A stretch of 50,352 nucleotides of DNA from a virus (taxonomy: Duplodnaviria > Caudoviricetes): positions 1 to 50,352 of IMG/VR virus record IMGVR_UViG_3300048902_000029; one strand, written 5' to 3'. A program made the position numbers and the translations under genes. Positions 1 to 50,352 of this stretch are shown one piece after another. The notes beneath the pieces are model-generated. The model saw only the letters and a program-made list of their open reading frames with translations, did not search any database and had not been told where the DNA came from. Each line of letters begins with the position of its first letter. The stretch's first letter is position 1.

Positions 1-120
1 ATATGGTAACACATGAATTCTCTCAATTTTCCATTACACCGTAGGGGGCTTGTGCAGCTGCAAGATCCACATTATAATATAGTTATAAGAAAAAAAAAAA
101 AACAGAAACAAACTACAACA
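1..120. repeat. Terminal direct repeat / circular assembly overlap, left copy
   Basis: 1-120 matches 50234-50352 except one base in the poly-A run (A13-CAG vs A14-G). Confidence 0.95.
50..78 (+). promoter_or_regulatory. sigma70/HrdB-type early promoter
   Basis: TTGTGC-17 bp-TATAAT. Confidence 0.65.
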
Positions 121-183
121 TCAACTACTACAGTGTCACTTGATAATCAAACATGTATCACTTCAACTAAGGAGATGAGTCTC

Positions 184-282
184 ATGAACGAGATCGAAAT
201 CGAGATCGATGAATGTGAGTGCGATGACGAGCACTTCTGCAACTCAGTCAATTGTCTCTACACTGACGAGGAGATCGTCTGA
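184..282 (+). CDS. Small acidic Cys/His-rich hypothetical protein (32 aa)
   Basis: AAGGAG RBS at 169-174; MNEIEIEIDECECDDEHFCNSVNC. Confidence 0.6.
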   Translation: MNEIEIEIDECECDDEHFCNSVNCLYTDEEIV

Positions 283-284
283 TC

Positions 285-476
285 ATGATGAACGCTCTCA
301 AGATCAAACAAGAACACATCAACTCTGAGAGACGCAACATCTTTGGATGTAAGACGATCTCTTCAGACTACCAAGACAAGATCATAGATCAAGAAGAGAG
401 AAGGATCAATAAGAGACGAACACTGTGTACTGAATGTAACACTCAGAAGAGTGTGTCTGGATCTTGCTACTGCTAG
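285..476 (+). CDS. Small Zn-finger-like hypothetical protein
   Basis: GAGGAG upstream; C-terminal CxxC...CxC. Confidence 0.6.
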   Translation: MMNALKIKQEHINSERRNIFGCKTISSDYQDKIIDQEERRINKRRTLCTECNTQKSVSGSCYC

Positions 477-480
477 ATGA

Positions 481-517
481 CTAGTATGTAGTGTCTCAGA
501 GAGACACTATGTACTAG
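481..517 (+). terminator. Intergenic stem-loop
   Basis: CTAGTATGTAGTGTCTC-AGA-GAGACACTATGTACTAG, 17 bp stem with two G-U pairs. Confidence 0.55.
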
Positions 518-557
518 ATACCTAGAAGAGCTCTAGGATCTAGATAAGGAGTTCGTC

Positions 558-890
558 ATGAACGAGAACACTGTTGAGACCGTCGGCCAGATCGATCTCT
601 TCACTGGAGAGGTCGTCGAGGAGACGCCTGAGATGGTTCTCGAGGACATCGTCAAGGAGATCGTTGGGGAGAAGTCGGAGTACACGGCCTACTCGATCGC
701 AACGATCATCAACAAGGTGTTCGAGGCCACGCTCACTGACAAGAAGATCCCGACGCAGATGATGTACCAGTACACCAGGAACGGTATGATCGTCAAGGGT
801 AAGAAGGGTGCAGCGTCCGAGATCCGGTACACGGTGGAAGAGGTCAACGCGTTCGTCAACAAGTACACCAGCAAGCACGTCGACATCTGA
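558..890 (+). CDS. Putative HTH (excisionase/MerR-like) DNA-binding protein
   Basis: AAGGAG RBS; YSIATIIN...IPTQMMYQYTRNG pattern. Confidence 0.5.
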   Translation: MNENTVETVGQIDLFTGEVVEETPEMVLEDIVKEIVGEKSEYTAYSIATIINKVFEATLTDKKIPTQMMYQYTRNGMIVKGKKGAASEIRYTVEEVNAFVNKYTSKHVDI

Positions 891-1012
891 TGGGTAGGGG
901 GTCTACGGACCCCCTTACACCCAGGGTAGTTATCCCAGGGGGTATATAGGCTGAGGGTCTATATACCACCCTAGGATACCTAACAAGGGGTATCTAGGAC
1001 TAGGAGGTCATA

Positions 1013-1273
1013 ATGACCGCGTTGACTGACACCTACATCGAGGAGATCGCGAACGGTCGGGTTCCGTCCTTCAACTCCCCGGAACGGATCGGGTACGAGA
1101 AGGAGATGATGGATGGGTACGACTACACCTGGGCCACGCAGAACTGGATGAGGATCCGGAACGAGGTCCAGTCCGAGGTCAAGGCGAAGATCGACATCTG
1201 GGACTGCGTCGACGCGTTCGGGTGGGCGGCACCGGCACTGATGGTGCTGGCAGTACTCTTCCTGGGAAGGTAG
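1013..1273 (+). CDS. Hypothetical protein with C-terminal TM helix
   Basis: AGGAGG RBS; hydrophobic C-terminus. Confidence 0.7.
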   Translation: MTALTDTYIEEIANGRVPSFNSPERIGYEKEMMDGYDYTWATQNWMRIRNEVQSEVKAKIDIWDCVDAFGWAAPALMVLAVLFLGR

Positions 1274-1758
1274 ACGCCAGGGAGTACTGCCTGGGCAGGA
1301 AGCGGAACATTGTGTCTGGGCAGTACTCCACACGGCTTGGGTTTCCCATTGAGGTGCCTCTGGTACAGGGAGTACCTTAGGTATTCGGAAAAGAGGCTGA
1401 TGACTAGTCCAATTACAATTACAGAGCAAGAAGGTGCTGTTTTCTTTAAATCTACGGGTAATTGATATAGAACTAGGGTTGTTTAACAGGGGAAACAAGA
1501 AATTCAGGTGATGGAACAATTGGTCTTATACTATATATAACTAAACCATAATATACTCAAAGACCCAGTAATCTTTCGGAAAACTGAATACGGACATTGG
1601 TTAGAATTTGCTATAGGTTTTGGGGTAATTCACGGGGGGTTTAGACCGATTTTCCGGATAGGTTTACCGTAGCGGATTCTGACACGTGTTCTGTTTTAGG
1701 TAACTCTGAACACGAGTGAGATTCCTTTACGATTAAATCATTGGAGGTTTCGGAACAG

Positions 1759-1787
1759 TTGACTATACTACTTTCGTGTAGTATAAT
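1759..1787 (+). promoter_or_regulatory. Near-consensus sigma70-type promoter
   Basis: TTGACT-17 bp-TATAAT. Confidence 0.8.
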
Positions 1788-1819
1788 TAACGTAAGCAAG
1801 AGGAACAGAGAGGTGCAGT

Positions 1820-2191
1820 GTGAAAACGTTTTCGGTATTCACTACCATGGCGGATCCGCGTCGACCTGGGCTGACGTTCAAGATCGAATTCGAGTCCGAA
1901 GAGAAGCACGACGAGTGGATTCACCAGAAGTTCCTGGCTGATGAACTCAGCAGGATCTGGACGGACGACAGTATCGAAGCGAACACGACAGTCGTGACGG
2001 TTCGAGCCGACGGACGCCACGAAGTGCGCAAGTACCAACTAAGTTGGAACTTGTGTACAAAGGCCCTAGAGACGGCGGATGAGCTGGCTCGAGGGTACCA
2101 CAGAGACGGATCGGGGAGGTACCCGAAGAGGGTGCTGATGCTCACGACCTCGAAGGAACGTCGCGAGGGTCGGAAGGCGTCGACGTACTGA
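1820..2191 (+). CDS. Hypothetical protein
   Basis: GAGGTG RBS, downstream of a promoter, phage-like codon usage. Confidence 0.7.
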   Translation: MKTFSVFTTMADPRRPGLTFKIEFESEEKHDEWIHQKFLADELSRIWTDDSIEANTTVVTVRADGRHEVRKYQLSWNLCTKALETADELARGYHRDGSGRYPKRVLMLTTSKERREGRKASTY

Positions 2192-2215
2192 CAAAAAGAT
2201 TTTTAGTCCGGAAGC

Positions 2216-2245
2216 TTGAAAAGTCCTAAGGACCTGCATTAAAAT
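2216..2245 (+). promoter_or_regulatory. Early promoter, conserved-spacer family copy 1
   Basis: TTGAAA-AGTCCT...(18 bp)-TAAAAT. Confidence 0.7.
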
Positions 2246-2279
2246 TAAAAATAAAAACCACAGCAATTAGGAGGCTGTA

Positions 2280-2669
2280 GTGGCCGTGCAGAGGGACAAA
2301 CAGAAACTGGATCAGAAGGTACGTGAGATTCAGCTCAAGGTGCTGGCACAGAAGCAGCGGACCTTGAAGCGTGGTAACGACTACGTTCCGAACAAGAAGA
2401 AGTCGAAGCCGCTGGGGTACAAGATGCAGAACACGTTCGCCAAGAACCTTCAAGGGGTGCCTGGCGGAACGAGGATTGCGGCGATTTCCGACATGAAGAT
2501 GATCGAAGCCAGGGGCACAGGGACGATCGTTCGCAAAGAGGGAATCGGTGTGCTTCGATCGGCGAGGAACGCGAACACGACGCAAGGATCGTACTTCACC
2601 TCGATCGTCACGGACGAAAGCGGCCGTGTGGTGTCTGACAGGCAAGGGCGGAAGGGGTTCGGACTGTGA
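2280..2669 (+). CDS. Basic hypothetical protein
   Basis: AGGAGG RBS, GTG start, K/R-rich. Confidence 0.7.
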   Translation: MAVQRDKQKLDQKVREIQLKVLAQKQRTLKRGNDYVPNKKKSKPLGYKMQNTFAKNLQGVPGGTRIAAISDMKMIEARGTGTIVRKEGIGVLRSARNANTTQGSYFTSIVTDESGRVVSDRQGRKGFGL

Positions 2670-2831
2670 GCGAGTATGGGTACACTGCGATCTCGTACCT
2701 GAGTTCAGGGTTGAAGGTCTCGGAGCTGAAGGACGACGGGTACTACGAAGTCACCGACGGCGCCGACACTGTGTGCATTTCGGCTGAGGCTCTGCGGATC
2801 TTGGCCGAGTTCGCCGAGAAGGAGTTCGACG

Positions 2832-2842
<11 letters not shown>
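2666..2842 (+). CDS. Small hypothetical protein (58 aa, not in ORF track)
   Basis: GTGA overlap with the previous stop; MSEYGYTAISYLSSGLKV... Confidence 0.55.
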
Positions 2843-3202
<360 letters not shown>

Positions 3203-3410
3203 AGGCGGAGCAGGAAACCACGTTTACCACGAGGCAACAGATGTTAGCCAGGAACTACGAGATCAAGATCGCTAAGGAACAGGTGCCCACGACGGAGGAG
3301 CACCAAGCGTACCTGAAGCAGTGCGATACAGAGCTCATCGACGCCGGCCTCTAAGATTTCGTTCCTAATCACCCGAAAGGTGGTTGGGTTCGATGTCCGA
3401 GAGGAGGAAC

Positions 3411-3497
3411 ATGAAGGTGTACGCAATAGTCCTAGTCACGCTGGCTGGATTTGGCCTCGTGCTTACATTCGTAGGGATGGTGGCTAATGTCCGATAA
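3411..3497 (+). CDS. Single-TM microprotein (28 aa)
   Basis: GAGGAGG RBS; MKVYAIVLVTLAGFGLVLTFVGMVANVR. Confidence 0.55.
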   Translation: MKVYAIVLVTLAGFGLVLTFVGMVANVR

Positions 3498-3900
3498 CGT
3501 CTACGATCCGAAGGTGAACTACGCCGAGAAGGTACGTGAGCTCGGCATTACAGCCAGCCACAACAAAACCGCCGAGGTATCCCCGGACGCTCAGGGCCGT
3601 GTGGAGTTTCGTAAGGTCGGCAAGCATTTCCTCGGCTACAGAGAGACTTACCTGTTTGTTCGGGAGTACGCTACGCACGCTGAGACGTGGTGGGTTGTGC
3701 AGACCGATCACCCGTCAGATGCGGGGCACGCCTACCTCCGCAACAGTGGCTTCAAGGATCGTGAAGGCCACTGGTGGCTCTGTTGGCACAGCTTCTACGA
3801 CACGAACGAGCGTGCTCACGAGGCCGTAGCTAGAGATGCACAGGAGCGCACGACGGAGTACCACTGGAACGACGAGAACGTCTTCATCGGAGTGCTGTGA
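3487..3900 (+). CDS. Hypothetical protein
   Basis: ORF track, coding-like codon usage. Confidence 0.7.
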   Translation: MSDNVYDPKVNYAEKVRELGITASHNKTAEVSPDAQGRVEFRKVGKHFLGYRETYLFVREYATHAETWWVVQTDHPSDAGHAYLRNSGFKDREGHWWLCWHSFYDTNERAHEAVARDAQERTTEYHWNDENVFIGVL

Positions 3901-4050
3901 AGCACACGATTGCAGTTGTCGAAGACGATGCAGGGTACCAAGCACGTTGTTCCTGTAACAAGTACTACAGCAACTGGCAGACGTATCCAGGAGTAGCAAT
4001 TCAGTTAGGTCGCGTGCACGTTGCACGGGCCGAGAAGAAGGAGCGAAAGC

Positions 4051-4326
4051 GTGAAGAGGATCGAGGAGCTCGCGGCGAAGGTGTCGGGACTGTTTCTGAA
4101 TCACTACGAACCGACGTCGAACACCGCAGTGATCAATGAGGTCATCCGAGAGCTGGATGACCTGGCACGTAAGATCTCGGGTGTAAGAGCCGACCAGCTT
4201 TCCGACGAGGCCCTGGAAGACAAGCCGATCGTTCGCCTGTACTGGGTGACGCGCGCGGAGCTGACCGCGAAGGTGTTCGTGGCTGCTGCCCAGAAGCAGT
4301 CCTACTACCGTGAGGCAGACCTGTGA
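4051..4326 (+). CDS. Hypothetical protein
   Basis: AAGGAG RBS before GTG 4051. Confidence 0.6.
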   Translation: MKRIEELAAKVSGLFLNHYEPTSNTAVINEVIRELDDLARKISGVRADQLSDEALEDKPIVRLYWVTRAELTAKVFVAAAQKQSYYREADL

Positions 4327-5123
4327 CACGATACAAGGGTGAGTTCGAGGTAGCCGTCAAGGACGAAGGTGCTGACAAGGAACTGGAGAAGTTCAAGCAG
4401 CACCTGGAAGGTCTGTTCGGAAAGAACGTTCCTGCACAATCGGGATGGGTAGTTACTCGGAACCCTGAGTACACCAAGGTCGAGGCGACGTATGACTTCA
4501 TGGCACCCAAACCTCCCGATCCTGCGTGGGAGATGATCGTCGAGTGGATCTTCGCACAGGACAAGATGCGCCCCATGTCGACACGTAGTCGGAAGATGAC
4601 TGACGACTTTGGAACCGTCTACTGCTTCGCAACGCTGTACGACGATCGTACCTTCGAGACGAAGTCCAAGTACATGATCAGCTGCTACAAGGATTCGTAC
4701 AGCGGGCAGCTGAAGCTCAAGGTCGACGGACCGTTCGAGGATGCCTCGGATCAGTACTGGATCGAGATGGCTGAGCAGGACAAGGCCAACGGTAACGCTA
4801 TCATCACTGAGGATTGGGTTCACCGTACCGTGCACCCCGACAAACCCAAGAGTAGCCGTGACTACGCTGGCCACGGTGGTTCGGAGTTCGCATTCAGACT
4901 GCATAGTTGGCCGAGGTCACCCTTCTGCGCATCTCTGCGGATGGGTCTTCAGATTAAGGAGGTCGAGTTCGAAGAGGATGGTGACAATCCTCACGGTGTG
5001 TACGAAGTGCTGACCACGCGGAACTGCTGGTACCAAGGTAAGATCCCTGCCAAGCACCGTCACCTGTTCAAGGTGAACGCGAAGATGGTGCAGGGCTTCA
5101 ACCCTACCATCAATCCTGCCTAA
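4323..5123 (+). CDS. Hypothetical protein (266 aa)
   Basis: Long ORF, GTGA coupling. Confidence 0.75.
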   Translation: MTRYKGEFEVAVKDEGADKELEKFKQHLEGLFGKNVPAQSGWVVTRNPEYTKVEATYDFMAPKPPDPAWEMIVEWIFAQDKMRPMSTRSRKMTDDFGTVYCFATLYDDRTFETKSKYMISCYKDSYSGQLKLKVDGPFEDASDQYWIEMAEQDKANGNAIITEDWVHRTVHPDKPKSSRDYAGHGGSEFAFRLHSWPRSPFCASLRMGLQIKEVEFEEDGDNPHGVYEVLTTRNCWYQGKIPAKHRHLFKVNAKMVQGFNPTINPA

Positions 5124-5143
5124 AAGATCTTCAATAAATTCCC

Positions 5144-5173
5144 TTGCAAAGTCCTAGAGGTCCCTTGTATAAT
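5144..5173 (+). promoter_or_regulatory. Early promoter, conserved-spacer family copy 2
   Basis: TTGCAA-AGTCCT...(18 bp)-TATAAT. Confidence 0.7.
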
Positions 5174-5216
5174 TAAGTTATACAGAAAGACTGTGGGGGG
5201 CCTCTAGGAGGGGGTC

Positions 5217-5792
5217 ATGGCGGCGGAGTGGCTGTTACAGTCAACACAGGCTGTAATGTACACGGGCGCTAACAGTGCAGAAGTGCTCACGTGGGTCCAA
5301 GCGACACCTGGATACACGCCAATGAACACTCCTGTGACCATCTTGTCGGAAGTGTCGGGTGTCTTAACAATCCGATGCGTTATGTACTACGGTGCATATG
5401 TCCAGGATGTTGTGATCAACACAGGTGACTGGGTTGTTCAGAGTGAGGGCCCTGGCGCACCGCCCCTAGTCATTGCCGGTGCAGCAGTTGGTAGTAGTGG
5501 ACAGTACCTGAAGAAGGTGAACCTGTCTTCGACTGCTGCATCTGGGATTGGCTACTTCACAGCACTACTGTCGAACACGATCAACGTCGATTGTGTTCTC
5601 CGTCCGACCTACCCTGACCTAGACTACTCGGTAGCTGGCCCACGTGTTATCACGTCGCTTTCAGTTGCGTGGACTGGGACGATCAACTCCGTGACGAACA
5701 TCAGCGGATCGATCGTACGGGTCAGCCTTACGGGATCAGGCATCCTGGCTAGTGGTTGTGTACTGGTAGAGGCAAAACGTTCCAACAGTTAA
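5217..5792 (+). CDS. Beta-rich hypothetical protein, virion/tail-like composition
   Basis: AGGAGG RBS; G/S/T/V-rich, YTGAN...GDWVV and YPDLDYSV motifs. Confidence 0.65.
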   Translation: MAAEWLLQSTQAVMYTGANSAEVLTWVQATPGYTPMNTPVTILSEVSGVLTIRCVMYYGAYVQDVVINTGDWVVQSEGPGAPPLVIAGAAVGSSGQYLKKVNLSSTAASGIGYFTALLSNTINVDCVLRPTYPDLDYSVAGPRVITSLSVAWTGTINSVTNISGSIVRVSLTGSGILASGCVLVEAKRSNS

Positions 5793-5804
5793 TAACTGAA
5801 TAGG

Positions 5805-5871
5805 TCCCCTGCTTACCATGCGTTAAAGGTATGGGAATCTGGTGATGTAGGTTCGAATCCTACCAGGGGCA
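5805..5871 (+). ncRNA. tRNA-like element 1 (acceptor stem and T-arm, non-canonical interior)
   Basis: TCCCCTG/CAGGGGC acceptor; GTAGG-TTCGAAT-CCTAC T-arm. Confidence 0.55.
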
Positions 5872-5897
5872 CGTAGTAACCAATTTAAGGAGGAACG

Positions 5898-6050
5898 ATG
5901 CGTAAGCTGAAGTCCAAGGCCGCCGGTGGCTACAAGGCGCGGAAGCTGAAGAACGGTGGCCAGGACAGGTACGGTCACTTCTCGGCTGGTCGTCAGACGT
6001 CCGCCGACTCCATCGCGGGACGGACCCTCTGGATCCCAGGCGCGAAGTAA
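5898..6050 (+). CDS. Small basic protein (50 aa, not in track)
   Basis: AAGGAGG RBS; MRKLKSKAAGGYKARKLKNGG... Confidence 0.65.
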   Translation: MRKLKSKAAGGYKARKLKNGGQDRYGHFSAGRQTSADSIAGRTLWIPGAK

Positions 6051-6688
6051 TGGATGGGGAAGACGTAACAGGACTAGCGTACACGTTACAGATTGCGGTA
6101 GGTCAGTCTTCAGGTAATCCGAAGGTTGAGTACCTGAAGTTCATTCGTGACGTTGTACTTCCTCGTACTGACAGTGAGTACGTCGTAGCGAGAAGGTACC
6201 CAGAGTTCGGGAAGATTTACAGGAGTAAGATCCAGGAGCTGATCGAACTCGAAGAGTATCAGCCGACCGATCTTGATGTTCTTCCCGGCGACATCGTCTA
6301 CGGCACGTATGGTGCCGACAGTTACATTACACCTTCTGAGGAGAACAGCGTGAAGTCAGCAGAGTGGTACCAGGCAGAGGCCGAGCGGATGCTCGAGATG
6401 GCCAACAAGACCCGAGGGATCCCAACGGAGGACATCTTCGACGAGGGTCGCGTTCTCACCTTCACCAAGACGTGGGGTGGTGAGGCCAAGTACAACTTCG
6501 CCGCGATCAAGATCGAGAACAGCTGGTTCCTCACGGGTTCAGGTCGTCGTGCGGAGAAGATCTACAACTGGAGTGACCTCCTCGGCTTCGTAGGCCTGGA
6601 TGGTCTCGAGACGATCAAGGTCGTCACGGAGAGCGTTCCGCTGAGGGAGTACGCTGATGGCCTCAAGCGAGCCCTCGACAAGGCATGA
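6050..6688 (+). CDS. Hypothetical protein
   Basis: Coupled ORF, 212 aa. Confidence 0.7.
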   Translation: MDGEDVTGLAYTLQIAVGQSSGNPKVEYLKFIRDVVLPRTDSEYVVARRYPEFGKIYRSKIQELIELEEYQPTDLDVLPGDIVYGTYGADSYITPSEENSVKSAEWYQAEAERMLEMANKTRGIPTEDIFDEGRVLTFTKTWGGEAKYNFAAIKIENSWFLTGSGRRAEKIYNWSDLLGFVGLDGLETIKVVTESVPLREYADGLKRALDKA

Positions 6689-6691
6689 GAG

Positions 6692-6925
6692 ATGCCATCC
6701 GCATCGTGGTCGGGACCGCTCTACTCACGGCAGGGTGTCTTGGAGGCTTTGCGCTCTGGCTCTTTGGCTAAGCGTGAACCCATTCTTACCCCAGGAGAAG
6801 CCGACGGATGGTTCGCACTGGACGGTCGTGGAGGTTACGTCGAGTGGGCTCTCGACACCTACGGCGAGAACATCTTCGACAGTACTAATACCGGCTCTAC
6901 AGGCTCAGATAGACAACTGAGGTAG
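6692..6925 (+). CDS. Hypothetical protein
   Basis: ORF track, coding-like. Confidence 0.55.
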   Translation: MPSASWSGPLYSRQGVLEALRSGSLAKREPILTPGEADGWFALDGRGGYVEWALDTYGENIFDSTNTGSTGSDRQLR

Positions 6926-6935
6926 CAATACCTCA

Positions 6936-6981
6936 TCCCCTGCCAATCGGTAGGCAGCCCGTTCGAGTCGGGCCAGGGGAG
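6936..6981 (+). ncRNA. tRNA-like element 2 (acceptor, D-loop and T-arm, no anticodon arm)
   Basis: TCCCCTG/CAGGGGA 7 bp acceptor; CC-AATCGGTA-GG D-loop-like; GCCCG-TTCGAGT-CGGGC T-arm. Confidence 0.6.
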
Positions 6982-6999
6982 CTTCCTAGAGGAGGAACC

Positions 7000-7485
7000 A
7001 TGAAACTAGTCAGTACCCCATTCGCCTTGGGGCGTACGATCGTACTGGTCGGGCTGATCCCTGCAGTGGGACTTGGCTCGCTTTACGGTGTCTCGATGAA
7101 ACCCGTCAACATGCTCCCTGCGGATCAGCCTTCCGCGGAGGTCAACCTCGGTAACTGGAACCAGAACGACGGTCGCGTGTACAAGCCGACCACTCCGGTC
7201 CGTGTTACACCCACTCCTACGCCTCAGCCCAAACTCCACACGACCGAGGTTACCAATGCACCAGCCAACAAGGTTGCAGCTGCCGCGGACGATCCCAGCT
7301 CCGATCCTACCGAGGTGGATACGCGTCCTGTCAACCAGGCTCCTAGGGGACAGGCTGAACCCAAGGGCAACCCGACGCACAAGGGTGAAGAGCCTCCGAA
7401 CCCGTCGCCGACCGGCAGTGGATCTGTCGGACCTACTCAGGAGCCGGGCAGCGTCACCACTCCTCCCAACGTTACCTCAAGTTGA
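7000..7485 (+). CDS. Membrane-anchored or secreted Pro/Thr-rich protein
   Basis: GAGGAGG RBS; N-terminal hydrophobic helix, then a low-complexity P/T/S tail. Confidence 0.7.
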   Translation: MKLVSTPFALGRTIVLVGLIPAVGLGSLYGVSMKPVNMLPADQPSAEVNLGNWNQNDGRVYKPTTPVRVTPTPTPQPKLHTTEVTNAPANKVAAAADDPSSDPTEVDTRPVNQAPRGQAEPKGNPTHKGEEPPNPSPTGSGSVGPTQEPGSVTTPPNVTSS

Positions 7486-7513
7486 CCTACTAAAAATTCT
7501 TTTGTACGACGGC

Positions 7514-7543
7514 TTGAAAAGTCCTGAGAACCTCAGATAAAAT
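7514..7543 (+). promoter_or_regulatory. Early promoter, conserved-spacer family copy 3
   Basis: TTGAAA-AGTCCT...(18 bp)-TAAAAT. Confidence 0.7.
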
Positions 7544-7561
7544 TAGACAAGCGCAAAAAGA

Positions 7562-7855
7562 ATGGAGGAGACGAGGATGCAGGAAGCGTTCAAGAAGATG
7601 TTCGAGAAGGACATCGCGGTCGAGAAGGACGCAGGTGAGGAGCCGAAGGATTGGTACTTCACCTTCGGCTACGACCACCAGACGCCTGAGGGCTCTTCGT
7701 TGAAGAACTGCTACATGGTCTTCAACGGAACGTTCTCCGAGGCTCGGATGCAGATGTTCGAGGTCTGGGGTAACCAGTGGAGTCACCAGTACTTTTCGTC
7801 TGAGGCTGCAGGTGTCGAGAGGTTCAACCTTACGGAGTACAAGGCCAATGCGTGA
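7562..7855 (+). CDS. Conserved-type phage hypothetical protein (WYFTFG...AR..M...G..WS.QY)
   Basis: ORF track; start may be the downstream ATG after GGAGG. Confidence 0.7.
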   Translation: MEETRMQEAFKKMFEKDIAVEKDAGEEPKDWYFTFGYDHQTPEGSSLKNCYMVFNGTFSEARMQMFEVWGNQWSHQYFSSEAAGVERFNLTEYKANA

Positions 7856-8339
7856 GGTTCTCTACGACGTCGAGTGGCAGCGTCTTCGGATCAGTCTTCT
7901 CCAGGCGCGGCGGGATGACGGAGGTTGGTCATCGCTTACGGGCATGCATGACAATCTCCGTCACCTCGACATGTACTTGAACGAGGTGCCAAGCAGTACT
8001 GGTGAGTACGAGCTCAGGAAGTATCGGATCAACAACGCTCTGAACGCTGTGGTCATGGGCTACAACGGTCAAGGGGCTGACGATTCTCTCATCGAGTTCG
8101 TGCGCTCGTTCAGAGTCAACAAGGCTGCAGGTGCTGACTATGGTACAGTCAAGACACGTGCACGCTTCTGGCAATGGGATAGTCAGCTGCGACAGCTGAT
8201 CGAACTGTACAAGGAGGACAAAGAGGAATTCGAGTTTCTGCAGGAGAACTTGCTCGGTCGTTCTAAGAATGGAACGAAGCAGACTCGTCCAGCACTGTAC
8301 AAGTTTCTGGACCTGATGAAGACAGCGTCGAGGACATGA
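7848..8339 (+). CDS. Hypothetical protein
   Basis: ATG overlapping the previous gene end. Confidence 0.7.
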   Translation: MREVLYDVEWQRLRISLLQARRDDGGWSSLTGMHDNLRHLDMYLNEVPSSTGEYELRKYRINNALNAVVMGYNGQGADDSLIEFVRSFRVNKAAGADYGTVKTRARFWQWDSQLRQLIELYKEDKEEFEFLQENLLGRSKNGTKQTRPALYKFLDLMKTASRT

Positions 8340-8416
8340 GCCACTTCGAAGCATTCGTGCTCGGATGCCTGATTGGACTGATTGTCCTGTGGGCATCTTC
8401 AGGGAACAAAAAGTAG
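8336..8416 (+). CDS. Single-TM microprotein (26 aa)
   Basis: ATGA coupling; MSHFEAFVLGCLIGLIVLWASSGNKK. Confidence 0.45.
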   Translation: MSHFEAFVLGCLIGLIVLWASSGNKK

Positions 8417-8439
8417 TAAAAGATCATCGAATGACACCG

Positions 8440-8468
8440 TTGACAATCCACAAGGGATGAGGTAAAAT
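8440..8468 (+). promoter_or_regulatory. Strong promoter, probably giving a leaderless mRNA
   Basis: TTGACA-17 bp-TAAAAT; ATG 8475 lies 6 nt downstream of the -10. Confidence 0.75.
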
Positions 8469-8474
8469 TACATT

Positions 8475-9092
8475 ATGGCAATCAGGAAGAGCCGCTCGAC
8501 GAAAGCGACTCCGGAAACCAGCGAGCAGGAGAACATCACCGTGAGCAACGACACCCCGAACTTCGACGAGCCCACCACGACGAACGACATCGTCGTCGAG
8601 GACCCGAATTTCGACGTGGACGCCCCCGAGGCTGAGGACGTCGTCGCCGAGCCTGTCGCGGAGGGCACCGCCGACACGCCGAAGGCCAAGGAGAAGAAGG
8701 AGTCGACGCGTCCGCCGGTTCCCGAGGGCAAGGTCAGCCCGGTCGCCTTCGCCAAGATCCTGACCGAGCACCTCCGCAAGGAGCACGAGAGCCTGGGCAA
8801 GCGCCTCGCTGACGACAAGAGCGTCGCTCCTCAGGTCGTGTACAGCTACATCAAGAACAACGCCGAGGGCTCCAAGAACCCCTTCCCGGCCACCAAGGCC
8901 GAAGGCCGCGCTGCGGTCGTCGACGCCGAGGCTGGTCTCGCCTGGTGGGATGCCAAGGACGTGCGCGTCGCCGAGGGCAAGAAGGCCAAGGCGGAGAAGG
9001 ACGCCGCGAAGGCTGCCAAGGCTGCGAACAAGCCTGCCGAGGGTGTCACCGAGGCCGAGGCTCCCACGGTCGCACTCGAAGAGGCCGAGTAA
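8475..9092 (+). CDS. Probably abundant DNA-binding/nucleoid-like protein (acidic N-term, HTH-like core, AK-rich tail)
   Basis: Strongly biased codons; SPVAFAK...VAPQVVYSYIKN; KKAKAEKDAAKAAKAA. Confidence 0.6.
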   Translation: MAIRKSRSTKATPETSEQENITVSNDTPNFDEPTTTNDIVVEDPNFDVDAPEAEDVVAEPVAEGTADTPKAKEKKESTRPPVPEGKVSPVAFAKILTEHLRKEHESLGKRLADDKSVAPQVVYSYIKNNAEGSKNPFPATKAEGRAAVVDAEAGLAWWDAKDVRVAEGKKAKAEKDAAKAAKAANKPAEGVTEAEAPTVALEEAE

Positions 9093-9150
9093 CACTTCCA
9101 GGCGGCTGCGGGAGGCTACCTCGCTGTAAGTCCGAATTCCTGGTAAGAAG

Positions 9151-9192
9151 GTAAGGCCGTCAATTGCCCCCGTGATTGGCGGCCTTACTTTT
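9151..9192 (+). terminator. Intrinsic terminator
   Basis: GTAAGGCCGTCAAT...ATTGGCGGCCTTAC followed by TTTT. Confidence 0.75.
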
Positions 9193-9222
9193 ACCGTACC
9201 AAAGGTTTACCAATGTTCCATC

Positions 9223-9251
9223 GTGACATTCATCGTGAAACAAGGTATAAT
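9223..9251 (+). promoter_or_regulatory. sigma70-type promoter
   Basis: GTGACA-17 bp-TATAAT just after the terminator. Confidence 0.6.
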
Positions 9252-9443
9252 AGATGGAGAAGTACGACAAGCCTAGGTGTGTGCGTATCATCACCGAGTG
9301 GGAAGAGTACACTAACGATGTCGTAGTAGAGCAGGCTGGTGACAAGGACTACGCCACCATGGCCGAGCTACTTGAAGCCACTGCTGAGACGCATGCAGAC
9401 CTACAAGCCATGAAGAGCTTGCGAGAAGAACTGGAGCGAGACT

Positions 9444-9908
9444 GTGAGTGACGCTGAAGCGCCTACTCCTGCCCTCTTCGACCACGCCAGACGTGTGTAC
9501 GAGGAGATGCTAGCCCGATCGACTACTCAGTTCCTGGAGGCTGAGGGCGGGCAGACCGTTAGTCAAGACGATGCCAAGAATGTGTACGAGGGTCACCTGA
9601 CTCGGCTGTTCAGCGATCTCGGTATCGCCAACCCGTACTACTCGAAGATCCGCGATGCACTCGTTGCGCAGGGGTGTATCGATCAGCTTCGTCGTGGTGG
9701 TGGTTCGGCACTGTCGAAGTGGATCGTCGTCAAGCCGCCGGAGGAAGAGACGTTCCGCTCCTTCATGGAGATGAAGCGTCGTCCGCAGGGCAAGACCAAC
9801 ATCCTCGAGCAGCAGGTGTCGGGTCTTCGTGGCATGGTTAACGATGCCATGAACGCTCTCGAGATGATGGAAACGCGCATCCAGGTCCTGGAAGGGAAGA
9901 TGAGATGA
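9444..9908 (+). CDS. Putative winged-helix plus coiled-coil protein
   Basis: YYSKIRDALVAQGCIDQLRRGG wHTH-like segment; heptad C-terminus. Confidence 0.5.
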   Translation: MSDAEAPTPALFDHARRVYEEMLARSTTQFLEAEGGQTVSQDDAKNVYEGHLTRLFSDLGIANPYYSKIRDALVAQGCIDQLRRGGGSALSKWIVVKPPEEETFRSFMEMKRRPQGKTNILEQQVSGLRGMVNDAMNALEMMETRIQVLEGKMR

Positions 9909-10021
9909 TGGAAGACGATCCCGAGCGCAAGGATAGGTTCCAGCATGAGCTCTTCTCTACGGTGAAGGTTCTCATCGGTTGGGCTGCTATCTGTGTCGTA
10001 GCATGGGTGGTGTTCCACTAA
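9905..10021 (+). CDS. Single-TM microprotein (38 aa)
   Basis: Coupled on both sides; ...VKVLIGWAAICVVAWVVFH. Confidence 0.55.
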   Translation: MMEDDPERKDRFQHELFSTVKVLIGWAAICVVAWVVFH

Positions 10022-10341
10022 TGCCTACGCCATGGGATGAAGCAGTTCGCTGTCCAGAGGATGGCTCTTCTGGAATCATCGTCGAGCGTAAGGGCTTCCA
10101 AGGCGGACAGCTGGTTATTCTGAGTTGCCCTAACACCCGCTGTATGATGTACGAGACCGGGTGGTTCGTTCAGATCCGTCCTGACGGGACAATCCCCGAC
10201 AGAGTCTCCATCGAGGATCGCCGCAAGGATGCTGGGCCGAAGCCGAAGGTCAACCAGGCTGCAGCACAGCGTGCGCGTGACATGATCGCACAGCAGGTGG
10301 CTGACGAGCAGAAGCCAGGCTCAGAGATCAGAGCTTTCTAA
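10021..10341 (+). CDS. Zn-ribbon hypothetical protein
   Basis: TAATG coupling; CPED...CPNTRC. Confidence 0.6.
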   Translation: MPTPWDEAVRCPEDGSSGIIVERKGFQGGQLVILSCPNTRCMMYETGWFVQIRPDGTIPDRVSIEDRRKDAGPKPKVNQAAAQRARDMIAQQVADEQKPGSEIRAF

Positions 10342-10450
10342 CCTCGTAGTCTAACAGCCTACAGAACTCGGAATAACCAGCTAAGTCATACGGTCTAATC
10401 CTACAACTAACAAGTCTAACACCACGTATAAACTATATCGGAAGAGAGGT

Positions 10451-10765
10451 GTGATGGAGAACATTGACGACTTCATCCGCCAGGCCGAAGAGGACGAAAG
10501 GGCTGATGCTACAAAGCTTCCAGTGATCCAGTACGCCAAGATGCGTGGCATGTATCCGCAGAAGGTGTACGCAGTGATCAGGAAGGGTAAGATCCTAGAA
10601 CGTTGGTGCGAGTGCGGCCGTAAGGTCGTCATCATCGACGAGGCAGACAAGTACTTCGGATTAGGAGTTCATCGTGCCGACCAACCGCATGGAGAAGAGG
10701 CTGACGCGAGCACGGATGCTGGAGACGGGGGAGAGCTACACGACAGCGCTCCGGAAGGTGCGTGA
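10451..10765 (+). CDS. HTH (excisionase-like) DNA-binding protein
   Basis: VIQYAKMRGMYPQKVYAVIRKGKI, then CECG. Confidence 0.6.
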   Translation: MMENIDDFIRQAEEDERADATKLPVIQYAKMRGMYPQKVYAVIRKGKILERWCECGRKVVIIDEADKYFGLGVHRADQPHGEEADASTDAGDGGELHDSAPEGA

Positions 10766-11106
10766 AGCCTTTGCAGCCCGACAAGCCAGTGTTTCGGAAA
10801 AGGAAGAAGAAGTTCCAGGGAGCGACATGGACTCCGGAGACGAAGTCAGCTGACAAACCTGACGGCGTATGGTGTGGCTATCATAAGCTACGGCACGGCT
10901 ACATGTCAAAGGAGCTTGGCTTCAGTACGGAGAGGTACAACAGCAAGAGCTACATACACTGGTACTGTAAGAAGACCGGCGATGTTCTAGATACGGTTCA
11001 GATAGGAGGAACAGATGGACCACGCATTCACGGATCAGATGGTGAGAGCGGATCGTCAGTCGCTGACGGAAGTGGCGACAGAGTACGTGATGAACTACAA
11101 GAGTAA
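10762..11106 (+). CDS. Hypothetical protein
   Basis: GTGA coupling; Cys/His motifs. Confidence 0.5.
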   Translation: MKPLQPDKPVFRKRKKKFQGATWTPETKSADKPDGVWCGYHKLRHGYMSKELGFSTERYNSKSYIHWYCKKTGDVLDTVQIGGTDGPRIHGSDGESGSSVADGSGDRVRDELQE

Positions 11107-11656
11107 CTTCCAACCGGTCTTGGACGTACGCAACATGATCTCGTCAGGCGTGACGCTCTCCGTAGCACATGTCCGCACCATCCTAAACGTGATGCGTGCC
11201 GACACTTCGGTGCAGCTACAGTACACGCCTCCCGAAGGTAAGATCATCCAGTTCCCGAAGCGTAACCCGTTCGCTCACGATGACGAGCCTTACATGCAGC
11301 TCGCTGAAGCGGTTGAGCGTACACGTCACAGACTGCAAGACTTCGAGGTGCGTGGAAGCATCAAGCCCTGCTACACTTTCGGTATGTCTCCGCATAAGAC
11401 GTCGTTGAACATTCACTACGTCAGCCGTAAGCGGTCGCAGTTCTGCTACAAGCAGGCAGGTACACGCTCCTACAGTCGTGGTCGCGGATGGCAGACCATC
11501 TGGGAGAACCGCATCGAGGTCAAGCTGATGTGGGACTGCGGACAAGAGGTCAAGGGTGTGCGCCTCCTCACGACGAACGAAGCGTCTAGGTTGATCCAGG
11601 AAGGCGTCATGAAGCTGTGTCCGAATTGTATTCTGGTTAGGACACGCAATGCCTGA
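11015..11656 (+). CDS. Hypothetical protein with C-terminal Zn-binding motif
   Basis: AGGAGG RBS; H...C...CPNC. Confidence 0.7.
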   Translation: MDHAFTDQMVRADRQSLTEVATEYVMNYKSNFQPVLDVRNMISSGVTLSVAHVRTILNVMRADTSVQLQYTPPEGKIIQFPKRNPFAHDDEPYMQLAEAVERTRHRLQDFEVRGSIKPCYTFGMSPHKTSLNIHYVSRKRSQFCYKQAGTRSYSRGRGWQTIWENRIEVKLMWDCGQEVKGVRLLTTNEASRLIQEGVMKLCPNCILVRTRNA

Positions 11657-11759
11657 CTGGCTAGCGGTATCGCTACTGTTGCTTGCCGCATCAGCCTGTA
11701 CCACCTTCTGGACGTACGTCATCCTCTATAACAAGTGGCCTTGGGAGAAGTTCAAATGA
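11649..11759 (+). CDS. Single-TM microprotein (36 aa)
   Basis: Fills the gap with overlaps at both ends; MPDWLAVSLLLLAASACTTFWTYVILYNKWPWEKFK. Confidence 0.5.
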   Translation: MPDWLAVSLLLLAASACTTFWTYVILYNKWPWEKFK

Positions 11760-13264
11760 AGCTGTACGACTTCCAGCAGGTAGCTGTTGACCAGCTCATG
11801 CAGCACGAAGAGGATACAGACGACCGTTCAGCACTCATCGGTGACGACATGGGCTTGGGCAAGACTGTCGAAGCCATCGCGCTGGACCTCCTGAAGAGGG
11901 ACAAGTTCGACTGCAAGTACACTGCACAGACTCTTATCGTCACCCAGACCTCCGTCATGGGCTCGTGGGAGGATCACTACAAAGCATGGGCACCAGACCT
12001 GAACGTAATGATCATCGACAGGAAGAACAGGCAGAAGTTCGTCGACGCCTTGACGAGCAAAGTGCCAACCGATGGACCAGCAGGATCGCTACCGGAGTAT
12101 CAGGTCTTCGTGTGCCACTGGCAAGTCCTGAGGTTCATCGCCGACGACATCAAGGCAGTGGATTGGTTCCACGTTATCGGGGACGAGATCCAGAACATCA
12201 AGAACAGGAAGGCTCAGCAGACACAGGTCTACAAGAAGCTGGCAACCTACTACAAGACAGGGCTGAGTGGAACTTGGGCAGACAATAAGCCTGATGACGC
12301 CTGGTCAGTCTTGAACTGGCTCTGGCCGAAGACCTGGACAAGCTACTGGTCCTTCTTCAACCGTCACGTGGTTCAGAAGCGTCACGAGGTAGGAACATGC
12401 CTCGCTGATGGTTGTGGTAAGTATCACCAGCGAGCGTTCACCGAGACCATTGGCTTGGCCGAGGCGGACGAGATCCACGAACGGATGGGCAAGGCTTACG
12501 TTCGACGTACCAAAGAGGAAGTGGCTAAAGATCTTCCGGACAAGACTTGGGATGATCGAATGGTCAACCTCGACCCGAAGCAGCGTGGTGCATACAATGC
12601 TATGCGAGACGACATGCTTGCCTGGGTCGGTACGCACGAGGATCAACCCATCGCAGCACCAGCCGTCATCAGTCAGCTGATCCGACTGCAGCAGTTTGCA
12701 GTTGCGTACGGTAAGATGGAAGCCAAGAAGGTCTACCTTGGCCTCGATGATGATGATGGCGTTAAGCAGTACGGCGAACGTGCGGTACTCATACTTGACG
12801 AGCCGAGCTCCAAGCTCGACGCCGCCATGGATATCATCGAGGCATCCAATGGTCAGCTCGTGGTCTTCGGACAGTCTAAACAGGCCATCAACCTACTGGC
12901 CGCGAGGCTTAAGAAGGCTGGGATCCCAACAGGCGTTCTCACTGGGGACGTCAAACAGGCAGATCGTGATCTGGCTGTTCGGGAGTTCCAGTCTGGAAGC
13001 CTCAAGGTCTTTCTCAGTACCATTAAGGCAGGCGGGGTCGGTATCACCCTCACTGCTGCTTCGACGTGCATTTTCCTGGATGTTGCCTGGAGCCCCTCGG
13101 CGAACCGTCAGGCTGAGGATCGGCTACACCGTCTGGGACAGAAGAACCCCGTCCTCATCATCCGACTGGTTGCAACAGATACAATTGACCGGAAGCGGAA
13201 CGACAGGATCGAACTCAAGTGGTCCTGGCTCAAAGAGATCCTGAACCCGAAGAAGGAGATGTAG
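11756..13264 (+). CDS. SNF2-family (SF2) DNA helicase
   Basis: GDDMGLGKT Walker A, DEIQ (DExH variant), SGT, GVGITL, QAEDRLHRLGQ motif VI. Confidence 0.92.
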   Translation: MKLYDFQQVAVDQLMQHEEDTDDRSALIGDDMGLGKTVEAIALDLLKRDKFDCKYTAQTLIVTQTSVMGSWEDHYKAWAPDLNVMIIDRKNRQKFVDALTSKVPTDGPAGSLPEYQVFVCHWQVLRFIADDIKAVDWFHVIGDEIQNIKNRKAQQTQVYKKLATYYKTGLSGTWADNKPDDAWSVLNWLWPKTWTSYWSFFNRHVVQKRHEVGTCLADGCGKYHQRAFTETIGLAEADEIHERMGKAYVRRTKEEVAKDLPDKTWDDRMVNLDPKQRGAYNAMRDDMLAWVGTHEDQPIAAPAVISQLIRLQQFAVAYGKMEAKKVYLGLDDDDGVKQYGERAVLILDEPSSKLDAAMDIIEASNGQLVVFGQSKQAINLLAARLKKAGIPTGVLTGDVKQADRDLAVREFQSGSLKVFLSTIKAGGVGITLTAASTCIFLDVAWSPSANRQAEDRLHRLGQKNPVLIIRLVATDTIDRKRNDRIELKWSWLKEILNPKKEM

Positions 13265-13566
13265 TGGCCTACCACGGCGTGCATGTACTGGACCCGAACA
13301 GTCAGATGGGCTTGCTTGCCAAGCCTAATCGCAAGGGAGGTAAGAGCGGTAACAAGAAGCTGCCGCGTCACAGCCGTCCAGGCACCCTGACAGTCGTCGA
13401 GACCAAGGCACAGAAGTGTCTACATGCTCTGTCCAAGTACGACGACGTGACCACACCGTCGGGCAAGACCGTCATGATCAGGTACGCCATGCCCTGTATC
13501 GTGGGGCACAAGAAGTCGACGAAGAGTCCTACCCACAAGGACCTGGCCGGCAGGAAGTGGCAGTAA
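13264..13566 (+). CDS. Basic hypothetical protein
   Basis: AAGGAG RBS, GTG start. Confidence 0.6.
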   Translation: MAYHGVHVLDPNSQMGLLAKPNRKGGKSGNKKLPRHSRPGTLTVVETKAQKCLHALSKYDDVTTPSGKTVMIRYAMPCIVGHKKSTKSPTHKDLAGRKWQ

Positions 13567-13569
13567 GCT

Positions 13570-13869
13570 GTGAACGAATTCGGCAGCATCACTCGCGCGT
13601 TCAAGGAGAAGGAAATGGAAGAAGAGACTCCCATCAAGGTCAAGGTCACCGTCGAGGTTACGCTTGACGTCTTCAGGAGCAGCTACAAGTACAACTCTGA
13701 GACGGACAGCAACCGCACCGACGAAGAGCTCGCCGCCCTGACCAACACCCAGATCATGGAGCTGGAGAGGCAGAGCCTCATCGACGGAGACCTCGGTCTG
13801 GATGACCTACTCTTGTCGGGCGACGTCGACATCGAAGATGGTGTCAAGTGGGAGCTCATCAATGACTGA
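13570..13869 (+). CDS. Acidic hypothetical protein
   Basis: ORF track. Confidence 0.6.
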   Translation: MNEFGSITRAFKEKEMEEETPIKVKVTVEVTLDVFRSSYKYNSETDSNRTDEELAALTNTQIMELERQSLIDGDLGLDDLLLSGDVDIEDGVKWELIND

Positions 13870-14122
13870 GCACCTCAACGGCAAGTTCTATGCTGCGCAG
13901 CACAAGTACGTCTTCACGTCACCTGAGCCCGGTATCGATGGTGAGGTCGTAGCGGAGCAGAGTCGCAAGGCCACTCGCCTCGACAAGGAGCTCACCATCG
14001 TCGTCCACTACCACCGCTTCAAGGACCACTGCGACCCTGAGAAGCAGCGACACGACGCCTACGGGACTAGCGTCCACGCCTCCCTGAGGAAGGCCGAAGC
14101 GGTCTCTACCACCCAAGGTTAA
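13862..14122 (+). CDS. Hypothetical protein
   Basis: GGGAG RBS, overlap coupling. Confidence 0.6.
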   Translation: MTEHLNGKFYAAQHKYVFTSPEPGIDGEVVAEQSRKATRLDKELTIVVHYHRFKDHCDPEKQRHDAYGTSVHASLRKAEAVSTTQG

Positions 14123-14280
14123 CAAGCCATCCGCCTGGCTTCACTACCCCACACGGCTTCGCTATCCCGTTAATTGTCTTTAACAGGATTAACGTCTTCT
14201 CGAGATCACGAGAGTGAACGAGAATGCATGACACGCAAGGCCGTGTGGAGTTGTGTGGGCATACGAATGGAGGTTTAACA

Positions 14281-14613
14281 ATGTTTGGAGCACTGACGTC
14301 CGAAGCTCGTAAGTTCCTCAACAAGGCTGTCGAGAACCGTGAGAGGTTCTACCGAGGCCTCGACGAAGCAGTACAGCGCTACCGTGCTGGTGGTAACAAC
14401 GTCTACGCCCTCGCAGGTACTGAGACATCAGCCAAGCTGAAGGCTGCACAGACAGACATCATGAAGACTGCCATCGCCGACAACAAGTGGCACATGCAGC
14501 AGTCGATGATGTACTCTGCACTCGCCACTGCTGAGGCTACCAATCGTCTGGTGGAAGAGCAGCGACGCACCAACGCATTGCTCGAACGACTCCTGGAGAA
14601 CAACCATGGCTAG
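14281..14613 (+). CDS. Hypothetical coiled-coil protein
   Basis: GGAGG RBS before ATG 14281. Confidence 0.7.
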   Translation: MFGALTSEARKFLNKAVENRERFYRGLDEAVQRYRAGGNNVYALAGTETSAKLKAAQTDIMKTAIADNKWHMQQSMMYSALATAEATNRLVEEQRRTNALLERLLENNHG

Positions 14614-14998
14614 GTTCGTTATGATTAGCATTCCGGACAACAAGGATGCTGACCAGCTAGTGGCTGCCATTGAGCGAGGCGACTTCCTCTTTGGCTACGA
14701 CAAGGACAACGGCGACGGTACTGGCGAGTACGGATACAAAGCTCCGACCGATGCCAAGGTCGAAGCTGTCTGGGCTAAGCCAACCAAGTTTTGTGAGTGC
14801 ACTGACTGGGCAGGTGTGTCAGCGCCGACGACCTCTTACCGTTGGATGGTGCACGCGAAGTGTGCCAAGCCGCGTAAGGGTGTCATGCAGCATCCCAAGG
14901 ACCTCACGCGAGTCGACACTCCTGCCAACGAGATCCCCTTCTACCTAGGCTTCCGTGCCGACTGTAAGGGTTGGCGAATCCCTCGGGAGAAGAAGTGA
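14606..14998 (+). CDS. Hypothetical protein (CxC...HxxC)
   Basis: ORF track, coupled. Confidence 0.65.
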   Translation: MARFVMISIPDNKDADQLVAAIERGDFLFGYDKDNGDGTGEYGYKAPTDAKVEAVWAKPTKFCECTDWAGVSAPTTSYRWMVHAKCAKPRKGVMQHPKDLTRVDTPANEIPFYLGFRADCKGWRIPREKK

Positions 14999-15234
14999 CT
15001 GACTTCGAATGGAATCCCTACGGGGATGAGGATGAAGATGAGGTACTCGAAGAGGAGTACACAGGTAGACCTATACCCTACTCCACTACGTTGGTTGGTG
15101 ATGCTCATCACCAAGACTGTCCTGATGGACCGCTGCGCGAGGGTGATTGCATCTGCAAGGTACTGTTCGAGAGCAAGTACCAGAAGGAACAGGAAGAAGA
15201 ACTGGAGGCGATGCACGCTGAGTACTGGACCTAG
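14995..15234 (+). CDS. Acidic hypothetical protein
   Basis: GTGA coupling. Confidence 0.55.
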   Translation: MTDFEWNPYGDEDEDEVLEEEYTGRPIPYSTTLVGDAHHQDCPDGPLREGDCICKVLFESKYQKEQEEELEAMHAEYWT

Positions 15235-15307
15235 AAATTAGATCTTTGCCTGCCGTGATTTTCCACTGTGGTCTCTATATACTTAGAGGAACAAAGAACA
15301 ACACGAG

Positions 15308-16579
15308 GTGCAAATGGAAACAGTAAACGATTACATCACGGCAGGCCTGACCCACTCGATCCACACCAGTGAGAGGAGATCCTTCCGTGGCTGCAGACGT
15401 CGATGGGACTGGATCAGCCGACAGTTTTACTATCCCCGAGTCACTGCTCGTCCTCTGGAGTTTGGTGTGGCCTTCCACGCGGCCATGGAGGAATACTACA
15501 AGTCGTACTTGGGGCTGTTCACGAATCCAGATCCTGCTTCATCGTTGGCTATGGCGATCGCAACGTTCAAACGAGTAACGCAGGAACAGCGAGCCAAGTA
15601 CATCCGTCTGAACGGTGACATCGCCCCGGAGATGGATGACTATGCTGACCGCATCGAGGTCGGTGTTGGGATGCTGAACTACTACTTCAAGAACGTAGCA
15701 GAGAAGGCTGACAAGGGCCTCAAGCCTGTCAAGGTCGAGATCAAGTTCGAGGTTCCCATTGTCAACCCTGACACTGGTGAGCAGGACCTCTGGTGCAAGT
15801 GTGACCACTGTTGGCGTCAGTACCACAAGTGGTGCGATGACAACGGCAAGACGGGTATTGGTCAGCGTGACCCGAAATGGAAGGGCCTACCGGTAACGTA
15901 CGGCGGCCGCATCGACATTCTGTTCGTAGATGAACTGGGAAGGCTCTGGATCGGTGACTGGAAGACGGCGGCACGCCTTAGCGGTACTGAGACATCGGAC
16001 GAGTACCTTTGGAACGATGATCAGATCACTAGCTATGTTTGGGCTCTGCGCCTTATCGGTCTTGACGTGGCTGGTTTTATCTATGCCGAGATCAAGAAGG
16101 CTGTACCTGAGGAGCCTGAGCCGAACAAGGTAGTGCGCCTCGGTCGTCGCTACAGTGTCTCGAAGAACATCAACACCACGTACCAGATGTACAAGGACAC
16201 GGTTGAAGAGAACGACTTCGACGCTTACCACCGTGGTCTGTATGACGAGTTCCTAGAGTACCTGCAGGAGAACGCACCCAGGTTCCACAGTCGTCACCAG
16301 ATCGACCGTAACCAGGCACAGTGCGACAATGCGGGTAGGAACATCTGGATGGAAGCGAAGGAGATGACGAACCCTGATCTCCTGATCTATCCTAATCCAG
16401 GACGCTTCCACTGCAAGGGCTTTGGACCGTCTAGCGGTTGCGCCTTCTGGGAACCTTGCCTCGGTAAGGAACGTGGTGAGGACTACACGTACACTCTGGA
16501 CACAATGTTCGATCACCTCGACCGTCACTACTGGGAAGAGGCTAAGCCTAGCACCGACAAGAGGATGGAGCCATCGTGA
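15308..16579 (+). CDS. Cas4/RecB-like PD-(D/E)XK exonuclease
   Basis: N-terminal C, FGVAFHAAME, GRIDIL, IGDWKT, QITSY, C-terminal C...C...C cluster. Confidence 0.85.
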   Translation: MQMETVNDYITAGLTHSIHTSERRSFRGCRRRWDWISRQFYYPRVTARPLEFGVAFHAAMEEYYKSYLGLFTNPDPASSLAMAIATFKRVTQEQRAKYIRLNGDIAPEMDDYADRIEVGVGMLNYYFKNVAEKADKGLKPVKVEIKFEVPIVNPDTGEQDLWCKCDHCWRQYHKWCDDNGKTGIGQRDPKWKGLPVTYGGRIDILFVDELGRLWIGDWKTAARLSGTETSDEYLWNDDQITSYVWALRLIGLDVAGFIYAEIKKAVPEEPEPNKVVRLGRRYSVSKNINTTYQMYKDTVEENDFDAYHRGLYDEFLEYLQENAPRFHSRHQIDRNQAQCDNAGRNIWMEAKEMTNPDLLIYPNPGRFHCKGFGPSSGCAFWEPCLGKERGEDYTYTLDTMFDHLDRHYWEEAKPSTDKRMEPS

Positions 16580-16679
16580 TCGACTGGCTACGCAATCAGC
16601 GTTGGTTGAAGCGCATCCTAAAGCTACATAGTCCTAGTGGTCACGGGCTAGGCACTTGCTGGTGTCAGAAGGAGAAGCG

Positions 16680-16940
16680 ATGATCGCGATTGACTACACC
16701 AGCGTCTGGACCATAGGTTGGTTCCTCTGGCTCCTGTACTTCGTCGTCCTCGAAGGCGTAGCGCTCTTCAACTCCAAGCCAGGTGACACGCTCAGCGAGC
16801 ACGTCTGGGTCTGGTTCGGTACGCAGAAGGGTGACCTCGACAAGCCTGTCACCAACTGGACGCGTCTTCGTCGAGTCATCCTCGGTGGCTTCATGCTTTG
16901 GCTTTCCATTCACTTTCTCACAGGCGGTATCTGGGCATGA
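16680..16940 (+). CDS. Two-TM membrane protein
   Basis: AAGGAG RBS; EGVAL...GDTLSEHVW motif between two hydrophobic helices. Confidence 0.7.
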   Translation: MIAIDYTSVWTIGWFLWLLYFVVLEGVALFNSKPGDTLSEHVWVWFGTQKGDLDKPVTNWTRLRRVILGGFMLWLSIHFLTGGIWA

Positions 16941-17707
16941 CGAACACTTTGACTCCTACCAACTTCGCCGGTCTCAAGATCGAACGACCTCAGAAGGATC
17001 AGACCAGCAAGCTGAACATGCTCATCTACGGGGAGGCCGGAGTTGGGAAGACTTGGTTGGCAGGCAGTGCGAGCGCTGTTCCGTCTATGCGTAACGTTCT
17101 TTACGTTGACGCTGAAGCAGGTAAGGCAACGCTTCGTGAGTGGCCGGGGGTAGAGATCCTGCCTGCCAGAACTTGGCAGAGCTACATCGACATCTACACG
17201 GCACTCAAAGCTGGCGGGCACAGCTACGGTACTGTTGTGCTGGACTCCTTGTCGGAGATCCTCGAGCAGTGCAAGGACAGAGTCATGTTCGAGATGAAGA
17301 TGGACCCTGAGAACGAGAGCCGGGATGAAGACATCCCGAGCATCCGTGAATGGGGTAAGCTGCAGGTTCGTATGCTGCGGCTGATCCGTCTCTACCGTGA
17401 CCTGCCTATGAACGTGATCTTCATCGCACACGCAGAGCGGGTCCAGCTCAAGACAGGCAAGCACAAGTGGATGCCCATGCTCAACGGTAAGATGCAGATG
17501 AAGGTCCCACAGATTCCCGATGTCGTCCTGTACATGTACAACCAGGAAGTCGATGGTGTACAGCGGAGGCTGCTCCTCACCAGCCAGACGGACACTGCGG
17601 TCGCCAAGGTGCGTGGCGCCACGATGCCGATGATCATCGGGGCTGAGGAAACAGTAACAATGAAAACAATCCTGGACTACTACACCAGCGCAAAGGAAAC
17701 CAAGTAA
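16937..17707 (+). CDS. Sak4-like AAA ATPase / single-strand annealing protein
   Basis: IYGEAGVGKT Walker A, VVLDSLS Walker B, VIFIAH. Confidence 0.85.
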   Translation: MTNTLTPTNFAGLKIERPQKDQTSKLNMLIYGEAGVGKTWLAGSASAVPSMRNVLYVDAEAGKATLREWPGVEILPARTWQSYIDIYTALKAGGHSYGTVVLDSLSEILEQCKDRVMFEMKMDPENESRDEDIPSIREWGKLQVRMLRLIRLYRDLPMNVIFIAHAERVQLKTGKHKWMPMLNGKMQMKVPQIPDVVLYMYNQEVDGVQRRLLLTSQTDTAVAKVRGATMPMIIGAEETVTMKTILDYYTSAKETK

Positions 17708-18216
17708 TGGGTCTCAAGGTTACGATGTCGGCCAAGGAAGCCTCCTCGAAGGTTTTCGAGATCATGCCGACCGGCTGGTACAAGGTCACCATCTCGGGGT
17801 GCGAGCTCAAGGAGTCGACCTCCGAGAAGAACCCGGGCAAGCCGATGTACAACGTCGAGTTCACCATCAACGAGCCGGAGAAGTTCGAAGGCCGTAAGGT
17901 GTTCACGAACATCTGCCTCTGGGAAGGTGCGCTGTACTCGGCGAACCAGCTTCTCAACGCTCTCGGCATCGCCACCTCTGAGGGCGAGATCGAGATCCCG
18001 GAGCCCGAGGACCTGCTCGGCGAGGAGATCATGATCAAGCTCGGCTACAAGCCGGCGCAGAAGGTCATGGTCAAGGGCGTCGAGAAGACGTACGACGAGA
18101 ACAACGAGGTCAAGGGTATGGCCGCTATCTCCGACGACCTTCTGGCGAAGGTCAAGGCGACGGCCAACGCGAAGACCACGTCTCCGAAGACAGGTTCTTC
18201 TCTCCTGCCTTCCTGA
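17707..18216 (+). CDS. DUF669-like single-stranded DNA-binding protein
   Basis: FEIMPTGWYKVTI...GKPMYNVEF...GRKVF; sits right after the Sak4-like gene. Confidence 0.7.
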   Translation: MGLKVTMSAKEASSKVFEIMPTGWYKVTISGCELKESTSEKNPGKPMYNVEFTINEPEKFEGRKVFTNICLWEGALYSANQLLNALGIATSEGEIEIPEPEDLLGEEIMIKLGYKPAQKVMVKGVEKTYDENNEVKGMAAISDDLLAKVKATANAKTTSPKTGSSLLPS

Positions 18217-18228
18217 TCCACCTGTGAG

Positions 18229-18260
18229 GGTCCCTTAGCAACGCACCTTGCTAAGGGACC
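18229..18260 (+). terminator. Stem-loop / terminator
   Basis: Perfect 13 bp inverted repeat GGTCCCTTAGCAA/TTGCTAAGGGACC. Confidence 0.65.
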
Positions 18261-18284
18261 TTCCCTTACCTAACAGGGCAGTGC

Positions 18285-20486
18285 ATGGAATCAGTGGTTC
18301 GTACCTTCCTAAAAATGGCCTACGGCCCTGAGGCCGAAGGTTACATGTGCATTGCGTTCCTGTCACACGACAGGGACCGTAAGCGAGAGATGACCGAGAA
18401 GTTCTTCCACTACCCCGAAGAGGTCGACCAGGCCGCTAGGGCTGTGCAAGATGGTAAGCTCATCTCGGACGTCTACTATTGTCCGCAGCTCTTCGAGACG
18501 AAGCGTCGCAAGAAGGATAACGTCAAGACCTGTCCTACTGTTTGGGCCGACCTGGACGATTGTCCTCCAGACGTGCTTCTTGTTCGTCCGAACCTACTTA
18601 TCGAATCATCACCCGGTAGACATCAAGCCCTGTGGCGTCTGTCGCATACAGCCCTGCCGCACGAGGCTGAGGACATCAGCAAGCGCATCGCTTACTTCCA
18701 TGCGGAGGACGGATGTGACCGAAGCGGTTGGGACCTCACGCAGTTGCTCCGAGTTCCGACGACGCCGAACTACAAGTACAGTGGTGAACCTACTGTAGAG
18801 GTCGTTGACTCCATCAATGGCCTGTACGTGGTTAGTGACTTCGAGATGTATCCCGAAGTCAAGCACAGTCAGTTCCTCAAGACGCCTATGCCGACTTCAG
18901 ATCAGCTACCTGACGACGAGCCGGAAGACCTTCTGCAGGGCAAGTACAAGCACGCATTGCTCCCACCCGTGTACGACCTGTTTCACCTCACACCAGAGAA
19001 TGGTCAGGACTGGTCGGAGAAGCTCTGGAAGCTAGAGATGTCCCTCTTCGAGATGGGCATGGAGCGTGAAGAGGTATTCGTCGTAGCATGGGATGCGGCG
19101 TGCAATAAGTACAAGCGTGACGGTAAGGATCCAGAGTACTTGTGGGTCGAAGTCTGTAGGGCTTTCGTCCACTACCAAGAACGTGTCAATGCTATCATCT
19201 TCCCTGGCGCCGAGATCGTCGACCTCATGTCCGAAGAGGAAGAGCTAATCGCCAAGGAACAGGAAGGATTCGTAGAGAGGTACATCGAATGGGCGAGCAG
19301 CCTTGGAGATGCGGCTACACAATACCATCAAGCAGGTGCCTTCACTATCCTAAGTGCCTTGCTTTCGGGGAGAGTGACCCTGCCGACGTCTTACGGACCC
19401 GTTGTACCGAACCTGTGGTTCATGATTCTGGGCGACACGACGTTGACTCGGAAGACCACGGCGATGGACATCGCGACCGACCTTCTGATGGAAGTGGACC
19501 CCGACGTGATCTTGGCGACGGATGGTTCAGTCGAGGGTCTTATGCAACAGCTGTCAACGAGGCCAAAGAGACCGTCTATTTTCTTGCGTGACGAGTTCAG
19601 CGGTCTGCTGGAGATGATCACTAAGAAGGACTACTATGCAGGAATGGCTGAGACTCTCACCAAGCTGTACGATGGAAAGATGCAAAAGAGAGTGCTGCGG
19701 AAGGAGGAGGTTGTTGTACGAAACCCAATCCTTCTCATCTTCGCTGGAGGAATTCGAAACCGAGTCCAGGGCCTACTCACGCACGAGCACGTATCTTCCG
19801 GATTCATCCCACGCTTTATTTTCGTCACTGCAGAGTCTGACACGTCTCGTCTCCAACCCCTCGGACCGCCTACAGCACAAGTACTAGGCAACAAGCATCT
19901 CCTCCTGGATGAGATGAGGAAGCTTCAAGAACACTACGGCCAAACACGTGCAGTGCACATCAAGGCCATCGGTGAGACAATGAATACGGAGGCGCGAACA
20001 GACGCTGAGCTAACACCTGAGGCATGGTTGAGGTACAACGAACTCGAGTCTCGTCTATTGCAGTCTGGTCTTGATAGCGAGAAGCCAGAACTGATGACGC
20101 CTCTCTTCGATCGCCTAGCTAAGAACACTCTGAAGGCTGCAGTCCTTCTTGCCGCAGCACGTTCGGTTGGTCAGCAAGGCGTTACGGTAGAGGTTAGTGA
20201 TATCCTCCATGCCGTCCGCTACTGCAAACAGTGGAGAGCGTACGCCATCGAGGTTGTCAATGGCATCGGCAAGACAACACTCGAACGTGAACTGGAAAGA
20301 ATCCTCAACGCCATCGTGAAGCGGCCAGGCATTTCGAGGTCGCAGCTCATGCAGAGCTACCATCTCACAGCACGTGATGCCACTGCCATGTTCGACACGT
20401 TGATCCAACGCAGCCTGATTACCATGAAGCGCACGGAGGGTACCGGAGCGCAAATGTATTACGCCCTAACAGGAGGAGCAAAGTGA
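18285..20486 (+). CDS. RepB-like primase fused to a DUF3987-type helicase/ATPase
   Basis: WADLD, ESSPGRHQALW, LLRVP..NYKY primase motifs; NLWFMILG...RKTT, DEFSG. Confidence 0.85.
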   Translation: MESVVRTFLKMAYGPEAEGYMCIAFLSHDRDRKREMTEKFFHYPEEVDQAARAVQDGKLISDVYYCPQLFETKRRKKDNVKTCPTVWADLDDCPPDVLLVRPNLLIESSPGRHQALWRLSHTALPHEAEDISKRIAYFHAEDGCDRSGWDLTQLLRVPTTPNYKYSGEPTVEVVDSINGLYVVSDFEMYPEVKHSQFLKTPMPTSDQLPDDEPEDLLQGKYKHALLPPVYDLFHLTPENGQDWSEKLWKLEMSLFEMGMEREEVFVVAWDAACNKYKRDGKDPEYLWVEVCRAFVHYQERVNAIIFPGAEIVDLMSEEEELIAKEQEGFVERYIEWASSLGDAATQYHQAGAFTILSALLSGRVTLPTSYGPVVPNLWFMILGDTTLTRKTTAMDIATDLLMEVDPDVILATDGSVEGLMQQLSTRPKRPSIFLRDEFSGLLEMITKKDYYAGMAETLTKLYDGKMQKRVLRKEEVVVRNPILLIFAGGIRNRVQGLLTHEHVSSGFIPRFIFVTAESDTSRLQPLGPPTAQVLGNKHLLLDEMRKLQEHYGQTRAVHIKAIGETMNTEARTDAELTPEAWLRYNELESRLLQSGLDSEKPELMTPLFDRLAKNTLKAAVLLAAARSVGQQGVTVEVSDILHAVRYCKQWRAYAIEVVNGIGKTTLERELERILNAIVKRPGISRSQLMQSYHLTARDATAMFDTLIQRSLITMKRTEGTGAQMYYALTGGAK

Positions 20487-21313
20487 AGCAGCACGACAGC
20501 GTCGCCATCTTCAGTGGCGGCCTCGACAGTACTACCCTGGTGTACGAGATGCTGCAGCAGGGTCTGACTCCGCACCTGCTGTCCTTCGACTACGGTCAGC
20601 GACACAGCAAGGAGCTTCTCTTTGCAGAGGCTACCGCACACAAGCTAGGTCTCCGATGGGACATCGTCGACCTGACTGGACTCACGAGCCTAATTAGCAA
20701 CTCGGCCCTCACCTCCCCGAAGCGTGACGAGTCGAAGATCGTTCACCTGTCCGGCGATGACGGTGGTGACGGCATGGGCTGGATCGAGGTGCCGGAGGGT
20801 CACTACGCCGAAGACAACATGAAGCTCACCGTGGTACCCAACCGGAACATGATCATGCTGAGCATCGCCGCCGGCGTCATGGTCAACAACAGCTACAAGC
20901 TTCTGGCTACAGGCGTTCACAGCGGAGACCACTTCGTCTACCCTGACTGCCGACCGAACTTCCTGACAGCTCTCAATGCTGCGATCGTGTTCGGCAACGA
21001 AGGCTTCGGAGCTGTACCCAAGCTGGAGGAGTCGCCGCAGATGGCTGGACTCATCTACGCTCCCTTCCTGATGAAGTCCAAAGCGGACATCGCCTACGAA
21101 GCTCTGAACCTGAGTGTTCCGCTGGAGGACACGTGGAGCTGCTACAAGGGCTATCAAGTTCACTGCGGTAGGTGTGGTACATGCGTCGAGCGTCTCGAGG
21201 CCATCTACGAAGCAGAGCTTCGTTTCAACGACGTCGAAACCAGTGCAGGTCTTACCTGGCACGACAAGACTGTGTACGAGGACAACACCTACTGGAAGAC
21301 GGTGACCAAGTGA
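20483..21313 (+). CDS. queC: 7-cyano-7-deazaguanine (preQ0) synthase
   Basis: SGGLDS PP-loop, FDYGQRH..E, VPNRN, YPDCR, TWSCY...CGRCGTC. Confidence 0.96.
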   Translation: MKQHDSVAIFSGGLDSTTLVYEMLQQGLTPHLLSFDYGQRHSKELLFAEATAHKLGLRWDIVDLTGLTSLISNSALTSPKRDESKIVHLSGDDGGDGMGWIEVPEGHYAEDNMKLTVVPNRNMIMLSIAAGVMVNNSYKLLATGVHSGDHFVYPDCRPNFLTALNAAIVFGNEGFGAVPKLEESPQMAGLIYAPFLMKSKADIAYEALNLSVPLEDTWSCYKGYQVHCGRCGTCVERLEAIYEAELRFNDVETSAGLTWHDKTVYEDNTYWKTVTK

Positions 21314-21456
21314 GTCTGTTCCGAAAGAGTGAGACCGGCTGGGGTGGTACCTCTGGTGGAGGTAGCAAGGCGATGGTTATTATCGCTGCAGCCATCTTCG
21401 GCATCCCCACTCTGGGTGTGATCGGTTCGATCGGGTACGTGATCTTCGGTGGGTAG
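21310..21456 (+). CDS. Single-TM microprotein, array member 1 (48 aa)
   Basis: GTGA overlap with queC; ...SGGGSKAMVIIAAAIFGIPTLGVIGSIGYVIFGG. Confidence 0.65.
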   Translation: MSLFRKSETGWGGTSGGGSKAMVIIAAAIFGIPTLGVIGSIGYVIFGG

Positions 21457-21634
21457 GAACCAACCACGGTATCGCCCAGCGAACCACCCGTTCCAGACGG
21501 GGCCGCAACGCGTACCTCCGAGCAAGGGATCTGGAGGTGGTAGCAAGTCAATGGTGATCATCGCTGCCATCACCTTCGGAGCTCCTGTCGTAGTATTCCT
21601 CAGTGCTGTGGGATACGTGATCGCGGGTGGGTAA
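21449..21634 (+). CDS. Single-TM microprotein, array member 2 (61 aa)
   Basis: Paralog of member 1: SGGGSKSMVIIAAITFGAPVVVFLSAVGYVIAGG. Confidence 0.7.
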   Translation: MGRNQPRYRPANHPFQTGPQRVPPSKGSGGGSKSMVIIAAITFGAPVVVFLSAVGYVIAGG

Positions 21635-21779
21635 CGAATGGCGTAATCCGCCCAAGCGTCCGAAGCCTCCGCCAAGTACTGACAAAGGTCACGACCTGCT
21701 ACCGTGCAGTCTGGTAGCGCTAGCCATCCTGGCTATGCCTACAGGTCTACTAGTCTTCGGCCTATTGAGGGTCGGATAA
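21627..21779 (+). CDS. Single-TM microprotein, array member 3 (50 aa, not in track)
   Basis: Same GGTGGGTA start/stop overlap; MGNEWRNPPKRPKPPPSTDKGHDLLPCSLVALAILAMPTGLLVFGLLRVG. Confidence 0.6.
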   Translation: MGNEWRNPPKRPKPPPSTDKGHDLLPCSLVALAILAMPTGLLVFGLLRVG

Positions 21780-21792
21780 AGAAAGGAACGGT

Positions 21793-22722
21793 ATGCGTAT
21801 CAAGAAGACACTGACCGTTGGAGTGGCGATGGTATCGCTGTTCTTCGGCGTGCAGACGATCGGCTTCGAGCCGGTGCGTGCTGCAGAGAAGTTCTCGGCC
21901 AACAATCCTCCGGCAATCTCGTCGGCGGACAAGCTCAACACTCCTACCGTCGCACAGCGTGACGGTCTGAAGGGTCGTGCAGGTAAGGCGCCCGCGGGTA
22001 GCCCCACCGCTCGCCTGGGTGGGCCGTACTACTTCTACGCGGCCGGTCAGCAACAGCCTGCAGTACCGCCCACCGATTCGATCAGCGCAGCCATGAACGT
22101 CGGAAACCCTTGGGTCTCGGCATACGACTGGCACACGCTGACTGAGATGGCTTGGCAGAACACTTCTGGTACCAACAACGTCGAGCTGGGCGTGACCCGT
22201 GACCTGACTACCTTCGGTGACACGAAGCCGCGGATCTTCGCGTACTCGTGGATCAACGGAGTCGGCCAGGGCTACAACACCAACTTCGTCAACTACTCGG
22301 GCCGTACCTACACAGTAGGCGATGACCTTACGGCTGACGTCGGCACTGAGCAGCTCTTCGGTATCAGCCAGACGGCTACGGCGTACTGGTTGAGCTACAA
22401 GAACACCTGGCTGGGGTACTACCTCAAGACGAACTGGTCGGGCTACAGCCCTTCGCAGACACCTCCCAACGGTGGTAAGCTGCAATTCTTCGGTGAGGTC
22501 GCAGCTGGTAGCACTACGCCGTGCACGGACATGGGTGGTGCACCTGCACCGCTCGCTACGAGCACGGTTGGTACGCGTATCGCTTCTGTGACCTACACAG
22601 GGACGCCTACGCCGACCACAGAGAACCTGAGCATGTTCACCAGCAACTCGGCTTGGTACAACGCTGCACTCATCGGCAGCAGTACTCGATCGCTTCGCTA
22701 CGGTGGCCCTGGCTCCTGCTAG
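21793..22722 (+). CDS. Secreted neprosin-like (DUF239) glutamic prolyl endopeptidase
   Basis: Signal peptide; neprosin-order motifs VELG..., FGD.KPRIF.Y.W, GYN..FV, YWL....WLGYY, FFGEV, DMG. Confidence 0.7.
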   Translation: MRIKKTLTVGVAMVSLFFGVQTIGFEPVRAAEKFSANNPPAISSADKLNTPTVAQRDGLKGRAGKAPAGSPTARLGGPYYFYAAGQQQPAVPPTDSISAAMNVGNPWVSAYDWHTLTEMAWQNTSGTNNVELGVTRDLTTFGDTKPRIFAYSWINGVGQGYNTNFVNYSGRTYTVGDDLTADVGTEQLFGISQTATAYWLSYKNTWLGYYLKTNWSGYSPSQTPPNGGKLQFFGEVAAGSTTPCTDMGGAPAPLATSTVGTRIASVTYTGTPTPTTENLSMFTSNSAWYNAALIGSSTRSLRYGGPGSC

Positions 22723-22855
22723 TGTAACAGGTCTCCAGTGTGCGCTCACAGATCGGCACTGGAGTACGAAGGCGTGTGGAGTTTGAGTTAGCTTCATACC
22801 GCTTGTTTAACATCCTCTCTGACTCACTACACAACACCACACGGCGGAGGGTCCA

Positions 22856-23413
22856 ATGCGTTTGAAGATCAGGCACAACATGGAGATAGCTCACAGGCTG
22901 TCTCTTGACACTGGTAAGTGTCAGAACATCCACGGCCATGGTATGCAGGTCGAGTTGGTCCTGCTTGTCTCACCTGGGCCTGAAGGCATGGCCGTGAATG
23001 GTCGGGGTGACAAGCTGGAGTTCGGCGCCATGAAGAAGGCGTTCCGAAAGTACATCGATGAGGTGTACGATCACCGACTCGTCCTGAACCAGGAGGACGA
23101 GTGGGCGCAGCCGATCTACCAGGTCGCTGAGGTCCAGACGTACATGACCTACAAGGTGATGACCGAGGGCGAGGGGCCCGAGGAGGTCTTGAAGGCGAAG
23201 CTGACCAACGACCAGAAGTTCCTGCCGGGTCTGTCCCTCGTGCGTGCAGATCCTACGGTCGAGAACCTGGCCAAGTGGATTGCCGAATGGGCGTGCCACC
23301 AGTTCAGCTGCGACGTGATCTGTCGCATCGACGAAACCAAAACCAACGGTGCCGAGGCCATGTATCAGTTCGCTGGTCAGCTCGGCCCACGATTCGCAGA
23401 GGGTGCACGATGA
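22856..23413 (+). CDS. queD: 6-carboxytetrahydropterin synthase
   Basis: AHRL, CQNIHGH, FG..K, DHR.LN, PTVENLA, ET motifs. Confidence 0.92.
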   Translation: MRLKIRHNMEIAHRLSLDTGKCQNIHGHGMQVELVLLVSPGPEGMAVNGRGDKLEFGAMKKAFRKYIDEVYDHRLVLNQEDEWAQPIYQVAEVQTYMTYKVMTEGEGPEEVLKAKLTNDQKFLPGLSLVRADPTVENLAKWIAEWACHQFSCDVICRIDETKTNGAEAMYQFAGQLGPRFAEGAR

Positions 23414-24108
23414 GTCTGAGGGTGATCGAAGTCTATGGCAGTTATCAGGGAGAGGGACCGAACACGTCTCGGCCCACTACCTTCGTCCGTTTTGCTGGCT
23501 GCAACTTCAAGTGCCCTCTCTGGCCTTGCGACACGCAGCACGCAATCGATCCGAAACTCTTCAAGGACAAGCAACGGTTCCTTTCTCCGGCAGAGTTGGC
23601 CGATGAAGTCTTCAACATCGGGATCAACAACGTCTGCCTCACGGGTGGTGAGGTCTTCCTTCAGAACAAGGAAGCACTGATCGAGTTCACCAACATCCTG
23701 GTGGAACACGGTATCGAGATTGAGTGCTTCACTAACGGTGCACTGAAGTGGTACGACGTAGTCGTCCAGAACACTGACTACATCATCATGGACTGGAAGC
23801 TTCCGGGTAGTGGTGAGTCGTACGAGAACGACGGTGTGTTCCGAGGTAACTTCGAGCAGCTGAACTGTCTCGATGCTATCAAGTTCACCATCGCAGATCG
23901 CAACGACTACGAAACGGCACGTGACCGTTACATCAGAATCGTCACGACGATTCCCATGAAGAACCGTCCGACGGTATTTGCAGGCGTCGTTTGGGGTAAG
24001 CTTCAGACGGAAGAGCTCTGCAAGTGGATGCTTGAGGACCAGCTCGACTGGAGCCTCAACGTTCAGGTACACAAGTTCATCTGGCATCCAGACAAGATCG
24101 GGGTGTAG
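23410..24108 (+). CDS. queE: 7-carboxy-7-deazaguanine synthase (radical SAM)
   Basis: QGEG, FVRFAGCNFKC..W.CDT, TGGE, D.K.PGSG, Q.HK.IW. Confidence 0.93.
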   Translation: MSLRVIEVYGSYQGEGPNTSRPTTFVRFAGCNFKCPLWPCDTQHAIDPKLFKDKQRFLSPAELADEVFNIGINNVCLTGGEVFLQNKEALIEFTNILVEHGIEIECFTNGALKWYDVVVQNTDYIIMDWKLPGSGESYENDGVFRGNFEQLNCLDAIKFTIADRNDYETARDRYIRIVTTIPMKNRPTVFAGVVWGKLQTEELCKWMLEDQLDWSLNVQVHKFIWHPDKIGV

Positions 24109-24109
24109 T

Positions 24110-24325
24110 ATGCCGAGTCCACATGGACGTAAGCCACCCAATCCTCTCTACGTTCCGAAGCAGCACGGACGTAAGCCTAGTGCTCCCAAGCCGTACAAGA
24201 GTAGCGGGAAGTCTTCGTCAAGCACTACAGGACCTATCACTGCCTTCGCGGCAGTTATCTTTGCCGCACCCGCTCTGGTAACTGTAAGTGTTATCGTATA
24301 CGCAGTTGTGAACAAGGGAGCTTGA
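24110..24325 (+). CDS. Single-TM microprotein, dispersed array member 4 (71 aa)
   Basis: Pro/Lys-rich N-terminus with HGRKP twice, then AAVIFAAP...IVYAVV TM. Confidence 0.65.
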   Translation: MPSPHGRKPPNPLYVPKQHGRKPSAPKPYKSSGKSSSSTTGPITAFAAVIFAAPALVTVSVIVYAVVNKGA

Positions 24326-24900
24326 CGTTGGAACTCTTCGACAATGACGAGCACGCTGCACCTGACTGTGCTGAGGACCTTCTAGTCCACTTCGCAGGTC
24401 TGCAGATGAACGAGCATGGTGCTGAGACGCCGAAGCGCTTTCTGTCCATGCTGGACGAACTGACGAAGTGCAAGGACTGTGATGGTACCTGCATGAAGTG
24501 GAAGGCGTTCGCAGAGGATGACATCGACCAGATGATCATCATCAAGAAGATTCCCTTCAGCAGTGTGTGTAACCATCATGTCATTCCGTTCGTCGGCTTC
24601 GCTTACATCGGCTACGTGCCCAGTGACACGGTTGCCGGCTTGTCGAAGTTCGCTCGGGTGGTTCACCACTTCGCACACAAGCTTCAGGTGCAGGAGAACC
24701 TCACGGCGGAGGTTGCAGACTTCCTAGAGGATGCTTTGACTCCGAAGGGTGTCATGGTCGTCATGGAAGCAGAGCACCTGTGCATGACAATTCGTGGAGT
24801 GCAAACTCCTGGTACCACAACGCGAACCGTCGTTACTCGTGGCGTGTTCGCTGATCACAGTCGTACGGCGAAGATGGAATTCCTGGAGGGAATCAAATGA
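24322..24900 (+). CDS. folE: GTP cyclohydrolase I
   Basis: ETPKR, CNHH.IPF.G, GLSKFAR, LQVQE.LT, EHLCM.IRGV. Confidence 0.95.
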   Translation: MTLELFDNDEHAAPDCAEDLLVHFAGLQMNEHGAETPKRFLSMLDELTKCKDCDGTCMKWKAFAEDDIDQMIIIKKIPFSSVCNHHVIPFVGFAYIGYVPSDTVAGLSKFARVVHHFAHKLQVQENLTAEVADFLEDALTPKGVMVVMEAEHLCMTIRGVQTPGTTTRTVVTRGVFADHSRTAKMEFLEGIK

Positions 24901-25277
24901 GTATTCACGGAGACCACCCGCAAGAGCCTAGTAGTGGCGCGGTGTGGAATGATGGCCTTCACTTTCTGATGAGTCAGGCCACGGAAGACAGCAACCGCTG
25001 GTTCCCTGGCAAGGCTCAGGAACTCCCGAACCTCGTCCTCTGCATGTGCGGTGAAGCTGGTGAGGTCGCTAACCTCGTCAAGAAGATCGTACGCGGATCG
25101 ATCACCATCCAGGACGCCAAGGATCGAGGCCTCGAAGAGGAGATCGTTGACGTTCTGATCTACCTCCTCAACCTGATGGGTGCTAAGGAGTTCAAGGATA
25201 CGGACTGGATGAAGATCTGGTATGCGAAGAGGATCTTTAACGAGGAGCGGTTCGGTCTGGAGGCTGACAGTGAGTGA
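24897..25277 (+). CDS. MazG-like nucleotide pyrophosphohydrolase
   Basis: GEAGEVANLVKK...EEIVDVLIY (ExxE...ExxD). Confidence 0.88.
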   Translation: MSIHGDHPQEPSSGAVWNDGLHFLMSQATEDSNRWFPGKAQELPNLVLCMCGEAGEVANLVKKIVRGSITIQDAKDRGLEEEIVDVLIYLLNLMGAKEFKDTDWMKIWYAKRIFNEERFGLEADSE

Positions 25278-25569
25278 GCTCGAAGACAAGATCAACCAGT
25301 ACGCTCTGGAGTACGACCAGAAGACGTACGAGCGTCACATCGCAGGCGAAGAGAAGTACGGCGTAGGCACGTGGCTCAAGATCGATACCCTCCAGCACGC
25401 TATGGATGAGGTACTCGACTTGGGTAACTACGCCAAGTTCACCTTCATCAAGCTTCGACTTCTCCAGGACAAACTCGTGGAGTTCCAAGCCGATGCAAGT
25501 ATCGCACATGCACGTCCGGAGTACGACGGGACGTTGAACAAGCTTCACCAAGGAGGCCTACCAGGATGA
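25270..25569 (+). CDS. Second all-alpha NTP pyrophosphatase (MazG / dNTP diphosphohydrolase-like)
   Basis: G.EKYG...W...D.LQHAMDEVLD..NY pattern; GGAGG RBS. Confidence 0.6.
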   Translation: MSELEDKINQYALEYDQKTYERHIAGEEKYGVGTWLKIDTLQHAMDEVLDLGNYAKFTFIKLRLLQDKLVEFQADASIAHARPEYDGTLNKLHQGGLPG

Positions 25570-26339
25570 GAGCAGCACTGATCCCTCCGAAGGGATACTT
25601 CGACACAGCTCTGCTTTCCGACTACCACTTGATCTTGGCTCAGATCAAGGACCCCCTCTACATCGCAACGTACGTCAACGACGGTACAGACGACGACTTC
25701 CTGATCTTGGACAACGGTGCCGCTGAAGGTGGTTCTGTTTCCGACGAAGAGCTCTTGCGTGTTGCTGCACTGTACGGTGTCGACGAGGTCGTAGTTCCTG
25801 ACGTGATCGGTGACTTCAGGGAGACCATCGAACGTTGCAAAGGGTTCATGAGTACCTACGGCGTACACGTAGAAACTGGTGACTCGATCGGCTTCATGGG
25901 TGTACTCCAATCGAACGGTGCCAAGGGTGACTGGCTCGCCTGCATCGACGAGTACAGCAAGCACGCCTCGATCAAGACGCTAGGTATCCCTCGACACTTC
26001 GTCGACAAGGATCCGTACATGCGTCTCATGGTGTGTGAGTACATCAAGCAGAACGATCTCGGCGAACGGTTCGAAGTGCACCTGTTGGGGACGAATGCTA
26101 AGTTCCCTGCAGAGATCAAAATGCTTGCCAAGGAGCACGACTGGATCCGTGGTGTTGACAGCTCCATGCCGTACAACTACACCATGGATGGTAAGCAGCT
26201 CAAGCACATGCGACCAGGTGTAACACGTCCGGAGAATTACTTCGAGCACTATCATGTACCTATGCAGCAGAACCTGCTGACGAAGAACATCAACACGTAC
26301 TTGAGGTGGGCGAATGATCCCGAAAGCCCCTGGAGCTAA
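25566..26339 (+). CDS. TGT-fold base-exchange enzyme, DpdA-like 7-deazaguanine transglycosylase
   Basis: TGT motifs in order: ILDNG, VPDV, GVLQ, HLLG, GVDSS; located in the preQ0 cluster. Confidence 0.7.
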   Translation: MRAALIPPKGYFDTALLSDYHLILAQIKDPLYIATYVNDGTDDDFLILDNGAAEGGSVSDEELLRVAALYGVDEVVVPDVIGDFRETIERCKGFMSTYGVHVETGDSIGFMGVLQSNGAKGDWLACIDEYSKHASIKTLGIPRHFVDKDPYMRLMVCEYIKQNDLGERFEVHLLGTNAKFPAEIKMLAKEHDWIRGVDSSMPYNYTMDGKQLKHMRPGVTRPENYFEHYHVPMQQNLLTKNINTYLRWANDPESPWS

Positions 26340-28707
26340 CTGCTCCGAGTGCCCACTCAAAGACGAGAAGTTCGCGCCGTCCCTCATTCCTGAGGGGCGG
26401 CCCCTTCTGGCAGTAGTGGGAGAAGCTCCTGGTTTCCAGGAGACAGTGTTCGGTGAGCCCTTCAAGGGTCCATCTGGGAAGCTGCTCGACAAGGTTCTCA
26501 ACCATCACGGATTCCAACGAAGTGAGGTGTTATATACAAATGTATGCCTATGTCGGCCTGAGGATAATGCGACGCCTCCTGCGGCAGCGCAAAGTGCGTG
26601 TCGTCAGCGTCTGGTACAAGAGCTCAGCAAGTCAGGAGTTCGAGACGTTGTTGCACTGGGAGGAACGGCCGTGGGCGCTCTCGTTGACGACCCGAGGTCC
26701 ATTACCTCGCTACGAGTCGGGCCCCCCAAGAGACCGGCTCTATCGTTTCGGGACAGCAGTATTGAAAGAGTTGTCCCGACGTGGCACCCAGCTTACTGTC
26801 TTAGAAATGCAGATGCATTTCCAACACTCGTGGCAGACATCGAGAAGGTCACCCGAGAGAGCTTGGGCGACTGGGTCGAGCCTGAGTGGTACTACGTCGA
26901 CGAAGTAGAGATCGCACACGCCCAACTTGACGCTCTCATGGCCTGGCAGGATAGAACTGGGCGCTACGAGTTGGTCGTAGACATTGAGGTTGGTATTGAG
27001 AAGGATACCAACTTCGATCACCCGAACATGTACCAAATGCTCTGCATAGGCTACGCCTGGGATAAAGGGAAGGCGGGTGTCATCGGTGAGGTCGCCCTTC
27101 AGGACCTTGGAGTACGTGCAAAGGTTGGAACGCTCCTTGCAAGGTCTAAGCTCATCGCGCACAACGGCAAGTTCGACCTTGCAGGAATGTATCCATGGTA
27201 TAAAAATCTCACCCTCTGGTTCGACACAATGCTTGCCCATTACGCTCTGGACGAAAGGTCTGGCGGGCACGGTCTCAAGGTGCTGGCCGTGGAGCGCCTG
27301 GGCGCACCAGCTTACGACGACGAGATCAAGCAGTACGTTCCGCGTGGTGGAAACTACGCAAACATTCCTCGCGAGATTCTCTACAAGTACAACGCACTGG
27401 ACGTTGCCTGCACGTGGAATTTGTACGAGCTGTTTTCTACCGAGCTCGATGCACACAGTACTGAAGTATGGCCCTATCCAGGACTGCCTATACGAACACT
27501 GCGTGACTGGCATGACTTCCTGGTTGCAGCTTCAAACCAACTGATGTTCCTGGAGCTCAACGGTATCTCGGTCGACGTCGAGTACAACACCACGTTGAGC
27601 TATGCGTACCTCGAGAAGCTAGGATCGATGGAGGATGAGCTTTCCAAGATCGTCGCAGCGGCAACTGACGGAAAGACAGCGGGGATTAATCCTCGGAGTC
27701 CAAAGCAAGTCAAAGAGTTCCTCTACAACCAAGGCATCCGGGTCGAGTCAACCAACAAGGACACGTTGGAAGGTCTTAGGGAACGGGTTGCCGAAGAGTC
27801 CTTCGCAGGCCAGTTCATTGGAGGCCTTCTGGGACACCGCTACGAGGCTAAGCGATATGGAACCTTTGTCAAGGGTATACGGCAAAGGCTTTTCGCTGGA
27901 CGTGTTTACACTAACTACCTTCTCCACGGCACCACCTCTGGCCGCTTGGCGAGTAGGAATCCGAACCTACAGAACATTGTTCGGGACAAGGATATTCGGA
28001 GGCAGTTCGTTGCATCGAAGCCTGGAAACATTCTCATCCAGGCGGACTACAAACAGGCAGAGGGCCGCGTCATTGCGTGGCTCGCTCAGGATGAATACCT
28101 GAGGGACATCTTCGCCTCTGGTGAGGACTTGTTCAACCAACTCGGCGCAGGGCTCTACAAGAGTAAGTTCGATCCAAACAACAAGGAACAGCGTGTTCGT
28201 GTCAAAGCGTTCTTCTACGGCATCGCCTTCGGCCGAGAGTACTACTCCATCGCACAGGAGTATAAGATCCCTCTTCAGGAAGCTCAGAGGGACTTCGCAG
28301 CCTTCCTCGACACGATCCCTTCTACAGTCATGTGGCAGCAGTCGATCAAGGACCACATCCTTGCAGGCCACGACCTCATCACACCTTTCGGACGGAGGCG
28401 TCGTTACTCTCTCATCACACCGCACAACCAATCTGAAGTCTTCAACGAAGCACTCAGTTACCTTCCGCAATCTATCGCTTCCGACATTTGCCTCTCAGCT
28501 CTTGTACGACTTCGTCCGCAGCTACGAGGCATTGGCTTCATTAGGCTCACCATCCATGACGCGCTTGTCGTCGAAGCAGCTGAGTCACGACTGGACGAAG
28601 TGTCGGAGATGCTACGAGCTGAGATGGTCGAAGCGGCTGAGCGCATCACCAAGTACGTCCCATTCGAAGTAGACGTAAGTCACGGTCCTAGCTGGGGAGA
28701 TTTGTAA
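26314..28707 (+). CDS. Family A DNA polymerase with an N-terminal family-4 UDG-like domain and a 3'-5' exonuclease
   Basis: CSEC, GEAPG, PF.GPSG..L, TN..LCRP, HPAY.LR (UDG4); DIE, HNGKFD, YNALD (exo); GRL.S..PNLQN, DYKQAE.R, HDA (PolA). Confidence 0.93.
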   Translation: MIPKAPGANCSECPLKDEKFAPSLIPEGRPLLAVVGEAPGFQETVFGEPFKGPSGKLLDKVLNHHGFQRSEVLYTNVCLCRPEDNATPPAAAQSACRQRLVQELSKSGVRDVVALGGTAVGALVDDPRSITSLRVGPPKRPALSFRDSSIERVVPTWHPAYCLRNADAFPTLVADIEKVTRESLGDWVEPEWYYVDEVEIAHAQLDALMAWQDRTGRYELVVDIEVGIEKDTNFDHPNMYQMLCIGYAWDKGKAGVIGEVALQDLGVRAKVGTLLARSKLIAHNGKFDLAGMYPWYKNLTLWFDTMLAHYALDERSGGHGLKVLAVERLGAPAYDDEIKQYVPRGGNYANIPREILYKYNALDVACTWNLYELFSTELDAHSTEVWPYPGLPIRTLRDWHDFLVAASNQLMFLELNGISVDVEYNTTLSYAYLEKLGSMEDELSKIVAAATDGKTAGINPRSPKQVKEFLYNQGIRVESTNKDTLEGLRERVAEESFAGQFIGGLLGHRYEAKRYGTFVKGIRQRLFAGRVYTNYLLHGTTSGRLASRNPNLQNIVRDKDIRRQFVASKPGNILIQADYKQAEGRVIAWLAQDEYLRDIFASGEDLFNQLGAGLYKSKFDPNNKEQRVRVKAFFYGIAFGREYYSIAQEYKIPLQEAQRDFAAFLDTIPSTVMWQQSIKDHILAGHDLITPFGRRRRYSLITPHNQSEVFNEALSYLPQSIASDICLSALVRLRPQLRGIGFIRLTIHDALVVEAAESRLDEVSEMLRAEMVEAAERITKYVPFEVDVSHGPSWGDL

Positions 28708-28964
28708 TGCCAAACAAGTATGGTGAGGCTGTTCGTAAGTACCGTGTCACAGTCGAACAGTACGTCACCTGGAGCGAGAGCCCTACTTCAGAGGAGAGGA
28801 AGCTTCCGCGAGTTCAGGGGTCTTCAGACCTTCCGGAGAGTGTCGACAAGGCTGAATGGCGTGAGCTCGACTGTGTCACCACTGCCAACTCCGCGACGTT
28901 CTCAGGAGCCCTCGAGGCTATCGCCAACCGCTACAAGCCTTCCGAGACGAAGACGTATCGCTGA
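28707..28964 (+). CDS. Hypothetical protein
   Basis: TAATG coupling. Confidence 0.6.
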   Translation: MPNKYGEAVRKYRVTVEQYVTWSESPTSEERKLPRVQGSSDLPESVDKAEWRELDCVTTANSATFSGALEAIANRYKPSETKTYR

Positions 28965-29287
28965 TGCCCAGAGGACAACGAGCCGACGTTGGAACGGAGA
29001 CGACCAACAAGAACGGCTACACGCAGGTGAAGACCGACGAAGGCTGGATCGGTAAGCACACATTGATCCTGGAGCAGAAGCTAGGGCGCAAGCTCGTCCC
29101 AGGTGAACGAGCCATCTTCAAGGATGGCAACAGGCAGAACCTCGCTGAGGACAACGTAGTCCTCTCTGAGGCGCAGAACACAAAGTCTATCCAAGCACGC
29201 ATTGCACGATACACAGCTGAGATCGAGGACAGGCAAGCCTTGATCAAAGACCTAGAGCGTGAGCTCGAAAGTAGAACGGCTGAGTAG
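28964..29287 (+). CDS. Degenerate HNH-like protein with coiled-coil tail
   Basis: GY...KH.LI.E..LGR.L..GE...FKDGNRQN....N; the usual HH before KDG is absent. Confidence 0.55.
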   Translation: MPRGQRADVGTETTNKNGYTQVKTDEGWIGKHTLILEQKLGRKLVPGERAIFKDGNRQNLAEDNVVLSEAQNTKSIQARIARYTAEIEDRQALIKDLERELESRTAE

Positions 29288-29439
29288 TTAGACTTGATAG
29301 CCGAGCGGTTAGACCAAAGGACTTAGCAGGTTCTTTACCCTTGTGAGGGCTTGTTTGATCGCTCGGCTATCTCGCGTCTATACAAGAGAGCATCAATACA
29401 AAACACCACACGGCCTTGGGACAGACGATAGGGTAACTA

Positions 29440-29892
29440 ATGACGATCTACGCGATTGACCCTGGACCACATACAGGTATCTTCGCCAAGTATGTTCAAG
29501 GATGCGAAGGCGAGACGTTCGATTGGACACACGACCTCAACCGTGTCTCGCATATGTGGAATTGGCTCGACGACTGGGTTATCAAAAGCGATACTGTGAT
29601 CGTGGAGTCCTTCGAGTTCCGCAAAGAGGATGCGCAGAACAGGTCGTACATCGATTACAGTCCGGGCGAGTTGGTTGGAGTAGTCAAACTCTACTGTCAG
29701 CTACGTACTGTCAACCTCGTCATCCAGAGTGCTTCGACAGGCAAAGGCTTCTGGGACAACGATAAACTGAAACGGGCGGGCGTGTGGAGTACTTGCGACT
29801 CGAAGCACTCGCGCGATGCAGCTAGGCACTGGTTGCACTACTACACGACGACGCTAGGTAACGACGAGTACTTGCACAAGCTCAGGAAGTAA
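29440..29892 (+). CDS. RuvC-like Holliday junction resolvase
   Basis: AIDPG.HTG, IVESF, H.RDA.RH. Confidence 0.8.
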   Translation: MTIYAIDPGPHTGIFAKYVQGCEGETFDWTHDLNRVSHMWNWLDDWVIKSDTVIVESFEFRKEDAQNRSYIDYSPGELVGVVKLYCQLRTVNLVIQSASTGKGFWDNDKLKRAGVWSTCDSKHSRDAARHWLHYYTTTLGNDEYLHKLRK

Positions 29893-29899
29893 ACAGAGC

Positions 29900-29954
29900 C
29901 CTGGCCACTCACCAAAGGGACTGCGGGAGGCGAACGCAGTGGTGAGTGGCCAGG
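29900..29954. terminator. Bidirectional terminator-like structure at the arm convergence
   Basis: 14 bp inverted repeat CCTGGCCACTCACC/GGTGAGTGGCCAGG enclosing an ACTGCG/CGCAGT hairpin. Confidence 0.7.
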
Positions 29955-29962
29955 AGTCTAGA

Positions 29963-30223
29963 TTACTTCGGGAGGTTGTCCGTTCTTCCTGAGACGGTCA
30001 AGTCGATGTCCGGATTCTTGATCGCCTGCTTGACCAGCTCGCCCGTGTCGAGCGTGTTCGACGGTGCGACGATTGTCGCCACTGCCGGAAGGAACAGGCC
30101 GAGGATTGTCAGCCACTCCTGCAGTGAGATCGTCCCGTCGTTGTTCGCCGCGCTCAGAGCCGGCACCGCTACCGCCAGCCCTGCGATCACGGCGTACACG
30201 AACTTGTTGTACTTGCCGAACAT
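29963..30223 (-). CDS. Holin (2 TM)
   Basis: Two hydrophobic helices, DG.IS.QEWL loop, charged C-terminus; last late gene. Confidence 0.7.
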   Translation of the reverse strand: MFGKYNKFVYAVIAGLAVAVPALSAANNDGTISLQEWLTILGLFLPAVATIVAPSNTLDTGELVKQAIKNPDIDLTVSGRTDNLPK

Positions 30224-30472
30224 GATCCACCCCTTTCAAGATGGTATGCCGCATCTCTCGATGAGGCAATTCGACCTCAGCATCCTCACCATGTGGTTCG
30301 CTGAGTAGGTGATGCAGAGCGTCTTCATCGGACATGCCATGGAGCTCTGCATAGTGTGCTACAGCTGTCGGTGGAATGACGTGCTGCACCCGTGTGGAGT
30401 TGTTGATGGTCGCAGTTACGCGAAATGAACCATCGTCTCCCTGTGTGAGTTCACTGAACGCTACTTTCTTCT

Positions 30473-31195
30473 TCACAGCCTGAACGCCGCCCACATGATC
30501 GTCTTGGCAGTCGTTCCTGTAGCCCACGAGATGGTAAAGCCAGTGTTGCTGACGGCTGCCAAGTCGTGGGCTACTGCTGTGCCAGCGTTCTGGAGACCAT
30601 ACACAACGACAGGTGTACGGTCGAAGGCGAACGGGAACAGGTAGATCGAAGCACCGAAGCCTGCAACGACGTTGTCGAAGCCGAACACAACAGCGTCCTG
30701 GGAATCGTAGCCACCATTGTATCCCCAGCGACCTCTGAACCGAATGTGTTCACGGTTACCACCCCACTGAATATCCCCCAGAGCCATGAAGGCCTCTGCA
30801 GGCGTGGTATCGAGCGGTTGGTGGGAGTAATACGACGTGTCGCGGTTGAGGAGAATCTTCCCGCCATCACGTACGCCGTCCGGGTTCTCGATCTGAACCT
30901 GATACGAAGCTCCCTGGTCGTCTGACTCCCAAGCGAACTGAGTGGCAGCCCATCCACCGGTCACGTAGTTCGGGATCATAGTGATGGAGGGCGTGTCGCC
31001 GTGGGCGATCAGGAGAACCAGTTCGTCGTTGTCATTCACGACGGCTAGGTCGCCACCACGAATGGTAAGACGTCCGCCATCGATGGATGCATTACCCAGT
31101 CGGCGAGCGGTCTCCATGATCGCCAGCCTACGTTCGAGGTCGGCAATCTTCTTGACCAGGTCTGGTGGTTCGCGGTGTTGCTTGACATCTGCCAT
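30473..31195 (-). CDS. Minor tail protein
   Basis: DL...IADLERRL.. N-terminus and F...P.V...V...GF C-terminal domain typical of actinophage tail proteins. Confidence 0.7.
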   Translation of the reverse strand: MADVKQHREPPDLVKKIADLERRLAIMETARRLGNASIDGGRLTIRGGDLAVVNDNDELVLLIAHGDTPSITMIPNYVTGGWAATQFAWESDDQGASYQVQIENPDGVRDGGKILLNRDTSYYSHQPLDTTPAEAFMALGDIQWGGNREHIRFRGRWGYNGGYDSQDAVVFGFDNVVAGFGASIYLFPFAFDRTPVVVYGLQNAGTAVAHDLAAVSNTGFTISWATGTTAKTIMWAAFRL

Positions 31196-32286
31196 TACGC
31201 GTCGTCATCTCCCTGGAAGATAAGTTGCACCTCAGAGACGGAATCACTGGCTGCTGGTGTGTAGTCCCAGCCCAAGATGCGTGTACTGAACGTTGTCCCA
31301 GGACTCGGGTGAAGAGGGTCCTTGATGACCAGGCGACAGTAGTCACCCAGCCCATAGTCACCAAAGGCAGGTTCTCTGTCAGCTTTCATCTGGACGGTGT
31401 AGAGAGGCTGCGGAGCCTTCATGATTGTGGCTTGCGTCTGTGTCATCTGGGTGAGGATGGAAGCGTCCTCAATGTCCTTGAAACTAACCAAGGCATCCAA
31501 CCTGGGGAAGCCATTGTTCAGCAGGTCACTGTGGATAATATGCGAGATGAGCTGACTCTCACCCTCACCTGCACCGACACCATAGATGTCAGTACCACCG
31601 TTACCTATGGTATCGTTGCGCCAGTAGTTCAAGATGTTACCTGGATACTCGAAGACCACGTTGCTGTTCGATTGCGGAACGCCCAGAGGCTGACCAACGC
31701 GGATGGTCTTGTCGTACGAGTTACCAGTACGTGTCCAGTCGATCGTCCACTCGAAGCCAGTATCGACCGCTGTGGACAACTGGTCCATGACTGCTCGGTA
31801 GGTCTTCATCTCCGAAACAGCTACGGAGAAGTCGATAGGGTTCTCGTCGGGAACTGTCGGTGGCAGGTTGACTTGAATGCTGTGCGGATCGAACTGCATG
31901 TCGAAGTACATCTGCTTGAACAGGTTGCGCGGATCCTTACCAGTGAAGGTCCTGTTGTAGTTCACAAGTCGCTTGGCTGGGTACTGGTCCAGTGTCTTAG
32001 CGAACAGCTGAACGCTCTTCGCTTGACTCTGATACGTCCTCGACCAGACCAGCCCGCCCCACAGGACGCGAGTGTTCGTTTCGCATACAACCATACACCG
32101 CCCTGGTATGGTTGCTGAGACGAGCTGGTCGTTGCTGAGGCCAGTTTGGTCCAGACCGAAGACAGCTTGGAACTCGCCCCCACTGAGTGTCTGGTTGATA
32201 CGAACACTCTGAAGAGGGATCTCCTCGATGATCGTACCTGACAGTGCATCCAGGAAGACGTACCTGAGCTCTTCGGTCGTCGCCAT
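31195..32286 (-). CDS. Minor tail / baseplate hub protein
   Basis: WGGLVW.R, G.G.GE, YGLGD motifs; position in the tail module. Confidence 0.75.
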   Translation of the reverse strand: MATTEELRYVFLDALSGTIIEEIPLQSVRINQTLSGGEFQAVFGLDQTGLSNDQLVSATIPGRCMVVCETNTRVLWGGLVWSRTYQSQAKSVQLFAKTLDQYPAKRLVNYNRTFTGKDPRNLFKQMYFDMQFDPHSIQVNLPPTVPDENPIDFSVAVSEMKTYRAVMDQLSTAVDTGFEWTIDWTRTGNSYDKTIRVGQPLGVPQSNSNVVFEYPGNILNYWRNDTIGNGGTDIYGVGAGEGESQLISHIIHSDLLNNGFPRLDALVSFKDIEDASILTQMTQTQATIMKAPQPLYTVQMKADREPAFGDYGLGDYCRLVIKDPLHPSPGTTFSTRILGWDYTPAASDSVSEVQLIFQGDDDA

Positions 32287-32288
32287 GG

Positions 32289-33188
32289 TTACTTCTTCGC
32301 CTGGAGCAGTGCGAGGAGCTGATCGACCTTGGACTCGAGCGAAGTCATGCGAGCTTCGATCGGATCGAGCTTGCCGTCGATGATCTTGTCGACCTGATCA
32401 CGGATGCCGGACGGACCAGGAACCTTGGTACCATCCTGATTGGTCAGGGTACCGTCGTTGCGAAGGTCGAGGTAGACCTTGCTGGCGTTCTCCTGAGCAG
32501 CCGCCTTGTTGTTGGCTGCGATCTTCTTGGCGATGCCGCTCTTCGGGTTGCCCATGTCTTCGTCGATCTTGTACGCAGTCGCCTGAGCCGTGGCCTGTGC
32601 GATGTCGTCTACGCTAGGCATATCGAGCCACTCCCTTTCGTCTTGAACCATTGCGATGAACTCTGTCCACGGGAAGTTCGGTCCCGGGTCCGTGTGATCG
32701 CCGTTGTCCTGAGGATACGCTACGGAAACATCGCCGTGTCCACAGATACCCTTCTGACCTGCAGCCATCTGAGATGACGTAATCTTGCGAACAGGAATGC
32801 CCCACTTCTTGCAGTCACGCGCTACCTGTACAGCAGCTCGCTGAAGCATAGGCAAACCATACCCACTGTCCAGCCACGTCGCCTTGGAGAACGAAGCCTT
32901 GGCGCACAGCTCGTACTGAATACCCTTCTGGTTACCATTCCAGAAGGCTGCGTACGCTACGTCATTGGTACGCACACATTGTACGATGCTGTCGTTGTCG
33001 ACGAAGTAATGCGTCGACGTCCCGTCAGTACGACGAGCATCATACGCCGCACCGTCCTCAGCGGACTGCGCGTGGCTGGAACCCTCTGTGTCGTGGATGA
33101 CGATGAACTGTACACTCGTACGATTCACGTCTTCCCATGACGCAGGCTCGACCCACGTGAGGTCAGGGTACTCAGGGCTCTTTGCCAT
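32289..33188 (-). CDS. Endolysin, N-acetylmuramoyl-L-alanine amidase (Amidase_2)
   Basis: IVIHDTE, STHYFVD, YELC, GH.D....HTDPG..FPW. Confidence 0.9.
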   Translation of the reverse strand: MAKSPEYPDLTWVEPASWEDVNRTSVQFIVIHDTEGSSHAQSAEDGAAYDARRTDGTSTHYFVDNDSIVQCVRTNDVAYAAFWNGNQKGIQYELCAKASFSKATWLDSGYGLPMLQRAAVQVARDCKKWGIPVRKITSSQMAAGQKGICGHGDVSVAYPQDNGDHTDPGPNFPWTEFIAMVQDEREWLDMPSVDDIAQATAQATAYKIDEDMGNPKSGIAKKIAANNKAAAQENASKVYLDLRNDGTLTNQDGTKVPGPSGIRDQVDKIIDGKLDPIEARMTSLESKVDQLLALLQAKK

Positions 33189-33199
33189 CTTACACCTCC

Positions 33200-34315
33200 T
33201 TACAGCGGTCGGATGAATTCGATACCGAACCGTACACCTTGGGGGAACCCTGCGTTAGTGGTCTGCGATACACCACTCTGGTGGAAGGCTCCGAGCTGAA
33301 CGTAATCGCTAGATCCGTTCATCTGTAGAGTATGCGTGATGTTCCCGCCGAACTTGGAAACGTTGTTCTGACCTGTCGAAGGGAACTGAAGGTTACCCGC
33401 ACGCGCTACGACAGTACCGTTCTTGGCGATGTACACATCCGAGTAGCTCATGGTCGTATTGAACGCCCAGTACAGGTTGCCCCACACTCGGTAGTAGCCA
33501 GGCACGTTCGGAGTGAGCCTACTGTTGTTCGTGACATTGTCGTGCCAACCATCTGTGTCGATGTCCTCTGCGTTGAAGGACAACAGTGTGTCAGTCACGT
33601 TAGTAACCGTCTGACCTACAGTGGCATAGGCAACAGCGATGCCAGGGTAGCGCTCGGAGTTACCCTGCCACGCTGCACCATCATAGAAGTACATCCGGTC
33701 TGTAGCACGAGCGTAGACATACATGCCTTCGTACGGAGCAACAGGTAGAGCAGCGATGGAGGGGATCGGGATGATCCCTCCTGCGAGGAACAACCGAGTG
33801 TCGGTGATGTTCGCATTGACAATCGACGTAGCAGCAGCTGCAACGGCAATCTGTGCCAAGGTGATCGAGTTGTTGGGTGCTGCAGGTACAGCAGGGGAAG
33901 CTGCAGCAGTACCTGTAACAACTACAAGTGACCAGAGGTTGTTGGCACCACTGTATGCACTGTCCTCTACCTTCGCACAGACAATGTCGATACGAGGCAG
34001 TGTGGCGTGTGCAGCAGTAACAGCAATGTTCGTCGACGTGGGAGCCGTACCTACATAGGCACCCTGTGTCGTACCTTCACTACCTGGGATGACACAGTGA
34101 CCTGTAGCTACTGTGATACCCATAGTAGGTGCGCCCTGCTGAGTAACGAGCATCGACCCACCAAGAGCAGGGTTCACACCACCACGAGGAACCATTGAAG
34201 GACCCGAGGTGCGAGTGCCTGTCAGGCCTGTTACGCCAATTGCATTGCGGGTGATTTCAGCTGTATGCGTAGCACCCGCATTCTGCAGGAAGGCTACGGG
34301 GTTAGTCACGGCCAC
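33200..34315 (-). CDS. Minor tail protein / fiber with C1q-like C-terminal domain
   Basis: LPRIDIV, P..P...I.LAQI.V, ITD.R; N.SRLT....GYY.V. Confidence 0.75.
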   Translation of the reverse strand: MAVTNPVAFLQNAGATHTAEITRNAIGVTGLTGTRTSGPSMVPRGGVNPALGGSMLVTQQGAPTMGITVATGHCVIPGSEGTTQGAYVGTAPTSTNIAVTAAHATLPRIDIVCAKVEDSAYSGANNLWSLVVVTGTAAASPAVPAAPNNSITLAQIAVAAAATSIVNANITDTRLFLAGGIIPIPSIAALPVAPYEGMYVYARATDRMYFYDGAAWQGNSERYPGIAVAYATVGQTVTNVTDTLLSFNAEDIDTDGWHDNVTNNSRLTPNVPGYYRVWGNLYWAFNTTMSYSDVYIAKNGTVVARAGNLQFPSTGQNNVSKFGGNITHTLQMNGSSDYVQLGAFHQSGVSQTTNAGFPQGVRFGIEFIRPL

Positions 34316-34318
34316 GAG

Positions 34319-35173
34319 TCATCTCCATGCATTTCTGAAGGCCACGGTGCTAGGCGTACCGCCAGCACTACTTGCTCGGTACCTCATGTAATTGTCGCCC
34401 TTGGCTAGTAGGAACCAGTCCGGCGCGAGCAACGCAGCACGCCGTGAAACGCTTCCATTGAGCTTGACCGTCCTGTAACCAAGGTCGATGACAAGATTGT
34501 CGCCTGATGCTACACTGATGTTGAACTGCAACACGTTGCCTGTGGTGTCGTTGTAGATGATCGGGTTTGATACAGGACCTGGAATCGTTATTACTGCAGG
34601 AGCAGGTCGGTTACCACCATTGTAGACGTTCGTCTGGTTGGGGTCTACAGCAGCACCGTAACCGAAGTTGAATCCCAGGTCGAACGAGAAACCAGTTGTG
34701 ATAGCCAAACCCTGTGACAGGTTGAACGTTTGCAGTACGGCATCGTAAAGGCGAGGGTCTTCAGCCTGCGCCATGAACTGAACATCGCAAGACCCTACAC
34801 GGCGTAGTGTAGTATAGTCGAACCTTACACCAAGCGGCTTCACAAACATGACACGGTCGGAAGCACCAGGGTGGCTGTAGTAGAGTGGAATTGAATCTCT
34901 ACGCGGAGCCCACTCATACTTCAACTGGTCCAGTAGGGTCTCGACCAGATCACTACCCGCAATGATCTGACCTTCAAGCGTGATCGTCCGCATCTTCTCG
35001 AACTCAGCATCGATGAAGCCACCATCAGTACCTTCGTGGTCACGCTCAGTCGTTCGGATCTCAGGAGTGTCTAGCCCCTTAATGTCCGTGATGTCCACAA
35101 AGGGCAAGATGCTCGTGTCGTTAGGGTTCAGGACGGTACCTGTATCCCCTAGCTTGTATGAGAACGCATCCAT
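34319..35173 (-). CDS. Distal tail protein (Dit)
   Basis: Follows the tape measure; R.ITL.G, A.DP..Y, GP..NP, L..G.N. Confidence 0.8.
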   Translation of the reverse strand: MDAFSYKLGDTGTVLNPNDTSILPFVDITDIKGLDTPEIRTTERDHEGTDGGFIDAEFEKMRTITLEGQIIAGSDLVETLLDQLKYEWAPRRDSIPLYYSHPGASDRVMFVKPLGVRFDYTTLRRVGSCDVQFMAQAEDPRLYDAVLQTFNLSQGLAITTGFSFDLGFNFGYGAAVDPNQTNVYNGGNRPAPAVITIPGPVSNPIIYNDTTGNVLQFNISVASGDNLVIDLGYRTVKLNGSVSRRAALLAPDWFLLAKGDNYMRYRASSAGGTPSTVAFRNAWR

Positions 35174-38100
35174 CAGTTCACCATCCCGGCAAGTTCCCAG
35201 CCAAGCTGTGCGGACGTCTTACGTGGGTCAATCTCTTGAGTGTTGATGGTCGTGTTGAGGTTGACCACCTTACTCGAAGCCTGACCTGAATAACCTGGCA
35301 GCAGAGGCGGAGTGCCACTCACGTTACCGATAGGTACAGGATTGAACATCGTCGCAGCACTCAGAGCGTTGCCACTCTCGTTCATCTTCTTGACGTAGCC
35401 ATTGACGTAGCCGAGTGCAGTGTTCCTACCAATCTCGGCGAAGACAGTCGACGGCGACTTGATGCCAAGCTTCTTCTTGATCTCCTTCACCAAAGCGTTG
35501 GCGATGTTCGTCATCTCTCTGGTGATGTTCTTGATCTGGCTGTTGAGGCCATTCATCAAACCCTTGGCAGCATTGATGCCTGCATTGTACAGGTCACCAG
35601 CAACCTTCGTTCCAGTGTCTCCAGCCATCTTACGGATCTGAGCTTGGATGGAACTGATCTGCTTGAGGTCAGCTGTGGAGGAGTGGGTCAATGTATTAAC
35701 CATAGCCCCCGCAGCATCAACACCCTGTGAAGCAAGGTCGGCTACTGTCTGCTTGTCTAGGCCACGCTTAGCCAGATCCTGAAGACCCTTAGCGAAGGCA
35801 GCTACTGCCTGAAGACGTGTCTTCAGACCTGCAATCATTGTGGTCGAGGAAGCTTTCTGTGCGTCGTCCAACGACGTTAGATCAGCACTAGCCGCGATCG
35901 ATTCCTTGATCTTGCCTGCTAGGTCATTGCGAACCTTGAGCTGGTCGTTATAGCTCTTAGTAGCTGCAGCAAGCTTGGTCTGAAGCGACGCTCGCTTAGC
36001 TGCGTCAGCGTTCAGCTTCTTGCTGTCCTTACTGAGCCTCTTCGACCAGGCGTCCCACTTGGTCTTCTTCCAGTTCTTACTGATGTCAGCATCCATGATC
36101 GACTTCTTCACGGCCTGCGTCAGCTTGAACATCTGGTCGCTAACCTTCTTAGCGTTGCCAGAGATACCGAGGACGAAGCCTCGGACAACGTTCGCACCAA
36201 TGTCCTTGAAGACCTTCGATGGTGACGCGATGTGGAGTTTTGCCTTAGCGGCATTAATTGCCGTCGAGGCTAGGTTGGCTGCAGCGTCAGCTGCTGCACC
36301 GACCATCCCCTGAATACCACCGATGAGACCTTGGATCATGTTACGACCGGCATCAACGAGCCATGCACCCGCACCACTGAAGGCGCCTCGAATGGACCCG
36401 ATGGCTGCACGGATGGTGTTCTGCGCGTTGCCCATACCCTTCGAGATGGAACTGACCCAACTGACGATCGCACTAATGGCAATCCTGAAGATGCCAATGA
36501 CCATCTGAATGGAGCCGTACAGGAACCTGAACGTGTTGATCGCGAGAGTGATACCTACACGTGCCAAGTAGATGAACGCTCCGGCACCTGCGATTAGGCC
36601 CTTGATGAGGGTGCCTGCGAAGAACGCCGCCAGCATAGCAGAGGCTGCAACTACCTTCCCAAGGAACATGATCACGGGAAGGATGGATGCCTTGTTGTTA
36701 TTCCACCAGATTGTGGCGTCCTTGATAGCTGGGATCACCTGACTGTTGATGACATCCGCAGCAGTCTTGAATGCACCTGCAAGTTGGTTCTTGACGAACT
36801 CAGCAACAGTCTGAGCCATCGGCAACAAGTTAGTACGAGCCCAAGCCACGAAGCCTTGAATGGCAGGCAGTACAGACGTCTCGATAACTGATGCCAACGA
36901 CTTGATAGCAGGCATCAGGTTCGTCATGAATGCCTGGTACACACCCTGTGCGAAGCTCACAAGGATCTGCCAGCCAGCCTGAACGGTGTTCCAGACAGTC
37001 AACAGCATGTCACGGAAGTTCTGGCTACGCTGGTAGGCCATATAGATGGCTGCACCGAAGCCTATGACTATTGCAACGATTGCTGTCAATGCTGCACCTA
37101 CACCCACCACGACACCAATGATGGGAAGCATTGCAGAACCTGCCGCGACGACAGTTCCAATTAGTCCTACAAGGGCACCTACAACAACAATCACGGCACC
37201 GGCAATGATGCTAAGTACTGAACCCCAAATCATGAACTGCGCAATGGTCTGCTTAGCACCAGGAGACAACTTGTTGAACCAGTCAACCAGTCGCGAGACA
37301 CCTCCGACTAGCTGAAGGAACGCAGGCAGTAGTGCCTGACCTATAGCCAGCTTCAATGCCATCCAGTTGTTATGCAACAACTGACTCTTAGCCGACACTG
37401 AGCCAGCCATCTCGTTGTAGGCACTCTGGAATGCACCCTTGTCGGTGGCGAAGGTCTTGATCTGGTTCTGGAAGAGTTCGAGGCCACCCTTAGTGAGCAG
37501 CATGTTCTGCAGGAAGCGCCGAGCCTCAATAGTCGAGCCAGCACCCTTAAGGGTCTCGAGGATCGACTTGACGCGATCCTCCTTAGGCATCTTCTCGAGC
37601 TCGTTGCGCCAGTCAGTAAGGACATCAACCATTGGTCGGAAGTTACCATTGGCATCACGAGACGCTACGCCAATGTTCTCGAGTGCCGCTTCTGTCTTCG
37701 GGTTCGACATGGCATCGAAGGCTCGAGCAACGGCCGTACCTGATCGAGCGGAGCTGACACCCAACCGTGTGGAGGTTGCAAGCGCAGCTGCCATCGTGTC
37801 GATCGACTGGCCTGCACGAACAGCTGAAGGCGTAACCAGACCAATACGCTGCGCCCACTCCTCGTACGTACCAACACCCTCACGAACCAGCTTGAACTGA
37901 ACGTCGAGGACCTTGTTGACGTCCTTGAAGGGAATCTGATACGCATTCATCAAACCGATCGTCGCACGCGATGCGGTCTGAATGTCAGTGTTACCAGCAA
38001 CGGCAGCCTTGGCGAATGACGTCAACAGCTTCTCAGCCTGAGGCAGGTTTGCTTCTGTCGAGGAGAAGACATCGAACAGAGCTTCCTGAACGCCCTCGAA

Positions 38101-38601
38101 TGGTACAGCAATCTTACTCGCCACTCGAAGGCCTATGTCACCAAGGCTAGCCAGGCTAGGCTTGTACTTCTTGTCAACCTGCGTGAAGGTCAGACGGACT
38201 TGCTTGTCCCAGTCAGCGGCGACCTGCACAGCCTTACTTAGGCCATACAGAGTCGCCGCTCCTCCAACGGCAATGGCTGCACCAGCGATAATTGAGGCAT
38301 GACCAACATTGTTGATCGACTCACCTAGCTTCTGATGCTTCTTAACAGTTCTGTCAATCGTCTTAGCTTGGTCATCCCAAGCCCGTGCAGACGACTGCAA
38401 TGCGCGTACTTGATCAGCAGTGGCTCCTGAAGCCTTTGCCTGAACGGCCTGTGCACGCAATGCAGCCGCCCGCGCACGTGCAGAAGCAGCATCGGCAGCG
38501 GCGCTCGCCTTCCTCATGTTCCCTGCGACATTGTTGAAGGACTTGCTAGCCTCATCCTTCGCACGGATCATGAGGAGGATGTCACGAACGGTTGCTGGCA
38601 C
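35173..38601 (-). CDS. Tape measure protein
   Basis: 1142 aa, Ala-rich helical, central hydrophobic stretch, two I.SPS.VF motifs. Confidence 0.93.
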   Translation of the reverse strand: MPATVRDILLMIRAKDEASKSFNNVAGNMRKASAAADAASARARAAALRAQAVQAKASGATADQVRALQSSARAWDDQAKTIDRTVKKHQKLGESINNVGHASIIAGAAIAVGGAATLYGLSKAVQVAADWDKQVRLTFTQVDKKYKPSLASLGDIGLRVASKIAVPFEGVQEALFDVFSSTEANLPQAEKLLTSFAKAAVAGNTDIQTASRATIGLMNAYQIPFKDVNKVLDVQFKLVREGVGTYEEWAQRIGLVTPSAVRAGQSIDTMAAALATSTRLGVSSARSGTAVARAFDAMSNPKTEAALENIGVASRDANGNFRPMVDVLTDWRNELEKMPKEDRVKSILETLKGAGSTIEARRFLQNMLLTKGGLELFQNQIKTFATDKGAFQSAYNEMAGSVSAKSQLLHNNWMALKLAIGQALLPAFLQLVGGVSRLVDWFNKLSPGAKQTIAQFMIWGSVLSIIAGAVIVVVGALVGLIGTVVAAGSAMLPIIGVVVGVGAALTAIVAIVIGFGAAIYMAYQRSQNFRDMLLTVWNTVQAGWQILVSFAQGVYQAFMTNLMPAIKSLASVIETSVLPAIQGFVAWARTNLLPMAQTVAEFVKNQLAGAFKTAADVINSQVIPAIKDATIWWNNNKASILPVIMFLGKVVAASAMLAAFFAGTLIKGLIAGAGAFIYLARVGITLAINTFRFLYGSIQMVIGIFRIAISAIVSWVSSISKGMGNAQNTIRAAIGSIRGAFSGAGAWLVDAGRNMIQGLIGGIQGMVGAAADAAANLASTAINAAKAKLHIASPSKVFKDIGANVVRGFVLGISGNAKKVSDQMFKLTQAVKKSIMDADISKNWKKTKWDAWSKRLSKDSKKLNADAAKRASLQTKLAAATKSYNDQLKVRNDLAGKIKESIAASADLTSLDDAQKASSTTMIAGLKTRLQAVAAFAKGLQDLAKRGLDKQTVADLASQGVDAAGAMVNTLTHSSTADLKQISSIQAQIRKMAGDTGTKVAGDLYNAGINAAKGLMNGLNSQIKNITREMTNIANALVKEIKKKLGIKSPSTVFAEIGRNTALGYVNGYVKKMNESGNALSAATMFNPVPIGNVSGTPPLLPGYSGQASSKVVNLNTTINTQEIDPRKTSAQLGWELAGMVN

Positions 38602-38830
38602 GACGCTCCGCCTCTCTCTTCGCTTCGTCCCTCATCAACTTCTCGGACGTAGCACTTGCTATCGCATCGAAGACGTACATCAACCTAGCAGGCTGATCCA
38701 ACACACCACCAGCGTAAGGGAGTTGACTGAAGTCCTTACAGAAGTGGTACAAGTTCAAGTAGGTGACTTCGTCGGCTTCGGGCTTGCGGTTCAGGACAAT
38801 AGATGCCCTGAGCCGCTGCGTCAGTTTCCC
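38582..38830 (-). CDS. Tail assembly chaperone -1 frameshift extension (gpGT-like)
   Basis: Slippery G GGA AAC at 38830-38824; -1 frame open to TGA at 38582, encodes LPYAGGVLDQP. Confidence 0.75.
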   Translation of the reverse strand, partial: GKLTQRLRASIVLNRKPEADEVTYLNLYHFCKDFSQLPYAGGVLDQPARLMYVFDAIASATSEKLMRDEAKREAERRASNRS

Positions 38831-39192
38831 TCGTCGATATCCGCGAAGCTGTTGATCTCGTCGATGTAGGTTCCCACCTCGTCACCGATCTTAGCCGTCA
38901 GCTTCTTCGTGTCGGACTCGTTCTTGAAGTTGAGGGTACGTCCATCGGTGTCCTGGAGGTTGTGCTCCATCACGAGGTTGGCGAAGTCCCACAAGGTGAT
39001 GCGCTGCGTCTCCATCGACACCTCGCCCACGTAGTCGGTCTGCTTGTTCTCCTTGAGGAGCTTCATCGCACCGGTCATACCGGAACGGTAGATCTTCTCG
39101 CCGTACGTCATCTCACGGATCACGACGTAGGCACCCGGAAGGCTCTTGAGCTCCTTGCGGGTGGGCTCTGTGGTGATAACTGCTACCGGCAT
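38821..39192 (-). CDS. Tail assembly chaperone (gpG-like)
   Basis: GGGAG RBS; lies between the major tail and tape measure genes. Confidence 0.8.
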   Translation of the reverse strand: MPVAVITTEPTRKELKSLPGAYVVIREMTYGEKIYRSGMTGAMKLLKENKQTDYVGEVSMETQRITLWDFANLVMEHNLQDTDGRTLNFKNESDTKKLTAKIGDEVGTYIDEINSFADIDEGN

Positions 39193-39354
39193 TTTTGTTC
39201 TCCCTCGGAACAGTAAATCAACTACCTCTGCGAACCACCATAGGCCGTAGAGTACTGCTAAGGACTTGAAGATTGCCTCAATCATCTTCGTCCCTTGTTA
39301 CACCCGAGACCGTATGAAGCTTACAGAACTCCACACGGCCTCGGGATCCATCTC

Positions 39355-40284
39355 CTAAACGATGTTCACGGCGTTCTTGGAGATGAGCGTGTAGGATGCG
39401 GTAGCAGGTCCGACGAGACACTGGTAGGCCAGGCTCGCACGAACCAGGTCACCCTGACCACTCAGGTTCACCTCGTAGGTGTCCTTCAGCGATACGGGCG
39501 TGAGGACCGAGATGAGCTCAGTCGCCGACTTCGTTGCCGACCAGGTGATCGTCTGTGCCGTCATGGCCTTGAAGGCGTCGTAGTCGGTACGTGTCTGGAA
39601 GTCACGCTCAATCGTGAGCGTAACCTCTCGCTCCCCGAACTTGACGAAGTTCGCTCCACGCCCAGACGACTTGAGACGGTACTGCGGCTCAGCGTTGTCG
39701 TTGACAGTGAACTCGAAGGTGTCAGCGTCAGTGACGGGCGACGCGGTCGGGATCTCGATGCTGTACTGACCCATACCGAACGGCGTTGAGGTAGGCCACG
39801 TAGGCGTCGGAACGGACTGGACGGCCTCGTCGGCACCTACGATGCTGACGTTGTACGTGAGCGTACCGTCGTCGACACCGAATGCGAACTGACTCACGAC
39901 ACAGCCGACGTAGGCGAAGCAGATACCGTCACGGACGATCGTGATGCTCATCGTCTTGGCAGGCACGGCGTTCGCGTTCGGCGTACCGGTGTAGACGTAA
40001 GGACCAGCGCCCGTCTTCACGACGTCCATACGAGAGGCGTTCATGAAGTATGCTACCGCGTCGGCAGTGGCATCCATCTCGATGTCACCCTCGGTGTGCG
40101 CGTTGCCGGGCACAGCGTAGGTGACGTCGGGGCTGTTTCGAATGGACCGCCGGAAGTTCGTCTCCTGCTGGTAAGTCAGAGACTCGCTGTTGAACGGAAC
40201 GTATGCGACGGGTGCGGTGTACGTACCCGACACGGTCTCGAGGGCGATACCCATGATACCGCCCGCGCCAACACCATATGCCAT
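39355..40284 (-). CDS. Major tail tube protein
   Basis: G.A.E...GT...P N-terminus, Y.GC.V, biased codons, synteny. Confidence 0.85.
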   Translation of the reverse strand: MAYGVGAGGIMGIALETVSGTYTAPVAYVPFNSESLTYQQETNFRRSIRNSPDVTYAVPGNAHTEGDIEMDATADAVAYFMNASRMDVVKTGAGPYVYTGTPNANAVPAKTMSITIVRDGICFAYVGCVVSQFAFGVDDGTLTYNVSIVGADEAVQSVPTPTWPTSTPFGMGQYSIEIPTASPVTDADTFEFTVNDNAEPQYRLKSSGRGANFVKFGEREVTLTIERDFQTRTDYDAFKAMTAQTITWSATKSATELISVLTPVSLKDTYEVNLSGQGDLVRASLAYQCLVGPATASYTLISKNAVNIV

Positions 40285-40571
40285 TACTTCGCCTCCTTGC
40301 GAACGGTCTTACCGGGCACGGCGGCTGCGTTCAGCTTGGCGACGTCTTTCTCCTGCTGCGCAAGCGCGTCGGCTTCTCGAGTGTCCTCAGCGTCGCCAAG
40401 CTTCTCGATGTCGAAGCCGTGGTGCTTCAACAGCTCGTTGATGTCAACGCCACTCATCTGCTGACACATCTTCAGTTCGTCCTGTGAGAAGGTCTTCGTC
40501 TCACCCTCGGCGAACACGGCAAGGAAGTCGACGGTGCGAGCCTCACCAGTGTTCGTGACCTTGTAGAGCAT
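40284..40571 (-). CDS. Hypothetical virion-module protein
   Basis: Coupled ORF. Confidence 0.6.
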   Translation of the reverse strand: MLYKVTNTGEARTVDFLAVFAEGETKTFSQDELKMCQQMSGVDINELLKHHGFDIEKLGDAEDTREADALAQQEKDVAKLNAAAVPGKTVRKEAK

Positions 40572-41038
40572 CAAGCCCCCAACATCGTCTTGGTCTTACC
40601 GGTCCACGTTAGGCGGACGGCGTGCATCAATGTCTTGCCTTGGTTCTTGTAACTGTACCCTGGTTCGACACCCGTCACGTAGCCGTGAATTAGGATGCCA
40701 CCATCTCCAGAGCGTTCGAGTGTAGGCAGAGTGTCAAGGTACCTAACGATGCCTTCTGCACACTGTTCCGCTTGAAGCTTGTCGAGCTGATTGTCCTGAA
40801 CCTTAGCCCAGTAGATCAAGATGTAGGTGATCAGGTCGTTCTCAGTCCTACGAGGGACTCCAGCCAGCGCACGAACCGTCGGACCACTTTCGACACATAC
40901 GGTTGGTGTTACACCTACACGGCTCTGATCGCCGTAGAGGATCTGTGCATCTGTCCCTAGTAGTGCCACCTTGTTGTCCTGCAGCAGCAGTAGGATCCTC
41001 TGCGCTTGCTCGGAAGGGAACTGAGCTGGCGTTGCCAT
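40571..41038 (-). CDS. Tail terminator / completion protein
   Basis: Synteny and size. Confidence 0.6.
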   Translation of the reverse strand: MATPAQFPSEQAQRILLLLQDNKVALLGTDAQILYGDQSRVGVTPTVCVESGPTVRALAGVPRRTENDLITYILIYWAKVQDNQLDKLQAEQCAEGIVRYLDTLPTLERSGDGGILIHGYVTGVEPGYSYKNQGKTLMHAVRLTWTGKTKTMLGA

Positions 41039-41736
41039 CAGATGTCAGCCTCCCTAACCTTGGTCTCGATCCACTCGACGAAGATGAGTTCGATCGCGTC
41101 AATGTCTTCGTCCTGGAACACTGCAAACGGTCGAGCAGGGATCGCAGAAACGCTATTGGGTGCAGCCCCATGAGTAGCGGTCCTCTTGTCAAAAATCTTC
41201 ATGGCTAGCTTGCTGACTTCATCGTCGCTAGCTTCAGAGCCCAAAGACTTCTTGGCAGCATTCTTGTACTTGTCGAACCACTTGCCTCCACCGAAGTCGT
41301 TACCCTCACGACCACCCTGGTGAACCTTACCGTACCAGACCTTGCCAGGCAGATCACGAATCGTGGCAGTGGTGGCTCCGATAGACCAGATGTCCTCACT
41401 GGACGCTGTCTCAGCCAATGCACCAGACCGTACGAGGATCATGCCCGTGTCTTTACGATGCTGCAAAGTCTGATCAGCCAACGGCTCCCAGGCAGGTCTA
41501 CCACCGGACACGAAATTCTCGAGAATCGAGATGGTCATGACATCCTTGACACCTCGACGGAGAGGCACTCGGAGATCCTTGAACTCGTCACCAAGAACTG
41601 TTAGCTTCTTGGCTACGATGCCCAGCGAGGGCTTGAACTCGAACGACGTGATCATCCGGTCGAATCGGATGCCGTCGATGGCTCCAGCAATCTGAGCAGC
41701 AGACATCATGCCGGTAGCGGGATTCTCTCCAGCCAT
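41038..41736 (-). CDS. Virion morphogenesis (Mu gpG-like) neck protein
   Basis: F...G.P.W.PL..., IL.RSG.L, Y..VHQ.G, IPARPF. Confidence 0.8.
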   Translation of the reverse strand: MAGENPATGMMSAAQIAGAIDGIRFDRMITSFEFKPSLGIVAKKLTVLGDEFKDLRVPLRRGVKDVMTISILENFVSGGRPAWEPLADQTLQHRKDTGMILVRSGALAETASSEDIWSIGATTATIRDLPGKVWYGKVHQGGREGNDFGGGKWFDKYKNAAKKSLGSEASDDEVSKLAMKIFDKRTATHGAAPNSVSAIPARPFAVFQDEDIDAIELIFVEWIETKVREADI

Positions 41737-41745
41737 GTCTCCTCC

Positions 41746-42201
41746 TCAGAACACTTGATCCATTGTGAAGTACGGGCCATACGGTCGACCGTAACGGTCA
41801 ACGCTCGCGTCTGTGGGGTAGTGACCAGGAAGACCGTCACCCGCACCGGAGTCACCGATATCCGTTACACCAGGAATGTCGATGGCGCTTGTTTCGATCG
41901 CCGTTAGCAACGCCATAGCACCCGAGCGAAGTAGTGCAGCGTAAGCCGAGAGGTCAGTATCCTCTGAGTACTGACGGTCAATGATCCAAGCGATGTACAA
42001 CTTCGCAAGGATCGTCTTCACCATCTGTGGAGTGTTTGCCGAGCTAGTCCAGCCTGAAGTGTCACCCACAACACTGATGTGTGCAAGTACCTCCGACTGA
42101 ACCTGACCGAGCAACTCAGAGTCAAGCGTCACGAGGGCAGGAGCCAGCTTGGTCTTCTCACCCCATGCCGACGCTTCGGGCAAGGTAATTAGGTCAGCCA
42201 T
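41746..42201 (-). CDS. Head-tail adaptor
   Basis: Synteny; P.MV..I.AKL motif. Confidence 0.6.
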   Translation of the reverse strand: MADLITLPEASAWGEKTKLAPALVTLDSELLGQVQSEVLAHISVVGDTSGWTSSANTPQMVKTILAKLYIAWIIDRQYSEDTDLSAYAALLRSGAMALLTAIETSAIDIPGVTDIGDSGAGDGLPGHYPTDASVDRYGRPYGPYFTMDQVF

Positions 42202-42219
42202 GCTAACTCCTTCCTAGCG

Positions 42220-42259
42220 GGGAGGGACCTCGTTGCCGACGAACGCGGAGGTCCCTCCC
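42220..42259 (-). terminator. Stem-loop after the head genes
   Basis: GGGAGGGACCTC/GAGGTCCCTCCC inverted repeat. Confidence 0.6.
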
Positions 42260-42270
42260 ACTGTGAGCTC

Positions 42271-42558
42271 CTAGGACTGCGACCGGCCGGGCGCTGCCTT
42301 AGAAGCCGAGGCCTTGGCAGCTGCCGGCTTGCTGTCACTCGCCTCAGGACCTTCGTCCGACGGCTCCGCCTCGTCTTCCTCAGGCTTGGTGCGAGTGAGG
42401 GCTCCAGCATTCCAGAGCTGCGTCATGACCTCTTTGGAAAGGCCCTTGATCTCGTCTCCGGGCTCGAAGGTGTGCGGGACGTACTTACCGTCCTGCGAGC
42501 CATCCTCTTGGCGTTCACCGGCCTTGATCCGAGTGACCGCATAGAACGTGTCAGCCAT
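42271..42558 (-). CDS. Small head-associated protein
   Basis: AAGGAGG RBS; F.PGD.I...L...GA motif. Confidence 0.65.
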   Translation of the reverse strand: MADTFYAVTRIKAGERQEDGSQDGKYVPHTFEPGDEIKGLSKEVMTQLWNAGALTRTKPEEDEAEPSDEGPEASDSKPAAAKASASKAAPGRSQS

Positions 42559-42559
42559 C

Positions 42560-42766
42560 TCAGGCCTCCTTGACCTCTACGATGTACTGCTTCGTGACGT
42601 CGAACGGACTGTTCTCCGCACTAGTCACCTTCTGACTCAGATCGACCTGAGTCGCGTCGCTGCCCGGAAGATGACGGGTGAGCGACGCCGTGTACTTGTT
42701 CAGCTCAGCGTGACTGACCGACACGTCGAGAGCCGATGAAGTAAACACCACGTCGCCCGTCGTCAC
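42560..42766 (-). CDS. Small hypothetical protein after the capsid gene (68 aa)
   Basis: GTGA overlap with the capsid stop; MTTGDVVFTSSALDV... Confidence 0.55.
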   Translation of the reverse strand: MTTGDVVFTSSALDVSVSHAELNKYTASLTRHLPGSDATQVDLSQKVTSAENSPFDVTKQYIVEVKEA

Positions 42767-43740
42767 AGCGCCAGCAGCACGTTCTTCATCAGGTAACCAG
42801 CAACGATCTTGCCGGAACCGTCGAGGGCAGTGTTCTTGATGTCGTAGCGACGACGAACGCGAATCACGTCCGACACCCGCTTCTCTTCGCGCCAGCGGTC
42901 CACGAACTGAGGACCCCAGCGGAACTCGTACCCGTACGCCGGGGTCTTCAGACCCGGACGGTCTGGCACGTAGGCCAGCACCACGTCGTCGCCCCAGACG
43001 TAACCGAGGGTCTCGGTCGCACCGTAGTTGACAGCGGTGTTGTAGCCGGCACCAGGCATGACCCACTTCTGGATGCCGAAGATGGCAGCCATCAGTTCCT
43101 CAGAGAAGATCGCACGCTCCGAGTACATGATCCGGTTGAGGAACTTCGCGTGGTCCTGGATCGCAGCCATGACCTGGTAGGGCATGACGACGGTGTTGGG
43201 ACGCATGAAGAGCTTCGAGTGCACGGCCTGGATACCCACGCGGAAGTCCGCGATCGGGTCAGAGCCTGCGACGTCACCAGAGTCCCACTGGTCGACACCC
43301 GCGAGCGTAACCGAGTTACCAGTCGCGTAGTTCGCAGCAGTCGTAGCGAGGTTCCGGATGATCAGCTCGCGGCCCAGGATGATCTTGGACGTGACGAGCT
43401 CAGTGGCATCACGGTCAGGACTGAGAGGCGAGTCGACGTTCTCCCGCTCCTCATCCGTGACGGCGATCTGAAGGGCGTGCTCCTTGGCGAAGTACGGCTG
43501 CGTCGAGACCTGCATGCCAGGGATCTCGTTCGCTTCGGTACCCGGCGCACGCTCGTCGCCACGCTCGGGAAGCCAGGACTCACGTCCGTAGACGTAGTAC
43601 AGGTCCGACTGCTTCTGGACCTGGACGGCGGGGAACAACTGCTCACCAGCGAATTCACCCTGCGGCCAGCCGATGCTGATCTGCGTGAGGATCTTGTCGA
43701 TGTGAACGTTGCCAGCACCGTTGGGGTTCCAAACTGCCAC
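42763..43740 (-). CDS. Major capsid protein
   Basis: 325 aa, strongly biased codons, LT.ISIG, LFP.V.V, RAPGT, P..GY.F; synteny. Confidence 0.88.
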   Translation of the reverse strand: MAVWNPNGAGNVHIDKILTQISIGWPQGEFAGEQLFPAVQVQKQSDLYYVYGRESWLPERGDERAPGTEANEIPGMQVSTQPYFAKEHALQIAVTDEERENVDSPLSPDRDATELVTSKIILGRELIIRNLATTAANYATGNSVTLAGVDQWDSGDVAGSDPIADFRVGIQAVHSKLFMRPNTVVMPYQVMAAIQDHAKFLNRIMYSERAIFSEELMAAIFGIQKWVMPGAGYNTAVNYGATETLGYVWGDDVVLAYVPDRPGLKTPAYGYEFRWGPQFVDRWREEKRVSDVIRVRRRYDIKNTALDGSGKIVAGYLMKNVLLAL

Positions 43741-43758
43741 GGTATCTCTCCTTTCTGG

Positions 43759-44160
43759 TTACGGAAGGACCGGGCCGGCGACCGGCGTGAGCAGGACGTC
43801 GATCCACTGACCTGCTCCGGTGGCAGCCTGCATGGCGATACCGTGACGGAACTGGGTAGACACGGCCGTCTGAGCAAGCCCAGTGGCCGTAGGTGCGACG
43901 AAGGCACCGAGCGAGATCGCTGCGGCAGCCTCCACCTTGCTGATGCCCAGGATGCGGACATCGACCTGAACGTTGCCGGACGCAGAGTCAGCAGCGTCGA
44001 CACGCATCTGCGAGACGCCGATGCAAATGTCGGTGATCGCCGATGCCTGCACGACGAGGTTCTCACCACCGGCGAACTTCATGAAGCGGTAGATCGACTG
44101 AGCCGCGCCCGAGTTCGAGAGGTTGAAGCCCTTGTCGAGAACGTAGTTGGGACCTGCCAT
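43759..44160 (-). CDS. Capsid cement / decoration protein (DUF2190-like)
   Basis: IGVS...V.V...G...VEA.AAI..G..V.....G.A. Confidence 0.75.
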   Translation of the reverse strand: MAGPNYVLDKGFNLSNSGAAQSIYRFMKFAGGENLVVQASAITDICIGVSQMRVDAADSASGNVQVDVRILGISKVEAAAAISLGAFVAPTATGLAQTAVSTQFRHGIAMQAATGAGQWIDVLLTPVAGPVLP

Positions 44161-44173
44161 GACTTACCTCCCC

Positions 44174-45409
44174 CTAGATCTTGAAGCTGTACGACTCGGC
44201 CTGGTACCGCTTGAAGAGGTCCGCGTCGCTCGCGAACACGTCGGTCATGGCGTCAGCGTAGCTGAGCTCCTTGCCCGTCGTCTCCTTGAACTGCTTGCGC
44301 TGCGTGGCGATCTTCTCCTCGGCCTCGTCAGAAGCCGACTTGCCGTTCACGTTGACCGTGACCGACCCGTTGGAGCCGAGCTCACCGAGCTGCACCGAAG
44401 TGGTACCACTCTGAATGAGCTTCAGCAGGGCGTGGATACCCTCGTGGAGCTGGACCGGCGTCTTGGCGAGAAGCTTCGCAGCCTCGTCGACGAGCGCAGG
44501 CGCCAGGATGTTCTGACCCGTACGGTACTCGTTCAGCTTGACGCTGATCTCCGACAGCTTGGCGGACTGCTCGAGAGCCTCCATCCGCTTGCGCGTGTCA
44601 GCACGCTCAGCCAGGAGAATCGCGATCGCCGGGTTGGTCTTGGCGAGCTCCGAGAGCTGAACGTCCTCGGGGGTGATCGCCTTGCCGTCCTTGTCGACCT
44701 TGCCAGCAGTCGAGGCATCGTACGGAAGACCGTCGACGCGACCCTGAGGGTCGGTCGCAGCGTTGTTCGGAGCGTGCGTGGTTGCCGTCTTGTCGACGTT
44801 GGCCGGATTCTGCAGGGACTCGACCTTGGCAAAGACCTGCTCGTCGGTCGCGTCCTCAGGCAGACCCAGCTTCTTGCGAAGCTCCTTCGGGTCCATACCG
44901 GTTCCTTCCTTTTTGGTTTCGGTCAGCTGCTTCTCGAACTGCAGCTCACTCAGGTTGACCGGAAGCAGGTCCTTGAGAAAGGGCCTGTTCGTGATCCCGC
45001 CTCCGAAGAGGACGTCTTTGTGCGTGGTGCCTGAGGCATCCTGCCACTCGTCCTGGAACTCAGGACTGAAGTAGCGGTATGCCTTCTCTTTGATCTTGTC
45101 GACAGCGGACTTCGTCCAGTCGACGAGGAGGTGCAAAGCATCCCCTTCGACCTTGGCATCCTCAACCCAACCAGCAGCCTCGTTCCCCTTTGTGGGGTCC
45201 GTCTTGTGGTCGTAGTCGATGTCGAGGGCAATGCCACGAGTCTTGTTCTTGACACTGTCGGCAAAGCGCTTCAGCCGGTCCGGCGTGAAGCTAATCCTGC
45301 CGTGCAGCGGGTGCTGATACTCGCCTACTCGCATTGCAACGATCCACGACTTGTTTGCGTCGTTGAGCTGAATGCCTCGAAGGTCTGCATAGTAACCAAA
45401 GCGTGCCAT
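44174..45409 (-). CDS. Mu gpI-like prohead protease / scaffold
   Basis: DYDH...AAGW, WT, YRYFSPEF, TNRPF; internal AAGGAAGG-ATG (MDPKELR) suggests a nested scaffold start. Confidence 0.88.
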   Translation of the reverse strand: MARFGYYADLRGIQLNDANKSWIVAMRVGEYQHPLHGRISFTPDRLKRFADSVKNKTRGIALDIDYDHKTDPTKGNEAAGWVEDAKVEGDALHLLVDWTKSAVDKIKEKAYRYFSPEFQDEWQDASGTTHKDVLFGGGITNRPFLKDLLPVNLSELQFEKQLTETKKEGTGMDPKELRKKLGLPEDATDEQVFAKVESLQNPANVDKTATTHAPNNAATDPQGRVDGLPYDASTAGKVDKDGKAITPEDVQLSELAKTNPAIAILLAERADTRKRMEALEQSAKLSEISVKLNEYRTGQNILAPALVDEAAKLLAKTPVQLHEGIHALLKLIQSGTTSVQLGELGSNGSVTVNVNGKSASDEAEEKIATQRKQFKETTGKELSYADAMTDVFASDADLFKRYQAESYSFKI

Positions 45410-45438
45410 TTATTCACCTCCCGGACTCGGCTAACCTG

Positions 45439-45468
45439 ATTATATAGTGGATAGTGCTTGGATCTCAA
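45439..45468 (-). promoter_or_regulatory. Promoter for the capsid operon
   Basis: TTGAGA-18 bp-TATAAT on the - strand; shares CTATATAATCAGGT with the terS promoter. Confidence 0.65.
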
Positions 45469-45473
45469 GTACG

Positions 45474-46985
45474 TCATTTTCCTCCCGACTTGTCGACTCC
45501 ACCGTTCTTTCGGGGAGCCTTAGCCGACGGGGCTCCTTGACGAGGAGGTCCTACCTTTGGAGGAGCAGCCTTGACAGGAGTGTTCGCCTGAGTACCCGGA
45601 GCTGCCGTACCATCTTCCTCATTGGGATCGGCATTCGGATCTTGCGGCGTGGGGACCTCCTGACGGGTCTCCCAGTCGATCTCCGGGAGGTCGTTCTCTT
45701 CCCGGAGGTGTGCCTCGAGAGTGTCATCAGGACGAATGAGACCAGCACCGACGTAGTTACGAAGCGTGAAGGACTGGGTGCGGGCATCTTCCCACTCTCC
45801 AATGCGACGAACCTTCAACGTCGGCGCCTTGACTCTGGAGTAGTTCAACTTCACCAGTGGCTGGATCACATGACGGTTCATGGTGTCAGCAACTGTCTCG
45901 GCGACGTACCGAGTGGCCTTGTAGAACGTTTCCAAGGACTCCTTGGACGTTCCTGTCTCAGTGACGAAGGGTGCCAGCACATTCGCCATGATCATCTGGT
46001 TGTGGTGTTCGATCGACTTCATGGAGTCGACAGGCTGACCCTCGAGCTTGGCAAAGTAAATCTCCCACATCGGCGGCAGCGTGATGTGCGAACGCTCGTT
46101 GGTACGAAGGTTCCGACCAATCGCCTCAGCGAGCCTCTTGTCCTCAGCCTTCCAGCCAGGAGGCATCTTGATAACAGGAACGCCGATGCCGTGGCGTTCC
46201 TTCTGAATAGCGTCGATCTTGTACAGCGTGTCCTTGTACTTGTAGTGCTTGTACGCCGACCTGAGGATAGAGATGCCCTGCATGTCTCCGGCCTCAGCTT
46301 CGAGGCTGAACACGACAAGCTTGTCGATAGGAATAGGGACACCTTGCTCAGGCTCGAACGATCCGATCTGGCTCTGAGGCTCCATCACAATGCCATCAGG
46401 TCCACCGTTCCTGTCGTACACGAACTTCTGAATGTCAGCAGGGTGACGAGGTGCGAGCTTCTGGAGCTTGACCTTACCGTCATCCTCGAGCGCGTAGACC
46501 TTCTCCATGACCATGTAGCCGTACTCGCACATGAGGAGGATGTCCTCAAGAGTCCGAGACCAAGAGACGTTCATCCCCGACTCGAAGTTCTCCTGCGTCC
46601 TCTTCGCTACGTTCTGGTCCCTCGTAGAGTCTGAGCCCGGAGCCATAAACCAGTGCGCAGACAGGACAGGCGTTTTGAACGCCCTCAGGGAGCCACGGAT
46701 GATACCGTCGAGCCGCTTCATCCGATAGAATTCGGTGACGCCCAACTTGTCGCGGAGCTTCGGGTTCCATTCCTCCCTCGTCCATGATGTCCAGGGAGAA
46801 GGGCTAGAGTATCCGATCTCCGGTCCAACAGCAACGGTCTCTGCCAGAGCCGTCTTGTCCTCCATGAGGATGACACCATCTTCGGTGACATCTACAAGGT
46901 TGTAGGTTTCGATAAGCTCGGCCAGAGCAACCGAGCCTGGGTCACTTTCGTCAGGCAGCTCGAACAGCTGCATCTGGTCACTCAT
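45474..46985 (-). CDS. Portal protein (DUF935 / Mu gp29-like)
   Basis: YG..V.E.VY, G.S.LR..Y, ERHG.G.P, I.PLV.LN. Confidence 0.88.
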   Translation of the reverse strand: MSDQMQLFELPDESDPGSVALAELIETYNLVDVTEDGVILMEDKTALAETVAVGPEIGYSSPSPWTSWTREEWNPKLRDKLGVTEFYRMKRLDGIIRGSLRAFKTPVLSAHWFMAPGSDSTRDQNVAKRTQENFESGMNVSWSRTLEDILLMCEYGYMVMEKVYALEDDGKVKLQKLAPRHPADIQKFVYDRNGGPDGIVMEPQSQIGSFEPEQGVPIPIDKLVVFSLEAEAGDMQGISILRSAYKHYKYKDTLYKIDAIQKERHGIGVPVIKMPPGWKAEDKRLAEAIGRNLRTNERSHITLPPMWEIYFAKLEGQPVDSMKSIEHHNQMIMANVLAPFVTETGTSKESLETFYKATRYVAETVADTMNRHVIQPLVKLNYSRVKAPTLKVRRIGEWEDARTQSFTLRNYVGAGLIRPDDTLEAHLREENDLPEIDWETRQEVPTPQDPNADPNEEDGTAAPGTQANTPVKAAPPKVGPPRQGAPSAKAPRKNGGVDKSGGK

Positions 46986-48427
46986 CAAAACTCCAAGTCA
47001 TCGAAGCTGAAGTAGCCGCCCTCGCCAGAAGGCTCAAGCATGTCGATGCGTTCTGAATCTGCCATGTTCAGACCCTGGTAGAGATCCGTCAGTCGAGAGT
47101 TACACCCCAACTTGACGACGTGCATCAATCCGTATCGCAAAGCATCCAAGGCGTGGTCGGCGTGCTTCTTCGCTTGCTCACGTACGTTCTGTTCTGGACG
47201 AGTATCAGGTGCACGGTAGTTGTTGAATTCGTAGATGAGGTTCTTGCACGAGTGGTCGATGAACAGCTTCGGTTGCTTCTTCGGCGTACCATGTTCGTCT
47301 ACTACTAGCAGTGTACCTGAGGGGCTATATACGTCCTGGAGCTTCAGGAACGTCTTGACAAGATCAATGCCCTCTCGCCAATTCTTTTTAGCTTCCGGTT
47401 CAGCGTACGCGGGAACGAGGTTCTGCGAGATGCTAACACATGCTTCCGGATCTGCTGCATCACCAAAGGCGAGATCGAGGTGGTACCCCTCAGGTTGAGG
47501 CAAATTACGTATGAAGGCGATATGCTCAGCAAGCTGCATGTAAGGCTTGTAGTGCTCACGCCAAACGTACACATTGTCCTGAGGATCAATCTGGAAGAAG
47601 ATCCAGGCCCAGGGATTGGTAAACCCCGGGTCGTAACCAACGTAAGAGTCCCACTCCGGATGGAACTTAACATCCGTAACATGAACACTCTCCTGGAACT
47701 CTCCATAGATCTTACCTACGAACGCCGAGAAGTCTGCACCATACTCCTGAAGGAACCACTCGTTAGCAGTCGTTCGTTCCACCAGCTTGATTTCCGCATC
47801 TTCACGGCCATCAGGGTACACGTATGGATTTTCCCACGACGGGAATTGCCATGACTCGAAATCGGGTTCACTCGGATCACGGCCCACCTGCCACAGAGCG
47901 TGAAGCCAGTTGTAACCTTCAGGTGTTGTAGGGAATGTGGCATGGCCCCTGTTGTCAGCAAGAGCAGCTCGAACGTATCGCTCCCAGGTATCCTTCTTAT
48001 GCTTCGCAGCCTCGGACATGATTGCAAAGTCCAGCTTCTCACCAACCAGGTTCTCAGGGTGATCTGCAGAGCGACATTCAATCCGAGTCTGCCAGGGGAA
48101 CTCAATGTACATTTCCCCAGAGCGCTTGTTATACGCCTTCTTGACACGCTTGTTCTTTCCGAACTCGAGCTGCAGGATAAACAGGTCCCACAGTACGCGG
48201 AACTCTTTCTCGGCCAGGTCGTATGTCGGTCCTACGATCCAGCCACGCTTCTTCGGAAGTAGCAGTCCTGGAGCCTCATCCATAGACGACATCCGCGACT
48301 TACCGAACCGTCGACCACAGACAGGAATGCGGAACCGTGCCTCCGAGTCGTGGAACAGCCACTGGAGCTTGTGAGGCTGGTATCCGACCTTCTCGAAGAA
48401 CAGCTTCTTGTCAATGGTCTGTGGCAT
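46985..48427 (-). CDS. Terminase large subunit
   Basis: GRRFGKS Walker A, PTY, SEAA (Walker B variant), TTPEG.NW, F.QEY.A.F, DPG, DHALDALRY. Confidence 0.93.
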   Translation of the reverse strand: MPQTIDKKLFFEKVGYQPHKLQWLFHDSEARFRIPVCGRRFGKSRMSSMDEAPGLLLPKKRGWIVGPTYDLAEKEFRVLWDLFILQLEFGKNKRVKKAYNKRSGEMYIEFPWQTRIECRSADHPENLVGEKLDFAIMSEAAKHKKDTWERYVRAALADNRGHATFPTTPEGYNWLHALWQVGRDPSEPDFESWQFPSWENPYVYPDGREDAEIKLVERTTANEWFLQEYGADFSAFVGKIYGEFQESVHVTDVKFHPEWDSYVGYDPGFTNPWAWIFFQIDPQDNVYVWREHYKPYMQLAEHIAFIRNLPQPEGYHLDLAFGDAADPEACVSISQNLVPAYAEPEAKKNWREGIDLVKTFLKLQDVYSPSGTLLVVDEHGTPKKQPKLFIDHSCKNLIYEFNNYRAPDTRPEQNVREQAKKHADHALDALRYGLMHVVKLGCNSRLTDLYQGLNMADSERIDMLEPSGEGGYFSFDDLEF

Positions 48428-48429
48428 GG

Positions 48430-48753
48430 CTAGTCACACTCCGTAGGTACCGGAAGCGAAGGGTTCTCCCTGCGGATCTGGTCGTCCTTGTTCAGTAGCG
48501 CAATGTACTCCTGAATCTTGGTGGCTCTCTCCTGTGCGGTACTCTTCGGGTCGGTAATGGTCGTAAGGACCACCTTAAAGAAGTTCCGCTCAGTATCTGC
48601 AACGCCTGCACGAGCTGCAGTGGCCGCCGCGTCGCGCGTCATGTAGCCGCCCAGGCAAGTCTTAGTACGTCCGTTATCGACGTACAAGACGAGGCATATT
48701 ATCGATAGCACGGCGACCGCGCACCATAGCCCGATCCTTTTTATTACGTCCAT
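48430..48753 (-). CDS. Membrane-anchored protein
   Basis: GAGGAGG RBS; N-terminal TM, helical C-terminus ending in C. Confidence 0.7.
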   Translation of the reverse strand: MDVIKRIGLWCAVAVLSIICLVLYVDNGRTKTCLGGYMTRDAAATAARAGVADTERNFFKVVLTTITDPKSTAQERATKIQEYIALLNKDDQIRRENPSLPVPTECD

Positions 48754-48849
48754 GCTTCCTCCTCGCCAGTTCGAACGTTGCCCCTACAGTGTAGCCGATA
48801 CCACTAATGCCGACTACCCATACGACCACCTGCTCTGTGTAGTTCATGT

Positions 48850-49035
48850 TCACTCTTTCGGTTTGGGTAAGGGCGGGAAGACCGCCAGCCACGTCCCCGT
48901 AGGAATACCCAAGAGCCACGCTTGAGGTTGCTCACCAGCCTTGAACAAGTACACGTACAGTGATGCTGCGACTACGACGCCCCACACGCTCAGTACAGCT
49001 GTTAGGAACCTGATCTTGTATTGGTCGATCGTCAC
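48850..49035 (-). CDS. Small two-TM membrane protein
   Basis: AAGGAG RBS, GTG start. Confidence 0.6.
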   Translation of the reverse strand: MTIDQYKIRFLTAVLSVWGVVVAASLYVYLFKAGEQPQAWLLGIPTGTWLAVFPPLPKPKE

Positions 49036-49336
49036 TTCGGCTCCTTACCGTGTTAAACAACCTCCTAGTGTAGCCTCAAGCCTCCACACGCCCTGGTTCG
49101 TCCTGCGTTGCGGAACTAGGTTAGGCCGCTGCATGACTAGGTACTTCTGTGCGAAACTTGTAAGGGGGCGAGCTGGTTAGGATAGTTTCCTTAGGCCATC
49201 AGCTCTAACGTCGGGGCGTTTATTAAACTAGTATGGTCTTGCGGTTGGACTAGTTAGTAGAGGGGTTAGACCGAATGCCTTAGCACCTTTGGCCCACTAC
49301 GTCGTAGGCTGTTGGTGCTCAGTCTAACCCACTCTA

Positions 49337-49489
49337 TTACTTGCCCTTCTTGGGCGAAGCCTTCTTTGCCAGGAAGCCTGGCGGCGTAGACTTGGTAGCC
49401 TTGCCCGTAGTGCCTGCGATCGGAGGCTGACCCTTCTTCGCAGAGGTCTGCATCTTCTTCGGCGCTGCTGGCTTACCCTTCGCTGCCAT
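49337..49489 (-). CDS. Small histone-like K/A/P-rich protein (50 aa, not in track)
   Basis: MAAKGKPAAPKKMQTSAKKGQPPIAGTTGKATKSTPPGFLAKKASPKKGK; GGGAG upstream. Confidence 0.6.
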   Translation of the reverse strand: MAAKGKPAAPKKMQTSAKKGQPPIAGTTGKATKSTPPGFLAKKASPKKGK

Positions 49490-49775
49490 CTGCATCTCCC
49501 GGTTCGTTCGGATTCGGAATGCGACCAGGCTTCGCTGCCTGCTCTGCTTCGAGTGCCTCCATGGCAGCCCAGTCCAAGGAGGTCACCGCAGGCCCATCAG
49601 GCGGGTAGATCCAGAAGTTCCCGACCACAGACCGCTCCTCGTTGGAGTCATACGTCATATGGTCGTTCTCTCGGAACCACTTGCCGTCATCGCCTGCAGC
49701 GTACACCTGAGTCACTTCTCGGGAACCGAAGTACCCTCCAGGCTTCTGCGGCAGCGAGTCCTTGAAGGCACTCAC
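49473..49775 (-). CDS. Hypothetical protein
   Basis: GTGA coupling to the terS-like gene. Confidence 0.65.
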   Translation of the reverse strand: MSAFKDSLPQKPGGYFGSREVTQVYAAGDDGKWFRENDHMTYDSNEERSVVGNFWIYPPDGPAVTSLDWAAMEALEAEQAAKPGRIPNPNEPGDADGSEG

Positions 49776-50128
49776 TTGCGGCCACCGTTGGTCTTCGTCG
49801 GAGTTTCGACCAGCGTGTCCTCATAGAGGTTCGCCCACGGGTCTCGCCCATCGGACCCTGTACCCGCAGCAGCGGCCCGATTGAGGATCTCGACAGAGGC
49901 CTTCAGACGAACCTGCTCAGTCTCACCATTGAGGGCGAGTTTCACAAGGGTCTGAGCAGCCGCAGGCGCGTTCTCCCGCATGATGCGAACTGCCTGGTCG
50001 GTAGGACTCTCAGGCTTGCCATCGATAGTTCCGAAGCCAGTCCGTCGCTCGAGGTGCAGACTTGCGAGCTCGTCGTCCGAGACCCAAGCCTTCTGACGGT
50101 CCAAGGCCTTCTTGTAGTCATCGTCCAT
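49772..50128 (-). CDS. Putative terminase small subunit
   Basis: First late gene; A..TLV.L.......VRL.AS.EIL.RA helical motif. Confidence 0.6.
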   Translation of the reverse strand: MDDDYKKALDRQKAWVSDDELASLHLERRTGFGTIDGKPESPTDQAVRIMRENAPAAAQTLVKLALNGETEQVRLKASVEILNRAAAAGTGSDGRDPWANLYEDTLVETPTKTNGGRK

Positions 50129-50150
50129 CTGGACCCCCTCTCTACACCTG

Positions 50151-50179
50151 ATTATATAGCACGCCCTGAAATTCCACAA
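50151..50179 (-). promoter_or_regulatory. Leftward promoter for the packaging operon
   Basis: TTGTGG-17 bp-TATAAT on the - strand; divergent from the promoter at 50-78 across the junction. Confidence 0.65.
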
Positions 50180-50233
50180 GCCCCTACTTCCCACAAGGTA
50201 ACATTCTAATCCACCACCCACTCTTCATGTTAC

Positions 50234-50352
50234 ATATGGTAACACATGAATTCTCTCAATTTTCCATTACACCGTAGGGGGCTTGTGCAGCTGCAAGATC
50301 CACATTATAATATAGTTATAAGAAAAAAAAAAAAAAGAAACAAACTACAACA
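50234..50352. repeat. Terminal direct repeat / circular assembly overlap, right copy
   Basis: ATATGGTAACACATGAATTC...AACTACAACA repeated from the window start. Confidence 0.95.

Follow-up and report, generated by a model that had tools for sequence, protein, structure and literature searches.

The closest described relative of the central gene of the locus reported here encodes neprosin of Nepenthes x ventrata (PDB entries 7zu8, 7zva, 7zvb, and 7zvc; Pfam family PF03080), which is known as a plant digestive prolyl endopeptidase and whose residues E188 and E297 were proven by mutagenesis to form the catalytic dyad, according to the neprosin study (PMC9343461). The PF03080 family was proposed to belong with MEROPS G3 in a preprint by Ting. 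The eqolisins (MEROPS G1; scytalidoglutamic peptidase, 2ifr and 1s2b) have the same beta-sandwich fold class and a Gln/Glu dyad, and their second catalytic Glu is placed in a position equivalent to that of the neprosin type in PMC9343461. With regard to the genomic setting, cultured actinophages carry the preQ0/7-deazaguanine operon as an unbroken unit; the four genes of Arthrobacter phage Sonali and Mycobacterium phage Funsized are arranged in the order queC-queD-queE-folE and abut with no ORFs between them. Small single-span proteins are encoded among the early or replication genes of other phages, as exemplified by the replication anchor p16.7 of phi29 and the exclusion proteins Imm and Sp of T4. 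A full-text literature search returned no paper linking neprosin or DUF239 with phages, no characterised prokaryotic PF03080 member came up in our searches, and nothing relevant was listed by literature searches on small membrane proteins in actinophages or 7-deazaguanine clusters.

The window, that is, the whole stretch of 50,352 nucleotides that was analysed, is a near-complete 50-kb phage genome from soil, and the phage is probably an actinophage with an actinobacterium as host. QueC of the window is 41-43% identical to QueC of Sonali and Funsized, and the order of the four que/fol genes is the same, whereas in the window a 1.5-kb block consisting of three microgenes and the gene for a 309-aa protein splits queC (upstream border) from queD (downstream border), and a further microgene splits queE from folE (Table 1). 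The reading that we favour, with a probability of about 0.6, is that a normally compact preQ0 operon received two independent accessory insertions, one of an exported neprosin-type enzyme and one of tail-anchored microproteins, and that the peptidase is no dedicated processor of the microproteins.

An earlier note on this DNA had described three overlapping microgenes (21310-21779) between queC and queD within a que operon, and its coordinates and sequence features, including the start of members 2 and 3 inside the end of the preceding gene, were reproduced, together with the identities of QueC, QueD, QueE, and FolE. The GTG start of microgene 1 at 21310 overlaps the queC stop codon TGA (21311-21313). 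Microgene 2 starts with GTG GGT at 21449 within the GGT GGG TAG end of microgene 1, and microgene 3 starts with GTG GGT at 21627 within the GGT GGG TAA end of microgene 2, each with an overlap of 8 nt. The start of the peptidase ORF at 21793 is 13 nt past the stop codon of microgene 3, with the purine-rich sequence GAAAGGA in front of it. Microgene 4, a fourth copy absent from the earlier note, is located 1.4 kb downstream of the peptidase gene, past queD and queE; its ATG lies one base after the queE stop codon, and its own stop codon overlaps the TTG of folE. In the region 17500-26500, no promoter-like site was found by the promoter scan, and 3 terminator-like sites were found versus 5.9 expected by chance; the intergenic stretch from the peptidase gene to queD is predicted to fold no more stably than its shuffled versions (z -0.11). 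The ORF at 25566-26339 was considered as DpdA, an identity not borne out by the searches. Among the public runs, no RNA dataset containing this DNA was listed; a comparison with contigs of two soil DNA runs yielded the probable source contig and, in a second run, one identical 151-base piece, and no joints.

Table 1. Genes of the queC-folE region of the window with the evidence for each assignment
Feature	Coordinates	Strand	Evidence
queC, 7-cyano-7-deazaguanine synthase	20483..21313	+	Pfam QueC E 1.4e-48; TIGR00364 153.8 bits (cut-off 150.3)
microgene 1, 48 aa	21310..21456	+	family profile E 1.2e-14; coding score 0.42
microgene 2, 61 aa	21449..21634	+	family profile E 3.5e-19; coding score 0.06
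microgene 3, 50 aa	21627..21779	+	architecture match alone; profile E 8.3; coding score 0.09, highest of six frames
neprosin-family (PF03080) putative exported glutamic endopeptidase, 309 aa	21793..22722	+	Pfam, profile, fold, conserved residues
queD, PTPS family	22856..23413	+	Pfam PTPS E 7.7e-17
queE, radical SAM 7-carboxy-7-deazaguanine synthase	23410..24108	+	NCBIfam QueE models E 1.5e-39, under curated cut-offs; Pfam Radical_SAM match
microgene 4, 71 aa	24110..24325	+	family profile E 4.9e-27; coding score 0.14
folE, GTP cyclohydrolase I, TTG start	24322..24900	+	Pfam GTP_cyclohydroI E 6.2e-54

The 309-aa protein is a member of the neprosin family with a Glu/Glu dyad, as had been proposed from its neprosin-order motifs; its signal peptide had been noted as well. 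It matched PF03080 with 36.6 bits (cut-off, 22; E 3.9e-9) over profile positions 10-214 of 214, and a precomputed PF03080 match was present in 8 of 9 other homologues. A search of the PDB with the single sequence gave chance matches only, and a profile was required; the profile of 10 homologues matched neprosin (7zu8) at E 2.9e-17. The AlphaFold2 model of the protein is of medium confidence (mean pLDDT, 64.9; pTM, 0.72), and with this model the five top-ranked Foldseek matches were all neprosin entries (E 7.8e-8 to 4.9e-7; TM, 0.41-0.63), followed by scytalidoglutamic peptidase, an eqolisin (E 9e-5), for which the TM on the query was just 0.32-0.36 and no sequence homology to the window peptidase was detected. 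A signal peptide occupies approximately aa 1-30 and is followed by a linker modelled with low confidence (aa 31-78), and the remainder of the protein (aa 79-309) forms a beta-sandwich domain. The hydrophobic signal-like N-terminal segment is visible in the window peptidase and its viral homologues, and the cleavage site of the signal peptide, like the topology of the microproteins, was judged by eye and by rule.

In the profile alignment, which is not a structural one, neprosin E188 and E297 are matched by the two candidate catalytic Glu residues pointed out previously, E131 in VELG and E235 in GEV; the numbering of neprosin residues was checked against PMC9343461. Also common to both proteins are Y82 and Y161, aligned with neprosin Y136 and Y220, the GGPG-C C-terminal end, and secretion, which is predicted for the window protein. 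The identity between the two is only about 22-25%, and, of five further residues that the neprosin study had mutated, the same profile-based alignment shows four to be exchanged (H134 for Y, Q173 for E118, W175 for A120, and Y214 for V157), with Y136 alone kept, as Y82, in 93 of 97 homologues. The position of H134 is Y or F among the homologues, and that of F169 is an invariant His. In contrast to the plant enzyme, the phage protein has no Neprosin_AP pro-domain (PF14365; no match at E <= 1) and its signal peptide is joined to the domain by only about 48 residues, of which aa 41-50 have a mean pLDDT of 90 and might pack on the domain. Since these active-site residues are replaced, peptidase activity and specificity are extrapolations, and cleavage after proline is likewise an extrapolation because of the four differing residues and the missing plant pro-domain. 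The residues H114, E118, E131, and E235 do not vary among the prokaryotic and viral homologues (97 of 97), which argues for catalysis at the neprosin site.

Relatives of the peptidase were confirmed for 139 of 172 pattern matches in species-representative genomes. The bacterial ones are uncharacterised PF03080 (DUF239) proteins of Actinoplanes, Streptomycetaceae, Myxococcota, and Saccharibacteria, at most 39% identical to the window peptidase; the domain, an export signal region at the N-terminus, and the H/E/E/E set of invariant residues are common to all of them. In the tree, a 15-row group contains every one of the 10 viral copies together with 4 proteins from metagenomes and a single small MAG contig; with an SH-aLRT of 84 (under the 95 mark) and several long branches, this group hints at a phage-borne peptidase lineage. 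The position of the gene varies: it follows the terminase gene in two records (L002 and L003; the placement was called partly by eye), follows tail genes in L009, and lies behind a primase gene in G004, whereas in the sister phage G005 it is missing between the same two flanking genes. Neither tblastn with the peptidase nor megablast with 20483-24900 gave a match among 50,697 phage records, and neither PHROGs nor NCBIfam contains a family for the peptidase or the microproteins. The Pfam PF03080 profile as query missed everything in five viral records, G004 included; this blank is a failure of sensitivity and not absence, since our own profile scores E 1e-56 in G004.

All four window microproteins have a basic Pro-rich N-terminal tail, a Gly/Ser/Lys linker, and one C-terminal helix with a central Pro, with the Pro-free tail of microprotein 1 as the exception. 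The polar N-terminus and the single hydrophobic helix had been noted earlier for the first three, as had the duplication of members 1 and 2, and both observations held: microproteins 1 and 2 are clearly paralogous (34 aa aligned at 62% identity; phmmer E 1e-8), and the 3' parts of their genes have a mean column identity of 78% over 131 aligned DNA columns. In microprotein 1, a short polar N-terminus leads into a GGGSK linker, and the protein ends in GYVIFGG; microprotein 2 has the same linker behind a basic Pro-rich N-terminus (6 K/R, 6 P, and no D/E); and microprotein 4, the best-conserved family member, has two HGRKP-type repeats and an SSGKSSSS linker. Between microproteins 4 and 2, phmmer detected a relationship (E 1e-3 to 3e-3), and conserved relatives link both. 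Microprotein 3 has a Pro/Lys-rich N-terminus and the same architecture, and no homologue was found for it in the word-indexed search, nor does it match the profile of the other microproteins; since it has no detectable sequence relative, its gene is the most doubtful one in the block. The N-terminal parts contain 3-17 K/R and mostly 0-2 D/E, and their C-terminal tails of 4-13 residues are nearly uncharged, from which the N-termini are predicted to be cytoplasmic by the positive-inside rule.

Microproteins 1, 2, and 4 form one small conserved family, recognised by repeats of the basic HGRKPPNP type, a linker of Gly and Ser, and a membrane helix at the C-terminus with Pro at its centre; all three elements are conserved among the members. 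Their profile matched 15 representatives at E <= 1e-3 among 1.84 billion, comprising 13 small proteins and two large ones (P0014 and P0019) that were rejected as repeat artefacts. The family profile (alignment A5) includes the three window proteins as rows, so that the independent support is the 13 small representatives. Five further viral records carry the family in tandem arrays; G004 has 2 copies and G005 has 3, interleaved with DnaE-like, pyrophosphatase, and ThyX genes. In L011, the repeat motif is carried on a different, Cys-Cys-Pro amphipathic C-terminus; under the bolder proposal given below, which we hold to be unlikely, the repeat would then be the working end and the anchor exchangeable. 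No curated family in Pfam, PHROGs, or NCBIfam was matched by the microproteins, and 17 family members gave only chance-level matches to Pfam (best E 0.014). A tblastn search of the 50,697 phage records with microprotein 4 returned nothing at E <= 1, and the ESM Atlas look-up gave top scores of 0.84, below the quotable level. Of two metagenome scans with the microprotein alignment, one returned nothing, and the other returned two short contigs only, with the same protein as P0017. The phi29 and T4 proteins serve only as a lead to how the microproteins may work; they have N-terminal anchors or other topologies, unlike the microproteins, and we know of no HGRKPPNP-type repeats in them.

The earlier note had interpreted the block as a self-contained peptide/protease cassette. 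On such a model, the exported neprosin-like enzyme would cut after Pro in the microprotein tails, releasing peptides or trimming anchors for signalling, exclusion, or surface remodelling. The neprosin family assignment of the note, both Glu residues, and the que-operon setting stand; the cassette is poorly supported, and we regard cleavage of the tails as improbable. What speaks for it is the position of three microgenes immediately before the peptidase gene, with which they form one coupled string, 6-10 Pro in each tail of microproteins 2, 3, and 4, the prolyl specificity of plant neprosin (PMC9343461), the presence of both elements in the window and in G004, and a small membrane-protein ORF directly after the peptidase gene in L003. 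The two elements largely assort independently among homologues, which the earlier note itself had named as counting against a cassette. The microprotein family was found in 0 of 8 other neprosin-bearing viral records, although most of these are fragments (9-71% complete), and absence from them is therefore weak evidence; of the 5 other viral records carrying the microprotein family, 1 (G004) contains a neprosin-like gene, 8 kb from the microgenes; and a microgene within 5 kb was found at 0 of 80 bacterial neprosin loci, where the best match (E 0.037) was rejected as an off-frame translation of high-GC DNA. The viral records were scanned by short patterns, by which at least 1 divergent copy was missed. 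In G005 (100% complete), there are three microgenes and the peptidase gene is missing from the syntenic site, and G013 (95% complete) has the peptidase and no microprotein family member. Among near-complete genomes, both elements are present in 2 of the 4 with either one, and a neprosin-like gene is present in 2 of the 3 with the microprotein family (the window and G004), so a loose functional link may exist, both elements being rare. Further points against cleavage are the placement of microgene 4 beyond two que genes, the Pro-free tail of microprotein 1, the predicted separation of cytoplasmic tails from an exported enzyme, and the loss of most residues that shape the neprosin active site. 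The co-occurrence across genomes required of a RiPP-like precursor with a dedicated protease was not found in these same counts. A holin/lysis cassette does not fit either, the only endolysin-like gene (32289-33188, minus strand) being located among tail genes approximately 10 kb away and not beside the microproteins.

The 309-aa protein could also be no protease, its neprosin/concanavalin-like beta-sandwich acting as a glycan-binding or glycan-cleaving envelope enzyme or as an inactive binding module. Foldseek also matched GH16 glucanases, xyloglucanases, and galectins (E 1e-4 to 2e-3), the dyad is kept in only 43% of representative PF03080 sequences according to the Ting preprint, and both the dissimilar surroundings of the active site and the lack of a characterised prokaryotic member in our searches are consistent with such a role. 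We nevertheless consider it very unlikely, given that the dyad, the extra Glu, and the His are invariant in every homologue, that the TM on the query was just 0.17-0.33 for glucanases and lectins versus 0.44-0.53 for neprosin, and that homology at the sequence level was found to neprosin alone. As for the microgenes, there is some small chance that not all are expressed as annotated, microgene 3 being a decayed gene or a chance ORF and microgenes 1 and 2 perhaps being translated only from an internal ATG into bare helices of 27-28 aa. Codon usage gives weak support for microgenes 2, 3, and 4, whose coding scores lie at or under the 5th percentile of in-frame windows (0.135; off-frame 95th percentile, 0.037); microgene 3 has no homologue; the protein collection lists the window peptidase and not the window microproteins; and in microgenes 1 and 2 the internal ATG is preceded by GGAGG at a distance of 10-13 nt. 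However, the GGAGG represents the codons of the conserved Gly-Gly motif, the N-terminal tails of the family are conserved as protein across separate contigs, none of the other five frames outscores the annotated one in any microgene, and the 8-nt stop/start overlap is identical at both junctions.

Under the favoured reading of two independent accessory insertions, the 309-aa gene would encode a Sec-exported neprosin-family beta-sandwich enzyme with a Glu/Glu dyad, in which the additional invariant His and Glu are typical of the prokaryotic and phage branch. It would most likely act as a glutamic endopeptidase outside the cytoplasmic membrane, with envelope or extracellular proteins of the infected cell as its targets, and its gene would be a mobile 'moron'-type gene gained and lost by phages. 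Microproteins 1, 2, and 4 would be phage-borne tail-anchored membrane proteins, and microprotein 3 maybe a diverged copy, the C-terminal helix lying in the membrane and the N-terminal tail, strongly basic and rich in Pro, Gly, and Ser, on the cytoplasmic side. With its HGRKPPNP-type repeats, this tail probably functions as a linear motif tethered to the membrane, to which a cytoplasmic partner would bind. The overlap or close abutment of stop and start codons suggests that the accessory genes are read together with the que genes, and the peptidase would not be a processing enzyme dedicated to the microproteins. A bolder proposal, which we hold to be unlikely, is that the microproteins are phage-specific membrane-tethered basic polyproline motifs, amplified as tandem copies in nucleotide-metabolism and replication operons of soil actinophages, that would hold the DNA-synthesis and DNA-modification machinery of the phage, DNA, or a host factor at the inner membrane face.

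For the neprosin family, known from a plant digestive enzyme, an additional invariant His and Glu are part of the active site in both the phage copies and the 139 confirmed bacterial relatives, and the phage copies are small, predicted to be exported, and easily tested. The microproteins constitute a family of conserved tiny genes missing from Pfam, PHROGs, and NCBIfam, and their repeated placement among nucleotide-metabolism genes is a concrete lead to their function. A normally compact DNA-modification operon is thus able to take up unrelated accessory genes, and the polyproline motifs, if that proposal is true, would represent a new kind of phage organiser or host-takeover module.

The microgene coordinates, overlaps and operon placement described in an earlier note are all present in the sequence (see the table). 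Cultured phages with the QueC proteins most similar to that of the window (41-43% identity) were taken as operon references, and two of them, Arthrobacter phage Sonali and Mycobacterium phage Funsized, were inspected. In both, queC, queD, queE and folE abut with no gene between them, whereas in the window a 1.5-kb block carrying microgenes 1-3 and the peptidase gene splits queC from queD. Because the que genes abut in these references, gene order marks the block as inserted into an operon that is usually compact. The que cluster would be expected to include a DpdA-type transglycosylase, and it contains a 257-aa ORF between a MazG-like gene and polA. This ORF gave no match in Pfam, PHROG, NCBIfam or PDB; with BLASTP it matched, only weakly (E 0.06), a Sonali gene annotated as queuine tRNA-ribosyltransferase.

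Features of the que region and other ORFs discussed in the text
Feature	Coordinates	Strand	Remarks
queC	20483-21313		Pfam QueC, E 1.4e-48; exceeds TIGR00364 cut-off
Microgene 1	21310-21456		48 aa; GTGA overlap with the end of queC
Microgene 2	21449-21634		61 aa; GTG GGT start within the GGT GGG TAG end of microgene 1
Microgene 3	21627-21779		50 aa; GTG GGT start within the GGT GGG TAA end of microgene 2
Neprosin-type peptidase ORF	21793-22722		309 aa; 13 bases past microgene 3, preceded by GAAAGGA
queD	22856-23413		downstream of the peptidase ORF
queE	23410-24108		after queD
Microgene 4	24110-24325		71 aa; between queE and folE, 1 base past the queE stop
folE	24322-24900		TTGA overlap with microgene 4
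257-aa ORF	25566-26339
Amidase-type endolysin-like gene	32289-33188	minus	between minor-tail and structural genes, not in a separate lysis cassette
Further small ORFs, 1-2 hydrophobic helices	3384-3497, 9905-10021, 16656-16940	plus
Further small ORFs, 1-2 hydrophobic helices	48430-48753, 48850-49035	minus

The 309-aa protein, proposed in the earlier note to be neprosin-like, scored 36.6 bits against PF03080 (gathering threshold, 22 bits) with nearly the whole model covered. Apart from the window's own protein, 9 relatives (32-65% identity) came from a word-indexed search of 5.8 billion proteins; 8 of the 9 contain PF03080, and the profile built from all ten sequences matched neprosin crystal structures (E 2.9e-17). 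According to PMC9343461, with which the chain numbering in the profile alignment is consistent, the neprosin dyad consists of E188 and E297, and the E188Q and E297Q forms are inactive. These residues align with E131 (in VELG) and E235 (in GEV), the two glutamates already picked out as catalytic candidates. An AlphaFold2 model calculated from the ten-sequence alignment was of medium quality (pLDDT 64.9, pTM 0.72); neprosin entries filled the first five ranks among the Foldseek matches of this predicted structure in the PDB (E 8e-8 to 5e-7), followed by the eqolisin scytalidoglutamic peptidase and then, at far lower TM scores, by GH16 glucanases and galectins. Profile and residue comparison places the 309-aa protein in the neprosin family, as had been proposed.

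Plant neprosin carries a Neprosin_AP pro-domain, to which the window protein gave no match; the latter has a signal-peptide-like N-terminus, with cleavage read by eye after VRA, followed by a linker of roughly 48 residues modelled with low confidence. Among five further residues mutated in the neprosin study, only Y136 is kept; H134 is replaced by Tyr or Phe, Q173 by Glu and W175 by Ala, and Y214 falls at a variable position. Beyond the dyad, an H-x-L-x-E motif (H114 and E118) is common to the 97 prokaryotic and viral homologues (fetched loci L002-L105 and proteins P0002-P0010), and no variation is seen at H114, E118, E131 or E235 (each 97/97), whereas F169 and Q173 occupy the positions of H114 and E118 in plant neprosin. 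These homologues appear to be a prokaryotic branch whose active site has its own form. The 309-aa protein probably catalyses at the neprosin site; that it cuts after proline and works best at acid pH would be extrapolation. The N-terminus of another viral neprosin-like protein (locus L005, 318-1337) ends in L-I-A-A-G-C, which we take to be a lipobox-like motif, so that this protein may be a lipoprotein, not a free secreted enzyme.

Bacterial relatives were sought by pattern in one genome for each GTDB species; 139 of 172 candidates were confirmed and 80 were kept. Most of the 80 come from Actinoplanes and other Micromonosporaceae, from Streptomycetaceae and from Myxococcota, and some from Saccharibacteria; none exceeds 39% identity to the window peptidase. 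For Pfam 35, 50 PF03080 sequences in 39 bacterial species are given in the Ting preprint. A pattern scan of IMG/VR gave 8 neprosin loci, and a ninth, in the near-complete phage record G004, was detected only by our own neprosin profile (E 1e-56), this copy being too divergent to match the Pfam model. In a quick maximum-likelihood tree, all ten viral rows grouped with 4 metagenome proteins and 1 small MAG contig (15 rows; SH-aLRT 84; several long branches), a hint, not a result, of a possible phage-borne peptidase lineage. Full-text literature searches found no publication linking neprosin or DUF239 to phages. In loci L002 and L003 the gene follows the terminase gene, in L009 it follows tail genes, and G004 and the window have it in the replication region; since it occupies different places across viral records, it behaves as a mobile accessory gene. 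It is also a clean presence/absence difference between G004 (55868-56818; 15868-16815 in locus L020) and its syntenic sister G005, in which the counterpart site (17143-17166) is empty and the two flanking genes adjoin with nothing between.

Sequence comparison bore out the reported duplication of microproteins 1 and 2. Microgene 4, outside the region of the earlier note, encodes the best-conserved family member. With microproteins 1, 2 and 4 combined into a profile, 15 matches at E <= 1e-3 were obtained among 1.84 billion representatives; two of the 15 were rejected as repeat artefacts. The 13 small representatives (56-106 aa) contain 1-3 basic proline repeats of HGRKPPNP or VPKxHGRKPxAPKP type, then a linker (SSGKSS or GGGSK-like), a central-Pro helix and, after a GY(V/I) motif, a tail of very few residues, and two further proteins from the word-indexed search follow the same repeat-linker-helix plan. 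One representative joins microprotein 4 repeats to a microprotein 2 linker and therefore ties the window copies together. Pfam, PHROGs and NCBIfam gave no match to the family. Microprotein 3 has the same architecture with no relative detectable by sequence; it could be a copy that has diverged, or no gene at all. Codon usage supported microgene 1 well and microgenes 2, 3 and 4 weakly. The DNA of the conserved Gly-Gly-Gly-Ser-Lys linkers (21355-21372 and 21533-21550) includes a GGAGG with an in-frame ATG 10-13 nt downstream, and an internal start yielding only the helix is possible in microgenes 1 and 2. The five further small helix ORFs, which lie on the coding strand, showed no sequence relation to the family.

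The N-terminal parts of the family contain 3-17 Lys/Arg, with at most 2 Asp/Glu in 15 of 17 aligned members, and 4-13 nearly uncharged residues follow the helix. Judged by the positive-inside rule, the microproteins would be tail-anchored, with their Pro-rich tails facing the cytoplasm.

Besides the window, five other viral records carry the family, including G004 (61 kb, 99% complete) and G005 (62 kb, 100% complete), both of 62% G+C and only distantly related to the window (portal protein, about 32% identity). G005 has three tandem copies between the genes for a DnaE-like polymerase, a 182-aa protein and thyX; at the same place G004 has two copies flanking a pyrophosphatase gene; the window copies are interleaved with queC, queE, folE and the MazG-like gene. 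In 3/3 near-complete genomes, then, the family is surrounded by genes of nucleotide metabolism, and stops overlap starts. In comparison locus L010 (93-1498), six tandem small ORFs were judged by eye to be of similar build: the N-terminus is polar or basic, Gly-Cys directly precedes a hydrophobic helix, and the tail is short. Only one of the six is recognised by the family profile. Three tandem genes in locus L011 (6015-6725) carry HGRKPPNP-type N-terminal repeats on a different C-terminus, where a Cys-Cys-Pro motif and an Arg-rich amphipathic stretch replace the hydrophobic helix.

The window spans an entire viral record of IMG/VR (50,352 bases) and is estimated to be 98% complete, with about 55% G+C and no tRNA genes found. 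Megablast against 50,697 cultured phage records detected no close relative, and the DNA polymerase I of the window is less than 30% identical to any of these. The endolysin-like protein matched 924 phage records, 923 of them from phages of Actinomycetota (including Mycobacterium, Propionibacterium/Cutibacterium, Gordonia and Rhodococcus), so the host is likely, not proven, to be an actinobacterium. The endolysin-like protein shares 47% identity with one from G005.

The peptidase and microgenes had been proposed to form a self-contained peptide/protease cassette. That proposal did not hold up well, since the two are mostly found apart across viral and bacterial records, and we consider it unlikely. 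No family member was found in the 8 other neprosin-bearing viral records, only 1 of which is at least 90% complete (fetched flanks and whole records), or within 5 kb of the 80 bacterial neprosin loci; among the five other family-bearing records, a neprosin-like gene occurs only in G004, 8 kb downstream. A plausible small membrane ORF adjoins the peptidase gene only in the window and L003, among 9 distinct viral neprosin loci. Four near-complete genomes carry either element: 2 have both, 1 microgenes only and 1 the peptidase only. Each element thus occurs alone, which excludes an obligatory pairing in either direction; the two may be linked more loosely, or soil actinophages may simply share a gene pool.

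The window is best read as holding two independent accessory insertions, the peptidase and the microprotein family. The former would be an exported neprosin-family glutamic endopeptidase acting outside the membrane, and the tail-anchored microproteins would present a conserved basic polyproline tail at its cytoplasmic face.
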